The notes beneath the pieces were generated by a model. It worked only from the letters and a program-made list of their open reading frames with translations. It was not told the DNA's origin and did no database searches. Made by a program: the position numbers and the translations under genes. Below, piece by piece: positions 1-64,000 of a stretch of DNA of 64,000 bases. Within the stretch, counting starts at the first letter, position 1. Every line of letters begins with the position of its first letter. The DNA is taken from the IMG/VR virus record IMGVR_UViG_3300035130_000101, positions 1-64,000 of that record; one strand, 5' to 3'. This stretch comes from a virus.

Positions 1-635
1 CCGTGACCGTCTGAAATCATCTTAATGTTGTCAATACCGTAGAAGATGTGCAGCTCTAAATCTTCTACTTGTTCCCTGGCTCGTTCAAAGATGGTCAATA
101 ACGCCGCCAATCCCCGATCTGGTGAACTGGAATAGATCAGTCTTTTTGAATTACGCTTGGGCGAAATTAGACTGTCGGCCAAATCTACCCGGACTCCGTT
201 GCTACTCAAAACTAACTTATCGGCAATATACGGAGCCAGATTGAGTAAGTAATCTCGGTGTGTTCGACAAAGGGCCATTATTTTGTCAGCCTTGATAACA
301 TCTTTATTCCAGTCGGGGTAATAGACATCCTGACAGATTAGCCACGCCCGGCGATTCGCTGTTGGCTCAAATTCCTCGAATGTTGTCGGGTGGCGATAAA
401 TAATCCACAGACCATCATCGGTCAAATCAGCCTCAGATAAATCGCGCCACTCTACCCCACGCCATTCTCCGTTATCGCCATTGGGTAATGCTGTATAGCT
501 TGTGACATCGTGACCCATTTTGGCCAGTCGCCGGGATAACTCAATATGGCTTGTTTCACTACCACCGATACCAGACTCCAGATTGCGCCAGGACCACGGC
601 TCTATATGATTAGGCGAATAAAAATGAAGTTTCAT
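1..635 (-). CDS. glycosyltransferase (GT-B/GT4-like), C-terminus outside window
   Basis: Hand translation from rc-ATG at 633-635: MKLHFYSPNHIEPWSWRNLESGIGGSETSHIELSRRLAKMGHDV..., open to the window edge. The GGSE motif is typical of GT4 N-termini. Confidence 0.5.
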   Translation of the reverse strand, partial: MKLHFYSPNHIEPWSWRNLESGIGGSETSHIELSRRLAKMGHDVTSYTALPNGDNGEWRGVEWRDLSEADLTDDGLWIIYRHPTTFEEFEPTANRRAWLICQDVYYPDWNKDVIKADKIMALCRTHRDYLLNLAPYIADKLVLSSNGVRVDLADSLISPKRNSKRLIYSSSPDRGLAALLTIFERAREQVEDLELHIFYGIDNIKMISDGH

Positions 636-666
636 CTTATGATAAAGCTAGTGCCTTTGCCATAAT

Positions 667-936
667 CTAACCTGTTATCCTGTCAACGATAATCGCCCCG
701 GCGCTCAGGGCAAATGGCAGACAAAACCAGGTAGTGTATACCGGTATAGTCCAGTAAGCAGCGGCTATAATCAAGCCGACATAAATCGACATACACCATA
801 CGCACTCAAAAGCGCCGGAATGTTGTCGCGCCCGCCACTTAAACTCGGTCAGTAAGTCCCACGGACCACGCTCGCTGTCATTGGTGAGCAAAGACGATAT
901 GCGCCAGACCGTCAGGGCTAAAATGATATAGTTCAT
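667..936 (-). CDS. small membrane protein (DUF1360-like guess)
   Basis: 89 aa with hydrophobic segments and a CVWCMS motif; ORF track. Confidence 0.45.
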   Translation of the reverse strand: MNYIILALTVWRISSLLTNDSERGPWDLLTEFKWRARQHSGAFECVWCMSIYVGLIIAAAYWTIPVYTTWFCLPFALSAGAIIVDRITG

Positions 937-942
937 AAAATC

Positions 943-956
943 TCAATTCAAATTAA
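943..956. repeat. junction palindrome, degenerate copy
   Basis: TCAATTCAAATTAA; 6 nt from ATG 936. Confidence 0.4.
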
Positions 957-1033
957 AATAAAAAAGGGCATATCCTCACAGTGAGGATATGCCCAGGTTA
1001 AAGGCCAGTTGTTGTTAGGGCTTTAGTTCTATC

Positions 1034-1315
1034 TTATTCTATTATGAAAACTCGTGTCTCCACGTGTCTTATAGGGTAGAATTTTTCAGAACTAAGGTCA
1101 ATGGTCATTGATTGCTTCCCTTCTCTTTCTCCGACAGATTCAACCGTAATCAACTTGTCTAACCCCGGAAATTCACAAGATGGTTTCGGGTTTGGTAGCA
1201 GGGGATTCCGCTCCCTCTCTACTACTGCCTTTATAGCGACATCTACCAGTTCTATCCCAAAGCCAGAAATAATAGTTATGCCGGATATAGCTTTGATAAA
1301 ATCTCTGCGGTTCAT
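1034..1315 (-). CDS. hypothetical protein with Tat-like N-terminus
   Basis: MNRRDFIKAISGITIISGFG; its start overlaps the stop of the upstream gene. Confidence 0.45.
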   Translation of the reverse strand: MNRRDFIKAISGITIISGFGIELVDVAIKAVVERERNPLLPNPKPSCEFPGLDKLITVESVGEREGKQSMTIDLSSEKFYPIRHVETRVFIIE

Positions 1316-4300
1316 CTTATCTCTTCCAAAATCGCCGTCGCTCTCGCTTCGGCAATTCCCTTGATTTTTTGCAGCCCTTCCAATCCGGCTTGACGGATAG
1401 CTGCCGGCGTGTCAAGTCCGGCGTTTCTCATTCGCTTGGCAATGGCAGACGTGACAGCGGAGAGGGATTCAAGATCAAACTCTGGCGCATTTTGCACCGC
1501 TAAAGCTTCGGCTGCCTGTTGCCTTGCTTTGGCTTTGGCTTGTTCCAAACGTTCGAGAGGGGAAACGTAATCAGGCGGAGGCGTAGCAGACCGAACTTCA
1601 ACCGGCTTGACAACTTCCGGCTTGACTTGCCACTTGCCGGGTTGTAAGGCTACGTCTTGTTTGTGGACCAGGGTTTCAAGGCCGTGGTCACCGTAACCAT
1701 AGTTGATAACATATCCGTCTCCGCGTTTTGTATGTTGCAGATATGGCATACCAAACAATTCGCGCGGTGGCCGAGGCCAGACATAAGAGCCTCTAATGTG
1801 GTGATTGCCACGGCTGCCAATATAGGTCGCCTGTACAAAGTCGTCATCATTCATTGTCGAACTCGCTTCCATAACGGTACTACCACCGCTTTGTGATTGC
1901 TTTCTGCATCCACAGCCCACGTCCTTTATCTCCAGTTTCTTGTGCTTCGTTCTTATGTATTCTAGCACATCTTCAGCTTTTTGTCTACCATCTTTGCTAT
2001 CTAGCTCGATATGCCGCTCGCCGGCTCGTAGCCGGTAACGGACTAACTTTTCTGGCAGATGCTTGAAACAATGCCCGGCTTTGGCTAACCTTAGCCAGTA
2101 GTCCCAATCTTCGAGTGTGTCCATTGCCTCATCAAAGCCGCCGATCTCGTTGTGCCAGGCTCGCGGCAAGAGCGTTGATACCAAGTTCCAATTGTAAGCC
2201 GTCTCCAGGGTGGTCGGTTCGGCTAATGCTTTTTGACAGTCAAACGGACGGCGTTCATAGGCTATAATAGCCTCGCCGGTTTTGGGATTGTAGCTCTCTA
2301 GCCGGTTTTCTTTTTGGAGTTTGCGGGCCGACGTTTCGTTGATGACCGCCTGCCCGACGTAATCGGTATAGATAGCCGCCTGGTACTGATTCCAGTAGTT
2401 GACCATCTGGCCCAGGGCGTCAATCGGGCGAAGGGTGTCATCAGCGTCAAGGAAGAGGATAAGGGGGGCGCGGGCTATTTCTACGCCACGGTTACGGGCG
2501 TAGCCTGCGCCAAGGGGTTTTAGTTCTGTTTTGTATTGAGTAAGGGGAACATATCTGACATACGGATATGCACTTAATATGTCATAATCATCTTGATACC
2601 ATCCCGTAGTATCAGTATCATCAACTACAATCGCCTCCCATCGCCTAAACCTTTGCGATTCCAGGGAATCGAGCGCATCGATAACGGTATGCTCATGACT
2701 AGGCCCAACGGGAATGATGACGGATACTATCGGTTCGTCATACTGGCGCACCGGGTGACTGATACCGTTGATAGGCGTGGCGTAGCTGGCCAGTGGGTGG
2801 TGATGGTCACTTACCCACGAATGCCAGCCTCGATAATCTGTCATCTTATGCTCACGGTTGCCAGTTACGAGGCCAGATTTCCAGGAGTAGTGGAATAGGC
2901 CCTTGTCGGTGACCTTGCGCGCCTTCCAGCCATAAGCGCCCATTCGCAACCACAATTCCCCGTCCTCTTCCCCCGCTCCGTCCGGGCAGTATCTTGCCCG
3001 ATAACCGCCAAGTCGCTCCCAAACAATACGCCTGAAAACGTTGCAAGTCCAGACGGTATTAACGCCGTCTATCATCCGGTCATAGTCCCACTCAGGATTA
3101 CCCGGCGATAGCTGTACCGTCCCATCCGGCTCGTGAGAAGTCAAGCCGGTATAGGCCAACCCGAGCGAGTTGTCCGCTTCCAATTCCTTGACACAAATCT
3201 CAAGGAAAGTTGGATCAAGCCAATCGTCGCTGTCTAAGCAACAGACATACTTAGATGTGGTGTGAGCTATGCCGTTGTTACGGGCAATGGCTACGGTTTG
3301 GTTAGGTTGGTGAATGACTTCGACCGGATAGTAACTCTGTGCGCCCATTCCGGCCAAGCTATCGTATTGCTCAGATAACCCCGGTTTACTGCCGTCATCA
3401 ACGATAACGATCTTTTCCGGTTTGATCGATTGAGACAAGCAGCTTTCAACGGCTCGTTGAACCTGCTCGACTGGCTTATTGTAGACAGGAATGATAACGC
3501 TAACAGACGGCGGCTCAACTATCATTGCCAGCCGGTAAACATTAGCAATCGCTTCACACGCCGCTTGCCATGTATAAGCCCTTGCTGCTTCCCGGCCATT
3601 GTCACCCAGTGCCTTGCCGTATCTCAAACAATAGTCCAGACCTTCGGTAATGTCATCCTCGTAGAGATAGCCGGTTTGCCCGTGTTCTATCAGGTCAACG
3701 TTACCACCTTTGTTGATACCCAGGATCGGCTTACCGGCGGCCATCGCTTCAAGGGTAAGCAGGCCGTAGGTCTCCTTAGCTGGACTGATAACCGCCTTGC
3801 TGCCCTGTACGAGCTTTTTCATTTCATCGTAAGGGATAGTGCCGCCCAAACCGTGAACATTGGACGGCGCGCCCTTCGGGGCGAATGTGCAAATAAATTG
3901 AATGTTAGGGAATTGCTTGGCTAACTCGGTGACGAAGAGATTAGAGCAAGCGTCACTTACCCGATTTTTGGGGTAAGCAATAACGTAATTTTCCGGCTCA
4001 AGATTATGCTGCCATTCTTGCCAGTCAACGCCGTGACCAATGATATGGGGCGTGAATCGTAAATCCCGCTGGAACACTTCTGCTACCCACGCGCTGGGTA
4101 CAGTCACCTCTTTGGCATAGTGCAAAATATTAACGATGCGCCGGTTGGCTTCGTACTCGCTTTTGGACGCGTCATAATCTGCGGTAAAGTACAATCCGTG
4201 ACTGTGATTGACTACCGGCTTATCTTTCGGCGGAGCGACTTCGAGTGAACCGGCGTGAACGGCTAGCAGGTCATACTGCTTGGCTTGCGGAGTGACTAGC

Positions 4301-4413
4301 TCGATATCGTAGTCGGGCAGGTACTTAAAATAATTCCTGACAACGGTATGAATTCCGCTTTCTCCGCTCTCGAACCACTCGATGTACGGTAGCATTTTTA
4401 CTTTTAGTGTCAT
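1312..4413 (-). CDS. multidomain glycosyltransferase (GT4-like N-term, two GT2 domains, HhH-like C-terminal tail)
   Basis: 1033 aa. GT-B motif LTLEAMAAGKP. Two GT-A signatures: VSVIIPVYN...IVIVDDGS...DSDD and VSVIIPVGP...AIVVDD...DADD. C-terminus reads LQKIKGIAEARATAILEEI. Confidence 0.85.
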   Translation of the reverse strand: MTLKVKMLPYIEWFESGESGIHTVVRNYFKYLPDYDIELVTPQAKQYDLLAVHAGSLEVAPPKDKPVVNHSHGLYFTADYDASKSEYEANRRIVNILHYAKEVTVPSAWVAEVFQRDLRFTPHIIGHGVDWQEWQHNLEPENYVIAYPKNRVSDACSNLFVTELAKQFPNIQFICTFAPKGAPSNVHGLGGTIPYDEMKKLVQGSKAVISPAKETYGLLTLEAMAAGKPILGINKGGNVDLIEHGQTGYLYEDDITEGLDYCLRYGKALGDNGREAARAYTWQAACEAIANVYRLAMIVEPPSVSVIIPVYNKPVEQVQRAVESCLSQSIKPEKIVIVDDGSKPGLSEQYDSLAGMGAQSYYPVEVIHQPNQTVAIARNNGIAHTTSKYVCCLDSDDWLDPTFLEICVKELEADNSLGLAYTGLTSHEPDGTVQLSPGNPEWDYDRMIDGVNTVWTCNVFRRIVWERLGGYRARYCPDGAGEEDGELWLRMGAYGWKARKVTDKGLFHYSWKSGLVTGNREHKMTDYRGWHSWVSDHHHPLASYATPINGISHPVRQYDEPIVSVIIPVGPSHEHTVIDALDSLESQRFRRWEAIVVDDTDTTGWYQDDYDILSAYPYVRYVPLTQYKTELKPLGAGYARNRGVEIARAPLILFLDADDTLRPIDALGQMVNYWNQYQAAIYTDYVGQAVINETSARKLQKENRLESYNPKTGEAIIAYERRPFDCQKALAEPTTLETAYNWNLVSTLLPRAWHNEIGGFDEAMDTLEDWDYWLRLAKAGHCFKHLPEKLVRYRLRAGERHIELDSKDGRQKAEDVLEYIRTKHKKLEIKDVGCGCRKQSQSGGSTVMEASSTMNDDDFVQATYIGSRGNHHIRGSYVWPRPPRELFGMPYLQHTKRGDGYVINYGYGDHGLETLVHKQDVALQPGKWQVKPEVVKPVEVRSATPPPDYVSPLERLEQAKAKARQQAAEALAVQNAPEFDLESLSAVTSAIAKRMRNAGLDTPAAIRQAGLEGLQKIKGIAEARATAILEEIR

Positions 4414-4417
4414 TTGA

Positions 4418-4666
4418 TTATATCAAGTCCTTCATCGAATTCTTCCACCAAATACATAAGGATATAGCAAGAAGCAAAATCCCTATGACAATAAATACAG
4501 TAATCCAAAGAATAATACCAAAAAAAATAGTGCAAAGACTCAAAAATATTAATAAGACAGTTATAGTTTCCTCAGAAAGTCTTGATCTTTCATAATTCAT
4601 CAAAGCCAATACCTGCTCTGGAGTCAATCTTTTTAATTCATCTTCTGAAAAGTCTTTCAATCTCAT
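4418..4666 (-). CDS. small transmembrane protein
   Basis: 82 aa with a long hydrophobic stretch (VLLIFLSLCTIFFGIILWITVFIVIGILLLAISLCIWW). Confidence 0.45.
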   Translation of the reverse strand: MRLKDFSEDELKRLTPEQVLALMNYERSRLSEETITVLLIFLSLCTIFFGIILWITVFIVIGILLLAISLCIWWKNSMKDLI

Positions 4667-4689
4667 TTATCTATATCCATAGTTTTTTC

Positions 4690-4703
4690 TCAATTGCAAT
4701 TAG
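4690..4703. repeat. junction palindrome
   Basis: TCAATTGCAATTAG; overlaps the stop codon at 4700-4702. Confidence 0.6.
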
Positions 4704-5053
4704 GATTTTTCAGAATCGGCATTATCCGAATCTTCCAAGCGCATCATTACGCTTTCCATTTGTTCTATAGCTTGCCTTATTTCATTTAGGTGGAATCGTT
4801 GAATGGCGAAAGCTCGAATAATGTCAAATACGTGCGACTCATCACGTTCATCTATAGCGATATACTGACCAATTTCGCCTATCTTTTGCCAATCCCAGGG
4901 CTGGTCGTCTATAGCCTCTTGAAGACTTCTGAGTGTTACAGATTCTTTTCTGGTGAGTTGAATGATGATACCACCAGCGTAATCTGGGTCAGACAGAACA
5001 TCACCAACTTCTGTTTCTTTTGTATGGTATGGAATATCACCAATCTTTTTCAT
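4700..5053 (-). CDS. hypothetical protein
   Basis: 117-aa ORF in an operon context; its start overlaps the stop of 5050..5688. Confidence 0.5.
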   Translation of the reverse strand: MKKIGDIPYHTKETEVGDVLSDPDYAGGIIIQLTRKESVTLRSLQEAIDDQPWDWQKIGEIGQYIAIDERDESHVFDIIRAFAIQRFHLNEIRQAIEQMESVMMRLEDSDNADSEKS

Positions 5054-5688
5054 TGTTCCACTTCGCCTATCCGGTCCCTGATAAAAGCCTCGTATTGCTC
5101 AGGCGTGTCGAAGTCGGTAACGTAATCGGTTATGCTGCTATGGATCTTCTCAAAGTGGGGATGATTGGTATCATACTCGTTTTTATCTTTGATGTCATAG
5201 TAAGTATGGTACAGGTTGCGGAGCTTGCCAAAATGCTCGCCTCTTGCCGCTTGCTTGATAGTCTCTTTCGCCGCCTCTATCACTCTTGGCTTGTCATAAA
5301 AGGACAGGGCAAAGATTTCGTGTGAACTGCCAAAGACAGTAAACCGGCCCTGCTTGGATAGTATCAAGTCAAGTGACCGGGGCGAGTAAAGCACATCGCC
5401 AAGCAGGATGACTATCTGCTTGCTGTACCATTTCTCCGAGGTGCTTAGTAACGTTTCCGTAGTCCATCGCCGTCGTTTGGGTGCTAACCAGTGCCGGACT
5501 TGCCCGGTAATCTCTGGTCTATTAGTGACGACAATTGGCCTGTTTCTACCCAATAGCCGGATCGTCCTCAGTATAAGCGGTTCACCTTTAATCGGCAATA
5601 GCTGCTTTATAGGGTACTCGCTCCATCGCTGTTGCTCACCGGCGGCAAGGATGAAGATGTCCATTGGCGAAACGCCCCTCTTTTTCAT
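5050..5688 (-). CDS. nucleotidyltransferase-like (sugar-phosphate NTP-transferase fold)
   Basis: N-terminus DIFILAAGEQQRW...LLPIKGEPLI resembles the LAAGxGxR...K motif of sugar nucleotidyltransferases. Confidence 0.5.
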   Translation of the reverse strand: MKKRGVSPMDIFILAAGEQQRWSEYPIKQLLPIKGEPLILRTIRLLGRNRPIVVTNRPEITGQVRHWLAPKRRRWTTETLLSTSEKWYSKQIVILLGDVLYSPRSLDLILSKQGRFTVFGSSHEIFALSFYDKPRVIEAAKETIKQAARGEHFGKLRNLYHTYYDIKDKNEYDTNHPHFEKIHSSITDYVTDFDTPEQYEAFIRDRIGEVEQ

Positions 5689-5695
5689 CTCTCTA

Positions 5696-5893
5696 TTACT
5701 CTATAAAATATATCTGAATAAATGACTGGTGATGTTCATAATAGCCTATCAAGACTAACAGAGCAAACACAAAAAAAATACCGATTAATGTTAACATTAT
5801 CAAGGTATAATAGTCACTGTATAGATCAAATGGCAATGTCCACGACAGAGCGAAATATATCAACAACAGAATACAGAAAATAATCCCTATCAT
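5696..5893 (-). CDS. small transmembrane protein
   Basis: 65 aa with two hydrophobic helices. Confidence 0.4.
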   Translation of the reverse strand: MIGIIFCILLLIYFALSWTLPFDLYSDYYTLIMLTLIGIFFVFALLVLIGYYEHHQSFIQIYFIE

Positions 5894-5895
5894 TC

Positions 5896-6429
5896 TTATT
5901 TACACATCCAAATCGTCCGCCACTTGTCCCGGTCTTCGACTAATGTTTTGCCGATGGACTTAATTGACTGAAAGCCACAACCTCGCAAAAACGTTTCAAA
6001 ATCAACATCATCTTCGATTCTGGTATAGGGGAAGCCGGGACCGTCACCGTCGTATTGAGATTCTATCAAAGCAATCTCAGAATGGTTTCTAATCCAATCC
6101 AGAATATTGGTCGGATTGTCGAGATAGGGCAGAACAGAAAAGCAGATGACGATATCTATATCAAATGGTGGAGGTTCCGTACACAATTCGCCAATGTCTC
6201 CGCCAGTTATCCTGTCTATAAAAATACCATATTCAGCGGCCCTCTTATGCAATAGGAACGTGTTCTTGTCAACTCCTATTGCTTTGGCATTAGCTAATTT
6301 GCACCTAAATAATATATCACCGCCGCCACACCCCAAGTCAAGCACCGTCTTGCCAGCAAAGTCAATGTGCTGGCTGATAATATCCCACTGTGCGGGCGCT
6401 CTGGTATTATGCAATGGCGGCAATTTCAT
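5896..6429 (-). CDS. class I SAM-dependent methyltransferase
   Basis: Motif I VLDLGCGGGD, followed by an acidic loop GVD. Confidence 0.75.
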   Translation of the reverse strand: MKLPPLHNTRAPAQWDIISQHIDFAGKTVLDLGCGGGDILFRCKLANAKAIGVDKNTFLLHKRAAEYGIFIDRITGGDIGELCTEPPPFDIDIVICFSVLPYLDNPTNILDWIRNHSEIALIESQYDGDGPGFPYTRIEDDVDFETFLRGCGFQSIKSIGKTLVEDRDKWRTIWMCK

Positions 6430-6832
6430 CTAATGTTCTCCTGAGCCAATATTCGTCTCCCTCGCGGCGTTTGCTCGGTCGCGGGTCACACTCTAATCGG
6501 CTCTCGCTAAAGTCAATCAGGTAGGGATGATTGTCTCTAATCAGGATATTCGGCCTGGTCAGGTCGCCATGCCTGATACCGGCAATCTCCAGAGCTTTGG
6601 GTATCTTGTCAAAATGGTAAGCTAACAGGTCAATGTCGGTTACAGGTGTCTGTTCGATGTGGTGCAAGCGGATTGTCTCTATGTCTGTCTGCTCGGCATA
6701 TGGTACGTAGCCGGAGGGGTAAAGCGTCCTGAGGCACCATATTTCGTTATCGGTCATAAATTTAGGCTGAGTCTTGTAGACCCAAACGCCGTTACCGACT
6801 ATTCTGGATATACCGTTGTCAGAGATAATCAC
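6407..6832 (-). CDS. small kinase-like protein
   Basis: IRHGDLTRPNILI...YLIDFSES resembles the HxDxxxxN catalytic loop plus a DFG-like motif of LPS/aminoglycoside/protein kinases. Confidence 0.5.
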   Translation of the reverse strand: MIISDNGISRIVGNGVWVYKTQPKFMTDNEIWCLRTLYPSGYVPYAEQTDIETIRLHHIEQTPVTDIDLLAYHFDKIPKALEIAGIRHGDLTRPNILIRDNHPYLIDFSESRLECDPRPSKRREGDEYWLRRTLDEIAAIA

Positions 6833-7158
6833 AGTACTTCAAACCATTTACAATAGGTGATTTTACACATAGATTCCAGTTCCAAAAAAATCATTGCTGA
6901 CGAATCACTACTCCCGGCTACTGGATTATGTACTACCTTATCAATAATCCTCACGATCTCACCAATAACGACAGATCCTTTTGTTCCTTTTTGAATGATA
7001 TTAAATTTTGTCCCAATCTCTAATAGAGGTTGAACAGAATCAACTGGGCCAAAAAAGTGTATCTCTCCGTCTTGACATATCAAGTTGACATCAACCGGCA
7101 AAGGCTCCATATCATCAGTAGTGCAAAGATAATAATTTGTATTTAATTCCCAGGTCAT
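6829..7158 (-). CDS. hypothetical protein
   Basis: 109-aa ORF with overlapping stop/start junctions to its neighbours. Confidence 0.45.
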   Translation of the reverse strand: MTWELNTNYYLCTTDDMEPLPVDVNLICQDGEIHFFGPVDSVQPLLEIGTKFNIIQKGTKGSVVIGEIVRIIDKVVHNPVAGSSDSSAMIFLELESMCKITYCKWFEVL

Positions 7159-7205
7159 AATAAACAGTCCTTTTGCTAATTACGTTCATAGATTTTCTAG
7201 GTTGC

Positions 7206-7658
7206 TCATCGCCATACAGAAACATCTGCGGTTGGGTATATTTCACAGGCTTTTAGGTATCTTCTTACAAATTCTACAAGCCCATCATAATCACCCCAAC
7301 CGTTAGATGGATTGAATTGCTTGAACCGTTCGGGGTCGCCCTCAAGTAATGCTAACCCTTTCCGAAGTGGCTCAATCAATTCGCCAGCCTTACTGATATT
7401 GATTTCATCAGGTCGCCATAAATATTGGTATATACCGGCTTCTGAGGCCATTGTGGTAAGATTATGTGTGATATTTGCGGTATAAACTTCTTTGCTATCA
7501 TCGTCGCCAATTTGGGTTATAGCCGGTTCGCACCCTGGGAATTTTTCATTCCATTCATCACGTGAAATCTCTTTTATTGAACCATTTTCACGGATAAAAA
7601 TACCCGACCCAGTCTCGTTCTTTTTATCAGGAAATATTAAGGAAACATCAAGACTCAT
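7206..7658 (-). CDS. hypothetical protein
   Basis: 150-aa ORF, co-oriented with the island. Confidence 0.5.
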   Translation of the reverse strand: MSLDVSLIFPDKKNETGSGIFIRENGSIKEISRDEWNEKFPGCEPAITQIGDDDSKEVYTANITHNLTTMASEAGIYQYLWRPDEINISKAGELIEPLRKGLALLEGDPERFKQFNPSNGWGDYDGLVEFVRRYLKACEIYPTADVSVWR

Positions 7659-7695
7659 TTTTGTACCTTTCCGCCTACAATAATGACATAGAGTG

Positions 7696-8415
7696 TTAAA
7701 TCTTGTAGATTGAGTTTATATGGTCGGTATAGATTTTGTTATAAGAATAGTCATCAAAGTAGCGGTTAATACCATCTGCCTTTTCAGACAGTTCTTTATG
7801 CGGCTCAAGCTCGTGCGTCTCGACAATGACCAACTTTGGCCGGTAACGGTCAATCGAAAAACCGTCAAGCACGTCTATCTCTGCGCCCTCAACATCGACA
7901 ATCAACACTTCAAAATCTGGCTGCCAGTTATGCTTTTCAAGCAGAAAATCGAGCGTCACCATCTCGCACTCGATAAACTTATCGGCATCAAGGCCGCTGA
8001 ATTTCGACCACTCGATACCGTTGTAGATGGCTACCATCTCCGGCTTGATAGTAGAGTTTGAGCCACCGAGGTAGAGCTTGACAGTATCATTCCTTGAGCC
8101 GATGCAACATTGCTCAAGTATTACCCTATCATTGCCTTGATAAAGTTTCTGGCAGTCTGCTATCATATCCGGCTGAGGTTCAACTAAAAGCCCCTGCCAG
8201 CCGGCCTCGATAAGGCAATGCGAATTGCTCCAATTGTAGCAGTTAAAAGCGCCGATCTCCACCACCCTCCCGTCGGTGATGTAGCCGAAATGTGACAGGT
8301 AGATGTCAACGAGATTAGGGACCTGACAGTTAGGGACGTTGATGTATCTCATCTTTTCGTATTTGGTATAACTGAGGCAATGATGACAACGATAAACCAA
8401 AATAGAGCAAACCAT
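7696..8415 (-). CDS. FkbM-family methyltransferase-like
   Basis: The pattern VVEIGAF...GWQGLLVEPQP...LVIVETHE resembles FkbM-type methyltransferases. The start is uncertain; an internal Met lies 21 codons in. Confidence 0.55.
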   Translation of the reverse strand: MVCSILVYRCHHCLSYTKYEKMRYINVPNCQVPNLVDIYLSHFGYITDGRVVEIGAFNCYNWSNSHCLIEAGWQGLLVEPQPDMIADCQKLYQGNDRVILEQCCIGSRNDTVKLYLGGSNSTIKPEMVAIYNGIEWSKFSGLDADKFIECEMVTLDFLLEKHNWQPDFEVLIVDVEGAEIDVLDGFSIDRYRPKLVIVETHELEPHKELSEKADGINRYFDDYSYNKIYTDHINSIYKI

Positions 8416-8420
8416 ATATA

Positions 8421-8430
8421 TCTCAATTCA
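8421..8430. repeat. junction palindrome half-site
   Basis: TCTCAATTCA; 5 nt from ATG 8415. Confidence 0.3.
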
Positions 8431-8528
8431 CCAGTCACCATCATTCATAAGCCTATCGTGGCAGACAAAAAACTGACGATCATTACAATAGACCAGACAA
8501 AATAAGCATATTTCGATGTCACTTTTTC

Positions 8529-8542
8529 TCAATTCAAATTGA
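8529..8542. repeat. junction palindrome
   Basis: TCAATTCAAATTGA; contains the stop codon of the aminotransferase gene (..FNLN*). Confidence 0.55.
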
Positions 8543-9659
8543 AAAAATCTCTAAACTTTTCAACGATGTAGGATAGGTCATTCAGGTTAAGCCCCTGGTG
8601 GCAGCCAATATATAGCCCGTTTCGATTCACCCAATCTGCCACCGGGTAATCGTCCGGCTCCCACAGCCCCTGGTAACACGGCTGCCGAGTCAGCGGCAGG
8701 GCCAGCCTTGATTCAATGCCGTTCTCTGCCAGGAATCGCCGCAGGTTGTTCCTTGTGCCTTCTTGCCGACAAACGAGCGGGTACATCTGAAAAGCGTGTT
8801 CTGAGTGTGACCGGATAGCCGGCAATTGTAGCCGGTCCTCAAGTGACGCTAAATGCTCTGTCAGATAGGCGGCGTTCTCTTGCCGGTGGCTGATAATTTC
8901 CGGTAGATCGTCCAGTTGCGCCAGACCCAGCGCAGCCTCAAGTTCAGTCATCCTAAAGCTATGGCCCACTCGCTTGAAGTCAAATTTGCGCCCAAGCCAG
9001 GTATGATCGTAATGCTGGCCAGTCGGTAGCTCATTAAGGTCAATTCCGTGGTTGACCAGTGACCGCATATAGAGTGCATATTCGGGATTGTCGGTAATAC
9101 CCAGGCCGCCAACTCCGGTCACAAGGATATGAGCCATATAGGTAGAGAAACAAGAAATGTCACCAAACGAGCCAACTGGATAACCAAAGCGGGTGACAAG
9201 CATCGCCTCGCAGGAATCCTCTATGACCTTGATCTTGCTGCCGTAGATAGCAAACGGGGCAACCGTCCGGCTCAACTCATCTATGGCGCTGGCTTGTCCA
9301 AAGATGTGGACCGGGATAATGCACTTGGTATTCTCGTTGATTGCCGCTTCGATCTTGGTGTAGTCAAGATCATAGTACCGGCTATCCACGTCAACCAGTA
9401 CCGGCTTTAATCGCAAGTGCAAAACGACGTTGACCGTAGCCACAAACGTAATAGCTGGAATGATAACCTCGCTGCCGTCCGGCCAGCCGTGCATCTCCTT
9501 TAGCGTCTGCAAAGCCACCAAGAGCGATGACGTGCCGCTATTGGACAATACTCCATACTGGCAATTGTGCATCTGAGCAAAGCGGGATTCGAACTCTCTC
9601 GACATCTGACCGTAGGACAACCGGCCGGTATCTAAAACCTGATTGACCAATTGTTGCAT
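8529..9659 (-). CDS. DegT/DnrJ/EryC1-type PLP-dependent sugar aminotransferase
   Basis: LSYGQMSREFESRFA...NSGTSSLLVAL... is the typical family pattern. Start taken at the internal ATG 9659, 1 nt after the upstream stop; the track ORF extends to 9749. Confidence 0.8.
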   Translation of the reverse strand: MQQLVNQVLDTGRLSYGQMSREFESRFAQMHNCQYGVLSNSGTSSLLVALQTLKEMHGWPDGSEVIIPAITFVATVNVVLHLRLKPVLVDVDSRYYDLDYTKIEAAINENTKCIIPVHIFGQASAIDELSRTVAPFAIYGSKIKVIEDSCEAMLVTRFGYPVGSFGDISCFSTYMAHILVTGVGGLGITDNPEYALYMRSLVNHGIDLNELPTGQHYDHTWLGRKFDFKRVGHSFRMTELEAALGLAQLDDLPEIISHRQENAAYLTEHLASLEDRLQLPAIRSHSEHAFQMYPLVCRQEGTRNNLRRFLAENGIESRLALPLTRQPCYQGLWEPDDYPVADWVNRNGLYIGCHQGLNLNDLSYIVEKFRDFFNLN

Positions 9660-9660
9660 T

Positions 9661-10485
9661 TTAGGCGTAGCTTGGAATGTCCCAAGTGCTATTTTGTTCA
9701 AGGCTCTTCTCCTGAAAAGCCCAGGTAGAAGGCCGGAACAGGTTGTCACCCGTCATAATAATTTGTTTGCCGGTATATTCTTGCATAACAGACCTGATGT
9801 CATTCAGGTTTTTTATCCTGGTTTCAAGTTCTTCATTATCTGATTTCTCAATACCAAATGAGGCCGATTCATAAGCAAGACCGTTACATTCGATATAGCG
9901 GAACCGTTCAGCAATGAGAAGCCATTCAGCGTCAACGCCTGCGCCGTTTGCTGTTGATTCAGCTACAATTTTTTGAGCCACTGGTCTGGAAAGCCCACGA
10001 GAGCCTGATAGTATATCTACATTGTAGCCAAAAAGACGATTGCACTCCAACTCGGTAATTCTTTGCAATTCGGGGTGGGTATTAAATGCCTGTTCGGTTC
10101 GGCCAAAAACAACGAAATCGTATAGAGGAATGTGATTTACTACACTTCGCAATTCATCGGGATAATTGATTATCCAGTAAAGCACTCTGTCAAAATCGCA
10201 ATAATGAAAATGATCGGCTTGAGTTTGCAATCCGAAATTGATACTCATTCTTCGAGCCTGAGCCAAGCCACCCATAGCTTGGACTTTGGCAGCCTCACCT
10301 AGTAAGTCAATTACCTTACCGTCTGTAGTATCCGTCACGACAACAACTATGCTGTCATATATTCGCTGCAATTCAGGCAGATATAATGAGATAGCGTCGA
10401 TGAGCTTTCCATCAGAATCGTGAAGGGCTGATAAAAGAGTGGTCACAATAAAGCCCTTTTTACTACTTCTTTTGTCTGTCCTCAT
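9661..10485 (-). CDS. hypothetical protein
   Basis: 274-aa ORF within the sugar island; no motif recognised. Confidence 0.55.
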   Translation of the reverse strand: MRTDKRSSKKGFIVTTLLSALHDSDGKLIDAISLYLPELQRIYDSIVVVVTDTTDGKVIDLLGEAAKVQAMGGLAQARRMSINFGLQTQADHFHYCDFDRVLYWIINYPDELRSVVNHIPLYDFVVFGRTEQAFNTHPELQRITELECNRLFGYNVDILSGSRGLSRPVAQKIVAESTANGAGVDAEWLLIAERFRYIECNGLAYESASFGIEKSDNEELETRIKNLNDIRSVMQEYTGKQIIMTGDNLFRPSTWAFQEKSLEQNSTWDIPSYA

Positions 10486-10673
10486 TTATTACATCGATAT
10501 AGATAGTGATAGTTTATGTAGTTGAATTTAGTATTTTTGATTTCTTCTTTAGAGGGAACGTCTGAAACCCAATCGTCAATCTCTTGCCAATTGTGCCTAC
10601 ACTTTTTCACGAATAGAGATCTTATCTTGTTCATAGCGCCCCAATGTATCTGAGTAGCACAATTACGACCCAA
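10482..10673 (-). CDS. hypothetical small protein
   Basis: 63-aa ORF; overlaps 10631..10819, so one of the two may be spurious. Confidence 0.3.
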   Translation of the reverse strand: MGRNCATQIHWGAMNKIRSLFVKKCRHNWQEIDDWVSDVPSKEEIKNTKFNYINYHYLYRCNK

Positions 10674-10819
10674 ATAAAAAATGCTGTAAGTCCCAGGCCG
10701 ATTATCAGGGATATTACTCCACCGACAATTGAGGCTATTTTTATCCGCCTGAAATCTCTATCGAAATCATCTGACATTTTTTGAAACCGTTTATCAAAGT
10801 CACTCATAATCCAAACCAA
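10631..10819 (-). CDS. small transmembrane protein
   Basis: 62 aa with a C-terminal hydrophobic helix (IASIVGGVISLIIGLGLTAFFIWVVIVLL). Confidence 0.4.
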   Translation of the reverse strand: MVWIMSDFDKRFQKMSDDFDRDFRRIKIASIVGGVISLIIGLGLTAFFIWVVIVLLRYIGAL

Positions 10820-11531
10820 ACCTTTCCTTCAATTCCTGTCTGTCTGTCATCTTCAGTCCCGGTATCCCGCTCCGGTCGTGATAGTTCCATTGCCCCCGTT
10901 GGATGACGTTGACGTGCCGCAGCGGAGCCTGCCGGGTGCCGAGTACCAACCAATCGGGGTGGTTGTTTACCCTGCCAGCCATCTCTATCTGTTGGGCCGT
11001 TTCACCGGGGACAAGCACCTCTCTCAGTAAGTCTCGCCGCCACATTCCACCCCAGAGTGACATATGGTACTGGCTATTCGGGTCGCTCTTAATCAGGTCG
11101 AGATAGCCCAGAGTATCATAGGTATTGTAGCCCCAATAGAACTGATTGTAGCCTTCTGGTGGCGTGCCTGAGTAAAGCCGCTCATCAGCCAGGTCGAACT
11201 TGAGAACGTTGGTATACTGGTGCATATAGTCGTAGATCATCTGGACGGCTTTGGTGTCAACGGGACGGGAAAGAAAATAATCATCGAGCATAAGGATAAA
11301 GACTTCATCGGCTACGGTGTCCAGTACCTTTATGAGTGCATCGCTCCATTTGTTGGCCGGGTAATTTTTGAATTTGCCGATAGAGTAGAAATTGGAATCA
11401 CACTCAATTCTGGTATAGCCGCAAGTCAGGCGAGTATGCTCAAGTCCGTTAAAATATTTGGTCCACTGATACCAAAAGGGGGGAATAGTCCACTGCTGAT
11501 TGTCGCTGGTCATTACAATTACTTGTATCAT
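10800..11531 (-). CDS. hypothetical protein (possibly glycosyltransferase-like)
   Basis: 243 aa. MIQVIVMTSDN...FILMLDDYF is weakly GT-A-like. The guess rests on context only. Confidence 0.5.
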   Translation of the reverse strand: MIQVIVMTSDNQQWTIPPFWYQWTKYFNGLEHTRLTCGYTRIECDSNFYSIGKFKNYPANKWSDALIKVLDTVADEVFILMLDDYFLSRPVDTKAVQMIYDYMHQYTNVLKFDLADERLYSGTPPEGYNQFYWGYNTYDTLGYLDLIKSDPNSQYHMSLWGGMWRRDLLREVLVPGETAQQIEMAGRVNNHPDWLVLGTRQAPLRHVNVIQRGQWNYHDRSGIPGLKMTDRQELKERFGLDYE

Positions 11532-11594
11532 CGGTTCCTCTACAAAAAATATCCGGGTCTCTGTATGCCGGATGGGATTAAATGTTGTTATCGG

Positions 11595-12494
11595 TTACGT
11601 TCCTTTGTTTCCTCTATACCATTCTATCGTTTGCCTTAACCCATCTATCAGCGACGTTTCCGGCTGCCACCCTAACAGTGACTTAGCTCGGCTATTATCA
11701 TATAGCCGTCTTTTCTCACCAGTAGGCTTTGTCTTATCCCAGGCGACGGTGCCATCGAAACCGGTCAACTCAACCAATAAATCAACCAACTCAGCAATCG
11801 ACACCTCTTGATTAGACGAGATATTGACCGGCTGACCCACGTCGGTATCAATGAATTTGGACAGGGCCTTTGCCACGTCACCAGCATACAGAAAATCTCT
11901 AGTAGCCTTGCCGTCGCCCCAAATGGTAACAACCTCTTTGGCCTCGATAAACTTACGTACCAAGGCAGCTATGACGTGGCCGCTTTCTCCAAAGTTGTCT
12001 CTTGGACCATACATATTAACCGGAATAGGATACTCAAAAGCCATCCCGTACTGCTCGCGGCAGGCTTCCAGTTGCGCCAGGGCCACCCGCTTACTAATGC
12101 CATATGAACCATTAGACTTTTCAGGATAGCCACTCCACAGGTTGCCCTCTTTCATCGGCAATAGCGGAAAGTCAGGATAAGCGCAAACCGAGGAGACAAA
12201 CACGAACTTCCCGACGCCAATCTCAGCACACTTCTGGATAAGCTGAGTATTCATCATCACATTGTCATAATAGATGCTGGCCGGGTTTGCCATATTGTAG
12301 GAAATGCCGCCGACGTTGGCCGCTAGGTGGTAGACGATATCGGGCTTGACAAAATGATCGAAAAGGGCATCAATATGATCATGTTGCCGCAGGTCATAGG
12401 CGCGGGATAGAACGGGGTAAACGTCGTGGTCACTTAAGAGGGGGTAGAGATGGCTGCCAAGAAAGCCAGCGGAGCCGGTCAGGAGTATCTTCAT
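11595..12494 (-). CDS. NAD-dependent sugar epimerase/reductase (SDR, GDP-fucose-synthase-like)
   Basis: Rossmann motif LLTGSAGFLGSHL and catalytic YGISK (YxxxK). Start taken at ATG 12494, with a GAGGA RBS and an ATGA overlap with the upstream stop. Confidence 0.8.
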   Translation of the reverse strand: MKILLTGSAGFLGSHLYPLLSDHDVYPVLSRAYDLRQHDHIDALFDHFVKPDIVYHLAANVGGISYNMANPASIYYDNVMMNTQLIQKCAEIGVGKFVFVSSVCAYPDFPLLPMKEGNLWSGYPEKSNGSYGISKRVALAQLEACREQYGMAFEYPIPVNMYGPRDNFGESGHVIAALVRKFIEAKEVVTIWGDGKATRDFLYAGDVAKALSKFIDTDVGQPVNISSNQEVSIAELVDLLVELTGFDGTVAWDKTKPTGEKRRLYDNSRAKSLLGWQPETSLIDGLRQTIEWYRGNKGT

Positions 12495-12673
12495 TGCCGT
12501 TTCCTCATTGCCAGCCATACCTCATCGGCCGTCGGCTTGCGCACTTTTTCCGCCGCCAAGTAGGTTTGCAGAATCCAGACGATATGCGCCGTCTTGCTAC
12601 GCTGTGCTTTTTGGGCGCTGGCGGTTAGTTGGGTATTGAGTTTATCGGGTAAGCGTAGGGTGAAGCGGGTCAT
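12491..12673 (-). CDS. ribbon-helix-helix (CopG/Arc-like) protein
   Basis: MTRFTLRLPDKLNTQLTASAQKAQRSKTAHIVWILQTYL shows the beta-alpha-alpha pattern. Confidence 0.65.
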   Translation of the reverse strand: MTRFTLRLPDKLNTQLTASAQKAQRSKTAHIVWILQTYLAAEKVRKPTADEVWLAMRKRQ

Positions 12674-12679
12674 TTTTTC

Positions 12680-12693
12680 TCAATTTCGGTTGA
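12680..12693. repeat. junction palindrome, variant
   Basis: TCAATTTCGGTTGA; 6 nt after stop 12700 and 6 nt before ATG 12673. Confidence 0.5.
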
Positions 12694-12699
12694 TATTTT

Positions 12700-12999
12700 C
12701 TAGCCGTAGCCGTAGCCGTCGCCGGAGCCGTAGCCGTAGCCGTCGCCGGAGCCGTAGCCGTCGCCGGAGCCGTAGCCGTCGCCGTAGCCGTCGCCGTCGC
12801 CGGAGCCGTAGCCGTCGCCGTAGCCGTCGCCGTAGCCGTAGCCGTAGCCGTCGCCGGAGCCGGAGCCGTAGCCGTCGCCGGAGCCGGAGCCGTAGCCGTC
12901 GCCGGAGCCGGAGCCGTCGCCGGAGCCGTAGCCGTCGCCGTAGCCGTCGCCGGAGCCGGAGCCGTAGCCGTCGCCGTAGCTAATCAATGCGCTGTCCAC
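12700..12999 (-). CDS. Gly-Tyr-Ser-Asp repeat protein (low complexity)
   Basis: 99 aa made almost entirely of GDGYGS-type repeats. Its start overlaps the stop of 12984..13274. The mirror plus-strand frame encodes RS repeats. Confidence 0.55.
   Translation of the reverse strand: MDSALISYGDGYGSGSGDGYGDGYGSGDGSGSGDGYGSGSGDGYGSGSGDGYGYGYGDGYGDGYGSGDGDGYGDGYGSGDGYGSGDGYGYGSGDGYGYG
12703..12975. repeat. imperfect tandem repeats (GCCGTAGCCGTCGCCGGA-type, 6/18-bp units)
   Basis: Visible run of GCCGTA/GCCGTC/GCCGGA hexamers encoding GYGDGS repeats on the minus strand. Confidence 0.85.
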
Positions 13000-13274
13000 T
13001 CTGGAACCTCCTCAATCGACTGCCGGGCTTTCGGCGTACAATCCAAAATCTCAATGGCTTCGGTCAAAGTGACCAAAGTGACAGCGACGGGGAATTTGCA
13101 ATCATTGGGCTTGCTTACTCCCCGAACGGCCAACTCAGATAATGAGGCTGCCCCTGACCAGTACCACAAGCGTCGGGCATTGGTCAAAACGACTTCCTTA
13201 CCATTCCGGCTTTCCAATTCGCCTGCAAAAACACCGGCGCTGTACGTTCTGACAATTACATACTTCTTGTCCAT
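12984..13274 (-). CDS. conserved phage protein of unknown function
   Basis: 96 aa with YSAGVFAGEL...NARRLWYWSGAASLSELA. AGGGAG RBS; preceded by a promoter and the palindrome motif. Confidence 0.6.
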   Translation of the reverse strand: MDKKYVIVRTYSAGVFAGELESRNGKEVVLTNARRLWYWSGAASLSELAVRGVSKPNDCKFPVAVTLVTLTEAIEILDCTPKARQSIEEVPEWTAH

Positions 13275-13306
13275 TGTTCACTCCCTTTCTATCTGTCTGA
13301 TTATTT

Positions 13307-13320
13307 CAATTGCGGTTAAT
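13307..13320. repeat. junction palindrome, variant
   Basis: TCAATTGCGGTTAA; lies between promoter 13347-13376 and ATG 13274, so it is transcribed. Confidence 0.55.
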
Positions 13321-13346
13321 ATTTCTATAGGAAACAAGCCTATCTC

Positions 13347-13376
13347 ATTATACACCACCTTGACACCATTTGTCAA
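13347..13376 (-). promoter_or_regulatory. sigma70-type promoter
   Basis: On the minus strand: TTATTGACA, 18-nt spacer, TATAAT. Confidence 0.55.
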
Positions 13377-13380
13377 TAAG

Positions 13381-13414
13381 AAAAGCCGCCGGCCCCGATA
13401 CACCGACGGCTTTT
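13381..13414 (-). terminator. rho-independent terminator after the recombinase-like gene
   Basis: AAAA GCCGCCGG ..loop.. CCGACGGC TTTT. The stem is perfect, with one G-U pair, in the minus-strand RNA. Confidence 0.55.
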
Positions 13415-13487
13415 CCTTCGATCTTTGCAGCGCCCGGCGCGCCTGAACGTGGACGTTGCTAATAGGAAGTGAACCGATTCCATTGTA

Positions 13488-14144
13488 TCACAGGTGGTTA
13501 CGTGTGTCAACACATCTCATATACCTGGCAATTGTGCCGGACTTGAGACCGGTTAGCTCGCGCACTACTGCCGGTCCGTCATCCTCTAATCGGTGAACAA
13601 TGCCAGACTGATAGATCGTCATCGCTGTTACCGGCTTAGTGATTTCCTGTTCCCTAGCCACCCTTTTGATATGGTTAGTCAGCGTAGACACGGACGTATG
13701 TCCACCTCTGGACACTGACTTTTTAACAATATCTCCCGGTCTGGTCAAGTTATGATAAGCCTCTCTGGCTAAAATCTGATAAAGTAATGGTAAGCCAGTT
13801 ATAACCGCCTTTACCTGCCCCCGGCTTATAGTCTCTACCAGTTTTGTTTTGTGCAGAGTTGATACCATCCGAACTTCGACGGGCTTTCCAATGTCATCAA
13901 AAAACATACTAATCGCCCGCTTCGCTTGGTTGGTAGTAGATCGGGAGTATTCGCCGGGCCGGACCATCCAGGCCAAATACTCGTCAATATGCCATTGCTC
14001 AAGCTCGGATAATTTGATCGGAGCGTGAAATTTGGCAAGCTCGATTATCCAGCGGGAATAGAGCCGGACGGTATTTTTGGACAGGCCCGCAAAGGCGCTG
14101 TCTAATTTTTGTTGTAACTCATTTGATGGTTTCATATTTGACAT
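13488..14144 (-). CDS. short tyrosine-recombinase-like protein (SAM-like N-domain; catalytic signature incomplete)
   Basis: 218 aa. The N-terminus (TVRLYSRWIIELAKFH...IDEYLAWM...YSRSTTNQAKRAISMFFD) looks like an integrase core-binding domain. LTRPGDI (box I Arg) and ARY (Tyr) can be placed, but HxxR and the Lys hairpin cannot be found by eye. Confidence 0.6.
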   Translation of the reverse strand: MSNMKPSNELQQKLDSAFAGLSKNTVRLYSRWIIELAKFHAPIKLSELEQWHIDEYLAWMVRPGEYSRSTTNQAKRAISMFFDDIGKPVEVRMVSTLHKTKLVETISRGQVKAVITGLPLLYQILAREAYHNLTRPGDIVKKSVSRGGHTSVSTLTNHIKRVAREQEITKPVTAMTIYQSGIVHRLEDDGPAVVRELTGLKSGTIARYMRCVDTRNHL

Positions 14145-14165
14145 TATAGCACGTTTTGGTATAAT
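14138..14165 (+). promoter_or_regulatory. sigma70-type promoter directed into the cassette array (Pc-like)
   Basis: TTGACA (14138-14143), 16-nt spacer, TGG-TATAAT (14160-14165). The -35 overlaps the recombinase-like start codon. Confidence 0.65.
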
Positions 14166-14193
14166 ATCAAGTAAGATATAGTGTTATGATATT

Positions 14194-14202
14194 GTTAGAT
14201 TG
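14194..14202 (+). repeat. attI-like core box GTTAGATTG
   Basis: Matches GTTRRRY and lies 2 nt before ATG 14205. Its complement (8/9) opens the first repeat at 14404. Confidence 0.5.
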
Positions 14203-14204
14203 CT

Positions 14205-14411
14205 ATGGTTTATCTTGGTTACGTTTACGATGAAATGTCATACTGCCCGGAGTTGGTTGGTGTGTTTGCCACCAAACCTGCCGCTTACCGTGCAGTTAGA
14301 AAACGGATCAAAGAGATGATTATAGAGCATTGGGAGTGTTGGGCGGGAGGACGATACCGCCACGATTACCATTTTACGTGGCGTATTAAACCCGTTGAAC
14401 CAGCAACCTAA
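14205..14411 (+). CDS. cassette ORF 1 (68 aa, unknown)
   Basis: ORF track. The stop TAA lies inside box CAACCTAAC. Confidence 0.6.
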   Translation: MVYLGYVYDEMSYCPELVGVFATKPAAYRAVRKRIKEMIIEHWECWAGGRYRHDYHFTWRIKPVEPAT

Positions 14412-14491
14412 CAACGGCTTACAGCGGACGGATTGACCTGGCCGTTTACATCGACCGCCCTGGCCGCCGCTGAAGCCGGGGCGTTATACGG
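14404..14491 (+). repeat. attC-like site 1 (88 bp)
   Basis: R'' CAACCTAAC, R' GTTATACGG. Arms 14415-14431 and 14464-14478 pair 15/15, with bulged A14421 and A14428. Confidence 0.7.
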
Positions 14492-14521
14492 CACGTTGCC
14501 AACAGAGTCCGGAGTAATTGT

Positions 14522-14896
14522 ATGTGGTACAAAAAATACCCTAAATTAAATTCAGCACTATTCACGTATGAGAATAGTGGCAAGCGGAGCAACGACCCGC
14601 CCCCGTATTCGTTAGTTGAGCGTGGTGGCGAACTGATAGACATTGAAGATAAATATTCGGTGTCGGGCTACAAAATTTTAGGCTACACGGAAAGCCCGCC
14701 GTTCCCGGCAGAAGGGTATCCAGCCGTAGCTGTCCTTTTTGAAAATCAATCGTTTGAAAAAATTTGGTGGCACTATCCCTGTAATGAGCCGTATAACAAT
14801 CAAAATGCAGGGGACGCCCCAAGCTCGATTTTACAGCCGCCTAATCTTGTGGCTCCAAGTCGGAGTAGGCGGCGAACTAATAAAACGCGCCCCTGA
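14522..14896 (+). CDS. cassette ORF 2 (124 aa, unknown)
   Basis: GGAG RBS. The last ~36 codons run into attC-like site 2. Confidence 0.55.
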   Translation: MWYKKYPKLNSALFTYENSGKRSNDPPPYSLVERGGELIDIEDKYSVSGYKILGYTESPPFPAEGYPAVAVLFENQSFEKIWWHYPCNEPYNNQNAGDAPSSILQPPNLVAPSRSRRRTNKTRP

Positions 14897-14914
14897 TTTT
14901 GGGGCGTTAGGCGG
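14789..14914 (+). repeat. attC-like site 2 (126 bp)
   Basis: R'' CCGTATAAC is the exact complement of 14483-14491; R' GTTAGGCGG. Arms 14801-14817 and 14887-14901 pair 15/15, with bulged G14807 and A14814. Confidence 0.7.
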
Positions 14915-14941
14915 ATTGCCGCTAGAAAAGGAGTTGATCTT

Positions 14942-15229
14942 ATGAATGATGTAGATAGGCGACTGATGCAAGACAAACAAGACCAGCTTTTGGCCGTGGC
15001 GAAAAAAGCGATGGTTCAACAGAAAGAAATCAACGAATTGCATCAGGCATTAACGCGAATCGCATCGTACGATACCCCCGACGAGATACGCCAAGACGCG
15101 GCTGATGAATATGGCCTAGATTACGAAGAAGCCTTGGAAATGGCCTATGAAAACATTATCCAGGAGGCCAAATCAATGCTTGGCAAATATCCCCCTAACA
15201 AGCCGGTGGAGCCGACCGGACAATCTTAA
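14942..15229 (+). CDS. cassette ORF 3 (95 aa, acidic, unknown)
   Basis: AAGGAG RBS. The C-terminal ..YPPNKPVEPTGQS is encoded by the left arm of attC-like site 3. Confidence 0.6.
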   Translation: MNDVDRRLMQDKQDQLLAVAKKAMVQQKEINELHQALTRIASYDTPDEIRQDAADEYGLDYEEALEMAYENIIQEAKSMLGKYPPNKPVEPTGQS

Positions 15230-15278
15230 TTTTCAAGACCAGGCCCAGGCCGGCGGCTCACCGGCGGGCGTTAGGCGG
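15191..15278 (+). repeat. attC-like site 3 (88 bp)
   Basis: R'' CCCCCTAAC, R' GTTAGGCGG. Arms 15202-15219 and 15250-15265 pair 16/16, with bulged G15208/9 and A15215. Confidence 0.7.
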
Positions 15279-15303
15279 CTTCGCTGCGAAAGGAACAATC
15301 GAA

Positions 15304-15723
15304 ATGGGTACGTATTGGGATGGGAATGGAAAGTATCAAGAATGGTCAGACAAACTCGAAGATCAAGTCCCTATGTCTGGCCGGGCTGAAAAATTGCACA
15401 TTGATCTAGTGCGTAATATCAGCAATTGTTATTATGACCACTTCAACAATGGTAACTGCAATTGGGGGAACAAAAGCGAACAATTTGCACACATCGAATA
15501 CCACGCCGATGCACTTCACGAAGCAGCACTGGCCGAAGGCATTGAAAATATCCGTAGTTTACTGTCGTCTATTCGTTCCCCGTTGGACGCTGATTTTGCA
15601 AAAAATTTGTTTTACTGCGGCGAAGATGCAGAGGACTTGGAAGAAAATTGGGAAAAGCTGGCAGATATTATTATCGGTTGGGCGTGGAAGGTTGAGCAGT
15701 CTTTACCAGTACCAGCCGCCTAA
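15304..15723 (+). CDS. cassette ORF 4 (139 aa, unknown)
   Basis: AAAGGA RBS. The stop TAA lies inside box CCGCCTAAC. Confidence 0.6.
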   Translation: MGTYWDGNGKYQEWSDKLEDQVPMSGRAEKLHIDLVRNISNCYYDHFNNGNCNWGNKSEQFAHIEYHADALHEAALAEGIENIRSLLSSIRSPLDADFAKNLFYCGEDAEDLEENWEKLADIIIGWAWKVEQSLPVPAA

Positions 15724-15844
15724 CAAAAAATTGTACCCGAATTGCTACTGTTCGTTTCAACAACGGCCACACGCTGGCAATCTCGGTTTAAATTGCGGCT
15801 CTTAACGCCAAGCCGCAATCGGGTAAATTTAGGGCGTTAGCTGG
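15716..15844 (+). repeat. attC-like site 4 (129 bp)
   Basis: R'' CCGCCTAAC, R' GTTAGCTGG. Arms 15728-15745 and 15815-15830 pair 16/16, with bulged G15733 and A15740/1. An inner hairpin lies at 15792-15819. Confidence 0.7.
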
Positions 15845-15870
15845 CTCATTGCCAGTGGAGGCGAGTGGAA

Positions 15871-16059
15871 ATGCTAGAATGTCCTGATTGCAAAATTCCG
15901 TTTGAGGTGGTAAGAATACATCGCCGCCACCAGACTGCTTTTAAAAATATGAATGCCGCTGTGAAATGGTGTCCGTTTTGTGGTCGCCAGCTAACAAAGC
16001 AATTCAAGCGGACTGAGCAACCGTCACAGTCCGATCAATCATTAGAGTCTGCCGCTTAA
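15871..16059 (+). CDS. cassette ORF 5 (zinc-ribbon-like, 62 aa)
   Basis: CPDCK...CPFCG. ATG 15871 with a GGAGG RBS; the track starts at GTG 15865. Confidence 0.55.
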   Translation: MLECPDCKIPFEVVRIHRRHQTAFKNMNAAVKWCPFCGRQLTKQFKRTEQPSQSDQSLESAA

Positions 16060-16075
16060 TTGCGGCGTTAGGCGG
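15987..16075 (+). repeat. attC-like site 5 (89 bp)
   Basis: R'' CCAGCTAAC is the exact complement of 15836-15844; R' GTTAGGCGG. Arms 15999-16013 and 16051-16063 pair 13/13, with bulged C16005 and A16012. Confidence 0.7.
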
Positions 16076-16080
16076 ATAAA

Positions 16081-16293
16081 ATGATAGAAAACTACATTTG
16101 TATCGAACAACGGAAACGGATTGGTAGTATCGTTTACGACGATGTCATACTCGAACTAGAACGATTTGCAGATAGGATAGAAATAGAGATGTCGAACAGT
16201 GACGATCACAATGTACATATTAGGATAAATATTGAGCAGGCAAAAAAGTTAGCTGAGTTCATAGGCGGTTTTGTTGGTATGGTATCCGCTTGA
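16081..16293 (+). CDS. cassette ORF 6 (70 aa, unknown)
   Basis: The ATG is 5 nt after box GTTAGGCGG, which can serve as the SD. Confidence 0.55.
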   Translation: MIENYICIEQRKRIGSIVYDDVILELERFADRIEIEMSNSDDHNVHIRINIEQAKKLAEFIGGFVGMVSA

Positions 16294-16359
16294 CTTTACG
16301 CCGCAGGGTCGTTCACCCGCCACGGCCCTGGCAGCGGCACAACGGCGGGTGTTAGGCGG
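16286..16359 (+). repeat. attC-like site 6 (74 bp, degenerate)
   Basis: R'' CCGCTTGAC (7/9), R' GTTAGGCGG. GC-rich imperfect hairpins lie between them, with no clean two-bulge pattern. Confidence 0.4.
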
Positions 16360-16364
16360 ACAAA

Positions 16365-16580
16365 GTGGCAAAAATATATGGTGTGACAAAAATACATTTT
16401 CTGGCAGAGCCATTAGTGATAATTGGCGAGAAAAAGATGACGTTGGAAATGGCAGAACGTTGGCTTGCCAGAGAACACGGTGAAAATGCAGAAGTAGACG
16501 CAATCAATTGCACATCAATATATGATGACCGTGATTATTATATTTTGGGGATTGTAGAAAATAGCAACCAATCCGCCTAA
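16365..16580 (+). CDS. cassette ORF 7 (71 aa, unknown)
   Basis: GTG start 5 nt after GTTAGGCGG. The stop TAA lies inside CCGCCTAAC. Confidence 0.5.
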   Translation: MAKIYGVTKIHFLAEPLVIIGEKKMTLEMAERWLAREHGENAEVDAINCTSIYDDRDYYILGIVENSNQSA

Positions 16581-16701
16581 CAAATCGTTCGTAGCGAATT
16601 GCTAACCTTGTTTTTTATTGTGGTCGGTTGGGGCCACTACCGCACATTAACCCGCAGGCATTGTGCCAACCCGCAATCGCCACAACTCAAGCGTTAGGTG
16701 C
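16573..16701 (+). repeat. attC-like site 7 (129 bp, paralog of site 4)
   Basis: R'' CCGCCTAAC, R' GTTAGGTGC. Arms 16587-16602 and 16673-16686 pair 13/14, with bulged C16590 and A16597. Confidence 0.65.
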
Positions 16702-16705
16702 TTGT

Positions 16706-16993
16706 ATGAAAAATCCACGGTGGTTAATGGTAACAAGAAAAATCACAGATGGTTTAGTGCTGGTTTGGTCGCCGGAATGCAATGAGCAATTATGGGCGTT
16801 AGGTAACAGGCCAGGATATAAACATCACAATTGCGCTATCTGTAATAGAGAAATTCCAAAAAATACAGAAAAAATGTACAGACCTGTGGGAAATCCACGC
16901 AATAGAATGTGCAGAATTTGCCAAGACTGCGCTTTGATGAACCACCCACCTAACAAACATTTGCAGCCCGACCCCGACAGCCGCCGCAAATGA
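16706..16993 (+). CDS. cassette ORF 8 (Cys-rich zinc-finger-like, 95 aa)
   Basis: ATG 4 nt after GTTAGGTGC. HHNCAICN...CRICQDC. The C-terminal ..HPPNKHLQPDPDSRRK is encoded by the attC-like arm. Confidence 0.55.
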   Translation: MKNPRWLMVTRKITDGLVLVWSPECNEQLWALGNRPGYKHHNCAICNREIPKNTEKMYRPVGNPRNRMCRICQDCALMNHPPNKHLQPDPDSRRK

Positions 16994-17068
16994 GACGGCT
17001 GCGGGCGTGGGCACATCGGTATCAAGCGAGCCGCCGCAGGCGGGCGGCTGAAATGTGGCGTTATATGG
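16946..17068 (+). repeat. attC-like site 8 (123 bp)
   Basis: R'' CCACCTAAC, R' GTTATATGG. Arms 16957-16968 and 17046-17056 pair 11/11, with bulged G16963; pairing is irregular beyond that. Confidence 0.6.
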
Positions 17069-17080
17069 CTAGGAGGAAAA

Positions 17081-17329
17081 ATGATCTACGACGGACTGCT
17101 GGTTTACGGTGACAATTTCAATCCAGGTGCCGTTTGTCCGCATTACCTGCCAGAGAGCCAATACACTTTTACGTGGTATCGCAACGAGGACGGTATCCCG
17201 GTTTTGAGCGGTTACGATCCTAAAGATGATTTGGCTACAGATTGGCTTTGTGTGTGCGGCCACTATGAAACTGGAGGCTGCTGCTGTAGGCACTGTGGCG
17301 CTGAACCGCCGTGGGGCTGTATGTGCTAA
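17081..17329 (+). CDS. cassette ORF 9 (Cys-rich, 82 aa)
   Basis: AGGAGG RBS; CVCGHYETGGCCCRHCGAEPPWGCMC. Confidence 0.6.
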   Translation: MIYDGLLVYGDNFNPGAVCPHYLPESQYTFTWYRNEDGIPVLSGYDPKDDLATDWLCVCGHYETGGCCCRHCGAEPPWGCMC

Positions 17330-17332
17330 CAG

Positions 17333-17442
17333 CCATATAACAAACATTTGCAGCCGACCGCCCAGGCTGCGGATAACGAAGATCAAGCGCAATCATAGTC
17401 ACATTTCACCGTGGGCGGCGGCTGAAATGTGGCGTTACTTCT
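17333..17442 (+). repeat. attC-like site 9 (110 bp, paralog of site 8)
   Basis: R'' CCATATAAC is the exact complement of 17060-17068; R' GTTACTTCT. Arms 17344-17364 and 17412-17430 pair 19/19, with bulged G17350 and A17357. Confidence 0.7.
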
Positions 17443-17443
17443 T

Positions 17444-17689
17444 ATGCAAAACAAGCAAAAATATTCAGCGCGTCAAATTATACCACCTCAGTTAACAGAT
17501 ACCGATAAAGAGCGATTTATCACAAATAGCAAGGCTCATATGTTGTTCGACCTGGCTATAAAACTGGCTGACAAAGGCGACGAACTTACAATTGAGGTAA
17601 AATTTGAGGAATATAAAACCAAACACTATGACACACCCTGGCTGAATGAAAGCCGGGTTGATATGGTTGCGTGGGTAACAACCCCGTAA
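17444..17689 (+). CDS. cassette ORF 10 (81 aa, unknown)
   Basis: ATG 17444; the track starts at GTG 17429, inside site 9. Confidence 0.5.
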   Translation: MQNKQKYSARQIIPPQLTDTDKERFITNSKAHMLFDLAIKLADKGDELTIEVKFEEYKTKHYDTPWLNESRVDMVAWVTTP

Positions 17690-17738
17690 CCTAACAAATC
17701 ATTCAAGCGGAATTGCTGATCTTGGTTTTTATTGCGTC
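17682..17738 (+). repeat. attC-like site 10, left half only (truncated)
   Basis: ..GTAACCTAACAAATCATTCAAGCGGAATTGC.. matches the left arms of sites 5 and 7. No right arm or GTTRRRY box follows. Confidence 0.45.
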
Positions 17739-17746
17739 AGTTATAG

Positions 17747-17775
17747 TTGCTAAATAACAGTATTGGAGGTATAAT
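17747..17775 (+). promoter_or_regulatory. sigma70-type promoter
   Basis: TTGCTA, 17-nt spacer, TATAAT. Confidence 0.55.
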
Positions 17776-17780
17776 AACCG

Positions 17781-17860
17781 TGTTCAGGATAGCATAACTC
17801 AATGGGCGCATTTTTTATTTAACGTGGCCCCCATCGGCTAAAAGAGTGCTATCCTGAACA
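17781..17860 (+). promoter_or_regulatory. structured 5' leader (14-bp perfect inverted repeat)
   Basis: TGTTCAGGATAGCA (17781-17794) pairs with TGCTATCCTGAACA (17847-17860). It starts at about the predicted TSS, upstream of 17905..18300. Confidence 0.4.
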
Positions 17861-17904
17861 AATAGCGCCGGCCGGTGGGGGTCTCCATTTTTAAGGGAGG
17901 AATA

Positions 17905-18300
17905 ATGATATACTTTAGATCAAGAAAATATAAGTCTACCTTTAATTGTTCCTTTATGGCAAAAGATGGCCAAAACATTGATGATTTGTCAAGGTGTCAG
18001 ATAGGCGATTCAGTATCAATTATATTCGACATTCCGCAGAAAATTGCAGACATGGTAAGTGAGAGTGGGCTATCTGATAGTGCTGGAATACGCATTTACA
18101 AAGATAATAATACTTATTCAGTTCATATTCCATTCAAGATAATCGAGCGTGATCATTCGTTCTCTTGGAATGATATCGGCACTTTACAAACCCTAGGAAC
18201 ATCAATTTACGTTGAGGCAAAAAGCGGATACTGGGAAGATATGTTCAAATGGATATGCCTGAATGAAAGACCAATATGGGCAGTGGAAGATGAACAATGA
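17905..18300 (+). CDS. hypothetical protein
   Basis: AAGGGAGG RBS before ATG 17905. ATGA overlap with the endonuclease gene. Confidence 0.55.
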   Translation: MIYFRSRKYKSTFNCSFMAKDGQNIDDLSRCQIGDSVSIIFDIPQKIADMVSESGLSDSAGIRIYKDNNTYSVHIPFKIIERDHSFSWNDIGTLQTLGTSIYVEAKSGYWEDMFKWICLNERPIWAVEDEQ

Positions 18301-19493
18301 AACGTATCTTCACTATCGAACAGGACAAAGAAGTTGCCGAGCTATACCAGCAGGGAATGTCATCTATCAAGCTCGCCGAGCAATATGGCGTTGACAAGTC
18401 AACGGTCTTGGGGGCGTTGAAACGGCAAGGGATAAGGCGGAGAACTAATAGAGCCTTTACCAGAGGTGAAGAGCAACAGATAGCTCACATATATCAAGCT
18501 GGACACAAGATAACGGACATTGCAAAAGCGTATGGCTATGATTTCACTACTATTAAAAATGCCCTCAAGAGACAAGGAGTTAAGCAAGGGGATGACCGGT
18601 TTACTTTTTCGGCCACACAAGAAAAGGAGATACTTGAAGAGTACAAATCTGGAAACAAGATGGCCGATATTGCAAAAAAATATCAGGCATCCCCAGGAAC
18701 AATATCTAAAGCGATAACCAATCAGGGTGGCAAGGTCAGAGACGGACGCATCTTTACTGATAGCGAAGAAGTAATGATAGGCCACATTTACGAATCCGGC
18801 TTTAGCCCTCAGCAAATTTCAGTGGCGTATGGCGTATCACGTAGCGCAATTATAAATACAATAGATAGACGTGGGATTGATAAGCGCCCTAACAGAAAAA
18901 ACTTTTTTGACGAAAAGGCTTTTGATAGTCTTGACAGTGAAGCCCCCCTATATTGGCTTGGCTTTTGTTATGCCGATGCCAATGTAACTAACTATGAACT
19001 CAGGATTGGACTTGCTATCAAGGATATAGATCACTTGCAGTTACTGGGAGATTTTATGCAAAGTGATAAGACGGTAAAAAAATATCGAAATAATACAGCT
19101 TGTCAATTGAGCTTTGCTAGCGTGTATCTTACAAAAAGGTTGCACTCATTAGGATTGATAGCAGGTAGAGGTGAATTTGAAAAGCTCGTGCCGCATATTC
19201 CCGATAATCTGGCTCATCATTTTATTCGCGGATATCTTGACGGTGACGGCTGCATTACTGAAAGTAATTATCTTATCAGATTTCTAGGGCAAGTTGATAT
19301 ACTGGAATGGATTAGAAATATCCTTCATAGTAATGCAGGTGCTAGCAATTCCGTTTCTATTAAAAAACGGAGGGGCATCTACAGTATTGGATGGGGAGGC
19401 CGATATCAAGGTCCTAAAATAATAGACTATCTTTATAAAAATGCGACTATATATCTCGATAGAAAAAGAAAAGTAGCAAGAAGTTGGAAATAA
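18297..19493 (+). CDS. LAGLIDADG homing endonuclease with four N-terminal HTH repeats
   Basis: Motifs LYWLGFCYADANV and HFIRGYLDGDGCI. There are four ~49-aa repeats (F(T)..E...Y..G....IA..YG....TI..AL.RQG). Confidence 0.8.
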   Translation: MKRIFTIEQDKEVAELYQQGMSSIKLAEQYGVDKSTVLGALKRQGIRRRTNRAFTRGEEQQIAHIYQAGHKITDIAKAYGYDFTTIKNALKRQGVKQGDDRFTFSATQEKEILEEYKSGNKMADIAKKYQASPGTISKAITNQGGKVRDGRIFTDSEEVMIGHIYESGFSPQQISVAYGVSRSAIINTIDRRGIDKRPNRKNFFDEKAFDSLDSEAPLYWLGFCYADANVTNYELRIGLAIKDIDHLQLLGDFMQSDKTVKKYRNNTACQLSFASVYLTKRLHSLGLIAGRGEFEKLVPHIPDNLAHHFIRGYLDGDGCITESNYLIRFLGQVDILEWIRNILHSNAGASNSVSIKKRRGIYSIGWGGRYQGPKIIDYLYKNATIYLDRKRKVARSWK

Positions 19494-19495
19494 AA

Positions 19496-19526
19496 AATAG
19501 GACTGAGGACAATCCTCAGTCCTATT
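19496..19526 (-). terminator. rho-independent terminator after the capsid gene
   Basis: 14-bp stem AATAGGACTGAGGA/TCCTCAGTCCTATT with a 3-nt loop. A U-run follows on the minus-strand transcript. Confidence 0.65.
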
Positions 19527-19545
19527 AACATAACAACTTTACATA

Positions 19546-21081
19546 TTATAACCAAACGGCATATTTGCTGCCGGTGCTTCTCAGTGAAATTCCGCCGTCC
19601 ACCCAGTGGGCGCTCTCGGCGTCGGCTTCTCTCAGGTGACTGATCGGCGCATACTTCACGTTTTGGAGCCTTCCAGCCAATTGGGGCGTCCGCAACACCA
19701 CCCGCTGTTCCGTCTTGCACAGCCCCTTGAGACAGAAGTTGATATCGTTCCAGGCCCAGGCGAACACGCCCCGGTCGGTCCAGAACCGCTGCACGTTGCG
19801 AATGAGATTGAACTCGGTCATTGCCTGCCGATAATCTTTGTGCTGGCGGTAAGTGACGGGGAAGTTGCCGGTCGTCCGCAGCGGAACCATATAGATGTCG
19901 CTGGCGTACTCGCCCGGATCGAGACTGGCCGGCGTGTTGGTGTTGTTCTGTTCGTAGATGCCGGTGTCCTCAATGACCTTGTACGTCCGGCCATTGACGG
20001 CAATCTGGCCCATCACCCGCATATTGTCCCGGTCCTGAATGTTCGAGCGACCGTCCAGCGTCACTCGCGCATTGCTGGCCGCAGCGATGGCAATGGCTAC
20101 CTGGTCGGTATTGTAGGCAATCGGCCATACCCTGGACATCTCATACCACAGTTGAGGCCGCATCGCAAAGACCCACTCAGCCGGTAGCATCCCGGTATCA
20201 GCCGCCAACGTGTAGATGAAATACTCCATCATCGATATCTGGTTGACCAGGGCCGTGGCATTGGAAGCCACATCAGCATAGGCAAAGTTGTCGATATAGC
20301 TATCCAACGACGGACAGGCAGTGTTTGTGTCGGCGTCAACCTGGCCCGTGGCAATCTGGTTGTCAAGGCCGGGGAACTCTTTATAACCACCGCCGATGTT
20401 GTTGTTGGCCGGGCTGCCTTGCCACATATGCGTGGTAAGAAGCCGCTCCAGCCGCACCCCGACGCTGACCATCTGGGACATCGTTACCAGGTTCAAAATC
20501 TGATTGGGATTCAGGCCGCCGGGCATCAACCCGGCTTGTGTTCCCATATTCAGATTCATCCCGTGTAGTACCAGGTCCGAGAAGTCACCCCGGTTGATAC
20601 GTAGACCAAGTTCGTCCATTTCGATAGTTTCAGTCGAACGGGCCACCCGCCCGAATTGCGCCGTCAGGTTACAGGCTTTCAAGTAGCCCGTGGGCGCATC
20701 CTCGCAGGGCGTCGCCGGTTCGTTGCCGATGTCATCCGAAAAGCCGGACAAAGCCCCAAAGCGCGGATCTTCGTCATTGTTCGGCAGAAGCGGCAAAACG
20801 GATGAAATGCCGTGTGGCTGGACGTGGGTCGAGATGATGTCACGTTCCAAACCAAGAGTGGAGAAGGTGCCGCGCAAGCCGTGAAGCTTTTGAGCAGTCA
20901 TCGTGGTGGCCGGCGCTTTGGTAATCAGGTCGTTGACCATTTCCATTGCCTTGACCTGAAATTCCTTGTCGCTGTTAGTCTGGCCGATCTGGTTGGCCGC
21001 CAGCGCCGCCAGAAGCGCCTGATTTTGCTGAATCAAGCCCATCAGTTGTTCAGAACTCATTGTGTCACTCATTGCCGCCAT
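19546..21081 (-). CDS. putative major capsid protein
   Basis: 511 aa. It lies directly downstream of the scaffold-like gene in the head module and is followed by a strong terminator. The call rests on position and size only. Confidence 0.55.
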   Translation of the reverse strand: MAAMSDTMSSEQLMGLIQQNQALLAALAANQIGQTNSDKEFQVKAMEMVNDLITKAPATTMTAQKLHGLRGTFSTLGLERDIISTHVQPHGISSVLPLLPNNDEDPRFGALSGFSDDIGNEPATPCEDAPTGYLKACNLTAQFGRVARSTETIEMDELGLRINRGDFSDLVLHGMNLNMGTQAGLMPGGLNPNQILNLVTMSQMVSVGVRLERLLTTHMWQGSPANNNIGGGYKEFPGLDNQIATGQVDADTNTACPSLDSYIDNFAYADVASNATALVNQISMMEYFIYTLAADTGMLPAEWVFAMRPQLWYEMSRVWPIAYNTDQVAIAIAAASNARVTLDGRSNIQDRDNMRVMGQIAVNGRTYKVIEDTGIYEQNNTNTPASLDPGEYASDIYMVPLRTTGNFPVTYRQHKDYRQAMTEFNLIRNVQRFWTDRGVFAWAWNDINFCLKGLCKTEQRVVLRTPQLAGRLQNVKYAPISHLREADAESAHWVDGGISLRSTGSKYAVWL

Positions 21082-22784
21082 CCTGCCTGAGTCCAGCCCA
21101 GTTCATTCCACCATAACCCCGTCGAGCCGTCCTGCTTGGCCTTGTTCTGTTCTGGCCCTGGCACTTCGCCTGTCACCTGATTTTGCTTGGTGAAAAGCTC
21201 GCTCTTGACAAACGAGGCCAGCGACGCTTCCGGGATGGAAGCCGCCTGTTTTTCAAGCCGCTCTTTGTCCGTTTTCTCCAACTCCTTGAGCCGGCTATCA
21301 ATGACCTGGACGCTCTCGCCAATGGCCCTGATAGAGGTGGTCAAAGCCCGGACTGCCTCGACCATATCCGCCGAAGGCTGCTCCGCTTGAGCCGGGGCAG
21401 GTTGCTCTTTGGCCTGTTCTACCGGTGGCGTCTTTTCTTTGCTCTCCGTTCCGGCGTCGCTGGCTTGCTTGGCCCGCTGCGCCAGCTCATCTTCCATTTG
21501 TTTTACCCGCTCCTCGCCAAAGGCTGCAATGAACTCCTCTCGCTTGTGAGCCGGTATCTCTTTTACATCGTTCATACCGTTACTCTCCTTACTGATTAAA
21601 TGAAACGCTAAACTGTTAGCTGCCGCCTTTGTCGGCAGGAACGTAATTTCCCTACTACGCCGGCGAGTGATAATCGACTTGTCCTTATCATCTTCCCGGC
21701 GCACCTCTTTGCGAGGCATACCGTGTGACATCCCCCGCCAGTTTGCTTTGATGACACCTTCAGCCGCCCACCCCTTATCTTTGTCGAACGTGCCGCCGGC
21801 GATGCAAAAGCCGGACTTTTCGTCATAGGCGTGATAGTGGGTTTTCCCGACCGGATAGGGATAATGCCACAGCCAGACTTCCGGCATCGGCCACTCGCCG
21901 CTATTTACCGCCTGGTCGAACTCTTTGTGAGCGTCGGAGGAGATGATCTCAGGCGGGTTGTCGTTGTCACGGTAATTGTTGGTATATGCGCCAAGCCAGT
22001 GGTATTGCCCGTCCACCTCTTTCCAGATGTGAGAGAAGGTATTTTTTTCTAACTGCGGTTGAGATTTCTCTTTCAGGCCGAATATCTCTTTGGTTTTGGC
22101 AATGGCCCGGTCGATAATCGTTTCCTGCTCGACTTCCTTTTGGGTGTTTTCCAAGATGCGCCGGGCTTTGGCTTGCAACGAGGCTTTCTTGTCAGCGGAG
22201 ATGCCCTTCATCTGAGGGATACGGGCGATTGCATTGCGTATATGGGGCAGATCAACTTTGCCGGAAGCGTCTTTGTAGGGCAAGTGGCGACAGGTGCGGG
22301 GCTTGGTTTTGTTTTCGCTGTCCTTTTCGCCGCAGCCGGATTCAACGTAGAGGAAGCTGGAGTCAGGTAAGTTGTTGACGAAAGCGGTTGACCAGACGGC
22401 TTTCAAAACGTCGTCACGATCATCAACCTCTTTATCGTCGCTTTCATCTATCTCTTTCAAATCACCACGAGCCACACCCATTCGGTTAATAAACTCCCCG
22501 GCCAGATTAGCCAGAGCGCCGGGCTTGTCCTCTACCATATCGGACATCATAATATTTGAGGCCAGGTCCCTGAAATACTCGGTCGCCTTGCGTACATCGG
22601 CTTCCATCTCCCGGCTTTCCATATAGGCGTCAAGCTCTTCAAACGAAGTAATACCGGGCGGAATCCACATCGGTTCATCATACATCTTAGTAACGTCGGC
22701 CTCTTTGGTTTCCTGGCCGGCGTCTTTGTTTTCGGTATCTTCGGCTTTGTCTGCGGTTTTTGGGTCGTCTGCTTTGTTGCCCAT
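21069..22784 (-). CDS. putative scaffolding / head-maturation protein
   Basis: 571 aa with acidic, Lys/Glu-rich ends and coiled-coil-like C-terminal segments. AAGGTGG RBS. It sits upstream of the capsid gene. Confidence 0.5.
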   Translation of the reverse strand: MGNKADDPKTADKAEDTENKDAGQETKEADVTKMYDEPMWIPPGITSFEELDAYMESREMEADVRKATEYFRDLASNIMMSDMVEDKPGALANLAGEFINRMGVARGDLKEIDESDDKEVDDRDDVLKAVWSTAFVNNLPDSSFLYVESGCGEKDSENKTKPRTCRHLPYKDASGKVDLPHIRNAIARIPQMKGISADKKASLQAKARRILENTQKEVEQETIIDRAIAKTKEIFGLKEKSQPQLEKNTFSHIWKEVDGQYHWLGAYTNNYRDNDNPPEIISSDAHKEFDQAVNSGEWPMPEVWLWHYPYPVGKTHYHAYDEKSGFCIAGGTFDKDKGWAAEGVIKANWRGMSHGMPRKEVRREDDKDKSIITRRRSREITFLPTKAAANSLAFHLISKESNGMNDVKEIPAHKREEFIAAFGEERVKQMEDELAQRAKQASDAGTESKEKTPPVEQAKEQPAPAQAEQPSADMVEAVRALTTSIRAIGESVQVIDSRLKELEKTDKERLEKQAASIPEASLASFVKSELFTKQNQVTGEVPGPEQNKAKQDGSTGLWWNELGWTQAGWRQ

Positions 22785-22795
22785 TGCACCACCTT

Positions 22796-22833
22796 AAAAA
22801 CAAAAAGGGCTTAAGTCGGATTGACTTAAGCCC
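22796..22833 (-). terminator. rho-independent terminator
   Basis: 11-bp stem GGGCTTAAGTC/GACTTAAGCCC (22807-22833), followed on the minus strand by UUUUUGUUUUU. Confidence 0.65.
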
Positions 22834-23091
22834 CAGGTAAGAGAGCGGTTTATTGAGCGGGCCTCTCGCCCGCTTGGAGTATCATCGGTCTGACTCTGGC
22901 AGCCTGCCCGGCCCAGGCTATCGGGCAACTTATGGACGCATTTTCAAAAAAATATATCCTTGTCTAATCGGGGTTTTGATTATGGCTCAATCCCCCGCTA
23001 AAGCCGGGTGAGTAGCCAAGTGTCTAGGATAGCACCCCAGGGACGTTAGCTTGTCCACTCTCCACAATTATATCAAAATAACTGTGCTATG

Positions 23092-23439
23092 TCAAGCAAT
23101 AATAACCGCCTGCTCATTGCGTATCACCCACCCAACCGGAACCCCCGCCTTGACCACGAATATTCGCTCCAACGTGCCGGTAGAATTACGCATACTCTCC
23201 GGTACAATCGAGTGCATCAAATCATCCCAACCATTGCCGATCTCAGAGATTGACAGCAGCGACACGTCAAAGTTGCGAGGCTCAAGTGGTACTCTGGTTG
23301 GCTTGCACCAGCCGATAGGCAAGCCCGATGACAAAAAGACCTTAATGGATATTAGCGCCACGCCTTCGCAGCCGCCGTCATCCCGGTTGTTGGCGACGGA
23401 TTGTAAGCGCCACTTGAGTTTGGTCCAGTTATCAGCCAT
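23092..23439 (-). CDS. hypothetical protein (head module)
   Basis: Start taken at MADNWTKLKW (23439), overlapping the upstream stop by 8 nt. The antisense ORF 23051..23470 is judged a shadow. Confidence 0.45.
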   Translation of the reverse strand: MADNWTKLKWRLQSVANNRDDGGCEGVALISIKVFLSSGLPIGWCKPTRVPLEPRNFDVSLLSISEIGNGWDDLMHSIVPESMRNSTGTLERIFVVKAGVPVGWVIRNEQAVIIA

Positions 23440-23686
23440 ATTTTTCTGCAAACTCCGAATCGGGATATAACTCGACAATAGTCACCTTTAGCCAAGCCAG
23501 GGCCTCTATGATGGTGTCAAATCCTTGCGCCTTCCTAATACCGTTCGTAGTATCGCCAATTATGGCGTTGATACCACTGTCCCAAAACCAGCTTATGGTT
23601 ATGTTGATCTCGCTGTCGTAAATGTCTTGGAGGATATTCGAGACATCAACTGTAACGGTTGCCTCTTTAGCCATACAGTTTATCAA
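23432..23686 (-). CDS. hypothetical protein
   Basis: 84-aa ORF that overlaps its neighbours in operon fashion. Confidence 0.5.
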   Translation of the reverse strand: MINCMAKEATVTVDVSNILQDIYDSEINITISWFWDSGINAIIGDTTNGIRKAQGFDTIIEALAWLKVTIVELYPDSEFAEKYG

Positions 23687-24155
23687 GCCCCCTGTTCTTT
23701 GCCTTAATCATCGCATTGGTAAACGGTCGCCGCCGCCGCTTCTGTATCAACTCAGTCCATCCTCTGGCCTTGATACCGGGTCGCGGTCGCCGCTTATTGA
23801 CGAATAGCATCCGCCCCCGGCCCCGGCCAGACTTGAGCTTGCCGGGCGTAGTCTTGCTCTTCCAGTCTTGTGACATCGTGGCGTAGCGGACGCAAGTACC
23901 TTCATCAAGCCATTTGAATTTGTTTAGCGCATCTTCGGAGCCGTTTGGGCCAGTCAGAACAGAAGCATCTTTTGTGGTCAACCCGATTAACGTTTCCGCC
24001 TTTGGCTTGTCACCCTTCCAGGTTGCCCAGGTTTGCTCAAGTAACTTTTCGTTCTCTTTTCCCTCGGCGCGCAAAGCATTAAGAAGCTCTAAGCGAACCT
24101 CTTTAAGTCTCATTGGCTTGGCTTTGATCGCCTTGACCTGAAATACTTCTGCCAT
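23667..24155 (-). CDS. hypothetical basic protein
   Basis: 162 aa with an Arg/Lys-rich C-terminus (KSGRGRGRMLFVNKRRPRPGIKARG). Confidence 0.5.
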   Translation of the reverse strand: MAEVFQVKAIKAKPMRLKEVRLELLNALRAEGKENEKLLEQTWATWKGDKPKAETLIGLTTKDASVLTGPNGSEDALNKFKWLDEGTCVRYATMSQDWKSKTTPGKLKSGRGRGRMLFVNKRRPRPGIKARGWTELIQKRRRRPFTNAMIKAKNRGLDKLYG

Positions 24156-24170
24156 TATGCATCCTAACTA

Positions 24171-24199
24171 TTGACAATCAATAGTGAATAGAGCATAAT
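24171..24199 (+). promoter_or_regulatory. sigma70-type promoter for a plus-strand moron
   Basis: ACTATTGACA, 17-nt spacer, CATAAT. AAGGAG RBS before ATG 24229. Confidence 0.65.
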
Positions 24200-24228
24200 A
24201 AGGTATACTGATTAAGGAGTGAATAACA

Positions 24229-24489
24229 ATGGAAATCAACGTCAAATTTCAATGGTGTAACAATCGCCCGGTTTTTGAAATTCCTCTAATTGACACCGAA
24301 ACCGGCCCAGAGCCTCGCTTGCCCAAGCATTGCGGCGGAACCTTCCTTTACAATCCCGACAAAACCCGCTGTGCCGTTATTGCCACCAAAGGGACGGCCA
24401 CCTATTTGATGCAGCGCAAGTATGCCAGATTTCTTGGCGTAGCAAAAGCCACCCCGGACGGCATCGGGCATTACGAATTGCCGCTCTGA
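24229..24489 (+). CDS. moron-like hypothetical protein
   Basis: 86 aa. It has its own promoter and RBS, lies opposite to the head operon, and converges on 24471..24815. Confidence 0.55.
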   Translation: MEINVKFQWCNNRPVFEIPLIDTETGPEPRLPKHCGGTFLYNPDKTRCAVIATKGTATYLMQRKYARFLGVAKATPDGIGHYELPL

Positions 24490-24815
24490 TCGTCTACCTC
24501 TTGCCACCGTCCGCCGATCTTATTCATCCCCAACCGCTGCCGGGTCCGCTTCTGAAAGCGCTGGAACCGCTTTTGAAACTCTCGCCGTAATCGCCGGTCA
24601 TCTGTCGGCTTTGGCCGATTGTACCGTAGCTCGTTATTCAGAAAATAGCTATGATACCACGTCCCGCAGTTAGGACATTCCAGGCCAATCTCGATTAAGT
24701 CCTCTTCCTGCTGCCGGTCGGTAAAGCCATCGGCGCGAACAAGAGTATTGCAATTGCTACATTTGGTTAGCTTCTGGCCTTTCAGTTGGGCCAGGACTTG
24801 CCGGGTTGTCTGCAT
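24471..24815 (-). CDS. zinc-ribbon protein
   Basis: CSNCN...CPNCG, with a basic C-terminus. Confidence 0.55.
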   Translation of the reverse strand: MQTTRQVLAQLKGQKLTKCSNCNTLVRADGFTDRQQEEDLIEIGLECPNCGTWYHSYFLNNELRYNRPKPTDDRRLRREFQKRFQRFQKRTRQRLGMNKIGGRWQEVDDQSGNS

Positions 24816-24836
24816 ATCTACCTACCTCACAAAATC

Positions 24837-24850
24837 TCAATTGCGATTGA
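24837..24850. repeat. junction palindrome
   Basis: TCAATTGCGATTGA; 5 nt after stop 24856. Confidence 0.65.
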
Positions 24851-24855
24851 AAAAA

Positions 24856-25482
24856 TTATCTACGTGGCCCTCTTAGGCCCGGTGGTCTACCCCTGGTTGC
24901 CGGTTCACTGGTCGGTACAAGCGTACATTGACAACGCCAACCTCCGCAAGCGAGATCACGTGACTGCGGTCGAAGCCCATATCGCTCCCATACACTGGCC
25001 CGGTAAACTCTGCCGTTCAGCCTGGCGCAATCCTCGCAATGCTCAGTTGGCCCAACTACCCATTGCAACTTTTGATCTCCACAGGCCATTGTTTTGGCTT
25101 TTTCTCTGGCCTCACTGTACCTACCAATCCATAGCTCTGCTCTCTGTAAATGAGGCTCAAGCTTTGCACCGGATGATTTATTATTTTCCTCAATGGAATC
25201 ACCAAAGCCAAGCAGATACGGAAACTGAGAATTTATAAACGAATCACGAGCCGCAATTTCTTGGTTTGTTAGTTCGTCTTCGTTGATTCCACAAGATGCC
25301 GCTCCTTCTTTCCAGGCTATCCGCAAATGTCTAGTTATGGCAAAATTCATCGTATCAAAAAAGTCGAATACGGTACTTTCGCCTAACCACAAACGACGTA
25401 CAGCCGACCTAACAGCCAGCCGGTAGTCAGAAATAGCTTTCGTGTGGTCTAGCCAGGATTCGACATCTGCCAAGTTGTCCAT
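24856..25482 (-). CDS. MuF/SPP1 gp7-like head morphogenesis protein
   Basis: The C-terminal EHCEDCARLNGRVY...CGGWRCQCTL is the typical Mu F-like motif. It lies downstream of the portal gene. Confidence 0.7.
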   Translation of the reverse strand: MDNLADVESWLDHTKAISDYRLAVRSAVRRLWLGESTVFDFFDTMNFAITRHLRIAWKEGAASCGINEDELTNQEIAARDSFINSQFPYLLGFGDSIEENNKSSGAKLEPHLQRAELWIGRYSEAREKAKTMACGDQKLQWVVGPTEHCEDCARLNGRVYRASVWERYGLRPQSRDLACGGWRCQCTLVPTSEPATRGRPPGLRGPRR

Positions 25483-25931
25483 CAGTCCTTCAAGAAATCT
25501 TCCGTAGTATAAGAATTAATGTCTTCGACTAACTCGGCAGATGTGGAATCAATGATAATTTTAGTATGCGGATGCCAATAGTCATTAAGCCATTTTATTA
25601 GCTCTCTCGTCAATCGTTCAAATTCGTCTTTTGCCTGTTCATTTATATTCATCGGCTTTTCACTCCCACGCTTCCCATATATGCAGGCTTCGACATCCTT
25701 CAAACATTCATTTAGAATAGCGGAAATCTCATCCACTTTGAACTTGTAACCGTCATCTGATTCATAATCGGTCAAGATGACTTTTTCGATGTCAAAAAGC
25801 ATTTCTGCCATCCGCGCAATAATCATCTTGACATTGTGACCATCCGTACCGTGTCCGAAATCTTGCTTATACACTTGGCAAAACTCAATCTCTTTTTGCT
25901 GTCTCTCATCAAATAGAATAAGCCAACTCAT
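25482..25931 (-). CDS. hypothetical protein
   Basis: 149-aa acidic ORF. Confidence 0.5.
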   Translation of the reverse strand: MSWLILFDERQQKEIEFCQVYKQDFGHGTDGHNVKMIIARMAEMLFDIEKVILTDYESDDGYKFKVDEISAILNECLKDVEACIYGKRGSEKPMNINEQAKDEFERLTRELIKWLNDYWHPHTKIIIDSTSAELVEDINSYTTEDFLKD

Positions 25932-25946
25932 CTGTCTGCCTTTCTT

Positions 25947-26423
25947 TTATACTTCCCACGCTTCCCATATTTGCCTAAGAAATCTAGTCTCGTAATCCGA
26001 TAAGCCAAACCTATCTTGTCTAGTTTTCCAGGTCTTATCAATATCCGTTTCAGTATCACGTTGTTGTCTAGCAACTTCCCAATCACATAACATCTCCAAA
26101 ATATCACCCAATGGCATACTCAAAATACCATCAGGCCAATATTCAGGGTGATGACTATTACGAGAAACGTGCAATCTTGCAGCGTTATTATTATGTACTA
26201 TGGCTTCATACTCAGGTGAGCCATATTCATACTTTCGGGCATTATCAAGTTGGCAAAATCCCCCGAATTCTTCAAGGTCGAATTTGCTAAGGTCGTGTCT
26301 ATCTGCCCTGTCCTCTAAGTCGCGGGCAAGTTTCCTGAGAAGATTGGCAACTCTTTGACGATGCTCGATTATCTTAACCAGCGTTATGATCTCGGAACTT
26401 GTTTCCATCTTTATATCTCCCAC
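25947..26423 (-). CDS. HD-domain-like hypothetical protein
   Basis: RHDLSKFD...SRNSHHPEYW is His/Asp metal-site-like. This is a guess. Confidence 0.45.
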   Translation of the reverse strand: MGDIKMETSSEIITLVKIIEHRQRVANLLRKLARDLEDRADRHDLSKFDLEEFGGFCQLDNARKYEYGSPEYEAIVHNNNAARLHVSRNSHHPEYWPDGILSMPLGDILEMLCDWEVARQQRDTETDIDKTWKTRQDRFGLSDYETRFLRQIWEAWEV

Positions 26424-28291
26424 GCCACACAGGACCAGAATCCCGGCGCAAATGGATCTTTCTTACTATCACAATTGTGCCGGGCCATAAATGCCTTACG
26501 CCGCTCCGGGTCACTACGCTTGATAGTCATATTTGGGTCGCCGTAATGGACAACCCGCTCTTTGCCCTGATAACGTACCGTCCGCATATATTTCTTGTCC
26601 GGCCTGGTTGACGCCCGTTGACCGGAGGCCATAACCGTAATGCCGTTGTAGGTGATGCGGGATAGGGCCTTTTCGTCCTGGTCGGCCATACCCTCTTCGG
26701 CGTCATCTTCCGGCTCTTCCTCTTCTACCATCTCTTCACTGTCCGGCTCCGGCTCCGCTGCCATCATCGGTTCTGCCATCCGCAGGCCCTTCAATTTCTG
26801 CAAGGCCGCCAATGCCATACTTGCCTGTACCTTGATCTTACTCCGCGCATTAGACATCAAGACCCGCTGCATAGTCAGTATCGCTTCCTCGATTTGCTCA
26901 GGCGTGGCATCCAACGGCGGCAGGACTTCAGTATATTCCGGTGACTGGAAGAGCGCCAGCACATCTTCACCGTCCGGCGTTCGACCATCGGCCAATTCCA
27001 TCGCAATGAATTGCGCTTCGGTAATCTCACCACTCTCGACCATCGCCTCTCTTTCGGTGCGAATATCTGTCACGCCGAGAGACAAGTCCTTTTCCCGGCG
27101 CTCGCTTCTGACATTGCGAATATCGGCGTTAAGCTTGTCTTGTTCGTCATCCTGGTAATCGAATACGAGCCTAAGATATGGCGGTAGGAACTTGGCTTCA
27201 ATCTGCTGTGTGGCCTGTCCAATAATCACGCCCGGTCCCTTGCCACGCATCTTTAAATGTTGCACTTCGGCGTCGGCTTTCGTCTGGCCGGCTACGCCAA
27301 AAGCAAAGGCAAGTTGACGCATATCCACGCCAAAAGCCAGGGCCAGAACTGCCATTCCAAGCTGAGTATCGGTCATCGAATCAAAGCCATCTGGCAACGA
27401 GGCAAAATCTAACAGCCTTATTGCGCCCTTGACAGCCGCAACAGGTAACTTGGCATATCTGGTCAAGCCTTGATTATCCATCACCTCATCAGTTCCTCTT
27501 AAGGCAACTGATACAGCCGTTGCCTCTCTTACGCTGCCATCACCGCCCTCAATAGCAACCATCCCTCTGTATGGCCGGCTACCGAGTTTTTCCTGCTTGT
27601 ACCGCCCCTCGTCTATCAGGTTTTGCGCTACGTTCACGGCCCGGCTCACAGCGCAAAAGCCCACGCCGTACATAGAGCCGATGGGGGCTGACTGGGGAGT
27701 GAGATTGATAACCCGGCTTTTGTGTAACCGGTATCTTGCGCCGTCCATATCGGTATAGATAATCGGATATTCAGGATTCTGCGTCCGCCAGCAGTCGCAG
27801 CCGTCAAGGTGAATGAGTTTGGTAGGTGGCCCCTGGAGAGGTTCGTCACCCCGGCCCGGTCCCTCGATGACCATAAAAGCGCCGTTATCGATGGTATGAT
27901 AATCCTCGATAAAAGCGCCGTAGCAAGCAGGCCAGCCCTGTACCGTGAAGTTGCTACGGCTCTCAGAGTTGTTCTGCAAAATCCTGGTGTACTCTTCGGC
28001 TTCCCTGACGTAGCTCTTGATAGTGTTGTCACGAGCTACCACCTTGACCGGCATTGCTACCATCATATCCCGCAAGGTGTTGACCGTGCCGGATAGATGA
28101 TCGCTCAATTTCCAGAACTTGCGTAACTCGTTGTCACGGGCCTGTGACCACCAGGCCGGCAATAGCTCGCCGGCGACGGCTAACCAGGCGTAGAAGGGAA
28201 AGCCGCCATAAGCCGTATCGTCATCTCGTGGGGGAAAGACTTCTTTTGTCTCAAGAGCCGCTGCTAATGCTTGTTCCTGTCCGTTATCCAT
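26411..28291 (-). CDS. portal protein with C-terminal extension
   Basis: 626 aa. It lies immediately downstream of the large terminase (ATGA-type junction). An acidic tract EPEPDSEEMVEEEEPEDDAEEG is followed by a ~90-aa extra domain. Confidence 0.75.
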   Translation of the reverse strand: MDNGQEQALAAALETKEVFPPRDDDTAYGGFPFYAWLAVAGELLPAWWSQARDNELRKFWKLSDHLSGTVNTLRDMMVAMPVKVVARDNTIKSYVREAEEYTRILQNNSESRSNFTVQGWPACYGAFIEDYHTIDNGAFMVIEGPGRGDEPLQGPPTKLIHLDGCDCWRTQNPEYPIIYTDMDGARYRLHKSRVINLTPQSAPIGSMYGVGFCAVSRAVNVAQNLIDEGRYKQEKLGSRPYRGMVAIEGGDGSVREATAVSVALRGTDEVMDNQGLTRYAKLPVAAVKGAIRLLDFASLPDGFDSMTDTQLGMAVLALAFGVDMRQLAFAFGVAGQTKADAEVQHLKMRGKGPGVIIGQATQQIEAKFLPPYLRLVFDYQDDEQDKLNADIRNVRSERREKDLSLGVTDIRTEREAMVESGEITEAQFIAMELADGRTPDGEDVLALFQSPEYTEVLPPLDATPEQIEEAILTMQRVLMSNARSKIKVQASMALAALQKLKGLRMAEPMMAAEPEPDSEEMVEEEEPEDDAEEGMADQDEKALSRITYNGITVMASGQRASTRPDKKYMRTVRYQGKERVVHYGDPNMTIKRSDPERRKAFMARHNCDSKKDPFAPGFWSCVAWEI

Positions 28292-29931
28292 TATGCTACC
28301 CTCTTACCGTCTACTACCACGACCACGCCGGTATTACGTAAGTCGTTCCAACTCCAAAAGCAGGCGTCCACCAGATCATAGGGCTTGTGCTTGGGTACTC
28401 GGTTTAGCGCCTTTTCCAACGTCGTATGAGTACCGATGACGTGTATGATCTTACCCTTTTCATAATCCGATAGCATCAAGTTCCAGCGATGCACCTTCGG
28501 CCCGTAGCCTGCGCCTGCCTTGTCGCTCACGAAGTCCGGTAGAAAACGGGTTGTGTCGATAGTCCCGTTGCCGTCCGTCACCTGTATTATACCATCAATT
28601 CGCTCGATTTGGGGAAAGTTATCATCCTTGACTAACTCCTCGATAGCCAGGTAGAACTCATCGGCCCACAGGTCGCCGCCCTGGTCGGTTTCCACGCCCA
28701 CCCGGTCAAAGCGTAATTCGACCGCCTTGAGGATAGCTCGCTTAAGGCAATCAAGCGGAGTGGTGATTTGCTCCCAACTCCAAAAGCGGTAGATAACGTC
28801 ATCAACGCCTATGCCGTCGGCGTTGATACCCATACTGTCGCTCTGGTCGGTAGAGGTGACGGCCGGATCGCACCACACGCAGCCGTCCGTCAATTCCGGT
28901 ACGTCGTCAAAAGCGCAATGTCTGAATTCGAGATGATTGAACAGGCCGCCGTCCTGTTGCTCTACTTCGTGTTGCGCCTCTTTGAGAAATGCAGACAAGC
29001 CCCAGGTATTGATAGCATCCTGGCAAACCTGGATATTCTGCCCGTCCCAGGTTGGTGTACCGGCTATGATGGTATAGCCGCCGCCCTCGGTAGCCTCATA
29101 TGCCAAATCATCAATCGCCTTGTATGGTCCTGACACTCGCCTATCCGCCAGAAAGCTGGCCTCGATATCTGACACCCCGGCCAGTTGCGCCGCTATGCCA
29201 TCGGGAATAATCATATTCTGGATAAAGAGAATAGCCGCATCATCGGAGCCAGCGGGGAGTAGCGAGGTGGTCAGGGTGTCCTTTTTCTTTTGGGTGGTTT
29301 TGGGCGAGTCGTGCTTGCCGTCGATATCGTCCAGTATAATAAAGTCGGGCCGGTTTTCTTTTGCCTTCGCCCCACGCCGGGCCGTGTCAAGACCGATGGC
29401 ATCGAGGATAAAGCCGTTAGCGCAGCGTAGCCGTTGCCGCCGCCATCCTTTTGACTGGCCGTACTTGCCCACTTCGCGCTGGGCCATTTCGGGATAGTAA
29501 GCGGCTAGTTGCTCGTTGCCTTCTAAGATGTCGGCAATCGTCCCTACGTGCTGGTCAGCCTGATCTTGCACCTCACAGCAATACCAGCCGTAGAGCCGGT
29601 GGCTTTCAGCGCCCAGTCGGATTGCCGCCAGCTCTGCGCTTGTCGATTTCGTCCCACCTCTCGGCCAGATAGCCACCAACGGAGCCGGCCTAATGCCCTT
29701 GCGGATTGACCAGACCCATTGCCAGAACTCGGTGTGTCGCTGGGCAAATGGAGCGGTTACGTAGGTTGGGAATATGGTTGTTAGCCACTCTTGCCAATCG
29801 AGCGGCGGTATCTTCTTTCGGTGTAAATCTTGCAATTTCCCGGCAGTTTCCATAAGGAACTGCTGCCGAGCCACAGGATGCAACGATTTGAACCACGTTA
29901 TTAGCTTCGGGTCAATCGTTCGTGGTTGCAT
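28291..29931 (-). CDS. terminase large subunit
   Basis: 546 aa. Walker A-like WPRGGTKST, Walker B-like DFIILDDIDG, and a C-terminal nuclease-like region. It is flanked by the small terminase and the portal. Confidence 0.8.
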   Translation of the reverse strand: MQPRTIDPKLITWFKSLHPVARQQFLMETAGKLQDLHRKKIPPLDWQEWLTTIFPTYVTAPFAQRHTEFWQWVWSIRKGIRPAPLVAIWPRGGTKSTSAELAAIRLGAESHRLYGWYCCEVQDQADQHVGTIADILEGNEQLAAYYPEMAQREVGKYGQSKGWRRQRLRCANGFILDAIGLDTARRGAKAKENRPDFIILDDIDGKHDSPKTTQKKKDTLTTSLLPAGSDDAAILFIQNMIIPDGIAAQLAGVSDIEASFLADRRVSGPYKAIDDLAYEATEGGGYTIIAGTPTWDGQNIQVCQDAINTWGLSAFLKEAQHEVEQQDGGLFNHLEFRHCAFDDVPELTDGCVWCDPAVTSTDQSDSMGINADGIGVDDVIYRFWSWEQITTPLDCLKRAILKAVELRFDRVGVETDQGGDLWADEFYLAIEELVKDDNFPQIERIDGIIQVTDGNGTIDTTRFLPDFVSDKAGAGYGPKVHRWNLMLSDYEKGKIIHVIGTHTTLEKALNRVPKHKPYDLVDACFWSWNDLRNTGVVVVVDGKRVA

Positions 29932-30454
29932 CGCTCTCCATTGCCGCCATAGTCAATATCTCAAGGAATTGACGTTGAACCTCATCACTATTCAGGCTAT
30001 CCGGCAACGTTTGCCGCCAGTCGATCTTGACCGGCGCGTCAAGACCGAACAACTTAAGCCGCCGGTCGATGCACCAACGGATACCGGCTAAAAAGCTCTC
30101 GTTGCCGGTCATCTGTTCCTGTTTGGTACTGACTTCGTTGCGCTCGCTTTCAGCTTCACTGACTACTTTGGCGGTACTGCTTTCCTTGACCTGCAACGAC
30201 CGCTGCCAGGCTTGCCAGTATTCGACTTCTAAGTTGTCTATCTTTGCAAGCTCGATAGCTACCCGTTCATTGAAATTGACAAGGGAGGATTCAAGCCACT
30301 TGGCCCGAATAGCCTTGAGGTCATAACCTACCATCTGCCGGGTCATTCCAAGCCGGGCGGCAATATCTACTTGAATGACGCCTTGCAGGTAGAGCCGGGC
30401 GATTTCTACCCGATCACGTTCTATTTGGATTACACTTCGTTTTGGTGCTGCCAT
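29912..30454 (-). CDS. terminase small subunit (HTH)
   Basis: RVEIARLYLQGVIQVDIAARLGMTRQMVGYDLKAI. ATG at 30454; the track's 30460 is a TTG. Confidence 0.65.
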   Translation of the reverse strand: MAAPKRSVIQIERDRVEIARLYLQGVIQVDIAARLGMTRQMVGYDLKAIRAKWLESSLVNFNERVAIELAKIDNLEVEYWQAWQRSLQVKESSTAKVVSEAESERNEVSTKQEQMTGNESFLAGIRWCIDRRLKLFGLDAPVKIDWRQTLPDSLNSDEVQRQFLEILTMAAMESDATTND

Positions 30455-30485
30455 AAGCAAACTTCTTAATGCAAACTAACTTTTC

Positions 30486-30499
30486 TTAATTGCAATTGA
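30486..30499. repeat. junction palindrome
   Basis: TTAATTGCAATTGA; contains the stop codon at 30486-30488 (..LNCN*). Confidence 0.6.
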
Positions 30500-31359
30500 G
30501 ATTTTTTGATAGCACTCGCAACGCCTCTTGTTTGTCGAGCGCCGGGCCGACGTACTCGAAAGAGGCTCGAAGGCGTTTTGTTAATCCACTGATTCCCTTT
30601 TGCTTGGCTAAATCCCGTCCTTTTACCATCGACTTTGTTTTTCTGGTTGGTTTTTGTATCATCACCCAGTTTTTTGACCTATTTCTAGCGTGTATCATTG
30701 CCGGATTGCTCGTTTGAGACTGCCACCGATACCCAACCGCCTTAAACATCGCCCCGACATAATCACTCAAAGCGTTACCAATCCCCACGCCCTGGAAGTC
30801 CGGCAAGCAAACCGTTCGATGTTCCCGCTTGATGTTCTTTGCTTTTGGATGCGGAAAGTGCAACGCTGCCGTAAACGCCACTGGCCTATCGTCATAAAAA
30901 GCGCAGAAGCAAACTGCCGCCGTATTCAAGACGGTGTCTAAATAATGATACTGCCGGAATATTCGCCCAAGCGGTGTGATGAACGCGTTTAACTTCGAGC
31001 TTAATCTCTGGTCGCTGGTGAAGATACCTCCCGGTGTAATATTCGCCCGTGTGAGGCTGATACACCCAATCCGGCTCAAGCCAATCCAGAATGTCATAAT
31101 GCACAGAGACGGCAATAAACTTTTTGTCCTTGCGCCTGATCGCTTTGGATAACGCCGCGCTGCCTATCTGGGCCACGGTCCTATCAACGACACTTGTAAA
31201 CTCATCTATGACAACCAACTCTCGTTCATCGGCCAAAGCCCTGGCCAGCGTCGCCCGGAATTGCTCACCATTCGACAGTACCCGAAACGGACGCAACCAC
31301 GACGGCGGGGAAGAAAAGCCGACAGATGACAGATAGCCGGTGATGTCTTTTGTGCTCAA
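30486..31359 (-). pseudogene. ABC-type ATPase C-terminal half joined to a GNAT-like domain, split by a +1 frame change
   Basis: ORF 30892..31359 has LSNGEQFRATLARAL plus VVIDEFTS but no Walker A upstream. ORF 30486..31115 has FQGVGIGNALSDYV (GNAT motif A). The frames switch near 30955-30975. Confidence 0.4.
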
Positions 31360-31637
31360 GCCGTCTGGAATAGTATCTCTACCGCCCCCACATCGCCCAC
31401 GTTCCTGATCTCTTTCAGCAGTTCTATCGCCTGCCGTGCCTCACTCTCTATCGGCAATGAAGCCACAAGCGCCGAAATGTCTGTACTCTTCATATCGGCG
31501 GTGACAAAGCGGACGGTACTTAGTTTGTGGTTAAGGTACATCGCTGCTATCTTCGTCATCTTCCGGCAAATGAACCCCATTACTCTCTGCGAAAAATGTC
31601 CAGGTTTCTTCCTGCCCCAGTGAGATAAGATTGGCAA
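31356..31637 (-). CDS. hypothetical protein (start uncertain)
   Basis: The track ORF overlaps 31531..31800 by 107 nt; internal Mets at 31559 and 31541 are more likely starts. Confidence 0.35.
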   Translation of the reverse strand: MPILSHWGRKKPGHFSQRVMGFICRKMTKIAAMYLNHKLSTVRFVTADMKSTDISALVASLPIESEARQAIELLKEIRNVGDVGAVEILFQTA

Positions 31638-31800
31638 ATTCGCACCGTAAGATGTCGAAACGTTTGTGCAAATCTTTCAAATCATCCGAGTTTAACTTGA
31701 GTGCCTGTAGTAGCAGCAGGTCATTAAGCTCGGTCCAGTCATTATTGATATGCCTGGTGATCTCGCCAACCCGGTCCATTGTCATTTTTTTTCTGACCAA
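31531..31800 (-). CDS. hypothetical protein
   Basis: 89-aa ORF with an acidic C-terminus. Confidence 0.45.
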   Translation of the reverse strand: MVRKKMTMDRVGEITRHINNDWTELNDLLLLQALKLNSDDLKDLHKRFDILRCEFANLISLGQEETWTFFAESNGVHLPEDDEDSSDVP

Positions 31801-31861
31801 CAGATAGCCTCAGTTAATGAAAGCCTGGATAAAGGCAGATGCTTGCTGACGGTGATGTCTC

Positions 31862-32401
31862 TTAAAGTTCGTTAATTTGACGGTCCACCACCGCCATCTC
31901 TTCTCTAATTTCATTGATTTTGGTCGTCTCCCATTCTATCTCATTTTGTATTTCCGTTGATACATTCATACCCTGCCGGGCCGCGGTATCTCTGGCCTTA
32001 TCGAGATTTTGCATATGCGTCTTGAGCTGGAACCTGAGATGTGTTAAATGGTCCTGCAAAACGTCTCCAAATAACTCTGCGGTTCGACGCTTTACCTGTT
32101 CGGAAACGTTACCATTCTTGGATATATATTCCAGAATTACCAGAAAGATGCGCTCAAACTTATCATCTCTGGACACCAAATAATCGTTAAGTTCCCGAAT
32201 AATATCATCGATGGTGGCCCGTTCTTTGAGCAAATCGAATGTTATTTCGTCTAGCCGGTCAACATTTTTATAAAATTGTGACGAGAAGATACTGAGAACA
32301 TCCTCGATTGTCTTAACCTGCTGTAGACTTTGTTCAAGGCGTTCGTTGAGTTGATATAGTTGTCTAAGGTACTGGAGTATTTCTCTTGGTTCGCTAGACA
32401 C
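31862..32401 (-). CDS. coiled-coil hypothetical protein
   Basis: 179 aa, heptad-like and Glu/Leu/Gln-rich. Confidence 0.55.
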   Translation of the reverse strand: MSSEPREILQYLRQLYQLNERLEQSLQQVKTIEDVLSIFSSQFYKNVDRLDEITFDLLKERATIDDIIRELNDYLVSRDDKFERIFLVILEYISKNGNVSEQVKRRTAELFGDVLQDHLTHLRFQLKTHMQNLDKARDTAARQGMNVSTEIQNEIEWETTKINEIREEMAVVDRQINEL

Positions 32402-32418
32402 ATTGCACTACAAATAAC

Positions 32419-32775
32419 CTATTTCCCGCCGTACAGCAGCCGGCCGTTGGTGATAATCTTCTGACCCAACGTACCAACCAATGTTAGCCAGGCAAAGTCA
32501 ACGGCGGCAGTATTGAGCCAATCTATAAGGCCGGCTTCGACCAGGGCCGGGTAACTTTCGACATCGGACGGTAAGATGAAATTGACGGTAATAACCAACC
32601 CGATGTAACCGATAAGATACGGCATTACCATCCCCCTGAACCACCCGGCCAACTCTGCCCAGTCAAACGAGCCGGTACGCAAAGCGGCGGCAATGGCCAG
32701 CACCACGTCTAGAAAAATGAGGCCAACCAGAATTTGAAACTGTGCGGTTTGCATTACTGCTTGAATCAAGTCCAT
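32419..32775 (-). CDS. holin-like membrane protein
   Basis: 118 aa with 3-4 hydrophobic helices. LIFLDVVLAIAAALRTGSFDW resembles holin family 4-type motifs. Tentative. Confidence 0.45.
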   Translation of the reverse strand: MDLIQAVMQTAQFQILVGLIFLDVVLAIAAALRTGSFDWAELAGWFRGMVMPYLIGYIGLVITVNFILPSDVESYPALVEAGLIDWLNTAAVDFAWLTLVGTLGQKIITNGRLLYGGK

Positions 32776-32777
32776 CG

Positions 32778-33005
32778 TTATTCCCTCCCGGAAAACAGAA
32801 AACGGGCCGCGTTATAGACCCGTTGCAATATAACCTCTTCGCTTGTCACACCTTGCGCCCAGCGCTTGATCTCAGCCGGAGTGCATCCATCCTTAACCGC
32901 CGCTTCTATTTTCGACAACAGGGCCAGGTGATGCTCTTCCAGTAAAAGATAGTCGCGCTCACATAGGGCGCTTTCGATTTCGGTTTGGTGTGTGCTTTTA
33001 GACAT
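32778..33005 (-). CDS. hypothetical protein
   Basis: 75-aa ORF. The promoter -10 ends 6 nt from the ATG. Confidence 0.5.
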   Translation of the reverse strand: MSKSTHQTEIESALCERDYLLLEEHHLALLSKIEAAVKDGCTPAEIKRWAQGVTSEEVILQRVYNAARFLFSGRE

Positions 33006-33011
33006 AATACC

Positions 33012-33040
33012 ATTTTAGCACATTGCCCGTTTTTTTTCAA
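33012..33040 (-). promoter_or_regulatory. sigma70-type promoter, near-leaderless
   Basis: On the minus strand: TTGAAA, 17-nt spacer, TG-C-TAAAAT. The -10 ends 6 nt upstream of ATG 33005. Confidence 0.45.
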
Positions 33041-33050
33041 TAGTGATTGA
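33037..33050. repeat. junction palindrome, variant
   Basis: TCAATAGTGATTGA; overlaps the -35 of promoter 33012-33040. Confidence 0.4.
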
Positions 33051-33358
33051 GAAATTATAGGATTTCTAACTTTTTACGAGTAAGCCCGGCGCAACCATCA
33101 CGCCGGGCTTGCCTTACACACAAGATTAGCACATTGACATACTATTATGCAAAACCGTTTTCCCCAACGGTTCAACTAGAACTCATTATCTCATCAGCAC
33201 TCCTTTCTGTCATACCCACGTTTGCCGTTATCGCCGTCGTTGCACTACCTTGATTCCTACTCCTTAGCCATTCGGTCATCGAGCCAGGGACGGCGGTTGC
33301 TTCACTCGCCGGCATAGTCCTATACCACTAGGTTTACCCCTGCCGGTGAGGTTAGTCA

Positions 33359-33595
33359 CTATCCTAATGGGTCAAGCCCGGCGCGCTCTCTGACCTGATT
33401 GTACTCGGCCAGATGCTCGTCACCGTCCGTCCTCATAGCCGGGGCAGTTTCCACACGATAGTCGATAATGGTATTATCAATCATCGCTACCGCTATGCTG
33501 ATACAGTCATCAACATCATCGGTATCGTCGCTATCGATGCCGGTCAATACCTGCTTGATTTCACGCATCTTGTCAATCAACTCTTGGACTGTCAT
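33359..33595 (-). CDS. hypothetical acidic protein
   Basis: 78 aa; AAGGAG RBS. Confidence 0.5.
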   Translation of the reverse strand: MTVQELIDKMREIKQVLTGIDSDDTDDVDDCISIAVAMIDNTIIDYRVETAPAMRTDGDEHLAEYNQVRERAGLDPLG

Positions 33596-33612
33596 AGTTC
33601 AACTCCTTTTTC

Positions 33613-33626
33613 TCAATTGCAATTAA
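33613..33626. repeat. junction palindrome
   Basis: TCAATTGCAATTAA; overlaps stop 33623-33625 and lies 17 nt from ATG 33595. Confidence 0.6.
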
Positions 33627-34177
33627 GATTTTTTGCGCCAGCCGTGGGCAGTCGGCTCGCTGTTGAGTTTGCGGTAGTTTAGGTCGATAATCTCTTGCCA
33701 GGTTACGCCAAGTTCGCTGATAAATGGCTCAAGACATCCCCAAATGACTTTTAACCGACTAACGTCAATCCATTGTTTGTCGAGGTAGTCATTTAGAATT
33801 GTATAGGAGTTTTGCCCCATTACCGCCAATAGCTTTTTGACCGACCACCGATAGTAGTTCTCTCCCTTTATCTGCTCAAGAGAAATATCGGCAATGTAAC
33901 AGATAATCCTTAGATAATATGTGTAATCCCCTGTTTCGTCCAAGACAAGCGGGGTATAAAAGAGTGTCTCGTTATCACACCGGCAATCCCACTGGCTGGC
34001 CTCTCCGCAATTCTTACACTGCCACCAGGAGAATTGCGGCTTAAATCTCTCTTTGCCGTACAAATCCAGCAACTCGCCCGCTTCCCCTGCCAGCTTGATA
34101 GCCGGGTGCAACGGGTCACTGTGGAGAGGATGGTCCTTAGCGTACCAGGTTAGAAGAGCTTTTTCGATGTCGTTCAT
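33623..34177 (-). CDS. MazG-like nucleotide pyrophosphohydrolase domain protein
   Basis: KLAGEAGELLDLYGK is a typical MazG EExxE-like helix. It also has an inserted Cys cluster CKNCGEASQWDCRC. Confidence 0.5.
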   Translation of the reverse strand: MNDIEKALLTWYAKDHPLHSDPLHPAIKLAGEAGELLDLYGKERFKPQFSWWQCKNCGEASQWDCRCDNETLFYTPLVLDETGDYTYYLRIICYIADISLEQIKGENYYRWSVKKLLAVMGQNSYTILNDYLDKQWIDVSRLKVIWGCLEPFISELGVTWQEIIDLNYRKLNSEPTAHGWRKKS

Positions 34178-35748
34178 ATCATTTTCACCTGTGTAATCTC
34201 TTTCTCAGCTATCTCTAGGTTTTTGCAACCCCTTTCCCAGTAATTTGGCTTAAGTTCAAACAAGATAGCCTTGCGATCCATCTTAACTGCCTGATAACCC
34301 TCACTCGCGTGACCACCATATGGAGACATTATTATATCTCCCAATTTGGTGTATTCACCGATTAGTTGACCTATTAAATCAAGCTGAAGAGGGCAGATGT
34401 GTTTTTCCTCGCTCTCGTCCTTTTGTTTTGCATATTTTAAGGCATTGGTTATTACATTGGTCTGCCGAATATCCATCAGGCAGTTGGGGTGACTGTCGGG
34501 CAAGCCGTCCAGATCAAACCAGACCGGTGAAGCGTATCGCTGCCACAACAGAATCGAGTAGTAGGTATTGTCTCTCCAACTGACAGGCGGACGATTGCCG
34601 ACGTAATCGGAATGCACTTCATTGCCTTTGGTAATCGCCATCTGCCAGGTTCGTTCTTTTTCCTCGATTGTCTGAACTTCGCCGTTTGTCTGAATAATGT
34701 CAGAGTATACCCGCTCAAATGTCTGGTACTCAACATCCGGTGGCCTGATGCTATGCTTGACTACGTTATTCTCAAAGTCACCTTTCCAGTTACGAAACGT
34801 GACAACGAACGAACCATCAGTCAAGGCGACCCGGCTATGGAATTTCCAGCCGTCAACCGACTCAAACTGCTTGATTATCGAGGCCAACATTCGGGCGGTG
34901 CAGTGGATAGAAGTCAAGCGGCCGGGGGTAGTTTTTCTCAGAATGTCACTGCAAAGAAGATCATCCATATATTTTTTTGTTGACCAGAATGAGTACTGGA
35001 CCGGTACCTGCTCGATATTATCAATCCTTCCCCTAATATCAACCCCTAACGGCGTTGAGATATACTCGCCCTCATTAGTCCAGATATGGACCATCCGCTC
35101 TACGACCTGCGGGTTAAGCGGCGGCAACTTGTCATTGATCTTTTCGCCGCCCTTGTTGAATACCAGGACGTAATCAGCGCAGCCCTGCCGGGTAACTTCG
35201 GCCCGCTCTGAAAAGCTCTTGTGTAGTAGGCCGTAGGTTTTGGTACGTTGCATCTCGATAACCGGGTCTTTCCAGACCGTCATCCATCGCTCGAAATTAA
35301 AGCCGATGGATTCACAGAGGCGGATAATCTCACCGGGGAAGTCATACAGACCGGCATAACCGTGAGATGACATATAGCGCATCGTGTCTTTGCAGTGAAC
35401 GGCCATTCGCCCACCATCCTCCAGGACCCTGAACATCTCAGTCAGGTGATAATACCAGCCCTCGAAAAATTGTTCCTCGCTATCGGTGTTGCCCAAATCG
35501 GCAATGGAGTCAGAATAAATATACAACGCGAGAAAGGGCGGGGAATACGGGATGAATTGAACTGATTTGTCGGGTAAATTCCTCATTCCAAAAACACAAT
35601 CAGCCCCATAAAAAGCCCAGTTCTCTCCAAACTTCTGGTCAATTATCTGATTCACTTCATCCTCCCATTCAAAAAGTGGGGCAAGACCATTTCCGTATTG
35701 CCCAGATTGGTTGTCAATTTCTTTTGGTCTATTCGCCACAAACCACAT
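34174..35748 (-). CDS. DNA N6-adenine/N4-cytosine methyltransferase
   Basis: 524 aa. Motif IV SPPF (FIPYSPPFLALY) and a C-terminal AdoMet-site-like SPYGGHASEGYQA (beta-class order). Its 5' end overlaps the helicase by 97 nt, so the start is uncertain. Confidence 0.75.
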   Translation of the reverse strand: MWFVANRPKEIDNQSGQYGNGLAPLFEWEDEVNQIIDQKFGENWAFYGADCVFGMRNLPDKSVQFIPYSPPFLALYIYSDSIADLGNTDSEEQFFEGWYYHLTEMFRVLEDGGRMAVHCKDTMRYMSSHGYAGLYDFPGEIIRLCESIGFNFERWMTVWKDPVIEMQRTKTYGLLHKSFSERAEVTRQGCADYVLVFNKGGEKINDKLPPLNPQVVERMVHIWTNEGEYISTPLGVDIRGRIDNIEQVPVQYSFWSTKKYMDDLLCSDILRKTTPGRLTSIHCTARMLASIIKQFESVDGWKFHSRVALTDGSFVVTFRNWKGDFENNVVKHSIRPPDVEYQTFERVYSDIIQTNGEVQTIEEKERTWQMAITKGNEVHSDYVGNRPPVSWRDNTYYSILLWQRYASPVWFDLDGLPDSHPNCLMDIRQTNVITNALKYAKQKDESEEKHICPLQLDLIGQLIGEYTKLGDIIMSPYGGHASEGYQAVKMDRKAILFELKPNYWERGCKNLEIAEKEITQVKMI

Positions 35749-37130
35749 TCGGCTACAACCTCGTTCACTCGTTTCTGCATTTTCTTATGTTGCGCTCCCT
35801 TGCGCTTGAGTGACTTGACTATGCCTATCTCCGTTTCCGTGGCGTACATATTGACAACAGACTGCCGGGCATTGCCGAACCGGTCAGTTCTGCCAACGGC
35901 CTGATACCAGCTCTCCCATTTGTAATTGATAGAAACGAAGTGGTGCCTGGCGCAATGTTGCCAGTTAAGCCCGAGCCCGGCAATGCTATCTTTCGTAATG
36001 ATAATCCGACTATTGCCGGTCGAAAAGGAATCAAGCTTAGCCTCTTTGTTTGCCAGGTTATCTCGGCCTGATACCTCTACTACTTCACCGTTCTTGTAAA
36101 TAGCCTGTAGCTCTTTAGCCAGGAGCTTTGATTCATCTTCCAGATCACACCAAACGATATGAGGTTCGCTTGGCTCTTTTTCGACTTCCTCAATCGCACA
36201 TATTACCCGGTCCTGATAGGTGGCTTTCTTCTCTGCCCACATCTCTGTTGATGAAGGCGTATCGGGCAACATCAAATAACGTTGCCCTTTCTTGGTGGTC
36301 ATATCCCAGGCCCGGCGATGGTCAACGTCTAGCGTATGGAATCGGATGTCAAGCGGTGGCCTGATGTATCCCTCATCGCTGCCACCGATATCAGACGGCG
36401 TAGAGATGATACTGGCCCAGGTTGTTACCCAGCGCCAGAAGTCCTTTTCGCCCAACGGCTTAAGAATGTAATTGCCGGCCACCATCTTTTTATCTTTCAT
36501 CGAGGCGTTCATAAACCAGTTGGCAATCATCTGGTTGGAGTCCATCACGCCTAATGCCTCGGCGTGATTGCCAAGTTCGAGGAAGTCATTCGGGGAAGGT
36601 GTAGCGGAGCAAAGCAAACCATAGCGGATCTCGTTCATAAATGGCAAAACAAACTTTTTCGTCTCGCCGGTATAGCTCTTGAGAATCGAGCTTTCATCGA
36701 TAACAACACCGCCGTCTTTCCAATGAAACGGCTTGAATTTGCCCCGGAACATATCAAAGTTGACAATGGTTATCGGACAATCTGACAAAACAGCATCGTC
36801 ATAATTCCTGACCTGTTCAATCTCAACGTCAATCTTTCGGGCTTCCCTGACGGTTTGCTTGGCTACGGCTAACGGGCAAACTATCAAGACCGGCGCGCCG
36901 GTCTTTTTGTGTACCTGCTTGGCCCATTCGACCTGCAAGAGCGTTTTCCCTAATCCTCGCTCCCAAAACGCAGCGCCCCGGCCAAGCTTGATTAGCCACT
37001 GCAATGACCACTGCTGCCAGTCGAATAACATCGGGTTAATATCAGCCAGATCAACGTCAAAACCAACCGGCTTGGCGCTAATCTGTTTACTGATAAGATA
37101 ATCCTCATACGTTTCAAATTTTGGTATCAT
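35652..37130 (-). CDS. SNF2/DEAD-like helicase
   Basis: Motif I GLGKTL, motif II VIDESSILK, motif VI QAVGRTDRFGN. Confidence 0.85.
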   Translation of the reverse strand: MIPKFETYEDYLISKQISAKPVGFDVDLADINPMLFDWQQWSLQWLIKLGRGAAFWERGLGKTLLQVEWAKQVHKKTGAPVLIVCPLAVAKQTVREARKIDVEIEQVRNYDDAVLSDCPITIVNFDMFRGKFKPFHWKDGGVVIDESSILKSYTGETKKFVLPFMNEIRYGLLCSATPSPNDFLELGNHAEALGVMDSNQMIANWFMNASMKDKKMVAGNYILKPLGEKDFWRWVTTWASIISTPSDIGGSDEGYIRPPLDIRFHTLDVDHRRAWDMTTKKGQRYLMLPDTPSSTEMWAEKKATYQDRVICAIEEVEKEPSEPHIVWCDLEDESKLLAKELQAIYKNGEVVEVSGRDNLANKEAKLDSFSTGNSRIIITKDSIAGLGLNWQHCARHHFVSINYKWESWYQAVGRTDRFGNARQSVVNMYATETEIGIVKSLKRKGAQHKKMQKRVNEVVAECGLWRIDQKKLTTNLGNTEMVLPHFLNGRMK

Positions 37131-37149
37131 AGCTCACTCCTTAATGACT

Positions 37150-37178
37150 ATAATAGCACACCCGCTATTGATTGTCAA
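37150..37178 (-). promoter_or_regulatory. sigma70-type promoter for the helicase operon
   Basis: On the minus strand: CTATTGACA, 17-nt spacer, TATTAT. It lies within the palindrome CTATTGATTGTCAATAG (37165-37181). The AAGGAG RBS is right at the predicted 5' end. Confidence 0.55.
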
Positions 37179-37452
37179 TAGTCCTGCCTACTTGCAGATG
37201 ATGCGGCAAGACATTGCGCTTTCCAACGATGTCGAGGCCGTCGATCTCCAGGGCCTCGTCATACTGGCCCATATTGACGTAAACGGTCGTTGCTGGCTGG
37301 CCGAACTTGCGCCGGTAGGCAGCAACGGCGGCTTTGATCTTGTCGGCCTGGGTAGTTTTTTTATCGGCGTCGTACCACATCAAAAGCATCGGTTTCCTCT
37401 TTTTGGTAAAGGCCGTTATCGGAATCGGCCCGGTGATAAAATCGGTTAGCAT
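37165..37452 (-). CDS. hypothetical protein
   Basis: 95 aa; AAGGAG RBS after the palindrome motif. Confidence 0.5.
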   Translation of the reverse strand: MLTDFITGPIPITAFTKKRKPMLLMWYDADKKTTQADKIKAAVAAYRRKFGQPATTVYVNMGQYDEALEIDGLDIVGKRNVLPHHLQVGRTIDNQ

Positions 37453-37471
37453 TTTGGTTCACTCCTTTTTT

Positions 37472-37485
37472 TGAATTGCAATTGA
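37472..37485. repeat. junction palindrome
   Basis: TGAATTGCAATTGA; 5 nt after stop 37491. In gene sense it is followed by AAAAAAGGAG. Confidence 0.65.
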
Positions 37486-37490
37486 AATAA

Positions 37491-38546
37491 TTATGAGTTG
37501 ATTTGCCACATCTCCGGCGCTCGATGCGATGGGCCGTCAAAATCGAGCATCTTCCAAGATACTTCCATTACCCTATCAAGCACCGCCCGGCCAAGATAAT
37601 CCTCAAGCGCCAAACGGCCCGGCGCTTTCTCCGACATTTCGCCCGGTCCGCAGTTGAATGTCAAGATAGTTGGCATCTCAGCATTGTACCGGTAATTCAG
37701 GACAGAATAGAGCGTTGACTTCACCCACTCGGACGGCTGCCGCTTGTCTAGGTCGTCTATCACAATGACAAGGCCCTGCTGCAACTCTCGGATGACATCG
37801 GCCTCGGTCTCCTGGCTAATCCGGTTGCCGTCCTCGTCTTTGTCCCACGTACCTTGCAGCCGCTTGAGATATTCGGGCCATACCCGGAAATAGCAATCAC
37901 GAAAGCCCCGGTCTATAGCCTCGTGAATGACGGCAGCGGCAAGGTGGCTTTTGCCGGTCCCAACGTTGCCATACATAATCAGCCAGTTATCCCGCTCCCG
38001 CTTGCCGGAAAAGAGCATATCAACGTAAGCCGTCACCTTTTGGCGCAGTTGTTCACTCTCCGGCCAATCGTGGCGAATAGCGTAGCTGTCAAATGTGGCT
38101 TGGCGCAACCAACCAATCAGGCCAGCTTTTGTCAGATGAGCTTCGTACAGGTCGCGCTGTATCTTGTCGGCTTCACGCTCTTTCAGGCGCTTGGTTCGCT
38201 CAAGTGAAGTTCGCCCACGGTCGCAGCCGCAATAGTCCGGCCATATCAGGACGGGCCGAACCACGCCAATAACCTCTTGCTCGATAATGCGAGGAATGAG
38301 AAGGGAGCCGCAAAACTTGCACTTGAGGCCGACGCGCTGGGCGATCTCTTCAGACGATAGCTGTACCAGTTCACGCCGGTAATGTCGCCACGCCTGCCGC
38401 CACTGTTCGTCTTGGCGCTCGGCTTCCCGGCGCATAGCAGCATAGCGGAGCCGCTCTTGCCGGTCCTCAACCTCTTGCTTTGAAGGCTGCCGTTGCCCTC
38501 TTTGCGATTTCGTCATCTGCTGGTGTAGCCACTTGTTTACGTCCAT
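37491..38546 (-). CDS. DnaC/IstB-like AAA+ helicase loader
   Basis: Walker A YGNVGTGKSHL, Walker B LVIVIDDLDK, and an N-terminal CxxC...C zinc-like region. Confidence 0.8.
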   Translation of the reverse strand: MDVNKWLHQQMTKSQRGQRQPSKQEVEDRQERLRYAAMRREAERQDEQWRQAWRHYRRELVQLSSEEIAQRVGLKCKFCGSLLIPRIIEQEVIGVVRPVLIWPDYCGCDRGRTSLERTKRLKEREADKIQRDLYEAHLTKAGLIGWLRQATFDSYAIRHDWPESEQLRQKVTAYVDMLFSGKRERDNWLIMYGNVGTGKSHLAAAVIHEAIDRGFRDCYFRVWPEYLKRLQGTWDKDEDGNRISQETEADVIRELQQGLVIVIDDLDKRQPSEWVKSTLYSVLNYRYNAEMPTILTFNCGPGEMSEKAPGRLALEDYLGRAVLDRVMEVSWKMLDFDGPSHRAPEMWQINS

Positions 38547-39309
38547 TTCGGTTCACTCCGTTTGGTTTTTTCTTTGGCTTGTCGGTTATTTGACCGGCAG
38601 CAAGCCAACTATCAAGTATAGCTTTTATGTAAGTCCATTTTCTAACATTGTTTTCCGCTGCCTCTTTTATTGCTTTCTCTACCCAACCAGCCGGACATTC
38701 GGCGGTATAGGTGCGAATATTGTCTGATATAATCTGGCTCAAAGAACCGATATTCTCTTCCCAGGATATGCACGCTTTCTGAAAATCAGTCGGCGGTATA
38801 GTAGTATTTAAACTCTGATTCTGTATCTGTATCTGGTGCGTTTCTTGAAACGTTTCATTTCCGTTTCTTGAAACGTTTCTTTTCGTATATTGATTATGAT
38901 TATCTTCCCCGTCGTCGGTGTCGTCATCACCGTTTTTAGTCTGCTTTCGTCTGTATCTCTTAACGCGCTCGTAGCTGTTATCGCTCTTGAATTGGCGTTG
39001 CTCCCAATTGGTGACAACAAAAATGCCGTCATTGTCGACAAAAAGCATATCAAATTCGACAAATTCACGGCATATTTTGGAAAATTGTCCGTTTTCAAGA
39101 CCGATCTCTGAGCAAATGAAGTCATCTGGTAACGCCGTTCCCTTATTGGAAACGAGCCGGCCGCGCTCCGGTGACTCCCCGGCCAGCATTAAGAGCGATG
39201 TCCACACCCCAATTATTAGCGGCTTGGGCAGGTTTAACTCAGCCGCAATCATCTTGATCTTCCTGTCTGAAAGTGTCTCTGTGTAAAGTCTTAACCAGGG
39301 CATCGACAT
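38467..39309 (-). CDS. replisome organizer (N-terminal phage rep-org domain + DnaD/DnaB_2-like C-domain)
   Basis: MPWLRLYTETLSDRKI... at the N-terminus. The C-terminus reads WEENIGSLSQIISDNIRTY...KWTYIKAILDSWLAAG. The iterons lie in its linker. Confidence 0.7.
   Translation of the reverse strand: MSMPWLRLYTETLSDRKIKMIAAELNLPKPLIIGVWTSLLMLAGESPERGRLVSNKGTALPDDFICSEIGLENGQFSKICREFVEFDMLFVDNDGIFVVTNWEQRQFKSDNSYERVKRYRRKQTKNGDDDTDDGEDNHNQYTKRNVSRNGNETFQETHQIQIQNQSLNTTIPPTDFQKACISWEENIGSLSQIISDNIRTYTAECPAGWVEKAIKEAAENNVRKWTYIKAILDSWLAAGQITDKPKKKPNGVNRNGRKQVATPADDEIAKRATAAFKARG
38839..38856. repeat. iteron copy 1 (CGTTTCTTGAAACGTTTC)
   Basis: Exact 18-mer containing GTTTC-NN-GAAAC dyads, inside the organizer gene linker. 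Confidence 0.6.
38862..38879. repeat. iteron copy 2
   Basis: Exact 18-mer, 23 bp from copy 1. An AT-rich stretch follows at 38881-38905. Confidence 0.6.
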
Positions 39310-39348
39310 TGAAAAAACCTCTTTCCGTTACACTCGTTGTTTCAAGAC

Positions 39349-39366
39349 CGTTTCTTGAAACGTTTC
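39349..39366. repeat. iteron copy 3
   Basis: Exact 18-mer upstream of the organizer gene start. A partial GTTTCAAGAC lies at 39339-39348. Confidence 0.6.
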
Positions 39367-39385
39367 ATTATCCATTAAAGAAACC

Positions 39386-39399
39386 TCAATTGCGATTGA
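39386..39399. repeat. junction palindrome
   Basis: TCAATTGCGATTGA; directly after the 39403-39496 terminator in gene sense. Confidence 0.6.
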
Positions 39400-39402
39400 A
39401 AT

Positions 39403-39496
39403 AAAAAAGCCCCTTTATCAAGCCGGCCCGGACAGGGTGGTTTTTTGTCCGGGGCTGGCCGGCCCCGGAGGGCCGGCTTGATAAAAGAGCCTTTTT
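39403..39496 (-). terminator. large branched hairpin terminator
   Basis: Outer arms 39403-39429 and 39470-39496. The 16-bp perfect core extends by G-U pairs only in the minus-strand RNA, and U6 follows on the minus strand. Confidence 0.6.
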
Positions 39497-39620
39497 AATT
39501 AAGGTGTATTTGATTATTAGAGAGCGTCTATTGCTCACCTTATCCCTGTCCCTTTTGCCGCTTTGACCTCTCGGCCCCGGTTTGCCAGACCGGACGGCGT
39601 TAAACGTACTTTATCTTACA
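39403..39620 (-). ncRNA. candidate ~215-nt non-coding transcript next to the ori-like region
   Basis: A consensus promoter (39627-39655) and the terminator (39403-39496) bracket a stretch with no ATG-initiated ORF. Confidence 0.35.
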
Positions 39621-39626
39621 CTGATT

Positions 39627-39655
39627 ATTATACCGCGCCTTAACAAAATTGTCAA
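39627..39655 (-). promoter_or_regulatory. sigma70 consensus promoter
   Basis: On the minus strand: ACTATTGACA, 17-nt spacer, TATAAT. Confidence 0.65.
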
Positions 39656-39696
39656 TAGTGTTCATAAGTCAATTATAGCGGAGTTAGCGCCGGGTG

Positions 39697-39975
39697 TCAA
39701 GGCTGAGTTTTTCGACTGTGATACTCCTGATGACACCGATGGCACAAACAAGTCAAGTCCCCTGGCTCTTCTCGCCCCAGCCGCTCATACGTTCGGTGGT
39801 GCGCTTCCAGCCGATCCGGGCTATTGCACAACTGACAACGATAGCCGGCGCGCCGTTTGCACTCGTCGGCCCGTTTACGCCAAGCGTCGGACTGGATGTA
39901 GCGGTGATAGTCCGGCCGGCGCAAGTAGACCAAGAAAGAGAGAGCGGCTTTAACTTTGGCTATCATATATCCCAA
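39697..39975 (-). CDS. HNH endonuclease
   Basis: CQLCNSPDRLEAHHRTY...CLCHRCHQEYH. Confidence 0.8.
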   Translation of the reverse strand: MGYMIAKVKAALSFLVYLRRPDYHRYIQSDAWRKRADECKRRAGYRCQLCNSPDRLEAHHRTYERLGREEPGDLTCLCHRCHQEYHSRKTQP

Positions 39976-40225
39976 CCTCTACCACCTGCCCGGCCTCTTT
40001 GACGATGACCGCATCTCTGGTCAGTTGCAGCGCATTGCCGAAACCAACCTGCACTAACTCGCTTCTCTCGACCAGATGCAAGACGGTCGCCTTTGGCAAA
40101 CTCAGCAACCGGGCTACCTGGTCAACGGTCGTGTGGCCCTGGGCGACGGCTACGGCGATGCGTTGCTTTGTGGTCATCTTGGGAATTCGTCCCACGTTCG
40201 ACCGTCCAAGATACGTCCGCCCCAA
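39950..40225 (-). CDS. HTH DNA-binding protein
   Basis: TTVDQVARLLSLPKATVLHLVER. Confidence 0.45.
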   Translation of the reverse strand: MGRTYLGRSNVGRIPKMTTKQRIAVAVAQGHTTVDQVARLLSLPKATVLHLVERSELVQVGFGNALQLTRDAVIVKEAGQVVEVGIYDSQS

Positions 40226-40878
40226 ACGCCATCAACTTTACGATTGCCGCCGTGCTGTTTGTGAAAATAGGCAATATCATACCTCTGACAATCATCCCTG
40301 ACTTGCCTAAACCAGTCAAGATCAGCCGGGCGATAGTTTGGGCCGCTCTCGCCGCCTGAAATTATCCAGTCAATAACAGGACTGTAAGGATAAAAGTCAA
40401 CCGGTCCAAGTGCCGGCTCGTAACTGACAAATTTAACGGTCGCAGGAATCTCGTCAAGGGATTCGAGCCGCCATAAATAATCTTTTGCCTCTATGCTGAC
40501 ACCTAACCAGACATTGGGCCAGCCGTTGCCCCAATCATCCGGCATACAATATCTGGCCCATTCCGGTCTTTTGGTCAAAATCTGGTAGGTTAAATGGGGA
40601 GTCTGCCTGATAATGTCCCAGGCTTCATCTCGCCACGGGTCGGCCTCTTCGATGAAGAAATCTGACCAGGAACAGGTAAAAACTTTGGCCGACTTTTGCC
40701 AAGATAACGGCTTTCCGAATGTGGCCCGGCTTGATTTAACTATCGTTGCCGGGTCTTGTCCGTATCGTTTTTTGTCCCGATACATATAGCAATTTTTGCA
40801 GCCGGGGCTAACTTTCTGGCAACCTTGCCAGGGATTCCAGGTATGATTCGTCCATTCTATATTGCTATTTTTGCCCAT
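40174..40878 (-). CDS. phage Gp37/Gp68 family protein (DUF5131)
   Basis: The N-terminus IEWTNHTWNPWQGCQKVSPGCKNCYM is characteristic of this family. Confidence 0.8.
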   Translation of the reverse strand: MGKNSNIEWTNHTWNPWQGCQKVSPGCKNCYMYRDKKRYGQDPATIVKSSRATFGKPLSWQKSAKVFTCSWSDFFIEEADPWRDEAWDIIRQTPHLTYQILTKRPEWARYCMPDDWGNGWPNVWLGVSIEAKDYLWRLESLDEIPATVKFVSYEPALGPVDFYPYSPVIDWIISGGESGPNYRPADLDWFRQVRDDCQRYDIAYFHKQHGGNRKVDGVWGGRILDGRTWDEFPR

Positions 40879-40882
40879 ATCA

Positions 40883-41104
40883 TTACCTCAGCCACACGCT
40901 AAACAGGTCTTTGATCAGTGACCAGTTGTCATTAAGGTCCTGACTATCCAACCCGGCCGCGTGGAGCTTGCCGATCAACGTACCGGTTGGCTGCTCGCCG
41001 GCTTTGATCGCTTGCCAGGCATCAGCGGTGTGTTCATCCATAATGCGACGGATGATAGCACCCTTGTCAGATTTTTTTGAATTGCAATTGAAAGAAAGCG
41101 TCAT
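40883..41104 (-). CDS. hypothetical protein
   Basis: Start taken at the ATGA overlap with the upstream stop (41101-41104); an alternative ATG is at 41041. The palindrome motif lies inside the 5' part. Confidence 0.4.
   Translation of the reverse strand: MTLSFNCNSKKSDKGAIIRRIMDEHTADAWQAIKAGEQPTGTLIGKLHAAGLDSQDLNDNWSLIKDLFSVWLR
41078..41091. repeat. junction palindrome
   Basis: TGAATTGCAATTGA; 9 nt after stop 41101. Confidence 0.6.
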
Positions 41105-41298
41105 TGCACTCGCTCCAATCTGACCGTATGGGCGGGATGGTCGAACTCGAACTCGATAGCTATTTGCGGTGACACAAAAAACCGCTCCAGCTTGGCGCGC
41201 ACCTCTTCGGGGCAAAACGCAAAACAGTCGCGGATAACGTCCTCATTATCGGTTTGGTTGACCGGTTGATAGCCGGTCCTGATAAAACGGTAAAGCAT
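41101..41298 (-). CDS. hypothetical protein
   Basis: 65-aa ORF. Confidence 0.45.
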   Translation of the reverse strand: MLYRFIRTGYQPVNQTDNEDVIRDCFAFCPEEVRAKLERFFVSPQIAIEFEFDHPAHTVRLERVQ

Positions 41299-41301
41299 AG
41301 C

Positions 41302-41619
41302 TCACTCCTTTGCAAACTTCACTATCGGCAAAATATACCGGTCAGGATTATCGAACATATCAGACGTAAAGCGGAACACACGCCAGCCAAGCAAAACGGC
41401 CTGGTTGTACTTCTCGCAGTCGCCCGTAAAGCCCTTGCCCCTGGTGTGACGGCCACCTGAATGAATACCGCCTTCGATCTCTATGGCAATGAGCTTGTCG
41501 GGCAATGCCCGGTCAAAGCGCCATTTTCGCTCCGGATGAAAGCGGTACTCTTCGACGAGAGCCGGGCCGCCGTAAACTCGCCAGTAATAATCGAAGGTGG
41601 CCTCAAGATCGGTTTTCAT
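41302..41619 (-). CDS. Vsr/DUF559-like endonuclease-fold protein
   Basis: FHPERKWRFDRALPDKLIAIEIEGGIHS...LLGWRVFRF. Start at the internal Met (41619). Confidence 0.55.
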   Translation of the reverse strand: MKTDLEATFDYYWRVYGGPALVEEYRFHPERKWRFDRALPDKLIAIEIEGGIHSGGRHTRGKGFTGDCEKYNQAVLLGWRVFRFTSDMFDNPDRYILPIVKFAKE

Positions 41620-41827
41620 CACCGTTGCCGATGGGAACAAACTCAACGTTAACCCGATAACCAACCCCGGCGGCAATTCTGTCCAAGGTATTCAATTGAA
41701 CATTGCGCGGCATATCGTCATCAGCAATTAACTGGCCGATACGATTACGAGATACGCCAACCTCTTTAGCCAATTCATAAACAGGCTTGCGGCTTTTGCG
41801 AACAATCAAAAATAGCGGATTTAGCAT
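41603..41827 (-). CDS. XRE/Cro-CI-type HTH regulator
   Basis: VYELAKEVGVSRNRIGQLIADD. It sits at the divergent promoter pair. Confidence 0.7.
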   Translation of the reverse strand: MLNPLFLIVRKSRKPVYELAKEVGVSRNRIGQLIADDDMPRNVQLNTLDRIAAGVGYRVNVEFVPIGNGDENRS

Positions 41828-41848
41828 TTGTTCTTACCTCCACTTGTC

Positions 41849-41877
41849 ATTATAACACAAAAGATTACTTTTGTCAA
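41849..41877 (-). promoter_or_regulatory. sigma70 consensus promoter (leftward)
   Basis: On the minus strand: TTGACA, 17-nt spacer, TATAAT. The GGAGG RBS lies at the predicted 5' end. Confidence 0.7.
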
Positions 41878-41904
41878 TATATACAATGAAATTGCAAAAT
41901 AGAC

Positions 41905-41933
41905 TTGACAATGAAATGGAAATGTGATATAAT
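41905..41933 (+). promoter_or_regulatory. sigma70 consensus promoter (rightward)
   Basis: TTGACA, 17-nt spacer, TATAAT. Confidence 0.7.
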
Positions 41934-41974
41934 GTAGACATCAAAGCAAACAGATTAGGGCAAGGGAGATTAAG

Positions 41975-42166
41975 ATGGAAGTCAACTTTAACGAAATGGT
42001 ACACGAGCTATTTGAGGCTTTAGATGATACGGTCTTGGCCGAGTATTACAATTACGAAGCTGGGCTTGTTGATTATCCATCAGAGACAGCCCTTAACGCC
42101 TTGCGTAACTATCAAGACAAAGGATTCGGAGAAAGTAAGGCATTACAGGTAATAGATATACAATAA
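41975..42166 (+). CDS. hypothetical acidic early protein
   Basis: 63 aa; AGGGAG RBS. Confidence 0.55.
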   Translation: MEVNFNEMVHELFEALDDTVLAEYYNYEAGLVDYPSETALNALRNYQDKGFGESKALQVIDIQ

Positions 42167-42171
42167 AAAAA

Positions 42172-42198
42172 CTCCCCGGCGTTCGCAGCGCCGGGGAG
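42172..42198. other. 10-bp GC-rich hairpin
   Basis: CTCCCCGGCG ttcgcag CGCCGGGGAG. The A-run lies on the upstream side only, so it is not a canonical plus-strand terminator. Confidence 0.4.
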
Positions 42199-42223
42199 CC
42201 TAGCCAAACTAAGGAGTGATTAA

Positions 42224-42424
42224 ATGTCAAGTAATATTGTAGCACAGAATACACAGCAGGTCAACAGTCTTGATGACCGGCCCATTTTAGTCATTTTGCC
42301 CAATCGTTGCTATTGGCTGGATATGACCGATGACCAGCCGATACCGTTTCAAGGCGAGCCGCAGTATGGGCAATACTGGGACGGATCGCCGGAAGATTGG
42401 TATGGCCTGGAGGCCAGAGGATGA
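42224..42424 (+). CDS. hypothetical protein
   Basis: 66 aa; AAGGAG RBS. Confidence 0.5.
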   Translation: MSSNIVAQNTQQVNSLDDRPILVILPNRCYWLDMTDDQPIPFQGEPQYGQYWDGSPEDWYGLEARG

Positions 42425-42690
42425 TTGACCAAATCTTAGACTGGGGCAGAGCCAACGCCAACGGCAGCAAGAAAGCCATTGACACCGCCGGCCACTTCGA
42501 CCGCAGCCAGACCGAAGCCTGGCGCAAAGAACTGCGCCGTCGCTTCAAAGACGGTGAGCGTCACATTGATGGTAGCTGGCGACAGGGCTATGAACTGGTC
42601 TTACCCACGGGTGAGGCCATCGGAGTGACGAACGGCCACGCTAGTCATTTTGTGATATACTATCGAAAAGGAGCGATATACTATGGCTAA
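42421..42690 (+). CDS. hypothetical protein
   Basis: ATGA overlap with the upstream stop; the track ORF starts at 42397. Confidence 0.5.
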   Translation: MIDQILDWGRANANGSKKAIDTAGHFDRSQTEAWRKELRRRFKDGERHIDGSWRQGYELVLPTGEAIGVTNGHASHFVIYYRKGAIYYG

Positions 42691-42886
42691 TCCGACCAGA
42701 GACGAAATCTTATTGAGAGAAGAACTCTACCGGCTGGCTTACCAGCACCGGGCCAGTCACATCGACCAGCGCCGGCAATCTATCTTTAAGCGAGATGGTC
42801 ACGGCTGGCAAGAGTTGAAAGTAGGCGAAGTGGAATGGAAGCGGTGGCATCAGGCTTACCCGCCGATGTCAACAGAAGTGGTTTAA
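42683..42886 (+). CDS. hypothetical protein
   Basis: 67-aa ORF. Confidence 0.5.
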   Translation: MANPTRDEILLREELYRLAYQHRASHIDQRRQSIFKRDGHGWQELKVGEVEWKRWHQAYPPMSTEVV

Positions 42887-42888
42887 AT

Positions 42889-42902
42889 TCAATCGCAATT
42901 CA
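42889..42902. repeat. junction palindrome (plus-strand operon)
   Basis: TCAATCGCAATTCA; 2 nt after stop 42886, followed by AAAAAAAGGAG and ATG 42916. Confidence 0.65.
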
Positions 42903-42915
42903 AAAAAAAGGAGTT

Positions 42916-43956
42916 ATGATGTCTGAAAAATCTTTAGTACCAACAAGTAATACTTTAGCTGTAATGCCAGCGATGGAGATTGCCGAAGCCGTTGATCGTT
43001 ATTCAGCTATCACTGCTTTCACCCAACGGATTATGAAAAATGGTATAGACTATGGCGCAGTGCCAGGAACAGATAAGCCGACTTTGCTCAAGCCGGGGGC
43101 AGAAAAACTGTCTGCCTTTTTTGGATTGACGCCGGCTTTTGAACCGATAGAGATTATCAAAGATTGGACTGGTAGAGATCACGGTGAGCCGTTCTTTGAG
43201 TATCAATACAAGTGTCGCCTGTTTCGGGGTGACCGGCTCATTGCCGAAGGAATTGGCTCTTGTAACAGTTGGGAGAAAAAATATCGCTATCGCTGGGTGA
43301 GTGAAGATGAAGTACCGTTTCATCTCAATCCTGACAATCTCTTATCACGCAAAAGCGGACTGATTGAATTTGAGTTTGCCATCAACAAACGAGAAACCGC
43401 TGGCAGGTATGGCAAACCGGCAGAATATTGGGATGCTTTTAAAACCGCTATTGCCGCCGGAGATGCAATCAAGACTACCCGTAAAACGTCATCCGGTAAA
43501 GATCTTGACGCCTGGATGATAGAGACGGTTGTCTACCGAGTACCGAATGAGGATATTTTTAGCCAGGTAAATACCATCGACAAAATGGCTCAGAAGCGGG
43601 CGCTTGTCGCTGCTGTCCTGATAGGTGTCAATGCCTCTGAGTTTTTCACTCAAGACCTTGAAGATATGGACATCGATAGCAATATCGTTGATTCTGTTGC
43701 TGTGCCGGTATCAAGCGAACAATCCAAGCAATCTGGCAAAAAGCAACAGAGTAAAAAGCAAAATGGCAACGGGCGCAATCCTCAAACGATGCTGGAAGAG
43801 GTCAACGCCCGGACCGGCAATCACTACGAAAATGTAAATCACCTGTATAACACGCTGGGCAACTGGCCGGACTTCTCTAACGATGAGGCGTATCAATCTG
43901 CCCTGAATAATGCTGTTGACCACGCCAACAAAGACAAAGACGAATTGCCATTTTAG
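42916..43956 (+). CDS. putative single-strand annealing (recombinase) protein
   Basis: NGIDYGAVPGTDKPTLLKPGAEKLSAFFGL...IDKMAQKRALVAAVL resembles RecT/Sak-type SSAPs. AAAGGAG RBS after the palindrome motif. Confidence 0.45.
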   Translation: MMSEKSLVPTSNTLAVMPAMEIAEAVDRYSAITAFTQRIMKNGIDYGAVPGTDKPTLLKPGAEKLSAFFGLTPAFEPIEIIKDWTGRDHGEPFFEYQYKCRLFRGDRLIAEGIGSCNSWEKKYRYRWVSEDEVPFHLNPDNLLSRKSGLIEFEFAINKRETAGRYGKPAEYWDAFKTAIAAGDAIKTTRKTSSGKDLDAWMIETVVYRVPNEDIFSQVNTIDKMAQKRALVAAVLIGVNASEFFTQDLEDMDIDSNIVDSVAVPVSSEQSKQSGKKQQSKKQNGNGRNPQTMLEEVNARTGNHYENVNHLYNTLGNWPDFSNDEAYQSALNNAVDHANKDKDELPF

Positions 43957-44030
43957 CAATCATACTCCGCCGCTCGTGACTGCGCTCGCCTCAAGGCAAA
44001 GGGCTTGACGGCGGCGGGGTAGAAAAAATC

Positions 44031-44044
44031 TCAATCGTAATTGA
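44031..44044. repeat. junction palindrome within a 30-nt dyad
   Basis: AAAAAATCTCAAT cgta ATTGAGATTTTTT spans 44023-44052. This copy could act as a weak bidirectional terminator. Confidence 0.55.
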
Positions 44045-44064
44045 GATTTTTTAAGGTTAGACTA

Positions 44065-44093
44065 TTGACATTTAACTCCAAATAGCTTATAAT
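44065..44093 (+). promoter_or_regulatory. sigma70 consensus promoter
   Basis: ACTATTGACA, 17-nt spacer, TATAAT. Confidence 0.7.
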
Positions 44094-44140
44094 GGATAGT
44101 ATAGATAGATAGTTATTTAGTAAGCTAAGGAGTGAACCAA

Positions 44141-45304
44141 ATGAACAAAGTGATAGGTTATTATGTCCTCTGGCGAGTGCCAGAGCTTGACGCCCGATAT
44201 GATGACCTGGCAGACCTGGCCGGGTCACTGGGCATCGAAGAGAAGTACATCCCTACCCCACCCAAGCGTCGGGGCGCGTGGGAAAAGGCCACCAACCTGG
44301 GCCGCAATTACCCGATTGAGCCGCCATTCGAGTTGGTGCAGGAAGTCCAACGCAAGTACGGCGTTACCCCGACCGTCCGGCTTGAGACGGTCATTGTCTC
44401 CAAGTCTGCGCCGGTCCTTATCCGGCACATCGTCCGGCGAGTGACCATCCCGGCCAGTGACGAATCCTCAGACAAGCGCCGGTTGGCCGAGCGGCAATTA
44501 GACCAGCAGACGGTTTGCATAATGCAGTTCGATTGCAATACCGAAGCGATGCAATCGACCGGCTACAGCGACCTGAGAGATTTCGCCGGTTGGGTCAACG
44601 GCAACCTTAGAGACATCGTGCAATCGCTGCACGATGACGTTGATCGGGCAATGAACCGGGAAAGCGGGTCAAAGGTTCGTGACGGCATCCGTGAGTTTTT
44701 GCTCGATAACGGCGGCGTGTTACAGACAGCCGGCGGCGCTTATTTCCTGCCCTATACGCCGGAACTGTACGACGACCTGAAAGCCGTCAAGGTCTATCTG
44801 GAAGGCTGCATCGATTGGGCCGCCAAGCGTAATGATGACGGATCTCCGGCAGATCGGCCCTCGTTTGTGGTCATTCCCCTGGTCAAGACAGATGAGGCGC
44901 TCGATACCATCCTCGACATTGCCGAATCCGCCGAAGCGCAATTCGGACAGTCAATCGAGGAGATGATTAACGAACTGTCACCACTCTTCAAGGGCGACCG
45001 GAGCGAGAAAGTTGCCAACAACATCCGGGCCAGGGTGAATGACCGCTACGCCCAGATGCAAGAGAACGTCCGGCGCTACAAGCTGGCCCTGGATGATAGC
45101 TTGCCCCGGCTTGACGCTCTGCTCGATAAGGCCCGGCAGTTAATCGACCAGGCAATGGCAATTGACACATACCGGGTCGGACGTAAGACGGTAGAGGCCG
45201 GACAGGTAGAGGCCGCCGATGTGACCTGGCGCGGCCAGCGAGTTATGGAAAGCGTCACCATTGACGCAGTTAGCACCGACTACCGCAAGAGCCGGGAATT
45301 GTAG
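44141..45304 (+). CDS. hypothetical protein
   Basis: 387 aa. AAGGAG lies 8 nt before ATG 44141; the track starts at GTG 44132. Confidence 0.6.
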   Translation: MNKVIGYYVLWRVPELDARYDDLADLAGSLGIEEKYIPTPPKRRGAWEKATNLGRNYPIEPPFELVQEVQRKYGVTPTVRLETVIVSKSAPVLIRHIVRRVTIPASDESSDKRRLAERQLDQQTVCIMQFDCNTEAMQSTGYSDLRDFAGWVNGNLRDIVQSLHDDVDRAMNRESGSKVRDGIREFLLDNGGVLQTAGGAYFLPYTPELYDDLKAVKVYLEGCIDWAAKRNDDGSPADRPSFVVIPLVKTDEALDTILDIAESAEAQFGQSIEEMINELSPLFKGDRSEKVANNIRARVNDRYAQMQENVRRYKLALDDSLPRLDALLDKARQLIDQAMAIDTYRVGRKTVEAGQVEAADVTWRGQRVMESVTIDAVSTDYRKSREL

Positions 45305-45311
45305 AGACAAT

Positions 45312-45342
45312 GGCCGGCGTGAGAGATTGCGCCGGCCTTTTT
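45312..45342 (+). terminator. rho-independent terminator (leaky?)
   Basis: Stem GGCCGGCG/CGCCGGCC followed by TTTTT. Confidence 0.6.
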
Positions 45343-45372
45343 GTCACGATAAAAGAAAAGGAGAGAACTATT

Positions 45373-45723
45373 ATGACCGATCTAATAACCGTCACCCAGG
45401 CCGCCAAACTGCTTGGCGTGAGTTATTACACCGTTACCAACAAGTATATCAAGCGTGGCCTACTCCCCGCCGAACTGGTCAACACCGGCCAGGGCAAGGG
45501 CCACACTCGTTACCAGATCAAACGGGCCGATGTCGAGGCATTGAAGGAACGCCGGGAAAGCGGCGAGGCGGCTTTCCGGCCCGGCCCAACGGGAGAGAAT
45601 AAGGGCAAGACGCTGATGTACCTGCCCAGGCCGGCGGCGTGGGGAGAATGGATTAAGACGGCGCTTGAGCCAGAGGAGAGGGTTGCCGCGTTGGAAGCGG
45701 CAGCGAGGGCGAAAGAGAAGTAA
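45373..45723 (+). CDS. MerR/excisionase-type HTH protein
   Basis: ITVTQAAKLLGVSYYTVTNKYIKRGLL. AAAGGAGA RBS. Confidence 0.6.
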   Translation: MTDLITVTQAAKLLGVSYYTVTNKYIKRGLLPAELVNTGQGKGHTRYQIKRADVEALKERRESGEAAFRPGPTGENKGKTLMYLPRPAAWGEWIKTALEPEERVAALEAAARAKEK

Positions 45724-45728
45724 AAATC

Positions 45729-45742
45729 TCAACCGCAATTCA
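45729..45742. repeat. junction palindrome, variant
   Basis: TCAACCGCAATTCA; 5 nt after stop 45723. It is followed by a terminator rather than a gene. Confidence 0.55.
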
Positions 45743-45747
45743 AAAAA

Positions 45748-45773
45748 TAAAAGCCCCATATCGGGGCTTTTTT
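45748..45773. terminator. bidirectional rho-independent terminator
   Basis: AAAAGCCCC atatc GGGGCTTTTTT, between convergent genes. Confidence 0.7.
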
Positions 45774-45795
45774 GCTGGTGTAACGGTGTTGAACA

Positions 45796-46545
45796 TTAGC
45801 CAATATGCAGAACTGCAACCCTGGCCTTTTGGTAAATTGTTTCTTTCAAATTCTTGATACTCTTATCGACAGGTATGTAATACTCCGATCCAGAATGACC
45901 AGCAGGGCAAAGCCATTTTGCTTCTAACGTTTGTCTAATAATATCTTCCTCCCAAACTATAAAAGTAGGGCAATCGCAAAAAATGCACTTCATCTCAAAA
46001 GAATCTATAGGTATAGTGTTCAACTTTCCTTCTTCGCAACGACTTTTTTCTTCTACAAATTGATCGGCATACTTAATAATTGCCCTTATAGTTGAATCCG
46101 TATCCCAAACTGCATCGTGCAACCAAGACGATAGCGGTTGTTCCCTGTACGAAATAATCAAATCGAAATATTCATTGAAAGTCATCTTTTTATCAGGATC
46201 ATATTTGGGATATTGCGGGGCTAACGTGTTGGCTATTACCCTAACGATAGACGACCATAAGTTTTTCAGGTTGGGAGTATATGATTGGGTTTTGCCTTGT
46301 GATTTTGGTTTAGGTGTCTCACTGTGCAAGTCAGCTATCCAATCTGGAAGATTATTACTCTTTTCAAGATTGCAACTGCTGCAAGACCAAACCAAATTCA
46401 AGATGGAATCAGTACCACCCCTTGACAACGGTATTAAGTGGTCACAATGACCGTTATCATCTACTTTGCCACAATGAAAACAAGTGGCATTATCTCGCCT
46501 TTTGACCAAGCTTCTCAGGCGACTCCAGCTAGTTTCCGTTGTCAT
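45796..46545 (-). CDS. HNH endonuclease (249 aa)
   Basis: CFHCGKVDDNGHCDHLIPLSRGGTDSILNLVWSCSSCNLEKSN. Confidence 0.8.
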   Translation of the reverse strand: MTTETSWSRLRSLVKRRDNATCFHCGKVDDNGHCDHLIPLSRGGTDSILNLVWSCSSCNLEKSNNLPDWIADLHSETPKPKSQGKTQSYTPNLKNLWSSIVRVIANTLAPQYPKYDPDKKMTFNEYFDLIISYREQPLSSWLHDAVWDTDSTIRAIIKYADQFVEEKSRCEEGKLNTIPIDSFEMKCIFCDCPTFIVWEEDIIRQTLEAKWLCPAGHSGSEYYIPVDKSIKNLKETIYQKARVAVLHIG

Positions 46546-46681
46546 ACTTTTTCCTCATTTCCTCAATATACTTGTCTATTGCCTGCCTGATATGCTCTGC
46601 AATGCTTTTACCGGTACGCTCTTTTAGAGCCTTCAGGATTGCCCTTTGTTCCTTCGTCAAATAAATTTCAGTCCGTATCAT
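46529..46681 (-). CDS. ribbon-helix-helix protein (50 aa, not in ORF track)
   Basis: Hand translation: MIRTEIYLTKEQRAILKALKERTGKSIAEHIRQAIDKYIEEMRKKYDNGN. GGAGG RBS. It overlaps the HNH start by 17 nt. Confidence 0.55.
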   Translation of the reverse strand: MIRTEIYLTKEQRAILKALKERTGKSIAEHIRQAIDKYIEEMRKKYDNGN

Positions 46682-46685
46682 AATA

Positions 46686-46717
46686 AATATCCTCCGTATA
46701 CGTATACGGAGGATATT
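46686..46717. promoter_or_regulatory. 32-bp perfect palindrome covering the RHH gene's SD
   Basis: AATATCCTCCGTATAC|GTATACGGAGGATATT. In the RNA it would pair GGAGG with CCUCC. Confidence 0.5.
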
Positions 46718-46766
46718 ATACCATAGACTTGCTCATTATCATAATTAGGGGCTAATAAGTGACTTA

Positions 46767-48026
46767 TTAGATGCTAAGTTCCTCCCTAAGTGACTTCACC
46801 TTGTAGAAATTATCACCGCTCAAGTTAGGTTTCTCCCAAATTTCTTGAGCTATCTCTTGATTACTAGCCCCGTCCAAGATCATTGCAGATATTCTATCAT
46901 CAATACTACTAGAGCCAGATTGCAAAACCAAGTCCGGGACAATCACGTTGTCATTGTTTTCATTTCCGTATGGAGGAATATAGCACTCTTGTTCGCCATT
47001 GCCGGCGTCAATTGTCGCTCTGCGCTGTTTGGTTATCTGGTCTATTTCAAGCCGGACGATGAATAGCCCTTCCCTAATATCTCCCTGCCCTTCCAGGCCA
47101 AGCGGTTTAACTAACTCAGAGTGAGAACCGATAAACAGCCTGAATCCAACCTTGCGGCTTTCCCGAATGAGCATACCTAAGATTTTGCCACCGGCTTTTG
47201 TTTCCTCTTTGATTGAGTTAAACTCATCGATGATAACCGTCATTGGCTCAAAGCTAGTATCACCGCTTGCCCGCCTCTTGTATCGGTTATTTACCTCATC
47301 GACCAGTCCGATTAAGAAATCCTCTATACTGGTATAATCCCGGCCGGCCCCGATGATTTTATCAGTCGGCCAGATACCCGGCGTATAGTGCGGGTCAATA
47401 ATCGTTACGTTCTTTGATCTCTGGGCTATATGCTGCAAGAGCGTAGTTTTTCCGGCGTCCGATGCCCCTTTGATTAGCACTCTCTCAGCCCTATCTAGCA
47501 TCGACAACAGGTCAACGTAGTTTGGCTTTTGCGGTACGATCTTCCCGGCTTCCAACATCTTGGATTGTCCGGTTGTCATCAACGTGTTGGCATAGAGTAA
47601 TTCAGCCGGCGTCGGATCGTGGTCGTGACCGTTGACCCGGAGGCGAGTACCGCCAAGCCGAGCTAACTCTTCAGATATAGTCCCATCTAGTAATCTAATT
47701 TGTTCGTAGAACCAAGCCTCGTTGTTTGCAGAATAAATCAGACGTGAATCAAGCTCCATCTTCCTCGTTTTGGCCCGTTCTCGCTTGGTCCACTGGTAGA
47801 ATATAAATACCAGCGCGCAAAAACCGATAATAGCCGATAGGCCGATAGCTACTCCCAGGCCGATAGCCAACCAAAAGGCAACGACCGTGATAACCGGCCA
47901 CGCGGCAACGATCAAAGCAGCAAATAGCATAAACAGGAATATGCCAACCACCATATAAAAACGGACCCGAATAGCACCCGTCCGGCTCCGTTGGAAATCG
48001 GCAATGACCGTATCACGTTGCGTCAT
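46767..48026 (-). CDS. membrane-anchored FtsK/HerA-like P-loop ATPase
   Basis: Two N-terminal TM helices, Walker A GASDAGKTTLL, Walker B TVIIDEFNS, and an FtsK-like IIDPH...RESRKVGFRLFIGSH pattern. Confidence 0.65.
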   Translation of the reverse strand: MTQRDTVIADFQRSRTGAIRVRFYMVVGIFLFMLFAALIVAAWPVITVVAFWLAIGLGVAIGLSAIIGFCALVFIFYQWTKRERAKTRKMELDSRLIYSANNEAWFYEQIRLLDGTISEELARLGGTRLRVNGHDHDPTPAELLYANTLMTTGQSKMLEAGKIVPQKPNYVDLLSMLDRAERVLIKGASDAGKTTLLQHIAQRSKNVTIIDPHYTPGIWPTDKIIGAGRDYTSIEDFLIGLVDEVNNRYKRRASGDTSFEPMTVIIDEFNSIKEETKAGGKILGMLIRESRKVGFRLFIGSHSELVKPLGLEGQGDIREGLFIVRLEIDQITKQRRATIDAGNGEQECYIPPYGNENNDNVIVPDLVLQSGSSSIDDRISAMILDGASNQEIAQEIWEKPNLSGDNFYKVKSLREELSI

Positions 48027-48301
48027 AAGTTTATCCCCACGCCAAAGGCCAACGCCTTAAAGCTAATGACGATGACCTTATTTGCCAGTCCGACCGCCTC
48101 GCACCATATCCGCCACTCCGCCCGAATTGACAAGATAGCCTGGTGCAGGCGCTCGAAAATGGACAGGATAAGCGCAAAGACGAAAACGACGCTGTCGTTG
48201 TCATCAACTATTTGAACCGATACTAAGATGCGGGTAGCCTGTAAGATCATCACTTGCCCTTTTCCAGGGTGATAACCCGCTGGTTTTCCAGCCGGGCACA
48301 C
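48023..48301 (-). CDS. small hydrophobic protein
   Basis: 92-aa ORF; overlaps 48250..48435. Confidence 0.35.
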   Translation of the reverse strand: MCPAGKPAGYHPGKGQVMILQATRILVSVQIVDDNDSVVFVFALILSIFERLHQAILSIRAEWRIWCEAVGLANKVIVISFKALAFGVGINL

Positions 48302-48435
48302 TCCTGGCGGAAATCCCGGTCAACGCCGAAACCAACAGCCAGGGCGAACAACGTCGGCTTGTCACCACCTTGCAAGAAACTACTTACCAAAATAGCCAGG
48401 ATGTCACCTTTGTAAAGGGTCAATGATTGCATCAT
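48250..48435 (-). CDS. hypothetical small protein
   Basis: 61-aa ORF. Confidence 0.35.
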   Translation of the reverse strand: MMQSLTLYKGDILAILVSSFLQGGDKPTLFALAVGFGVDRDFRQECARLENQRVITLEKGK

Positions 48436-48437
48436 AT

Positions 48438-49166
48438 TTACTTCCTATCCTCTATACTTTTATAAGCCCGGCTTACTGTAGAAACGGAGCATCCCCACGA
48501 GGCCGCAAGCTCCGCTGCCGTGGGTTTGTCACCATTGCAATTGACGGCAATCCAGCGCGCCCTATCTGCAAATGACATTGACTCCCACGTTTGCGCCTGC
48601 TTTAATTCTGTTTGCAATACCGTTGCTTGAGATTGCGCTATCTCTAAATCTTTTTGCGTCGCCTGTAATTCCTGTTGCCTCTCTTGACGCTCTGCAATCG
48701 AGATAGTTGCATCGGTTTGCAAGTCATCGTCGTTCGGTTGCACTTTGTAAGCATAAGCCGCGCCCAGTACCATCAGTGGCATATAGGATGCAAGTCCGAA
48801 CGTCCATAATCTTTGCGCCGTTGGTGACAGCGATTGCGCCATTGTTTCATTATTCATTGTCGAGTACATTACCGGTCCAAGCGTAAGTGCAATCAAGACG
48901 ATAAGCGCAATTTTCAACGTCCATAAAATCGCAGATTGCACCTTACTGTCCGTTTTTGTCCGGGCCAGATAACCGATAACAAGACCCTCGACAATAGCCC
49001 GGATTGACCAGGCCCAATGATCTGCCAGCCAGATATTGACCGGGATTGCACCGGGCGACTTGCCAGATGACATAAATCCCTGAATCTGATAGGGAATAAT
49101 CATTGTCGCTGCCGACAAGATTAGCAGTATCCAGAGTTGATTACTACGCTTTGTCAACCACTCCAT
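48438..49166 (-). CDS. membrane protein with C-terminal HTH
   Basis: Several TM helices, a coiled segment, then AAELAASWGCSVSTVSRAYKSI. Confidence 0.55.
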   Translation of the reverse strand: MEWLTKRSNQLWILLILSAATMIIPYQIQGFMSSGKSPGAIPVNIWLADHWAWSIRAIVEGLVIGYLARTKTDSKVQSAILWTLKIALIVLIALTLGPVMYSTMNNETMAQSLSPTAQRLWTFGLASYMPLMVLGAAYAYKVQPNDDDLQTDATISIAERQERQQELQATQKDLEIAQSQATVLQTELKQAQTWESMSFADRARWIAVNCNGDKPTAAELAASWGCSVSTVSRAYKSIEDRK

Positions 49167-49314
49167 TGGTTACCCCCTCCTTTTGCCGGGCCATCTCCTT
49201 CTCCAATATCTGCCGGACAATCCAGCTAACCGACCGGTCCTCAGCGGCGGCCCGCTCTTCCAAAAACTCCACGATCTCATTAGTCAATACAAAAGCCTTC
49301 GTTGGTTGCGTCAT
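49144..49314 (-). CDS. ribbon-helix-helix protein (56 aa, not in ORF track)
   Basis: Hand translation: MTQPTKAFVLTNEIVEFLEERAAAEDRSVSWIVRQILEKEMARQKEGVTNGVVDKA. GGAGGG RBS. Confidence 0.55.
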   Translation of the reverse strand: MTQPTKAFVLTNEIVEFLEERAAAEDRSVSWIVRQILEKEMARQKEGVTNGVVDKA

Positions 49315-49350
49315 TATTTTTCCCTCCGTGATATATATGAACTATGCAAC

Positions 49351-49379
49351 AGTATACCACCTCTTATACTGAGTGTCAA
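49351..49379 (-). promoter_or_regulatory. sigma70-type promoter for the RHH/FtsK-like unit
   Basis: On the minus strand: CTATTGACA, 17-nt spacer, TATACT. Confidence 0.6.
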
Positions 49380-49400
49380 TAGGTGCTAATAATTGGCAAT

Positions 49401-49430
49401 AAAAAAGGCCCGGTTATCCGGGCCAAAAAA
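49401..49430. terminator. bidirectional rho-independent terminator
   Basis: AAAAAA GGCCCGG ttat CCGGGCC AAAAAA. Confidence 0.7.
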
Positions 49431-49432
49431 TA

Positions 49433-49446
49433 TCAATTGCAATTGA
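49433..49446. repeat. junction palindrome, perfect
   Basis: TCAATTGCAATTGA; 5 nt after stop 49452. It is followed by a terminator in gene sense. Confidence 0.7.
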
Positions 49447-49451
49447 GAAAA

Positions 49452-49991
49452 TTATAGTAACCAGATTCTTGCCTCAGTATATATCTCTGTCCCAACTGCA
49501 AAAAGACTCCCTGCTGCTACTCCAAACCCAAAAGTTGCAGAGGTTGCCGAGCATCTATGTTGTATTTCTAAGGCTTTACTGGCCGCTAATGTGAAATTGC
49601 CGACTATAAACGAGCGCGTTTGCGATAATGGCCCCGTGTGATAGGAAAACTCGCTAGTCCCGCTCATTATAACAGCAGCATCAGTTGCATTGTATAATCT
49701 AGCAGCGTGGTAGTTTACTAGATAGGCTGGGGCAGTAGCGGTGACAAAGTACGTACCGGCTGGTAGCGTGAATTGATTAGATGCCAGAGAATACCCAGCC
49801 AGATCGCTATATACTGTTGTGTTTAGTACTCTAGTTCGCCAGGCCCCACTGGTAAATGTCCCACCGTCCGTCCCAGATGCTTTTTGATCTTGGATGATAA
49901 CAACAAGTCGTCTAGGGCTAATCTCCGGCTTGACCAAACTATCTATCTGTCGTTGCAGACTATTCACCTGCCGCATCAACTCTTCTATCAC
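49452..49991 (-). CDS. putative tail fibre/receptor-binding tip protein
   Basis: 179 aa, last gene of the tail operon, with an N-terminal coiled segment. The call rests on position only. Confidence 0.45.
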   Translation of the reverse strand: MIEELMRQVNSLQRQIDSLVKPEISPRRLVVIIQDQKASGTDGGTFTSGAWRTRVLNTTVYSDLAGYSLASNQFTLPAGTYFVTATAPAYLVNYHAARLYNATDAAVIMSGTSEFSYHTGPLSQTRSFIVGNFTLAASKALEIQHRCSATSATFGFGVAAGSLFAVGTEIYTEARIWLL

Positions 49992-51115
49992 AGCGCCGCC
50001 TCGTAATCAAGCCTGGCCTGTACTGTCTCTTCGCCGTTATCGTTAAGCGAAATAGTGACGGCCCGAATAATGGTATTGAATTGGCGATTGAGATACTTGG
50101 CCCCGACCTTATAGCCAAAGTCCCAATCGATGCCATAGCGAGTGCCTTCGGTATCGACCGGCGTCGCTCCAAAACGGATACGAGGCCGTCCGGCTGTCAA
50201 CCTGTCCCTGGCCGCTTCCCTCACGCCATTGTCGGTCGTCTGGTTGCGAGCGTCGGCAAAACCTTCTGACCTGGCCCAGATCGAGGCGCTATACCGGTCG
50301 CTGTCATAAACCTGTTGGATAGTACGCAACTCGCCTTCGCCCTGGCCGCCGGCGTAGATGTAGTTCTCTTCATCTGTGTAATCATACTCAAGCGCCGGTT
50401 CACGCATATTGCCGCTTTGCTGGTCGAACGTTACACGGTCGCTCACGTCCTGCCCTGGCTGCCCTGTGTAAGTCCTGAATTGGAACGTGATACTGTTAGC
50501 CGCCACCACATTCGGTACGATGTCAAAAAATACCTCTGTCCCGGCTTCCCTGGCCGCATTACCTAAAGTCGCTAAAACTCCCTGCCCGGCCGTGGTCAAG
50601 AGCTTGTCAAAAGCAAAAGCCTTCGTGATAGACGGTCCCAAGCTCAGGTCGGCGTCAATGCTGAGATTGCTCCATACTCTCGTACCAGCATCCGGCGTCG
50701 GGTCAACCCCATCGGCAATGGATTCGGTCACAACCTCTTTCATCATATCGTCGGCATTGTCGGTTTTGTCGGCTTGCGCTGCACCGGAATAGGCCGCTAC
50801 AATCCGCCGCCGTAGTAGGTCGTTGACATCCGGGCCACCAAATTCTACTATCTGGTCACTGCCGCGAGTGCTAAACTTCCAGCGTCGGACAAAATAGACG
50901 CGCCATAGGCTGAGAGCGCCGCCGGTCGGTTGCCGCCATATCTGTATCATCCGATCCGGGGCAATCAAGTCCGGGTCGAATGACAGCGGCATCTGGAGAT
51001 TGCAATAGGCAATACCGTTGACGACACGGGAAGCGTCAAGAGAGATGACTTGACTAAGGGGAGCAAGGCGGAGGCCACTGTCATTTGTTAGCCAAAGTTC
51101 ATAAGATGCTGTCAT
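49988..51115 (-). CDS. putative tail/baseplate structural protein
   Basis: 375 aa, downstream of the fibre-like gene. The call rests on position only. Confidence 0.5.
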   Translation of the reverse strand: MTASYELWLTNDSGLRLAPLSQVISLDASRVVNGIAYCNLQMPLSFDPDLIAPDRMIQIWRQPTGGALSLWRVYFVRRWKFSTRGSDQIVEFGGPDVNDLLRRRIVAAYSGAAQADKTDNADDMMKEVVTESIADGVDPTPDAGTRVWSNLSIDADLSLGPSITKAFAFDKLLTTAGQGVLATLGNAAREAGTEVFFDIVPNVVAANSITFQFRTYTGQPGQDVSDRVTFDQQSGNMREPALEYDYTDEENYIYAGGQGEGELRTIQQVYDSDRYSASIWARSEGFADARNQTTDNGVREAARDRLTAGRPRIRFGATPVDTEGTRYGIDWDFGYKVGAKYLNRQFNTIIRAVTISLNDNGEETVQARLDYEAAL

Positions 51116-51121
51116 AAATTT

Positions 51122-51135
51122 TCAACTGCGATTGA
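51122..51135. repeat. junction palindrome, variant
   Basis: TCAACTGCGATTGA; 5 nt after stop 51141 and 6 nt before ATG 51115, with no SD. Confidence 0.6.
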
Positions 51136-51140
51136 AAAAA

Positions 51141-53666
51141 TTAGTATGATGAAAAGCTGTCGCGCCAGAGCATATAGGCGGTAATGGTAGGCGCACCAGC
51201 TACATTAACAAATGAGGTTACGTCGTTGTTATCGGGTAGAAGCGCCCACGTTCCAAAATCTGAATTTGCCAATATAGCATCTGGACGTGAACCAAAAAAG
51301 TCAGAAATAATACTTTGTTCTTTAGGTGACAAATCAATTACTAATGTTTCACCGTCAAGTAATGAGTAATTGAATAAAAGTTCTTTACCGGTACGCAAAG
51401 AACGCAAATTATATATTGTTGCTGTAGTACCACCGGAGCGATTGAAAAAGACTTTAGGATATACTATCGTTCCGTCATTGTCTATTGATGTTAGTCCTCC
51501 AAAGTAAGCTGTTCCAGTGGTAGTATATCCAATAAACAAATCAAAAAGTTTGTTATTTGTTGGATCGCTTCGCCCGATTTGTATAGCATATACAATTGGC
51601 GATCCCGGCAAATCTATATCTAAACTTGACCAGGTGTACCCATTCCAAAAGGCTATTCTATCCGTTGTCGTGATGCCACCAGCGGTAGTAAAAAAACCAC
51701 CGGCATATAATGTTCCATCTGGACCAATGGCTAATGAATAAACAGTATTATTCATTCCAGTACTGAGGGCTGACCAAAAACTTCCATTCCACGAAGCGAC
51801 GCGAATTGCAGCCCCGCCACCAGCAGTAGAAAAATCCCCCCCTGCATATAATGTTCCGTCTGGGCCAATGGCTAATGTCTGGACACTACCATCCATTCCA
51901 GTGCCGAGGGCTGACCAGGAAGAGCCATCCCACGAAGCAACGCGATTTGCAGCCCCGCCACCGGCAGTAGTGAAATTACCTCCTGCATATAATGTTCCGT
52001 CTGGGTCAATGGCTAAGTCATTGACAGTACTATTCATTCCAGTGCTGAGGGCTGACCAGGAAGAGCCATCCCACGAAGCGATATAATTTGCAGCCCCGCC
52101 ACCGGCAGTAGTGAAATTACCTCCTGCATATAATGTTCCGTCTGGGCCAATGGCTAATGTCTGGACAACGTTATCCATTCCAGTGCCGAGGGCTGACCAG
52201 GAAGAGCCATCCCACGAAGCAACGCGATTTGCAGCCCCGCCACCGGCAGTAGTGAAATCCCCCCCCGCATATAATGTTCCGTCCGGGCCAATGGCTAATG
52301 CAAAGACAGCACTACTCATACCAGTGCCGAGGGCTGACCAACTTTCATCTTGTTTATGCCATCTAACTATATTGTCAGCATTGGCGATATTATCAAAATT
52401 TGTAAACTGTCCGCCTACATAGACATAGGTATCATCTTCGACGATTGCTCTAATATTTGTGTATGTACCGGCTGCATCTGGTGGTCCCAGGGGATTCCAT
52501 TGTCCAGTGGAACGTAATCGGCCAGCAACATACCTAAACGTGGCGCTATCATTCGTATCCAGCACCGCCGCGCTCTCCCCCACTTCCAGCCAAAACGGGT
52601 TAGGCGCGGTCAACTGAATAGCGGCCCGCTGAGAAAACTTATTGAGTTTTAACCAGTTGCCATCGTCGATACTCCGGTCATCACAGTAGACAACCGGCAT
52701 ATCTCCTTCAAGCCCGCCGCCATATCTAACCGCTATCTCTTTCTGGACTTTAGCGCCGTTAAAGCGGATTCGGGTCAGTTGCAGATCGTCGGCAAAGAAG
52801 GCTTCTTCCAACTCTTGCGTCTTCTCGTGAAGCTCTGATTCTGTATCAGCAATGAACTGTCCGATTATGGTAAACTCTCTCGGCTCTATCTTTTCGTTGT
52901 TTAGCTCACCACCGGGCAGGATTGCATAGCTATCAACTCCGAGGCGACGGGGTGCACTACCGGCTCCGACTACCCGTTCGACCTGGAATTTGTACTCCTC
53001 CCAAAAGTCAACGGACTTGCCACCGGCTTTACTCAGGGCGCTGCGCTGACTTATCGAGGCGTGTTCGCTGCCAAGCCATTCGCATCCGTCCTGAGTGCCG
53101 TCGATGTAGGTTGTCCAATATGCAAGCGGCTCGACCTGCACTCCGTCCAGATAAAACGTACCAGGTTGCGCTGCGGTAATTTCAAGCGTCGTCCGTCCGT
53201 TGGCTTGCGCTGCCGCAAAGGGCGCGCCGTACAATGACCAGCTATCATCTATCTTCTCGACGAACTTGAGCCTCTTGGTTGCGCTGCCGATAGTTACCAG
53301 GAGATTGGTATTGCCCCGCACTCTGGCCGTGACAAAATGCTCGACATTGGTCAAGGCGGAGGTGGTCAGGCTTACGCCGTCGCCAATGGCAGGCGCGGCC
53401 ACCTGGTAGGAATAGAGGCCGTATTTTTGATAAGTCGTTACTCTGGTCGTAGTAGCGCCGGAAACGTCCGAGAAATTAGCGGTCGTTTCCGCCGATGGAT
53501 TCAGAACGTAATTGCTTGAGGCCACCGGCGTTATGATTCGCCATTTGTTATCCACGGTTGGTACCCCTGTCTTGAAGATTACAGGCAGGTAAATCTTCTC
53601 TTGCGCCTGGGAGTAGCCCGGCCATAAGATGATTACCAGACATATTAAAGCTAGTAGTTTTTTCAT
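51141..53666 (-). CDS. tail fibre-like protein with five ~47-aa propeller-type repeats and a signal-peptide-like N-terminus
   Basis: 841 aa. MKKLLALICLVIILWPGYSQAQE. The repeats read ASWDGSSWSALGTGM..V..LAIGPDGTLYAGG.FTTAGGGAAN. Confidence 0.65.
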   Translation of the reverse strand: MKKLLALICLVIILWPGYSQAQEKIYLPVIFKTGVPTVDNKWRIITPVASSNYVLNPSAETTANFSDVSGATTTRVTTYQKYGLYSYQVAAPAIGDGVSLTTSALTNVEHFVTARVRGNTNLLVTIGSATKRLKFVEKIDDSWSLYGAPFAAAQANGRTTLEITAAQPGTFYLDGVQVEPLAYWTTYIDGTQDGCEWLGSEHASISQRSALSKAGGKSVDFWEEYKFQVERVVGAGSAPRRLGVDSYAILPGGELNNEKIEPREFTIIGQFIADTESELHEKTQELEEAFFADDLQLTRIRFNGAKVQKEIAVRYGGGLEGDMPVVYCDDRSIDDGNWLKLNKFSQRAAIQLTAPNPFWLEVGESAAVLDTNDSATFRYVAGRLRSTGQWNPLGPPDAAGTYTNIRAIVEDDTYVYVGGQFTNFDNIANADNIVRWHKQDESWSALGTGMSSAVFALAIGPDGTLYAGGDFTTAGGGAANRVASWDGSSWSALGTGMDNVVQTLAIGPDGTLYAGGNFTTAGGGAANYIASWDGSSWSALSTGMNSTVNDLAIDPDGTLYAGGNFTTAGGGAANRVASWDGSSWSALGTGMDGSVQTLAIGPDGTLYAGGDFSTAGGGAAIRVASWNGSFWSALSTGMNNTVYSLAIGPDGTLYAGGFFTTAGGITTTDRIAFWNGYTWSSLDIDLPGSPIVYAIQIGRSDPTNNKLFDLFIGYTTTGTAYFGGLTSIDNDGTIVYPKVFFNRSGGTTATIYNLRSLRTGKELLFNYSLLDGETLVIDLSPKEQSIISDFFGSRPDAILANSDFGTWALLPDNNDVTSFVNVAGAPTITAYMLWRDSFSSY
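51650..52350. repeat. 141-bp tandem coding repeats (5 copies)
   Basis: GCATATAATGTTCC(A/G)TC(T/C)GG recurs at 51703, 51844, 51985, 52126 and 52267. Confidence 0.8.
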
Positions 53667-53678
53667 TTCTGATTTCTT

Positions 53679-53692
53679 TCAATTGCAATTGA
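53679..53692. repeat. junction palindrome, perfect
   Basis: TCAATTGCAATTGA; 7 nt after stop 53700 and 12 nt before ATG 53666. Confidence 0.7.
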
Positions 53693-53699
53693 TACTTTT

Positions 53700-56600
53700 T
53701 CATCCAATAAGCGCCTTTGCTACCTGATACTGCTGGATAACCGACTGCGGGGAGGCCAACGTGTTAACTGTCATATTGAACGTGTTATTTCTGTCGCCAC
53801 CACCTTTTAGCATCCCGGCTAATCGGTCCATAACCAGGCTGTCAATCGTCATCCCTCTCGGCGTGACAAGCAACTCCTCACCCGGCTCAAGGTACATCGG
53901 GCCAAACGTGTCACCCCGACCTTGCCCCGGTATTTTGTAGCCCAGGCCCAAGCCGTTTTGTAAACCGATACCCCGCATAAAGCCGATGCCTTTAGAAAAG
54001 CCGATGCCGGTTTGTGCGCCGGATGCACTGCCAGCATCCTGCGCTGCCCGTGCCGCCTCTTTAGCAGCCTCCGCCATTTTCCTGAAAGCCTCTTCTGCGT
54101 CCATAACGATCTCGATTAGATCATCGATAGCATCGGCAGCATCTTCCATATCGTCGACGATCTTTTCAGCCGCCCGAGATGCCGCTTCGCCTACTGCCGT
54201 GAAAGCCGAACCGAGAGCGTGAACGGCGGCAGTCAATTGATTGACCAGGGTCATAATAGCATTGATTGCGTCAGTGGCGGTTGTTTGGAGCGTCGGCAAC
54301 GTTAGCACGTAAATATCGATGAGTGCAGTATCAAGCGGTATTATCCCCGTATCTTTTAACAATAGTAGTTTCTCGGATATCAGATCATATGTCAGCGTGA
54401 AGGCATCTTGCAACAGGGGCAAAGTGATCTCTACAAAATCGAGAATGGATTGCACGAAAGCCGTCCATTGCTCCTGTACCGGTAGCAGTCCAGCAGAGAT
54501 AGATTCAAACGCTGCTAACGGGTCAGCAGTGTCAAACTCTGGTCCAGTTGACTCTTCCTCTCCGCCACCGAATAAGCTACTAAAAACACCGGTGACGGCT
54601 TCGACTGCTTTGCTTGCCAGCGAGCCTATGCCATCAATAAGACCCTGGATTAAATCAGCGCCAAAATCATAAAAAACGGTACTTGGTGAACTAATGCCAA
54701 GAGCTTCCTTAAAAGAGCTTATCAAAGCATTGGCACTTTCTGTTATAGCATTTTCCAAGTCCTGTTGAGCCTGTTTTATACCATTCTTGATACCATCTAT
54801 GATATTTGTGCCGACTACTTTAGCTATTGTTTTCATATTTTCGCCAATGCCATTTAGGACACTGGTAAGTTCGCTTATCGTCGCCGGCTCGACTTGTATG
54901 CCTATTTCATCGAGTAGGCCAGACACGATACCGGCGACGATTTGCGCCGCCAGTCCAACTATAGCTTGTGACACCGCCGATACTGCCGCTACCAGTCCGA
55001 TTATGATCTTGCCCAAGACCTTAGCCATCTCAGGGCCATTATCTCCAAAGTTACCAATTTGCTCGCCTAAAAATTGACCGATGGCAAAACCGGCATCTTT
55101 TAAGCCTGCTTGGGTTTCAGGTGATCCGGCCCATCTGATTATCTCCGCTACAACAACAATCAGTGCCTGAGTAGCCATATCAACGGCAGTATTAGTCCAT
55201 TCCCAAAATTTAGCAGCCCAGTCTGAGTGAGCCTCGATCAACTCCGGTGCATAGTCTCTAATCTTTTGCCCGACAAACCCGGTCAACTCAGCCATCTTAC
55301 CGGGACCATCAACGAGAGCGGTTACTGTCCAGTCCCAAAACTGATTGCCCCAAGTTGTTAATTGCGCCTCTATCTGAGGCCAAGCGTTATTGATAGTATC
55401 GACGATCATTTCAATGACCGCCTGAAAATCAGTCGCCCCGCTGCGAAATGCTTCTATCCAACTGCTGACAAAAGCGATGGCGTTTTCAAGCGCAGGCACA
55501 ACCTGATTATCCAGAGCATCGGTCAACGGGCCGGCAAAATCTGAGGCAAACGAGATACCCAGACTGATAAGCTGATTAACAAACGGCAATAGTCGAGTGC
55601 CAATCGTATCGGCCAGGGCGCGCAAGGTGTTTTTGAATAGCTGTATCTGACTTTTGGTGGTAGCGTATCGCTGCGCCGCCTCGTTTGCCAGGGCCGTGTT
55701 TTCCTCAAAAGCCCCGTTAGCCGTCTGTAAGGTGCGCTCTAACAGATCACCCGCCCCGGCCAGTGACAGAAATGACCGGATTAACCGTTGATCTTCCAGG
55801 CCCAACTCGGCCAGCGTATTAACAGCATCGTCACCTTGCGCCCCCAGGCCCTCGACAAAAGCCAGAAATGCTCCGCTTGCATCTTTCTCCCAAGCGGCCT
55901 TGAAATCCTCAACGGTCATATTAGACGTGGCTGCAAATGTCGCCAGCAGGTTACTATCTATCGGTTGCCCGTGCTGCTGCCTGAGTAAATCTGTTTCCGC
56001 TTGCAATTCCTGAATAGCCTGAGCTGTCTCAAAAGCCTTTTGCCGGGTCTTGTCGCCCAACTGCCGCCCGAACTCCTCAGCCGAGCCACCGGCGGCAATG
56101 AAAGCTTGCTCTTGCGCTAATAGCTCCGCTTGCAAGCCAGGAAATTGCGCCTCTAGCCTGGCGGATTCGGCATTGAGTTTTGTCAACTTGTCAACGTTCT
56201 TATCAATCTCATCTGTATAATCAACAAAGCCGGTAGCAGCCCCGGCCACGGCGTTATTGATTGCCAACAGAACCTTTTGTGTTGCCGTACCACCCGCTTC
56301 CGCCTCTACGCCAACCGATGACATTGCCGTACCGATGGCCAGTACATCAGCCTGGGTAAGCCCGGCTATTTTACCAGCCCCGGCTAGCCTCTCGCCAAAA
56401 GCCAAAATATCACGTTCTGTAGTAGCGAAGTTATTACCCAGGGCAACGATAGTCGAACCAAGTTGCTCGATATTCATCCCCATATCATCGGCGGAAATGT
56501 TGAAAATGTTGGAGATACGGGCCAGGCCGGTCGCAGCCTCTTCGGTCGAGAGGTTAGTTGATACACCCAGCGCGGCGACAGTTTCAGTAAATTCCAGTAG

Positions 56601-57044
56601 GGCATCTTTGCCGATACCCAATTGACCGCCCAGCTCACCGATAGCAGCTAATTCCTCGAAGGTCAAGGGGACTGTTTTTGTCAGATCAACAAAGCCAGCG
56701 CGCAACTCCTTGCCAGCTTCGTTCAATTCACCGATACCGGAAGTCAAGCCGTCTGTTGTTTTGATGACCCCGGCAAATGCATCTTCAAACGATATGGCCG
56801 TGGTAGTCGAGACAGTAGCCAGCGCGCCCACGCCAGCGGCCAGCGCGCCCACACCGGCGACGGCTACGCCTGCGGCAAGTTTGGCGGTACTGCCTAATGC
56901 GCTGCCGAGCTTGCCGAACATTCCGCCGGCTTTGTCGGCGGACTTACCTAAGCCAAGTTGGGCTTTGTCGGCTTTGGAGAGATCGCGGAGATATGAGTTA
57001 AGGTTGCGTGCTAAAAATTCTACTCCTACTGGTGTTAATGCCAC
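53700..57044 (-). CDS. tail tape measure protein
   Basis: 1114 aa, Ala/Gly/Leu-rich with long helical segments. TMP core-like AGKIAGLTQADVLAIGTAMSSVGVEAEAGGTA. GTG start with an AAGGA RBS. Confidence 0.85.
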   Translation of the reverse strand: MALTPVGVEFLARNLNSYLRDLSKADKAQLGLGKSADKAGGMFGKLGSALGSTAKLAAGVAVAGVGALAAGVGALATVSTTTAISFEDAFAGVIKTTDGLTSGIGELNEAGKELRAGFVDLTKTVPLTFEELAAIGELGGQLGIGKDALLEFTETVAALGVSTNLSTEEAATGLARISNIFNISADDMGMNIEQLGSTIVALGNNFATTERDILAFGERLAGAGKIAGLTQADVLAIGTAMSSVGVEAEAGGTATQKVLLAINNAVAGAATGFVDYTDEIDKNVDKLTKLNAESARLEAQFPGLQAELLAQEQAFIAAGGSAEEFGRQLGDKTRQKAFETAQAIQELQAETDLLRQQHGQPIDSNLLATFAATSNMTVEDFKAAWEKDASGAFLAFVEGLGAQGDDAVNTLAELGLEDQRLIRSFLSLAGAGDLLERTLQTANGAFEENTALANEAAQRYATTKSQIQLFKNTLRALADTIGTRLLPFVNQLISLGISFASDFAGPLTDALDNQVVPALENAIAFVSSWIEAFRSGATDFQAVIEMIVDTINNAWPQIEAQLTTWGNQFWDWTVTALVDGPGKMAELTGFVGQKIRDYAPELIEAHSDWAAKFWEWTNTAVDMATQALIVVVAEIIRWAGSPETQAGLKDAGFAIGQFLGEQIGNFGDNGPEMAKVLGKIIIGLVAAVSAVSQAIVGLAAQIVAGIVSGLLDEIGIQVEPATISELTSVLNGIGENMKTIAKVVGTNIIDGIKNGIKQAQQDLENAITESANALISSFKEALGISSPSTVFYDFGADLIQGLIDGIGSLASKAVEAVTGVFSSLFGGGEEESTGPEFDTADPLAAFESISAGLLPVQEQWTAFVQSILDFVEITLPLLQDAFTLTYDLISEKLLLLKDTGIIPLDTALIDIYVLTLPTLQTTATDAINAIMTLVNQLTAAVHALGSAFTAVGEAASRAAEKIVDDMEDAADAIDDLIEIVMDAEEAFRKMAEAAKEAARAAQDAGSASGAQTGIGFSKGIGFMRGIGLQNGLGLGYKIPGQGRGDTFGPMYLEPGEELLVTPRGMTIDSLVMDRLAGMLKGGGDRNNTFNMTVNTLASPQSVIQQYQVAKALIG

Positions 57045-57073
57045 TTGACAAAATCCTTAAACTAAGATACAAT
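57045..57073 (+). promoter_or_regulatory. sigma70-type promoter (upstream of tandem pair)
   Basis: TTGACA, 17-nt spacer, TACAAT. It abuts the tape-measure start codon on the other strand. Confidence 0.55.
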
Positions 57074-57089
57074 AATTCTTGCCAGACAG

Positions 57090-57118
57090 TTGACTGAATA
57101 GAATGGTTGATATAAAAT
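57090..57118 (+). promoter_or_regulatory. sigma70-type promoter
   Basis: TTGACT, 17-nt spacer, TAAAAT. Confidence 0.55.
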
Positions 57119-57125
57119 TACAAAT

Positions 57126-57192
57126 ACTCTCCTCTGCTTTGGTCAATTGTCTGGCGACAAAGGCCATTCCAAAAGCGGAGGAGTTTTTTATT
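57126..57192 (+). promoter_or_regulatory. leader with terminator-like hairpin (attenuator or small RNA)
   Basis: CTCCTCTGCTTTGG (57129-57142) pairs with CCAAAAGCGGAGGAG (57169-57183), followed by TTTTTT. It ends 3 nt before the AAGGAG RBS of 57207. Confidence 0.45.
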
Positions 57193-57206
57193 GCAAGGAG
57201 ATAGCT

Positions 57207-57824
57207 ATGAGCAATATCGTTAAAGCAAAGGTCAAGGTAAGGGGCACTCGCCCATTTTGGCAACATCGTTTTGGCCCGGAAGCATTGCCACTCGAAAAGA
57301 AGGAAAAGACGGGCGTCGCCGGCAACAACCCCGAAGAATGGAGACAGACGGCAATGGTCAATAAAGACGGACAGCTTTTCTTTGAAGGTACTTACATTTT
57401 TGGTTCGCTGCGTGAGGCTGCAAAGTACACGAAGCGAGGCCGGGCATCCCTGCAAAAGCCGGTTGCCGCTACGCTTCAAATCTTGGAAGATAGAATCCTG
57501 CTTGATCGCTTTTTCCCCGGCTTTCCCAACGGTCACAAATTCGACATCGCTACCGTTGAAGAGCTGCCACGCGACCAGGAAGAATTGGTCTATTTGGACG
57601 TGAGAGGCGTCGTGAATCCATCGACGCGAGGCCGGAACGTGCGCTATCGGGTCGCTGCTTCTCCTGGTTGGCAAACCGAGTTTACCATTATGTTTGATAA
57701 GACCATTGTCAGCCGGAATGAAATGGAAGCTATCTTGATTGACGCCGGGCGACTGGTTGGCATCGGCAATGGTCGGACTATCGGAATGGGCCGGTTTGAG
57801 GTTGAACAGTTCGAGTGCGAGTGA
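57207..57824 (+). CDS. unknown protein, paralog A (Gly-rich C-terminal loop)
   Basis: AAGGAG RBS. 205 aa, clearly paralogous to 60128..60706. Ends GIGNGRTIGMGRFEV. Confidence 0.65.
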   Translation: MSNIVKAKVKVRGTRPFWQHRFGPEALPLEKKEKTGVAGNNPEEWRQTAMVNKDGQLFFEGTYIFGSLREAAKYTKRGRASLQKPVAATLQILEDRILLDRFFPGFPNGHKFDIATVEELPRDQEELVYLDVRGVVNPSTRGRNVRYRVAASPGWQTEFTIMFDKTIVSRNEMEAILIDAGRLVGIGNGRTIGMGRFEVEQFECE

Positions 57825-58086
57825 TATTACGGGGTCCGGTACAGTAGGGCGCAGCGGGGTAAGGTGTGGTAGAGTTTGGTACAGCGAGTTACGGTCCAGC
57901 TTGGCAAGCCATAGCAAGGAAAACAAATCTAATTTACGCGATATAGTATAACGCGGTCGAGTCGGGTTTTGTCCGGCAAGGATATGTCGAGTCAGGTTAG
58001 GCTGAGTCGGGTTAGGTCTCGTAAAGCGATGCAAGAAAAACAAACTAAACCACCACGAGGCGTAGTAGGGAACGGTAAGGTGGGGT
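57825..58086 (+). repeat. GT-rich, C-poor spacer with short repeats
   Basis: GAGTC(G/A)GGTT occurs three times (57959, 57989, 58004). GGTGTGGTAGAGT (57863) is also at 58489. GTTAGG(C/T) lies at 57996 and 58011. Confidence 0.6.
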
Positions 58087-58440
58087 ATGGCTCGCTTGTG
58101 TTCGGTCGAGTTAAGCAAAGCAAGGGATTTAATGCCAAAATCAAGACAGCCACAAGCAATATGGCAAGCCACCCGCCAAAGAGTTTGGCTTAGGGACAAG
58201 GGCCGTTGCCAGGGACCATACTGCAAAGATAAGCCTGAATGGTCCCTATCTCTGAAAGAGTGCCATATTGACCATATTCGCTCTGGCAAGTTGGCTACAA
58301 ACAAATCGAGTAACCTCCGTGTTTTATGCCGTCGCTGCCATACCCTTAGAGCCGACAACAGGCATCGGGGTATGATAGCTTCTGCCCTACGTGCTAACAT
58401 AATTCCTGCCAATTGGCGTGAATTAGTCTGGGATGACTGA
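58087..58440 (+). CDS. HNH endonuclease
   Basis: CQGPYCKD...CHIDHIRSGKLATNKSSNLRVLCRRCHTLR. AAGGTGG RBS. Confidence 0.8.
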   Translation: MARLCSVELSKARDLMPKSRQPQAIWQATRQRVWLRDKGRCQGPYCKDKPEWSLSLKECHIDHIRSGKLATNKSSNLRVLCRRCHTLRADNRHRGMIASALRANIIPANWRELVWDD

Positions 58441-58524
58441 CCCGGCTTGGCGCAGCAGAGCAAGGATCAGCACCGACCGGCGTGGTGGGGTGTGGTAGAG
58501 TGCAGTTTAGTATCGCAAGGATAA
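58441..58524 (+). repeat. GT-rich spacer
   Basis: Contains GGTGTGGTAGAGT (58489-58501). Confidence 0.5.
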
Positions 58525-58546
58525 GGGCCAGCAATGGCCCTTTTTT
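58525..58546 (+). terminator. rho-independent terminator
   Basis: GGGCCA gcaa TGGCCC TTTTTT. Confidence 0.7.
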
Positions 58547-58661
58547 CTTTTGTGCGCCGGTCGGTGTCAGCGGCATTTTTTACCTTTTCTCTTCGCAAAA
58601 ACAACATTTTGCGAAGTAAAATATCCAACCTTAAAAGTGTGCAAATTGGTATTGAGGACTA

Positions 58662-58690
58662 TTGACAAGTGAACACTTATCTGCTATAAT
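58662..58690 (+). promoter_or_regulatory. sigma70 consensus promoter
   Basis: ACTATTGACA, 17-nt spacer, TATAAT. Confidence 0.7.
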
Positions 58691-58723
58691 AAGTACATCA
58701 AACAGTAAGAAAGGATTAAGAAA

Positions 58724-58942
58724 ATGACTAAGCAGTTCAGATTTGTAGGTTTTTCTCATAAAACTTGGGAACCCGGTTGTCGAAATCTTGGTATGGTGTG
58801 GGCTTCTTCCATCGATGAAGCTCGGCAAGCCTTCAAAGAGAACGGCTTAGCTCCTCCGGTTATAAAACGAAAATTAGGCGACGCTTCTTATCGTCTAGTG
58901 GATGATAACGGTAATGTCACTAAAGAAATGATTTTTCGCTAA
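58724..58942 (+). CDS. hypothetical small protein
   Basis: 72-aa ORF. Confidence 0.55.
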   Translation: MTKQFRFVGFSHKTWEPGCRNLGMVWASSIDEARQAFKENGLAPPVIKRKLGDASYRLVDDNGNVTKEMIFR

Positions 58943-58993
58943 CCACCCACCCGCCCCGCCGGTGGCCTCGTAACCGGCAGAAAGGTACTTAAG

Positions 58994-59197
58994 ATGAAAG
59001 ATATGGCATATTTTGTTAATCTGGTAGATGAGGCCAAGAAAACCAGAGATAATATTGGCGAGATGTTCAATGAAGCCTACTATGCCAAGCAAGATACTAC
59101 TCGTTTACAACGGTTATTTGATAAAGCTACCGACCGCATCTTGCGCCGGATGGGTTATGTCTGGTTATTAGACCAGGCGAAAAATTTCAAAGAGTAA
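58994..59197 (+). CDS. hypothetical small protein
   Basis: 67-aa ORF. Confidence 0.55.
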   Translation: MKDMAYFVNLVDEAKKTRDNIGEMFNEAYYAKQDTTRLQRLFDKATDRILRRMGYVWLLDQAKNFKE

Positions 59198-59242
59198 CCA
59201 CTTAATGGCCCGCCCGGGGCCTATCCGGGCAAAGGTGCTAAA

Positions 59243-59404
59243 ATGTTTTTGTCGCAGTCAGATTTTTCTCACTTGTTCAATGTTCTCAGGTCGGTTTATC
59301 CCAGTGACCTATACTCTGACAATGATTTGCTCGACTTCCTGGCTACACTAGACCACGTTCCAGATAATGATGAATTGTTAGACTTGTTCGAGGAGGCAAT
59401 GTAA
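59243..59404 (+). CDS. very acidic small protein (53 aa, not in ORF track)
   Basis: Hand translation: MFLSQSDFSHLFNVLRSVYPSDLYSDNDLLDFLATLDHVPDNDELLDLFEEAM. AAAGGTG RBS. TAATG junction with the next gene. Confidence 0.45.
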   Translation: MFLSQSDFSHLFNVLRSVYPSDLYSDNDLLDFLATLDHVPDNDELLDLFEEAM

Positions 59405-59604
59405 TGTCATCTTCTCTCAAATCCCAACACCGCATCCAGCTTGACCCCGGCAACTTCGCCCGGCTGCAAGACATCGCCAAGCGGCTTGGCTACGTTCACC
59501 GGGCCGGGCCAGGAGCCGGTAAGGTCGGGTCGGTAAGCACGTTGATGGACGCAATCGCAAACCAAGAATCCGTAGTATCGTTAGCCAAAGAAAGGAATGA
59601 ATGA
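59404..59604 (+). CDS. hypothetical small protein (possible DNA-binding)
   Basis: 66-aa ORF: IQLDPGNFARLQDIAKRLGY. Confidence 0.5.
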   Translation: MSSSLKSQHRIQLDPGNFARLQDIAKRLGYVHRAGPGAGKVGSVSTLMDAIANQESVVSLAKERNE

Positions 59605-59861
59605 TGACCGATTATCAGATGATAAAGGAATACCTTGCAAGGCAAGTCAAGGAATGCGAACAGGCCATTATTAAATTTACAAATCGAGCAAACTTTGACG
59701 CAGGATTGGTGGCCGAGTTTCAAAGCTATGAACCCGATGTAGCTCTTATTTATGCTCAATGGCATCGCTTTCATCGAGATAAAGTCATCTATTTTCAAAA
59801 AACGCTGGCGGTATTTCAAGATCGTTATTATGACTTTACCAAGTTTGACCCTAACCCTTAA
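59601..59861 (+). CDS. hypothetical small protein
   Basis: 86-aa ORF with an ATGA junction. Confidence 0.55.
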   Translation: MMTDYQMIKEYLARQVKECEQAIIKFTNRANFDAGLVAEFQSYEPDVALIYAQWHRFHRDKVIYFQKTLAVFQDRYYDFTKFDPNP

Positions 59862-59868
59862 CCACCTC

Positions 59869-59891
59869 GCCCCCGCAAGGGGGCTTTTTTT
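59869..59891 (+). terminator. rho-independent terminator
   Basis: GCCCCC gcaa GGGGGC TTTTTTT. Confidence 0.75.
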
Positions 59892-59928
59892 ATTTCCCCT
59901 TTTTCGGCTTGACGTAATTTGCATCACT

Positions 59929-59957
59929 TTGACACCAATAATCATTTGTGATATAAT
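59929..59957 (+). promoter_or_regulatory. sigma70 consensus promoter
   Basis: TTGACA, 17-nt spacer, TATAAT. Confidence 0.7.
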
Positions 59958-59964
59958 ATCCCTT

Positions 59965-60075
59965 GTCAGACTAAACGGTTTGCGAGGGCGCTTTTTTGTT
60001 GCCCACAATTAACCGAATAATTGCGGATAGACCGCCCGGCTTGAATAGGGTAAGCGCCCAAACCGTTAGTCTGAC
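59965..60075 (+). promoter_or_regulatory. long structured 5' leader
   Basis: GTCAGACTAAACGGTTTG..GGCGC (59965-59991) pairs with GCGCCCAAACCGTTAGTCTGAC (60054-60075). It starts at the predicted TSS. Confidence 0.45.
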
Positions 60076-60127
60076 AACTAAGGTTTTTCGAGCCGGGCGT
60101 TCTGTTTGCAAGAAAGAAAGGGTCACT

Positions 60128-60706
60128 GTGTATACCGTTGATGTATCTGTAGAAGGTGTTGCGCCATTGCTGCAACACAAGTTCCCGTTGCCGGACTTCT
60201 CCGATCTTGGCAAGGGAGGCAAACAGTCCACGGGAGAAAAGGATTATACTGAGGAATGGAAGGATTATCTGTACGTAGATTCCGATGGCGAAATCTTTCA
60301 ACCTGCCGTTCACTTTGACGGCTGTATGGTCAAGGCCGCCGTCAATTTCAAAATCCAGGGCAAGCGCGGCAAAACCTACAAAGATTTGTTCAAAGGTAAC
60401 GTGTTCTGTTCGCCGGATGAAATTCTGCACGGTATTAAAGCTCCTGAAACTTTGGACAATGACGCCGACAAGCCGCTTTATTTGGATATTCGCCCCGTTG
60501 TTATCAGCCGGGCCAGGGTAGTCAGGATTCGCCCCGCTTTTGCACCGGGCTGGAAACTGAGCTTTGAGATTGAAATCCTTGACGATCAAATTCCTGCCAA
60601 CGTTGTTAATGAGGTTCTGTCCCTGGCCGGTAAGACCGTCGGTGTCGGTGATTTTCGCCCCCGTTTTGGCCGGTTTATGGTTACGAGGTTTGAGGTTCGG
60701 AAGTAG
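60128..60706 (+). CDS. unknown protein, paralog B
   Basis: A GTG start is chosen by alignment with paralog A; the track starts at TTG 59996. Ends GVGDFRPRFGRFMV. Confidence 0.6.
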   Translation: MYTVDVSVEGVAPLLQHKFPLPDFSDLGKGGKQSTGEKDYTEEWKDYLYVDSDGEIFQPAVHFDGCMVKAAVNFKIQGKRGKTYKDLFKGNVFCSPDEILHGIKAPETLDNDADKPLYLDIRPVVISRARVVRIRPAFAPGWKLSFEIEILDDQIPANVVNEVLSLAGKTVGVGDFRPRFGRFMVTRFEVRK

Positions 60707-60960
60707 ACTTTGTGGTAAGGGTGGGCAACGGTCAGGTAAGGTCCGGTAGTGGCAGGCTAGGAGAGGTTTAGTCCGGTATCGGTGTGACCTGGTGAGGGAA
60801 GGTCTGGTAAGGTAAAGTGAGGTAAGGGAAGTCTTGTGGTAAGGGAAAGGTGAAGTCGGATCGGGTGAGCTAAGATTGGGTGGGGTGTGGATTGGTGAGA
60901 ATTGGCGCGGGCAGGTGAGGCAGAATAAGGTAAGGTTATCCAAATATTCGGTTGTCTGTT
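60707..60960 (+). repeat. GT-rich, C-poor spacer (GGTAAGG-type degenerate repeats)
   Basis: By hand count, about 25 C in ~245 nt. (C)TTGTGGTAAGGG lies at 60708 and 60832. Confidence 0.6.
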
Positions 60961-61227
60961 ATGTCAAAGTATTTTACAGTAAACGAACTCCCTGGTTTGC
61001 ATTTTCTATGGTATTCTCGATTGCCGCTTGATGTCTGGTTGCCGCTCAAGCAATACGTCTATCAAAGAGACGGCGGTATCTGCCAGTATTGCGGTAATCA
61101 GTTTGCCTACGAAAAAACTCACTGTCATCACGTTTTAGAATTATGTGAAGGCGGTACAAACCACCCCACGAACCTCAAGACGCTTTGCATTGATTGCCAT
61201 AAAACCAGACACCCGTTTATGAAGTAA
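60961..61227 (+). CDS. HNH endonuclease
   Basis: CQYCGNQFAYEKTHCHHVLELCEGGTNHPTNLKTLCIDCH. ATG 60961 with a weak RBS; the track starts at TTG 60952. Confidence 0.75.
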   Translation: MSKYFTVNELPGLHFLWYSRLPLDVWLPLKQYVYQRDGGICQYCGNQFAYEKTHCHHVLELCEGGTNHPTNLKTLCIDCHKTRHPFMK

Positions 61228-61319
61228 TCTTGTGGCAGGGCCGTGGTACGGTGATGTGATGTGAGTTTTGGTGCGGCAAGGTGCGTCCGGGTGATGTAAG
61301 GATTGGCTTGGTAAGGTAA
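61228..61319 (+). repeat. GT-rich spacer
   Basis: Begins TCTTGTGGCAGGG immediately after the stop codon. Confidence 0.5.
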
Positions 61320-61351
61320 GGGTAGATTAAGTTCTACCCTTTTTTGTTTTT
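61320..61351 (+). terminator. rho-independent terminator of the plus-strand insert
   Basis: GGGTAGA ttaagt TCTACCC TTTTTTGTTTTT. Confidence 0.7.
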
Positions 61352-61606
61352 GGCATATTTGCATCGCTTACGTGCGCCTCGATTAGTAAACTTGCTTGAT
61401 GATAGGCAATCATTTCAGCTACAAATTCTCTTGGATATTCACCACGTCTTAACTTTAATAATTCATCTAAACCGGCTCCGCAATATATCGCTGCCCTAAA
61501 TTGAGAGAATAATCCTAAGCTACCATTGTGACTTGTAATCCCTACTGGCTTTCCAGAGCGAAGCGGATATTCTTCAATTGCAATACCGTTTCTTTTAATC
61601 CCGAAA
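61327..61606 (-). other. start-less 91-codon frame continuing the chaperone-like gene (+1 frame)
   Basis: Open from 61636 to the TAA at 61327-61329, with no ATG/GTG/TTG before codon ~65 counted from the slip site. It is reachable from 61595..62113 by a +1 slip at UUU CGG (61601-61606). Confidence 0.3.
61574..61587. repeat. junction palindrome, partial
   Basis: TCAATTGCAATACC; 7 nt after stop 61595, inside the +1 extension frame. Confidence 0.4.
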
Positions 61607-62113
61607 GCGAGATTTGGCCGCTGCCAAGTCCTCCTCGCTTACGCCTGAAAGCATTGACAGCAAATTCCAATCGTCTGCCCCCAAAGCAAAATATCGTATA
61701 AAGACAAAGCGACGTTCAAACTCATCGTCAAGATCGTAGTCATCCAGGTTCAGATGGCCCCGCTTCGCCAGAAAGCGCAACTTCTTGAGCCAGGCATCAT
61801 CTGCCGGCAGGCCGTCAACCAATTCAACGCCGAGCATCGCCATTACATCAAAGCCCGCCTGTACCCGTTTGGCGAAGGCTTCCTGTTTGGCCGCGAGGTA
61901 GTCCGGGTCGTTTGGGTTTTCAACCGGATAATCTTTTCCCTCTACTTTTTGCTTTGGTACAGGCGGGTCTTTGATTGCCGTCGCCGCTTCCTGAATGGTA
62001 GCAGTAGGCACGGGGATAAGGCGAACCGTTATACCGGTCGATAGCTTGATCGGTTCGTCCAGATTGAGTTGTCCGTTCTTCTTTGCCGCGTCAACGGCGG
62101 GGCTTCTGGCCAT
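61595..62113 (-). CDS. putative tail assembly chaperone (gpG-like)
   Basis: 172 aa, acidic. It is the last minus-strand gene before the tape measure if the plus-strand insert is ignored. Confidence 0.45.
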   Translation of the reverse strand: MARSPAVDAAKKNGQLNLDEPIKLSTGITVRLIPVPTATIQEAATAIKDPPVPKQKVEGKDYPVENPNDPDYLAAKQEAFAKRVQAGFDVMAMLGVELVDGLPADDAWLKKLRFLAKRGHLNLDDYDLDDEFERRFVFIRYFALGADDWNLLSMLSGVSEEDLAAAKSRFRD

Positions 62114-62321
62114 CTGTCTTGCTCCTTATTCTATCTATGGTTTTGCCCTCGTTGTTCATTATGAAAACGAGCATACCCGGCAAGACCTCTATTTCTGTCT
62201 CAGTACCATTAGACAGCGACAGCAGGATTGACTTACTGCCGCTGTCTATAAATGTTTTGGTGCGTACCGTATGGCAATCGTGCAAAGTCTCTTGATTGCC
62301 TTGCACGAGCTTCACGAACAT
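62091..62321 (-). CDS. hypothetical small protein
   Basis: 76-aa ORF. Confidence 0.45.
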   Translation of the reverse strand: MFVKLVQGNQETLHDCHTVRTKTFIDSGSKSILLSLSNGTETEIEVLPGMLVFIMNNEGKTIDRIRSKTDGQKPRR

Positions 62322-62349
62322 AATCTACCTACCTATCTGGATTCGGTTT

Positions 62350-63861
62350 TTAATCCTCGCCAACCAGGACAATGCCATCACTGCCATTATCCGCCAGGCC
62401 AACGCCAACCACAAAGTTGACATCTTCCTTGCAAGCGGCCAGGGCATTTACCCGGTCATTTGCCGGTAATGTGGCGCTACCCTCCGGCAATAGTTGCCAG
62501 GAATAACCGCCGTCATAGGTGCGGAAGATGCGCCCGGCTGCCGCATCCGTAGCGTGGGCCAGATAGCCCACCGATTTAGAAGCAAAAGCGATGTCATAGA
62601 TGACGCCCGCCCCGGAGCCGCTAAAGCCTTTGGCAGTAAAGGTGACACCGTTATTGACGGTATAGTACAATGTACCGCCGCTGGTCCCAAGCCACCACTC
62701 ACTATCGTTATTAGCCTTAATCCAAACGGCGTTGTAATCCACACCGACGCCGGTCGGAGGCGTGATCTCCGTGAAGGTGACACCGTTCTCGCTCTTGAGG
62801 ATAGCCGAAGCGTTACCGACAGCAATGATCTTGGATTCAGAAATGGCGTGAATAGCGTTAAGATCATCCGTCAAGACAGTTCCAGCTTCCAATACCGTCA
62901 CCCCGGCGGTTGGGTCGGTCAGCTTGTAGACGTAGCCGCCATTAGCGGCGATGAAGGCGACGCTGCCCAAGCTCCAGATATCCTGCGGTTGCTTGCTCGC
63001 CACAAAGCCGGTGGTGACTTCTGTCCAGGTCGGATCAGGCGTAGTGTCGAAGTCGTCAATGTCGGCATAGTGAAGCGAGTTTGACGTTTCGTCAATGACG
63101 ACTACGTACCCGGCTACACAGGCGATACCGGTCGGACTATCGGCCGCGCCCATCGTGTCGATATCAACGGCATACCAGTTTACCCCACCGTCGATGGAGA
63201 ATACCACGTCTGCCGGTGTGGATGGTGAGCCACCTGCCGCAATCGAGACGGCAAAGATTTTTTCGCAGCCGTCCGACGGATCTTCACAATCGCCACAAGA
63301 GGCCGAGTCGCAGATAACTACATCTACGATCTCATTGGTTACAATCGACCCGGCCCGACTTGCAAAGCCGAGCTTTAGCACCTCGTACCATTCCCGCATC
63401 GAGATGTCGGCCGTTTCGTTGACCTGGGCCCGCTCGTCGCTGGATAATGCACCAAGCTCATCGGTGGCGTAGTTGGTTACCTTCGTCTTTTCCAAGATGA
63501 GCTTTTTCTCAAACTCGTTAAACAGAGACACGTCCTGACATTGCCCCAGGTTTAGATGAATGTCACTGGAACAACGCCGGTCAGCAACCCTCTTGAGTAC
63601 CGACGCTTCATTGAGCGGATAGATACCCATTATCTGAGTCGTCGGCCTTTCGTCCGCTTCCTGAATTTCGCCAATCTCCTCGAACTGGTCCGCCTTATTG
63701 GGGTGTGGCGCTTCGATCTTGGTCACATCACCGTAAGACTTTTCCAGCGCACCGGCCCGCATAAAGTTATGATAAGCCGGCGTCCTATCTGCCCGCGCCT
63801 CGTTTTCGATGATGAAAACTCGGCTTAATCCGGTTTTGGCCGGACTCCAATTGTCAGTCAT
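62350..63861 (-). CDS. putative major tail protein with C-terminal BNR/Asp-box beta-propeller-like domain
   Basis: 503 aa; GGAGG RBS. Asp-box-like SIDGGVNWY and TYDGGYSWQ, plus repeats ENGVTFTEI and NNGVTFTAK. The tail-protein role is inferred from position. Confidence 0.5.
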   Translation of the reverse strand: MTDNWSPAKTGLSRVFIIENEARADRTPAYHNFMRAGALEKSYGDVTKIEAPHPNKADQFEEIGEIQEADERPTTQIMGIYPLNEASVLKRVADRRCSSDIHLNLGQCQDVSLFNEFEKKLILEKTKVTNYATDELGALSSDERAQVNETADISMREWYEVLKLGFASRAGSIVTNEIVDVVICDSASCGDCEDPSDGCEKIFAVSIAAGGSPSTPADVVFSIDGGVNWYAVDIDTMGAADSPTGIACVAGYVVVIDETSNSLHYADIDDFDTTPDPTWTEVTTGFVASKQPQDIWSLGSVAFIAANGGYVYKLTDPTAGVTVLEAGTVLTDDLNAIHAISESKIIAVGNASAILKSENGVTFTEITPPTGVGVDYNAVWIKANNDSEWWLGTSGGTLYYTVNNGVTFTAKGFSGSGAGVIYDIAFASKSVGYLAHATDAAAGRIFRTYDGGYSWQLLPEGSATLPANDRVNALAACKEDVNFVVGVGLADNGSDGIVLVGED

Positions 63862-64000
63862 TTTCTACCTCCATACTCCTGTATAAGGCTACCAATGGGC
63901 GCTTGATAGCCGTCAGGATAATGCTATCGAGGCCGCTCCGTGAATACTGAATATCATTTTTGCTGATAAGTTTATTTTCAACCAGGCCGTTGTGTATCTG
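63854..64000 (-). CDS. hypothetical protein, N-terminus outside window
   Basis: Hand translation: ...LVENKLISKNDIQYSRSGLDSIILTAIKRPLVALYRSMEVEND*. It overlaps the next start by 8 nt. Confidence 0.4.
   Translation of the reverse strand, partial: QIHNGLVENKLISKNDIQYSRSGLDSIILTAIKRPLVALYRSMEVEND

Follow-up and report, generated by a model that had tools for sequence, protein, structure and literature searches.

The repeats that separate the small genes between positions 14195 and 17689 are, judged from their sequence, very probably genuine integron attC sites that delimit a cassette array. Their two unpaired bases correspond to the bulges by which attC sites ordinarily mark the strand, and the geometry is therefore ordinary. 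What is unusual is the setting: a ten-cassette array in a tailed-phage genome, adjoining a conserved, shortened relative of the integron integrase IntI that has no catalytic residues. The stretch of DNA analyzed (the window, 64 kb in all) carries terminase, tape-measure, Dit, Gp37-like, and replisome-organiser genes, and the carrier of the array is a tailed phage. The cassettes and sites are listed below, with bulge positions counted from RYYYAAC.

14195-17689, + strand: ten cassettes with one small ORF each (64-139 aa), co-oriented with the promoter
14205-14411, 14522-14896, 14942-15229, 15304-15723, 15865-16059, + strand: cassette ORFs 1-5, from the ORF list
16081-16293, 16365-16580, 16706-16993, 17081-17329, 17444-17689, + strand: cassette ORFs 6-10, from the ORF list
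14406-14489, + strand: attC 1 (ACCTAAC...GTTATAC), extrahelical A14421 (position 16) and A14428 (position 23)
14791-14912, + strand: attC 2 (GTATAAC...GTTAGGC), extrahelical G14807 and A14814 (positions 17 and 24); part of a cassette common to phage contigs L024/L033
15193-15276, + strand: attC 3 (CCCTAAC...GTTAGGC), extrahelical G15208 and A15215 (positions 16 and 23)
15718-15842, + strand: attC 4 (GCCTAAC...GTTAGCT), extrahelical G15733 and A15740 (positions 16 and 23); arm sequences also present in L024/L033
15989-16073, + strand: attC 5 (AGCTAAC...GTTAGGC), extrahelical C16005 and A16012 (positions 17 and 24)
16288-16357, + strand: degenerate attC, inverse core GCTTGAC (TTGAC), R' GTTAGGC, by sequence reading
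16575-16699, + strand: attC 6 (GCCTAAC...GTTAGGT), extrahelical C16590 and A16597 (positions 16 and 23)
16948-17066, + strand: attC 8 in the original numbering (ACCTAAC...GTTATAT), G16963 (position 16) and A16971 (position 24)
17335-17440, + strand: attC 7 in the original numbering (ATATAAC...GTTACTT), extrahelical G17350 and A17357 (positions 16 and 23)
17689-17745 (end approximate), + strand: truncated attC, left arm only (ACCTAACAAATCATT[C]AAGCGG[A]ATTGC)

The original prediction described two bulges on the left arm of seven sites and a single bulge, G16963, in site 8. All of these were reproduced at the coordinates listed, by arm-versus-arm alignment and by a geometry scanner. The scanner pattern was AAC, 1-7 nt, 6 bp, one unpaired base, 6 bp, one unpaired base, and 3 bp on the left side, and the complementary arm followed by GTT on the right side, with at most two mismatches overall. 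Scanning both strands of the window gave seven matches, all on the + strand and within 14405-17436; outside this interval there was no two-bulge match on either strand. In 12 Markov-simulated 64-kb windows, the chance expectation was 0-1 matches per window (mean 0.25). Folding with DNA parameters returned the two-bulge hairpin as the minimum-energy fold of both strands at sites 14406, 15193, and 17335. The same fold lay 0.5-0.6 kcal/mol above the minimum at site 14791, 2-3 kcal/mol above it at 15718, and about 4 kcal/mol above it at 15989. The folding check proposed earlier came out in favor of the canonical fold at three of the six scored sites but not at the other three.

The comparison was then widened to 17 sites, drawn from the window, from related phages, and from bacterial metagenome-assembled genomes (MAGs). 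These sites had been chosen beforehand for pairing, so covariation is the informative measure and the percentage paired is not. Compensatory changes were seen in 19 of the 22 stem pairs, and the covariation score was 0.654, compared with 0.17 in shuffles and 0.08-0.14 when partners were slid. At the inner bulge, the top-strand base was A in all sites except one (16/17). The claim that structure rather than sequence is conserved in the repeats is borne out: the stems covary while the bulges stay fixed.

Some details of the earlier description needed correction. At site 16590 (attC 6), read by eye, both bulges were confirmed; a single mismatch pairs A16593 with C, no more than 3 bp (GTT/AAC) lie beyond the first bulge, and the unpaired central spacer is of classical length. 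Site 8 keeps G16963 as described, but A16971 is also kept, with an extra unpaired C between them (one C of 16967-16969). It is a three-bulge variant, and attC sites with three extrahelical bases have been described (PMC5027507). The site list was also short by two. At the degenerate site (16288-16357), the left arm is without bulges, the extra bases sit on the right arm, and the geometry scan gave no match. The truncated site at 17689 is related to attC 6 and the array ends there; a matching right arm was sought across the window and none is present.

The repeats were compared with classical attC sites. Efficient classical sites have the layout T-N6-G/C, in which the bottom-strand extrahelical bases occupy positions 16 and 23 or 24, a 6-bp stem lies between them, and the far base is a conserved T (PMC3053210, PMC5027507). 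As a positive control, the aadA1 attC of plasmid R100, which lies between aadA1 and qacEdelta1 beside intI1, was analyzed in the same way and gave C16/A23 on the top strand. The register in the window was 16/23 or 16/24 in six sites and 17/24 in two, and on the bottom strand the bulges read as an invariant T plus C, G, or T 6 bp nearer the recombination box. The suggestion that the 6-bp spacing departs from classical attC is therefore not upheld: the layout is canonical and the aadA1 attC has the same register. The identification of the repeats as attC-type sites, with bulges of the kind that IntI uses for strand choice, agrees with both the layout and the control. Through this asymmetry, an IntI tetramer of classical integrons can bind the bottom strand when it is folded but leaves the top strand unbound, and cassette insertion behind the promoter is therefore in a single orientation.

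The window sites also share with classical sites (aadA1/aadA7, VCR of Vibrio cholerae) the RYYYAAC and GTTRRRY cores, an imperfect palindrome with a variable central part, single-base bulges confined to the R''/L'' arm, where they occupy positions 16 and 23/24 (two, or three in one site), and a small promoterless ORF ahead of each site. The window sites measure 84-125 bp in all. They differ in three respects. First, in most window sites the helix that runs from the R box to the first bulge is 6 bp long, which leaves a short unpaired central spacer (2-3 by 3-4 nt, where 5-6 nt is usual). In addition, the first bulge on the bottom strand is mostly C (T-N6-C) rather than G. Finally, the window sites travel on a phage.

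We weighed whether the hairpins, having no role as recombination sites, could instead be repeats with a regulatory or structural function between genes, for example terminators, RNA stability elements, or REP/MITE-like elements. They do sit between ORFs on a transcribed strand, and a few coincide in part with terminator-like matches on the other strand. However, both cores are present in the correct inverted order, the one-arm bulges fall at canonical positions as in a verified class 1 attC, terminator-like matches are no commoner than in shuffles, an Rfam search gave no family match, and the repeat family adjoins a full-length IntI in a Caldilineaceae MAG. This explanation is scarcely credible.

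Beside the array lie a short IntI-related gene (mini-IntI), promoters, and an attI-like junction:

13488-14144, - strand: mini-IntI, 218 aa from the first ATG
14138-14170, both strands: overlapping back-to-back promoters, by promoter scan
14176-14200, + strand: attI-like junction (..GTGTTATGATATTGTTAGAT), presumed crossover between G14194 and TT

In a six-frame search of the 64-kb window, mini-IntI was the sole ORF matching an IntI HMM, and neither a full IntI nor any other tyrosine recombinase was found there. A database protein of identical sequence begins at the ATG at 14135 (215 aa). The N-terminal part of mini-IntI is a SAM-like core-binding domain, and its catalytic domain is reduced to a helical remnant. 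The protein scored 46 bits against the NCBIfam integron-integrase model (TIGR02249; cut-off 265), over profile positions 12-125 only, and Pfam returned only Phage_int_SAM_4. IntI is its best match in both sequence and structure. The only PDB sequence match was VchIntIA (2a3v), where the alignment is split (22-118 with 19-118, and 143-190 with 235-282); hhalign against five bona fide IntIs gave 99.4% probability with a gap across IntI columns 134-234; and an AF2 model (pLDDT 92.4) had 2a3v as its best Foldseek match. The core-binding domain and the last catalytic-domain helices align, tyrosine position included, whereas about 100 residues are missing (Arg I, the Lys beta-hairpin, and the IntI-specific insert), xQSGIVH stands in place of RHSFAxH, and xxGL in place of LLGH. 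By these alignments, mini-IntI is an IntI derivative and not a normal IntI. Arg I, the beta-hairpin Lys, the IntI insert, Arg II, and His III are all missing, and for this reason it is not an enzyme candidate.

Mini-IntI is one of about 20 short proteins that form a family of uniform length (183-236 aa). Examined members with usable flanking DNA all adjoin a divergent small-gene array, mostly with attC sites, and strict attC matches lie beside the family genes in seven lineages. Against a 76%-identical homologue, dN/dS was 0.13 at dS of about 1.3, with purifying selection in both halves. The low dN/dS, the family membership, and the recurrent array neighborhood indicate that mini-IntI is nevertheless functional.

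Both promoters sit within an inverted repeat (14132-14176). The + strand promoter (TTGACA-16-TGnTATAAT, 14138-14165) is a 12/12 sigma-70 match that faces the cassette array, aimed into it like an integron Pc, and the - strand promoter (TTGATA-16-TATAAT, 14170-14143; 11/12) faces the mini-IntI gene. The motif CAT..TTGACATTATA..TATAAT is kept in 10 platforms whose proteins are down to 25% identical, and the junction consensus GT(T/A)ATTATATTGTTAGG lies at the equivalent position in 10 platforms. When the window was aligned with a related phage (L001), the alignment held up to ATATTGTTA and the sequences were unrelated beyond. Related phages have a common platform and different cassettes, diverging a few bases past the GTTA junction, and these alignments show cassette turnover at the attI-like junction.

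The cassette ORFs had no assignments in Pfam, PADLOC, or PHROG except 15865-16059 (weak zinc-ribbon, Lar-like). The product of cassette 14484-14906 recurs in L024/L033 at 88% protein identity, whereas mini-IntI identity there is only 35%. At the DNA level, homology of this cassette begins within a few bases 5' of the R' core that precedes it (GCGTTATAC) and dies away some ten bases beyond its own R' core (GTTAGGYGGATT), and the cassette occupies another array position in the distant phage. The comparison shows one cassette evidently common to a distant phage, with homology limited to the inter-R'-core stretch.

These results bear on whether the locus is a fossil, that is, a piece of host chromosomal integron with a decaying intI, acquired by illegitimate recombination, in which the bulges persist by descent and nothing recombines. 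Phage CALINs and host-captured integron fragments are documented (PMC9892861), one site is degenerate and the last is truncated, and the integrase-like gene has an internal deletion when compared with IntI. We regard a fossil as very unlikely, given the selection and uniform length of the short gene, which is not decaying, the different cassettes behind one platform, the cassette shared at another array position, and the covariation of stems around fixed bulges.

Alternatively, mini-IntI itself might be a miniaturised structure-reading recombinase that joins attC to the attI-like site with its C-terminal tyrosine and a non-canonical active site. Its gene is always immediately divergent from the array, attI-like site, and promoter (10 lineages, down to 25% identity), both halves are under strong purifying selection, Tyr208 and His184 are nearly invariant, its predicted fold is nearest to that of VchIntIA, the window has no other detected tyrosine recombinase, and attI sites are normally recognized by the cognate IntI only (PMC2095811). 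Against this, besides the missing catalytic residues, no Arg or Lys is invariant among 19 family members, and the chain stops about 10 residues past the tyrosine. We know of no functional tyrosine recombinase that lacks the Arg pair. Also missing from mini-IntI is the stretch corresponding to VchIntIA residues of about 119-234, inside which falls W157 (beta-sheet-2), the residue that contacts the extrahelical G (PMC2095811). The earlier suggestion that the 13488..14144 product reads the bulges is thus doubtful, and its acting as a recombinase appears unlikely.

We tentatively favor a full-length IntI from a Chloroflexota host, working during infection, as the enzyme that may read the bulges. 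Mini-IntI would then be a non-catalytic DNA-binding partner or regulator with no recombination of its own, and its target would be the promoter palindrome or else the conserved attI-like site. Given the cognate specificity of attI, a host IntI on a phage-specific attI-like site would need an adaptor or be unusually tolerant. The attI-like site is tightly conserved with the mini-IntI gene, and it could equally be that the short protein itself acts there.

We infer a Chloroflexota host from an attC family common to MAGs. AttC 6 belongs to a family of about 125 nt present in Chloroflexota genomes. Its 20-mer CCCGCAATCGCCACAACTCA had 13 genome matches (11 titled Chloroflexota MAGs, among Caldilineaceae, Anaerolineales, Promineifilaceae, and Chloroflexia) and 5 matches in viral stretches, and one MAG bearing it has a full-length IntI about 3.7 kb away. 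Sedentary chromosomal integrons of Chloroflexota, that of Caldilineaceae MAG JAGRCP010000015 (locus L018) being an example, have the attC 6 family with identical bulges. These matches show one attC family that is evidently common to the phage array and Chloroflexota chromosomal integrons. Unlike the phage array, the Chloroflexota integrons are chromosomal and have a full-length IntI, and their platform sequence is unrelated to the phage platform over the readable part, the rest being masked.

Two phage proteins, YopR and SroF, presumably act as repressors. YopR of SPbeta (PDB 8bj6) and SroF of phi3T (PDB 9rd5) offer a precedent for phage DNA binders that have a recombinase fold without recombination. 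Both were among the Foldseek matches of mini-IntI, weakly (E of about 0.2, TM of about 0.3-0.45); unlike mini-IntI, neither is IntI-related or tied to attC arrays. Among the closest known systems are the phage CALINs (attC clusters that have no integron integrase) of Qi et al. 2023 (PMC9892861), which likewise have attC-bounded cassettes in a tailed-phage genome. IntegronFinder would presumably call the window array a CALIN, and no window gene passes an IntI model. In contrast to phage CALINs, the window array has a complete-looking platform, in which a conserved gene derived from IntI accompanies a consensus promoter and an attI-like junction. No description of such a platform or short integrase family was found in PMC9892861 or the other literature searched; the platform recurs in at least 10 phage-like lineages.

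The plus strand of the window, from 14195 to about 17745, carries ten small ORFs of 64-139 aa, and each is followed by an imperfect palindrome that starts with xxxTAAC and finishes with GTTRRRY. Eight of these sites are complete on the top strand, with the inverse core R'' at the 5' end and the core R' at the 3' end, which is the core arrangement of attC sites. All ten ORFs lie on the plus strand ahead of their sites and several of their stop codons fall inside R'', the orientation expected of integron cassettes. The other sites were as follows.

16288-16357, plus strand, degenerate site with TTGAC as R''
from 17689, plus strand, truncated site consisting of R'' and the left arm, which closes the array

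A search for the right arm of the truncated site at 17689 found none. With nine or ten sites and no gene that passes the IntI model, the array conforms to a CALIN (cluster of attC sites lacking integron integrase) as defined in PMC9892861, for which two attC sites suffice when nothing nearby scores as IntI.

We aligned the left arm of each repeat with the reverse complement of the right arm. The unpaired left-arm bases (bulges or extrahelical bases) listed in the original prediction were reproduced base for base:

A14421 and A14428, plus strand, unpaired bases
G14807 and A14814, plus strand, unpaired bases
G15208 and A15215, plus strand, unpaired bases
G15733 and A15740, plus strand, unpaired bases
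C16005 and A16012, plus strand, unpaired bases
C16590 and A16597, plus strand, unpaired bases
G17350 and A17357, plus strand, unpaired bases

Past the TAAC core, the order is 2-3 unpaired nucleotides, 6 bp, one unpaired base, 6 bp, an unpaired A and a further stem. Some details had to be corrected, and the degenerate and truncated sites listed above are additions to the original description. At the 16590 site the bulges stood, but the clean pairing did not, as there is an A-C mismatch and the outer stem has only 3 bp. In the eighth site, the bulge at G16963 was found as described, and A16971 is also there, together with an extra unpaired C. Five sites have their bulges at positions 16/23 and two at 17/24, and the three-bulge site has 16/24; the inner bulge is A (top strand) in every window site assigned a register. 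Read on the bottom strand, four sites and the three-bulge site are T-N6-C, two are T-N6-G, and one is T-N6-T. The repeats therefore have the extrahelical bases by which attC sites are recognized: two or three on the R''/L'' arm (L'' and L' being the inner boxes), at 16 and 23/24, with a 6-bp stem and the far T on the bottom strand.

In known attC sites, the extrahelical base near L'' is at position 16 and is usually G on the bottom strand, and the farthest one, at 23 or 24, is a conserved T (Nivina et al. 2016, PMC5027507). The 6-bp stem between them is needed for efficient recombination, and a third extrahelical base lies between the two in certain sites (PMC5027507). The preferred layout has been named T-N6-G or T-N6-C (Larouche and Roy 2011, PMC3053210). 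The 60-nt aadA1 attC served as the control; it occurs at an identity of at least 99% in about 2,000 plasmid records, and in plasmid R100 it has aadA1 and qacEdelta1 on either side and adjoins intI1. The same analysis placed its unpaired bases at C16 and A23 of the top strand, 6 bp apart. Given the published layout and the register of the control, the bulge geometry of the window is the textbook attC layout, already known. The suggestion that the 6-bp spacing may differ from classical attC is contradicted by PMC5027507, PMC3053210 and the 16/23 register of aadA1. Every site also has an internal loop. In the seven sites scored by the scan it measures 2-3 nt on the left and 3-4 nt on the right, and in site 16575-16699 about 5 by 6 nt. 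In most sites the unpaired central spacer is shorter than in the usual attC (2-3 by 3-4 versus 5-6 nt), and this is the sole structural difference that we discerned from textbook attC. The window repeats are very probably canonical attC sites that bound cassettes. Extrahelical bases make IntI bind the folded bottom strand, which fixes the orientation of the cassette, in keeping with the common direction of the ten ORFs, all of which point away from the promoter.

A geometry scanner that allowed at most two mismatches in 15 paired positions and required the flanking AAC and GTT found seven sites in the 64-kb window, all on the plus strand within 14405-17436, and no match outside this interval on either strand. 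In twelve simulations of the window with a first-order Markov model, the scanner found 0-1 hits (mean 0.25). When 3-9 nt were allowed between the bulges, four window sites had zero mismatches at 6 nt, and no other spacing gave more than one such site; the comparison is a weak one, as neighboring spacings also score with up to two mismatches because the bulge can slide. With DNA parameters, the two-bulge hairpin expected from the original prediction was the minimum-energy structure of both strands at sites 14406, 15193 and 17335. This did not extend to the other three sites, where the two-bulge fold lay 0.5-0.6 (14791), 2-3 (15718) and about 4 kcal/mol (15989) above the minimum.

For covariation, we used arm-only constructs of 17 sites from the window, related phage contigs and bacterial MAGs. 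Compensatory changes occurred in 19 of the 22 stem pairs, and the covariation score was 0.654, compared with 0.17 for column shuffles and 0.08-0.14 for slid partners. Since the sites had been chosen for pairing, only the covariation counts here and not the percentage of paired bases. The inner unpaired column was A in 16 of the 17 sites. These values bear out the claim that structure rather than sequence is conserved, and each site is an imperfect palindrome with L''/L' boxes and a stem. Conserved hairpins might also be regulatory repeats unrelated to integrons, and Rfam, which is without an attC family, gave only a chance lncRNA match over 13000-19000; beside the cores and the bulge register, this reading is extremely improbable.

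The array shares one cassette with another phage. The protein of cassette 2 (ORF 14522-14896 plus its attC) is 88% identical in L024/L033, a phage whose short IntI-derived protein is only 35% identical to that of the window. The shared cassette, a 124-aa ORFan plus attC, spans 14484-14906 in the window, 1110-1500 in L024 and 6011-6400 in L033. DNA homology with L024 sets in no more than a few bases ahead of the preceding R' core (GCGTTATAC) and dies out some ten bases beyond the R' core of the cassette itself (GTTAGGYGGATT). The homology is thus confined between two R' cores, as a G|TT boundary implies, at a resolution coarser than the crossover base itself. In L024/L033 the cassette sits at another array position. 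Sequence comparison shows that phages have exchanged cassettes, the homology lying within the stretch bounded by R' cores. Behind a different ORF, L024/L033 also have the attC arms of window site 15718-15842. With its truncated last site, the array could be taken for an inert fossil; set against this exchange, such a reading is quite unlikely.

Comparison of the cassette ORFs with Pfam, PHROGs and PADLOC gave nothing firm, and the cassettes are ORFans. There is a weak Lar-like zinc-ribbon cassette at 15865-16059. Within related arrays or close to them there are further hints of anti-defence functions, namely a faint Mom-like first cassette, an N6/N4 DNA methylase cassette and an Acb5 gene near one platform; the loci concerned are:

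7250-7930 of related locus L033
2430-3065 of related locus L007
3408-3656 of related locus L030

The weak Lar-like, Mom-like and DNA methylase hints point to anti-defence cargo and would make the arrays a place to seek new counter-defence genes. Directly past the truncated last attC, 17781-17860 holds a perfect inverted repeat whose 14-nt arms (TGTTCAGGATAGCA / TGCTATCCTGAACA) are 52 nt apart, and a 10/12 promoter-like match lies at 17747-17775.

Two back-to-back consensus promoters directly precede the array:

14138-14165, plus strand, promoter TTGACA-16-TGnTATAAT with a 12/12 match, directed toward the cassettes
14170-14143, minus strand, promoter with an 11/12 match, directed toward ORF 13488-14144

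Both sigma-70 promoters overlap inside a 20-nt inverted repeat (14132-14176), so that each -10 box covers the -35 box of the other. If translation starts at the ATG at 14135, the mRNA of the minus-strand gene would be almost leaderless. Downstream of the promoters lies GTGTTATGATATTGTTAGAT, and the conserved GTTATNATATTGTTAGG at the array junction is predicted to be attI-like; beyond it, related platforms are no longer alike. The window and L001, a related phage, can be aligned up to ATATTGTTA and are unrelated beyond, the divergence falling within a few bases after GTTA. An attI crossover at G|TT would produce such a pattern. L001 has four attC sites with the same bulges and different cassettes. 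A platform of about 70 nt, composed of the start-codon complement, TTGACATTATA, TATAAT and GT(T/A)ATTATATTGTTAGG, is kept in ten lineages whose proteins are down to 25% identical.

The gene next to the array (13488-14144, minus strand) encodes a short IntI-derived protein, which we call mini-IntI. The NCBIfam integron-integrase model (TIGR02249) scored 46 bits against a cut-off of 265, in the N-terminal domain only, and Pfam found only a SAM-like domain. Its only PDB sequence match is VchIntIA (2a3v), in two pieces (22-118 to 19-118 and 143-190 to 235-282), and profile comparison with five IntIs above the cut-off gave a probability of 99.4%. Mini-IntI is without IntI columns 134-234, which contain the GLRLxE arginine, the beta-hairpin lysine and the IntI-specific insert. 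In addition, RHSFAxH is replaced by xQSGIVH and LLGH by xxGL, so that Arg II and His III are replaced. In VchIntIA, the beta-sheet 2 residue W157 contacts an extrahelical G (PMC2095811), and this sheet is within the segment deleted from mini-IntI. No other match to the IntI HMM was found in the six frames of the window. The adjacent gene is therefore not the intI of a complete integron, which encodes the R-K-H-R-H/W-Y residues and the IntI insert.

Compared with its 76%-identical L001 homologue, mini-IntI has a dN/dS of 0.13 at a dS of about 1.3, alike in both halves, which indicates that the gene is functional. An exhaustive HMMER search of 1.84 billion representatives returned about 20 full-length homologues, all of 183-236 aa. 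A frameshifted intI pseudogene was rejected on the dN/dS, the uniform family length and the lack of IntI-like remnants in other frames. Searches with peptide patterns found no close relatives in metagenome and genome contigs and only the L001 contig among viral contigs; scans of viral contigs with distant family members found nothing. The alignment of the family diverges too much to serve in a pattern scan. In the 19-member alignment N72 and Y130 are the only invariant residues. Y29, A77, S95, Y122, I182, H184 and Y208 come close to invariance, and every Arg or Lys column varies. An AF2 model from three sequences (pLDDT 58) was discarded; the one from the 19-sequence alignment (pLDDT 92.4) is all-helical, with VchIntIA as its best PDB match. 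An active tyrosine recombinase has Arg I, the beta2-beta3 Lys, His II, Arg II, His/Trp III and the nucleophile Tyr; of these, the tyrosine (Y208) alone is nearly invariant in the family, and H184 is at a non-catalytic position. The nearly invariant Y208 might suggest that the short protein is itself a non-canonical recombinase; with the other catalytic residues lost, we regard this as unlikely.

Mini-IntI and cassette arrays occur together. Every family member with usable flanks (window/L002, L001, L004-L006, L007, L008, L024/L033, L029, L030, L031 and L032) has a divergent array of small genes upstream. The setting is phage-like throughout, and attC sites occur in most of the arrays. The strict scanner found attC sites with the same bulges in window/L002, L001, L007, L008, L024/L033, L030 and L032, and in L004 attC sites were recognized by eye, one with ATTAGAG as R'. 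The related arrays are flanked by phage genes (portal, terminase, Mu F, HK97 gp10-like and DnaB), and the closest relative is on an 82.5-kb IMG/VR viral contig. The window itself contains:

28291-29931, large terminase
53700-57044, tape-measure-like protein

It also encodes Dit-like and Gp37-like tail proteins, a replisome organiser, a DnaC-like loader, an HNH endonuclease and a DNA methylase. Terminase large-subunit PHROG matches occur at both 28291-29931 and 46767-48026 (minus strand), one strong (1e-31) and one weak (1e-4). The only similar DNA in GenBank phages was one irrelevant 127-nt match. A bacterial chromosome with a prophage beside an integron was considered unlikely, as the array has phage genes to either side and viral contigs repeat this synteny.

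Site 16575-16699 is a member of an attC family of about 125 nt. The 20-mer of its right arm had 13 matches in the genome collection, 11 of them titled as Chloroflexota MAGs (Caldilineaceae, Anaerolineales, Anaerolineae, Promineifilaceae and Chloroflexia), and matched five viral stretches. In most of the matching MAGs the whole attC can be aligned, bulges included. On one Caldilineaceae contig (JAGRCP010000015, locus L018) a full-length IntI, at 3771-4715 of the locus, is encoded some 3.7 kb away from the attC. This attC family is common to these phages and Chloroflexota integrons. Comparison of the phage platform with that of the Caldilineaceae integron locus gave little, the host platform being partly masked. 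The family (L009-L021) is highly conserved among Caldilineaceae, Anaerolineales, Promineifilaceae and Chloroflexia MAGs and in several viral contigs, and points to Chloroflexota as the host group.

The bulge geometry mainly certifies real attC sites that are compatible with ordinary integron integrases. IntI1 recombined five of six phage attC sites tested, which were other sites than those of the window (PMC9892861). The bulges would be read by a full-length IntI, most plausibly that of the host. The short phage protein may be a non-catalytic DNA binder at the conserved junction or the promoter palindrome, acting as adaptor, regulator or structural subunit. We consider it plausible, at slightly less than even chances, that the function is split between a host IntI as enzyme and the short protein as accessory. 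A more tentative proposal is a distinct phage integron variant in which the short protein takes a direct part in capturing cassettes drawn from the integron pool of Chloroflexota hosts. Its platform would combine the two consensus promoters, the attI-like site and an IntI derivative of ~200 aa that has lost the catalytic residues. This protein could recruit host IntI to the phage attI-like site in the role of an adaptor, supply those subunits of a mixed tetramer that do not cleave, or catalyze the reaction by a non-canonical chemistry, and the canonical bulges would keep phage and host cassettes interchangeable.

To our knowledge, the integron components known from phages have until now been either fragments that were captured or clusters without an integrase. 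Integron components and integrase-less attC clusters in phages were described by Qi et al. 2023 (PMC9892861). In the literature searched, which covers the field incompletely, we found no account of a conserved family of short IntI derivatives that has a platform of its own next to attC arrays in phages. The context matters more than the geometry: a recurrent, selected platform accompanies a shortened IntI relative that is apparently non-catalytic, and the phages concerned have attC types in common with the chromosomal integrons of Chloroflexota and cassettes in common among themselves. Should the short protein take part in cassette capture, a dedicated phage device would let integron cassette pools pass between bacteria and their viruses, and the protein would offer a natural minimal IntI scaffold with which DNA recognition could be separated from catalysis.

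The own-strand neighbors of the mini-IntI gene (1312-12518, minus strand) encode glycosyltransferases, an NAD-dependent epimerase and an aminotransferase. In relatives, this sugar-modification cluster adds methyltransferases and a sulfotransferase (L004 11057-16600; L033 9331-16615), and distant relatives again show array, short gene and sugar-modification cluster in synteny. A DUF6948 gene occupies 12984-13274. Just downstream of it, nearly the whole of a 99-aa ORF (12700-12999, minus strand) is made up of GDGYGSG-type repeats, and its mirror ORF (12594-12983, plus strand) reads as RSRSRRR repeats. Just past the array, 18297-19493 (plus strand) encodes a 398-aa protein with at least four tandem helix-turn-helix domains, and an identical gene is present in the related locus L002.

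What the first reader, a model, noticed from the sequence alone, without database searches (positions are those of the whole stretch)
57045..61351. Two paralogous 'unknown protein + HNH' modules inserted antisense between tail chaperone and tape measure
Seen in sequence: a 4.3-kb plus-strand block interrupts the minus-strand tail operon. It holds three units. (1) Tandem promoters, a hairpin leader, a 205-aa protein (57207..57824), a 262-nt GT-rich spacer, HNH (58087..58440) and a terminator. (2) A consensus promoter, five tiny ORFs and a terminator. (3) A consensus promoter, a long hairpin leader, a 192-aa paralog (60128..60706), a 254-nt GT-rich spacer, HNH (60961..61227), another GT-rich stretch and a terminator. 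The paralogs align along their whole length: VKVRGTRPFWQH/VSVEGVAPLLQH, EEWRQTAMVNKDGQLFF/EEWKDYLYVDSDGEIFQ, YLDVRGVV..VRYRVAASPGWQTEFTI/YLDIRPVV..VRIRPAFAPGWKLSFEI, and GIGNGRTIGMGRFEV/GVGDFRPRFGRFMV. The C-terminal G-h-G-x5-G-h-G motif and the (D)G..F..G.YIFGSLREAA segment are reminiscent of RAMP (Cas5/6/7) glycine-rich loops. That resemblance is weak and unverified. Inference: this is a duplicated, autonomously transcribed two-gene system (RNA- or DNA-binding protein plus nuclease, possibly with a non-coding component). It may be a mobile homing unit or a defence/counter-defence moron.
Basis: partly seen in the sequence, partly recalled or inferred. Interest (0 to 1): 0.65.

Follow-up and report, generated by a model that had tools for sequence, protein, structure and literature searches.

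The report
Twin VIPR–HNH guide-RNA cassettes in phage
The block is two tandem copies of a phage RNA-guided DNA-targeting system first described in 2026 (VIPR: a CRISPR-like RAMP protein plus five-base-repeat guide RNAs), each with its own HNH nuclease, and one guide matches the start of the tape-measure gene in sister phages that lack the insert, which points to sibling exclusion or RNA-guided homing.

Summary
A 4.3-kb plus-strand block sits between the tail chaperone and the tape-measure gene. Sister phages have these two genes adjacent.

The two paralogs are Vipr proteins, the RAMP effector of VIPR systems (bioRxiv 10.64898/2026.04.26.720920 and .720927). A family profile hits PDB 36pp 'SUSP1 Vipr protein' at E=6e-17. 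The AF2 model matches Csm3/Cas7.

They are arrays of (G/R)GY-NN pentanucleotide repeats, that is, vrRNA guides. There are about four for module A and three for module B.

The HNH gene is an obligate partner. It lies directly downstream in 75 of 80 genomic loci and 34 of 44 viral loci.

Decoded by the published one-base-skip rule, guide vrA4 matches 27 of 30 positions at the RBS, ATG and first 13 codons of the tape-measure gene. The match is in three insert-free sister phages, about 20-65 nt from the empty insertion site. The window's own allele matches only 19 of 30. Controls (other skip lengths, shuffled order, wrong decoding offset) reach at most 23 of 30.

Verdict: a new member of a very recently described kind. 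There is an unreported hint of RNA-guided homing or sibling exclusion. Targets of the other guides were not found.

The parts
57045..57118 (+). Tandem promoter-like sites of module A (57045-57073, 57090-57118). The first overlaps the RBS region of the tape-measure gene on the other strand.
   Evidence: junction alignment
57079..57157 (+). Long hairpin in the module A leader.
   Evidence: ViennaRNA fold
57207..57824 (+). vipr-A: a Vipr RAMP protein of 205 aa. Its G-loop GIGNGRTIGMGRF has N and G where SUSP1 Vipr has D177 and W178.
57833..57954 (+). vrA1: 17 xGY-NN repeats (57833-57917) plus a 3' tail (GCAAGGAAAAC... and a small hairpin).
57955..58058 (+). vrA2: 16 repeats (57955-58034) plus a 3' tail.
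58059..58131 (+). vrA3: 13 repeats (58059-58123). Its tail carries the RBS of HNH-A.
58132..58440 (+). HNH-A accessory nuclease, 102 aa from the conserved start MPKSRQP. The CxxxxC...HIDH...N...CxxCH motif is intact.
   Evidence: Pfam HNH 28.6 bits against a 21.4 cutoff; start from orthologues; adjacency
58444..58542 (+). vrA4: 15 repeats (58444-58518), tail, and terminator hairpin 58523-58542. This is the guide whose NN code matches the tape-measure start of the sister phages.
58662..59884 (+). Unit 2: consensus promoter, five ORFs of 53-86 aa, terminator. Unrelated cargo, not part of VIPR.
59929..60111 (+). Module B promoter (59929-59957) and structured leader. The leader has two interleaved helices: P1 59963-59982/60059-60077 and P2 60021-60045/60087-60111.
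60128..60706 (+). vipr-B: a Vipr RAMP protein of 192 aa. Its G-loop GVGDFRPRFGRF keeps the SUSP1 D177 / aromatic / R179 triad.
60710..60945 (+). vrB1 (about 60710-60831) and vrB2 (about 60834-60945). Each unit starts with TTGTGGTAAGGG and consists of GGY-NN repeats with a few irregular units.
   Evidence: (D6)
60961..61227 (+). HNH-B accessory nuclease, 88 aa.
   Evidence: Pfam HNH 37.9 bits; orthologues directly downstream of B-clade vipr genes
61230..61341 (+). vrB3 (TTGTGGCAGGG..., 15 repeats at 61245-61319) and terminator 61318-61341.
53700..57044 (-). Flank: tape-measure gene. Its first 13 codons are the homologue of the vrA4 target but match the guide at only 19 of 30 positions.
61327..62113 (-). 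Flank: 172-aa tail-chaperone-like gene (61595-62113) with a frameshift extension ending at TAA 61329-61327.

Best explanation
The block holds two independent VIPR (Viral Interference Programmable Repeat) cassettes inserted into the tail operon of an uncultured siphophage. Between them sits an unrelated five-ORF moron.

Each cassette is one transcription unit with these parts: promoter, structured leader, vipr (a single-RRM RAMP with thumb and G-loop), an array of pentanucleotide-repeat guide RNAs (vrRNAs), a small HNH nuclease, one more vrRNA, and a terminator.

By homology to the solved SUSP1 system, one Vipr protomer binds each (G/R)GY triplet. The protomers form a helical filament that presents the two variable bases of every repeat. 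These NN bases pair with DNA while skipping every third target base.

Shown here: guide vrA4 encodes the RBS, ATG and first 13 codons of the tape-measure gene of sister phages that lack the cassette. The phage's own allele is mismatched.

Inferred: during co-infection the Vipr-A/vrA4 filament binds that site in the sibling genome. The co-evolving HNH-A then cuts it, or at the least the filament blocks tape-measure expression. Either way the cassette-free sibling is disabled.

Cassette B, with a Vipr only 32% identical, its own HNH and its own repeat handle, is most likely an orthogonal second weapon with other targets.
For: Family membership:
- A profile of the family hits PDB 36pp_D 'SUSP1 Vipr protein' at E=6e-17 over the full length.
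- BLASTP to SUSP1 Vipr gives 1e-15 for B and 8e-12 for A.
- Both paralogs hit phrog_4652, which includes the Felixounavirus/SUSP1 genes.
- The AF2 model (pLDDT 87, pTM 0.82) is a single RRM with a beta-hairpin thumb. Its best PDB matches are Csm3/Cas7 at E about 1e-8.
- The SUSP1 functional residues H17, K33, R138 and R179 are conserved in both paralogs. D177 and an aromatic at position 178 are kept in B.

Guide arrays:
- They show 5-nt periodicity, occur on the plus strand only, and occur only in these two modules.
- Across 31 B-clade units and 32 A-clade units from other loci, the G-G-Y columns carry 0.4-1.6 bits and the NN columns 0.0-0.2 bits.

HNH partnership: the HNH gene lies -37 to +394 nt downstream in 75 of 80 genomic loci and in 34 of 44 viral loci, and each clade has its own HNH orthologue.

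Target of vrA4:
- It matches 27/30, 27/30, 25/30 and 23/30 NN positions in four sibling alleles. The first ten repeats match 20/20 in two of them, and the skipped base is the codon wobble position.
- Only the 1-nt skip gives this match; skips of 0, 2 and 3 give 19-20.
- Only decoding positions 4-5 of the repeat works.
- 300 shuffles of NN order reach at most 23.
- The window's own allele matches 19/30.
- No part of the window matches any guide.

The mechanism of filament formation and the skip rule come from the two preprints.
Against: - Only one of about eight guides has an identified target. Seed scans of IMG/VR, GTDB genomes and metagenomes gave only chance-level hits.
- No expression, RNP or cleavage data exist for this clade.
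- The characterised VIPRs (type II) silence transcription without a nuclease. A site spanning the RBS and ATG is also ideal for pure silencing.
- Vipr-A lacks two SUSP1 contact residues (D177N, W178G). A third of its repeats start with A rather than G, so transferring the SUSP1 mechanism to it is an extrapolation. It is supported by the perfect NN match across AGC, GGA and CGA repeats.
- The matching siblings are only about 67-74% identical in DNA near the site. They may therefore not be the exact natural victims.
Confidence: 0.8

Rival explanations
1. RNA-guided homing. The HNH, guided by vrA4, cuts the cassette-free allele next to the empty insertion site. Recombinational repair from the cassette-bearing genome then copies the whole cassette, together with the resistant tape-measure 5' end, into the sibling. 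This extends the best explanation rather than contradicting it.
For: - The target lies about 20-65 nt from the insertion junction in insert-free siblings. For a random essential-gene target in a ~70-kb genome, that proximity has a chance of about 0.3%.
- The phage's own allele is resistant (19/30).
- A nuclease is an obligate partner.
- The cassette occurs in unrelated genomic contexts, so it is mobile.
- The site is a cargo hotspot (L222).
Against: - No cleavage or gene-conversion evidence exists.
- Flank identity to the known siblings is low for efficient recombination.
- Only one locus was examined.
- The other guides have no junction targets.
- The preprints do not report homing.
Confidence: 0.35
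2. Silencing only. Vipr/vrRNA filaments repress transcription or translation of the sibling tape-measure gene, as shown for type II VIPR. The HNH would have another role, for example vrRNA array processing or a generic accessory function.
For: - Type II VIPR represses without a nuclease.
- The vrA4 target covers the RBS and ATG. The guide is complementary to the mRNA-sense strand, and VIPR can pair with RNA.
- The arrays flank the HNH gene on one transcript.
Against: - The HNH catalytic and zinc motifs are intact and conserved over more than 100 loci.
- The preprint itself interprets nuclease-bearing types as destroying their targets.
- HNH enzymes are typically DNases (general knowledge).
Confidence: 0.25
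3. Two ordinary free-standing HNH homing endonuclease genes, each next to an unrelated unknown protein. On this view the GT-rich DNA is compositional noise.
For: Small HNH genes are common selfish inserts between phage structural genes. The window has a third HNH at 45796-46545.
Against: - The HNH co-occurs and co-diverges with vipr.
- The arrays are 5-nt periodic, and the conserved GGY and variable NN pattern holds across dozens of loci.
- A guide decodes to a real target only under the published rule.
Confidence: 0.02
4. A degenerate CRISPR-Cas remnant or an anti-CRISPR decoy: a Cas6/Cas7-like protein with solitary repeat units.
For: There are weak Pfam RAMP (E=0.0055) and PADLOC Cas6/Csm4 hits on the G-loop. 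The fold matches Csm3.
Against: - The block has no CRISPR repeats and no other cas genes, and no Rfam family matches.
- The protein belongs to the Vipr clade, with a solved homologue.
- The repeats are pentanucleotides, not 25-40-nt CRISPR repeats.
Confidence: 0.02

Closest known systems
VIPR type II systems (Escherichia phage SUSP1, Pseudomonas fulva prophage; bioRxiv 10.64898/2026.04.26.720920 and .720927; PDB 36pp)
   Same: A homologous Vipr RAMP (26-27% identity over the full length). GGY-NN pentanucleotide guide arrays flank the gene. Target matching follows the one-base skip, with the skipped base at the codon wobble position. The system is phage-encoded, aimed at related mobile elements, and does not target itself.
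   Different: The accessory gene here is a small HNH nuclease, not the DNA-binding Vap1. The arrays sit between vipr and the HNH gene and after it. Two divergent cassettes lie in tandem; none of about 120 other loci fetched has two vipr genes. Module A uses relaxed repeats (35% A at position 1) and its Vipr has D177N and W178G. The identified target is the cassette-free allele beside the cassette's own insertion site.
Nuclease-associated VIPR types III and V (same preprint)
   Same: A Vipr with a predicted nuclease accessory gene. An HNH-domain Vap is shown in the preprint's fig. S21.
   Different: The preprint describes these types as enriched in host defence islands and acting as antiviral host immunity, some with a single vrRNA. 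Here the system is inside the tail operon of a bona fide phage (TerL, tape measure), has 3-4 vrRNAs per cassette, and is aimed at a sibling phage.
CRISPR class 1 backbone RAMPs (Csm3/Cmr4/Cas7) and the HNH-bearing Cascade variants (Cas5-HNH, Cas8-HNH)
   Same: An RRM, thumb and G-loop fold. The protein filaments on a guide RNA with periodic base flipping. In the HNH-Cascade variants an HNH supplies the cut (that point from my own knowledge; the fold).
   Different: The period is 5 nt with only 2 of 5 bases read, against 6 nt with 5 of 6 read. There are no CRISPR repeats, no Cas1/Cas2 and no large or small subunits. The HNH is a separate 88-102-aa protein.
Free-standing phage homing endonucleases (for example T4 Mob/Seg and SPO1-type HNH genes) and the RNA-guided transposon nucleases TnpB/IscB
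   Same: A nuclease gene is inserted between conserved genes and absent from close relatives. The recognition site is in the insert-free allele close to the insertion point. The element's own allele is resistant.
   Different: Specificity here would come from a RAMP filament with a pentanucleotide-repeat guide. It would not come from the nuclease protein itself or from a contiguous omega-RNA/reRNA guide. Homing is inferred, not shown.

Membership tests
VIPR system | A Vipr protein: a single-RRM RAMP with thumb and glycine-rich loop, homologous to SUSP1 Vipr. | tested here: met
   Profile against PDB 36pp_D gives E=6e-17. BLASTP gives 1e-15 and 8e-12. The AF2 model has pLDDT 87, and Foldseek matches Csm3 at E about 1e-8 with TM about 0.5.
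VIPR system | Conservation of the SUSP1 residues that hold the GGY triplet and the DNA (H17, K33, R138, D177, W178, R179). | tested here: inconclusive
   Vipr-B has H, K, R, D, F and R, so all are kept (W to F is conservative). Vipr-A has H, K, R and R but N for D177 and G for W178. A link between D-to-N/S and A at repeat position 1 is seen in the window and in L011 but is not consistent across 11 such loci.
VIPR system | Tandem YNNGG (GGY-NN) pentanucleotide arrays of at least 4 units flanking vipr, on the vipr strand. | tested here: met
   The window has eight chains of 9-18 repeats, six of them with 12 or more, against 0.36 expected in shuffles. There are none elsewhere in the 64 kb.
VIPR system | GGY conserved and NN hypervariable among related loci, with a conserved handle or tail. 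| tested here: met
   Column information is 0.4-1.6 bits for G, G and Y and 0.0-0.2 bits for NN, measured on 31 B-clade and 32 A-clade units. B units share the 5' handle TTGTGGyrrGG. A units share the 3' end xGCAAGG. The tail pseudoknot was not tested.
VIPR system | Natural targets found by the 1-nt skip rule at 80% or more NN match, with no self-targeting. | tested here: met
   vrA4 matches 27/30 (90%) with skip 1 only, and the controls reach at most 23. The best self match is 19/30, and no run of 6 or more repeats matches anywhere in the window. No target was found for the other guides.
VIPR system | vrRNAs are expressed, processed and co-purify with Vipr. | not testable with these tools
   This needs small-RNA sequencing and a pull-down. 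Only promoters and terminators are predicted.
VIPR system | A minimal locus (vipr plus one accessory vap gene) with no CRISPR array or cas genes. | tested here: met
   Each cassette is vipr plus HNH. No tandem repeats other than one 19-nt hit, and no Rfam family. HNH adjacency holds in 75 of 80 genomic and 34 of 44 viral loci.
VIPR type III/V (nuclease-associated, host defence) | Located in host defence islands and targeting viruses on behalf of the host. | tested here: not met
   The locus is inside a phage tail operon (TerL and tape measure). It is absent from sibling phages. Its guide targets a sibling phage. The phylogenetic type could not be assigned.
Homing endonuclease element | A nuclease cassette present or absent between conserved genes, a recognition site in the empty allele near the insertion point, and a resistant own allele. 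| tested here: met
   Recognition is inferred from the guide match.
Homing endonuclease element | Double-strand cleavage of the empty allele and copying of the element by repair. | not testable with these tools
   This needs cleavage assays and mixed-infection genetics.
CRISPR-Cas | A CRISPR repeat-spacer array together with cas genes (Cas1/2, and Cas5/6/7/8 or Cas10). | tested here: not met
   Searches gave only sub-threshold RAMP/Cas6 G-loop hits.

The most novel reading that the evidence does not exclude
The cassette is an RNA-guided homing element. A RAMP filament reads a pentanucleotide-repeat guide and directs a separate mini-HNH to cut the cassette-free tape-measure allele right next to the empty insertion site. 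This drives the cassette, and the linked resistant allele, into sibling phages during co-infection. The tandem second cassette, with an orthogonal Vipr, HNH and repeat handle, would be a stacked second drive or weapon. If true, this would be the first RAMP-based RNA-guided homing system. It would also give a selfish-element rationale for why VIPR loci spread among phages, which bears on the proposed VIPR-to-CRISPR origin story.
Probability: 0.35. Interest if true: 0.85.

Novelty: new member of a known kind. Interest (0 to 1): 0.62.

Why it matters
VIPR was described only in 2026 and only type II has been characterised. This locus adds four things.
- It shows an HNH-bearing VIPR in an unmistakable phage, doubled into two divergent cassettes.
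- It gives an independent, purely computational confirmation of the one-base-skip code in a distant clade. That clade has relaxed repeats and a Vipr with an altered G-loop.
- It provides a concrete natural target: the tape-measure start of insert-free siblings, beside the insertion site.
- That target turns 'what do nuclease VIPRs do in phages?' into a directly testable homing or exclusion experiment.

It also flags a conserved, covarying leader RNA that the preprint texts do not mention.

Tried and rejected
- Family libraries. Pfam, PADLOC and Rfam did not name the family: only sub-threshold RAMP/Cas6 hits and no RNA family. The PDB sequence search gave the name.
- Felixounavirus partner gene. 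I first asked whether the 146-aa gene downstream of the Felixounavirus homologue was an HNH. It is not. It corresponds to the preprint's Vap1.
- Target scans with exact 18-20-nt gapped seeds. These covered vrA1 5', 3' and centre, vrA2 5', 3' and centre, vrA4 3' and centre, vrB2 and vrB3, against IMG/VR, GTDB genomes and JGI metagenomes. Each scan gave 0-3 viral hits or 7-22 genomic hits, as expected by chance, and none extended to 80% or more. The vrA1 hit in L052 (26/34) and the vrB2-core hit in a T4-like small-terminase gene (20/24, in frame) remain unresolved and are treated as chance.
- Split or partial self-targets, which would suggest autoregulation. None was found.
- Peptide-level decoding of all guides against the window's proteome. 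Only vrA4 recovered a site, the window's own tape-measure N-terminus.
- A covariation between Vipr D177-to-N/S and A at repeat position 1. It is suggestive in the window and L011 but inconsistent overall. I do not claim it.
- VIPR type assignment. It failed because the classification data are not in the accessible text.
- Host assignment. It failed: TerL has only remote cultured relatives. The closest Vipr-A homologues are in Pyrinomonadaceae and Armatimonadota MAGs. The siblings come from Hainich groundwater metagenomes.
- A second contig carrying the locus (L142). It is 100% identical and adds nothing.

Full report
**What is there.** ORF listing confirms the block: paralog A (57207-57824), paralog B (60128-60706), two small HNH genes, and five ORFs of 53-86 aa between them. 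All are on the plus strand. The block lies between the minus-strand tape-measure gene (53700-57044; PHROG tape measure E=8e-79) and a 172-aa minus-strand gene (61595-62113).

Consensus scans give promoters at 57045, 57090, 58662 and 59929 and terminators at 58523, 59869 and 61318. GC skew turns strongly positive exactly in the 'spacers'.

**The paralogs are RAMPs of the Vipr family.** Both hit phrog_4652, of unknown function (E=9e-11 and 2e-21). Pfam gives only a sub-threshold RAMP hit, and PADLOC gives Cas6/Csm4 G-loop hits.

The big protein database holds 372 relatives of B and 1567 of A, nearly all unnamed. A 55-sequence alignment shows 32% identity between A and B. Invariant residues are H20, K31, E44, W45, three Arg in one strand, and GxGxxRxxGxGRF at the C-terminus.

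A profile of this alignment hits one solved structure, 36pp 'SUSP1 Vipr protein', at E=6e-17 over the full length. That name led to two 2026 preprints describing VIPR systems.

The AF2 model of paralog A (pLDDT 87, pTM 0.82) is a single RRM with an inserted helical region and a beta-hairpin thumb. Its best PDB matches are Csm3/Cas7 subunits (E about 1e-8, TM about 0.5).

The SUSP1 residues that read the repeat (H17, R138, D177, W178, R179) and K33 map as follows:
- Vipr-B: H, R, D, F, R and K.
- Vipr-A: H, R, N, G, R and K.

**The 'GT-rich spacers' are guide arrays.** Autocorrelation of GG peaks at lags 5 and 10. When the spacers are split at GG, nearly all pieces are multiples of 5 nt.

Parsing in register gives these arrays:
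- vrA1: 17 repeats.
- vrA2: 16 repeats.
- vrA3: 13 repeats.
- vrA4: 15 repeats.
- vrB1, vrB2 and vrB3: these begin at repeated TTGTGG(T/C)A(A/G)GG handles.

In the whole 64-kb window, long chains occur only here and only on the plus strand. Six chains have 12 or more repeats, against 0.36 expected in block shuffles that keep local composition.

I compared 44 IMG/VR loci and 80 genomic loci that encode relatives. Long arrays sit next to vipr in nearly all of them.

Units were anchored on the B-clade 5' handle or the A-clade 3' end. In both sets G1, G2 and Y3 carry information and the two N positions carry almost none. That is the defining vrRNA signature.

**HNH is an obligate partner.** An orthologue of HNH-A lies -37 to +394 nt downstream of vipr in 75 of 80 genomic loci. 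The other five are truncated or fragmentary. HNH-A or HNH-B orthologues follow vipr in 34 of 44 viral loci, with each Vipr clade keeping its own HNH clade.

All 16 HNH-A orthologues examined start with a conserved MP(K/R)xR(Q/P)P motif, so the window's gene starts at 58132. The five small ORFs occur in no other VIPR locus and have no family hit, so they are separate cargo.

**It is an insertion.** One metagenome scan with the 172-aa protein found siblings L190, L191 and L192 (Hainich groundwater; proteins 78-81% identical). Their gene order is p503, p76, the 172-aa gene, then the tape measure, with only about 110 nt between the end of a frameshift extension of the 172-aa gene and the tape-measure ATG.

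The extension is conserved in the window and ends at 61327. This supports the tail-chaperone (G/GT-like) reading. Homology resumes about 20 nt upstream of the window's tape-measure start. The insert is therefore about 57062-61334.

A fourth sibling, L222, carries a different 118-aa ORF at the same site, so the site is a cargo hotspot.

**A natural target.** I scanned all decoded guides against the sibling loci. vrA4 matches 27 of 30 NN positions in L191 and L192, 25 of 30 in L190 and 23 of 30 in L222. The match is on the strand antisense to the tape-measure gene and covers TTTTTG-ATG plus 12 further codons (13 in all). The skipped base falls on the wobble position, and the first ten repeats match 20/20.

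Controls:
- Skip lengths 0, 2 and 3 give 19-20.
- The four wrong decoding offsets give 20-23.
- 300 shuffles of NN order give at most 23.

A binomial estimate for this search space is about 3e-7. Sub-guide scans find no other hit in the siblings.

The window's own homologous site matches 19 of 30. Nothing in the window matches any run of 6 or more repeats of any guide.

The perfectly matched part of vrA4 includes repeats reading AGC, GGA and CGA. The relaxed repeats of module A are therefore functional code, not decay.

**How it most likely works.** Shown by homologues in the preprints: Vipr protomers polymerise one per repeat, sequester the GGY triplet, present the NN bases, and form a gapped R-loop with DNA.

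Shown here: family membership, guide arrays, the obligate HNH, the insertion polymorphism, the guide-target match and self-immunity.

Inferred: the filament recruits the HNH to cut the sibling's tape-measure start, or blocks its expression, during co-infection.

The target lies beside the cassette's own insertion site and the cassette is mobile across unrelated contexts. RNA-guided homing is therefore a serious possibility, which I put at about 0.35. Neither preprint mentions homing.

**What remains open.**
- Targets of the other guides were not found with exact-seed scans.
- The host is unknown.
- The VIPR type could not be assigned.
- It is not clear how the tape measure is transcribed against three strong opposing promoters.

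**Comparison and novelty.** This is a member of the VIPR kind. It differs from the characterised type II in its accessory gene, array placement, duplication and relaxed repeats. It differs from the described nuclease types in being phage-borne and sibling-directed. I therefore file it as a new member of a known, very recent kind, with a possible new behaviour.

Noticed in passing
window 59963-60111; also L038 3864-3977, L042 3857-3961, L043 3875-3985, L044 3877-3985, L006, L039: B-clade vipr genes have a ~130-nt leader with two long interleaved helices, P1 and P2, in a pseudoknot topology. Both helices are kept although the sequences differ completely between loci, which is covariation. A T-run followed by ATTCGCC is also shared. 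The function is unknown, and the leader is not mentioned in the text of the VIPR preprints.
   Followed up: partly
window 58662-59884: A self-contained unit with a perfect consensus promoter, five ORFs of 53-86 aa and a terminator. It has no homologues in about 120 VIPR loci and no family hits. The layout resembles anti-defence (acr-aca-like) operons, but that is only a guess.
   Followed up: partly
L222 462-818: A fourth sibling phage carries a different cargo gene (118 aa, same strand as the tail genes) at the same chaperone/tape-measure intergenic site, so the site is an insertion hotspot.
   Followed up: partly
window 61327-61600 (-): The 172-aa gene continues by frameshift into a conserved extension, as in G/GT tail chaperones. 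The last codons of the extension overlap the terminator hairpin of VIPR cassette B.
   Followed up: partly
window 57045-61341: Three strong plus-strand promoters fire head-on against the tail operon between chaperone and tape measure. How the tape-measure gene is transcribed in this phage is unexplained.
   Followed up: no
window 45796-46545 (-): A third HNH-domain protein (249 aa), unrelated to the VIPR cassettes.
   Followed up: no
window 60879-60938; L139 7916-7951, L140, L141: The well-formed core of vrB2 matches 20 of 24 NN positions, in frame, in the small-terminase-like gene of three T4-like viral contigs. The hit came from an 18-nt seed scan with about one chance hit expected, so it may be coincidence.
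   Followed up: partly
window 57833-58518: Module A repeats start with A in 35% of units, against about 4% in loci whose Vipr keeps Asp at the SUSP1 D177 position. Vipr-A has Asn there. The correlation across other loci is inconsistent.
   Followed up: partly
L048 5891 to L006 3197; L051 544 to L021 8476: An all-against-all scan of decoded guides from about 120 VIPR loci gave two further cross-locus matches at 80-88% NN.
   Followed up: no
L006 3853-5055: A TnpB-like gene (OrfB_IS605 plus a Cas12f1-like TNB domain) lies 1 kb upstream of a B-clade vipr in an 89.7-kb (89,736-nt) contig.
   Followed up: no
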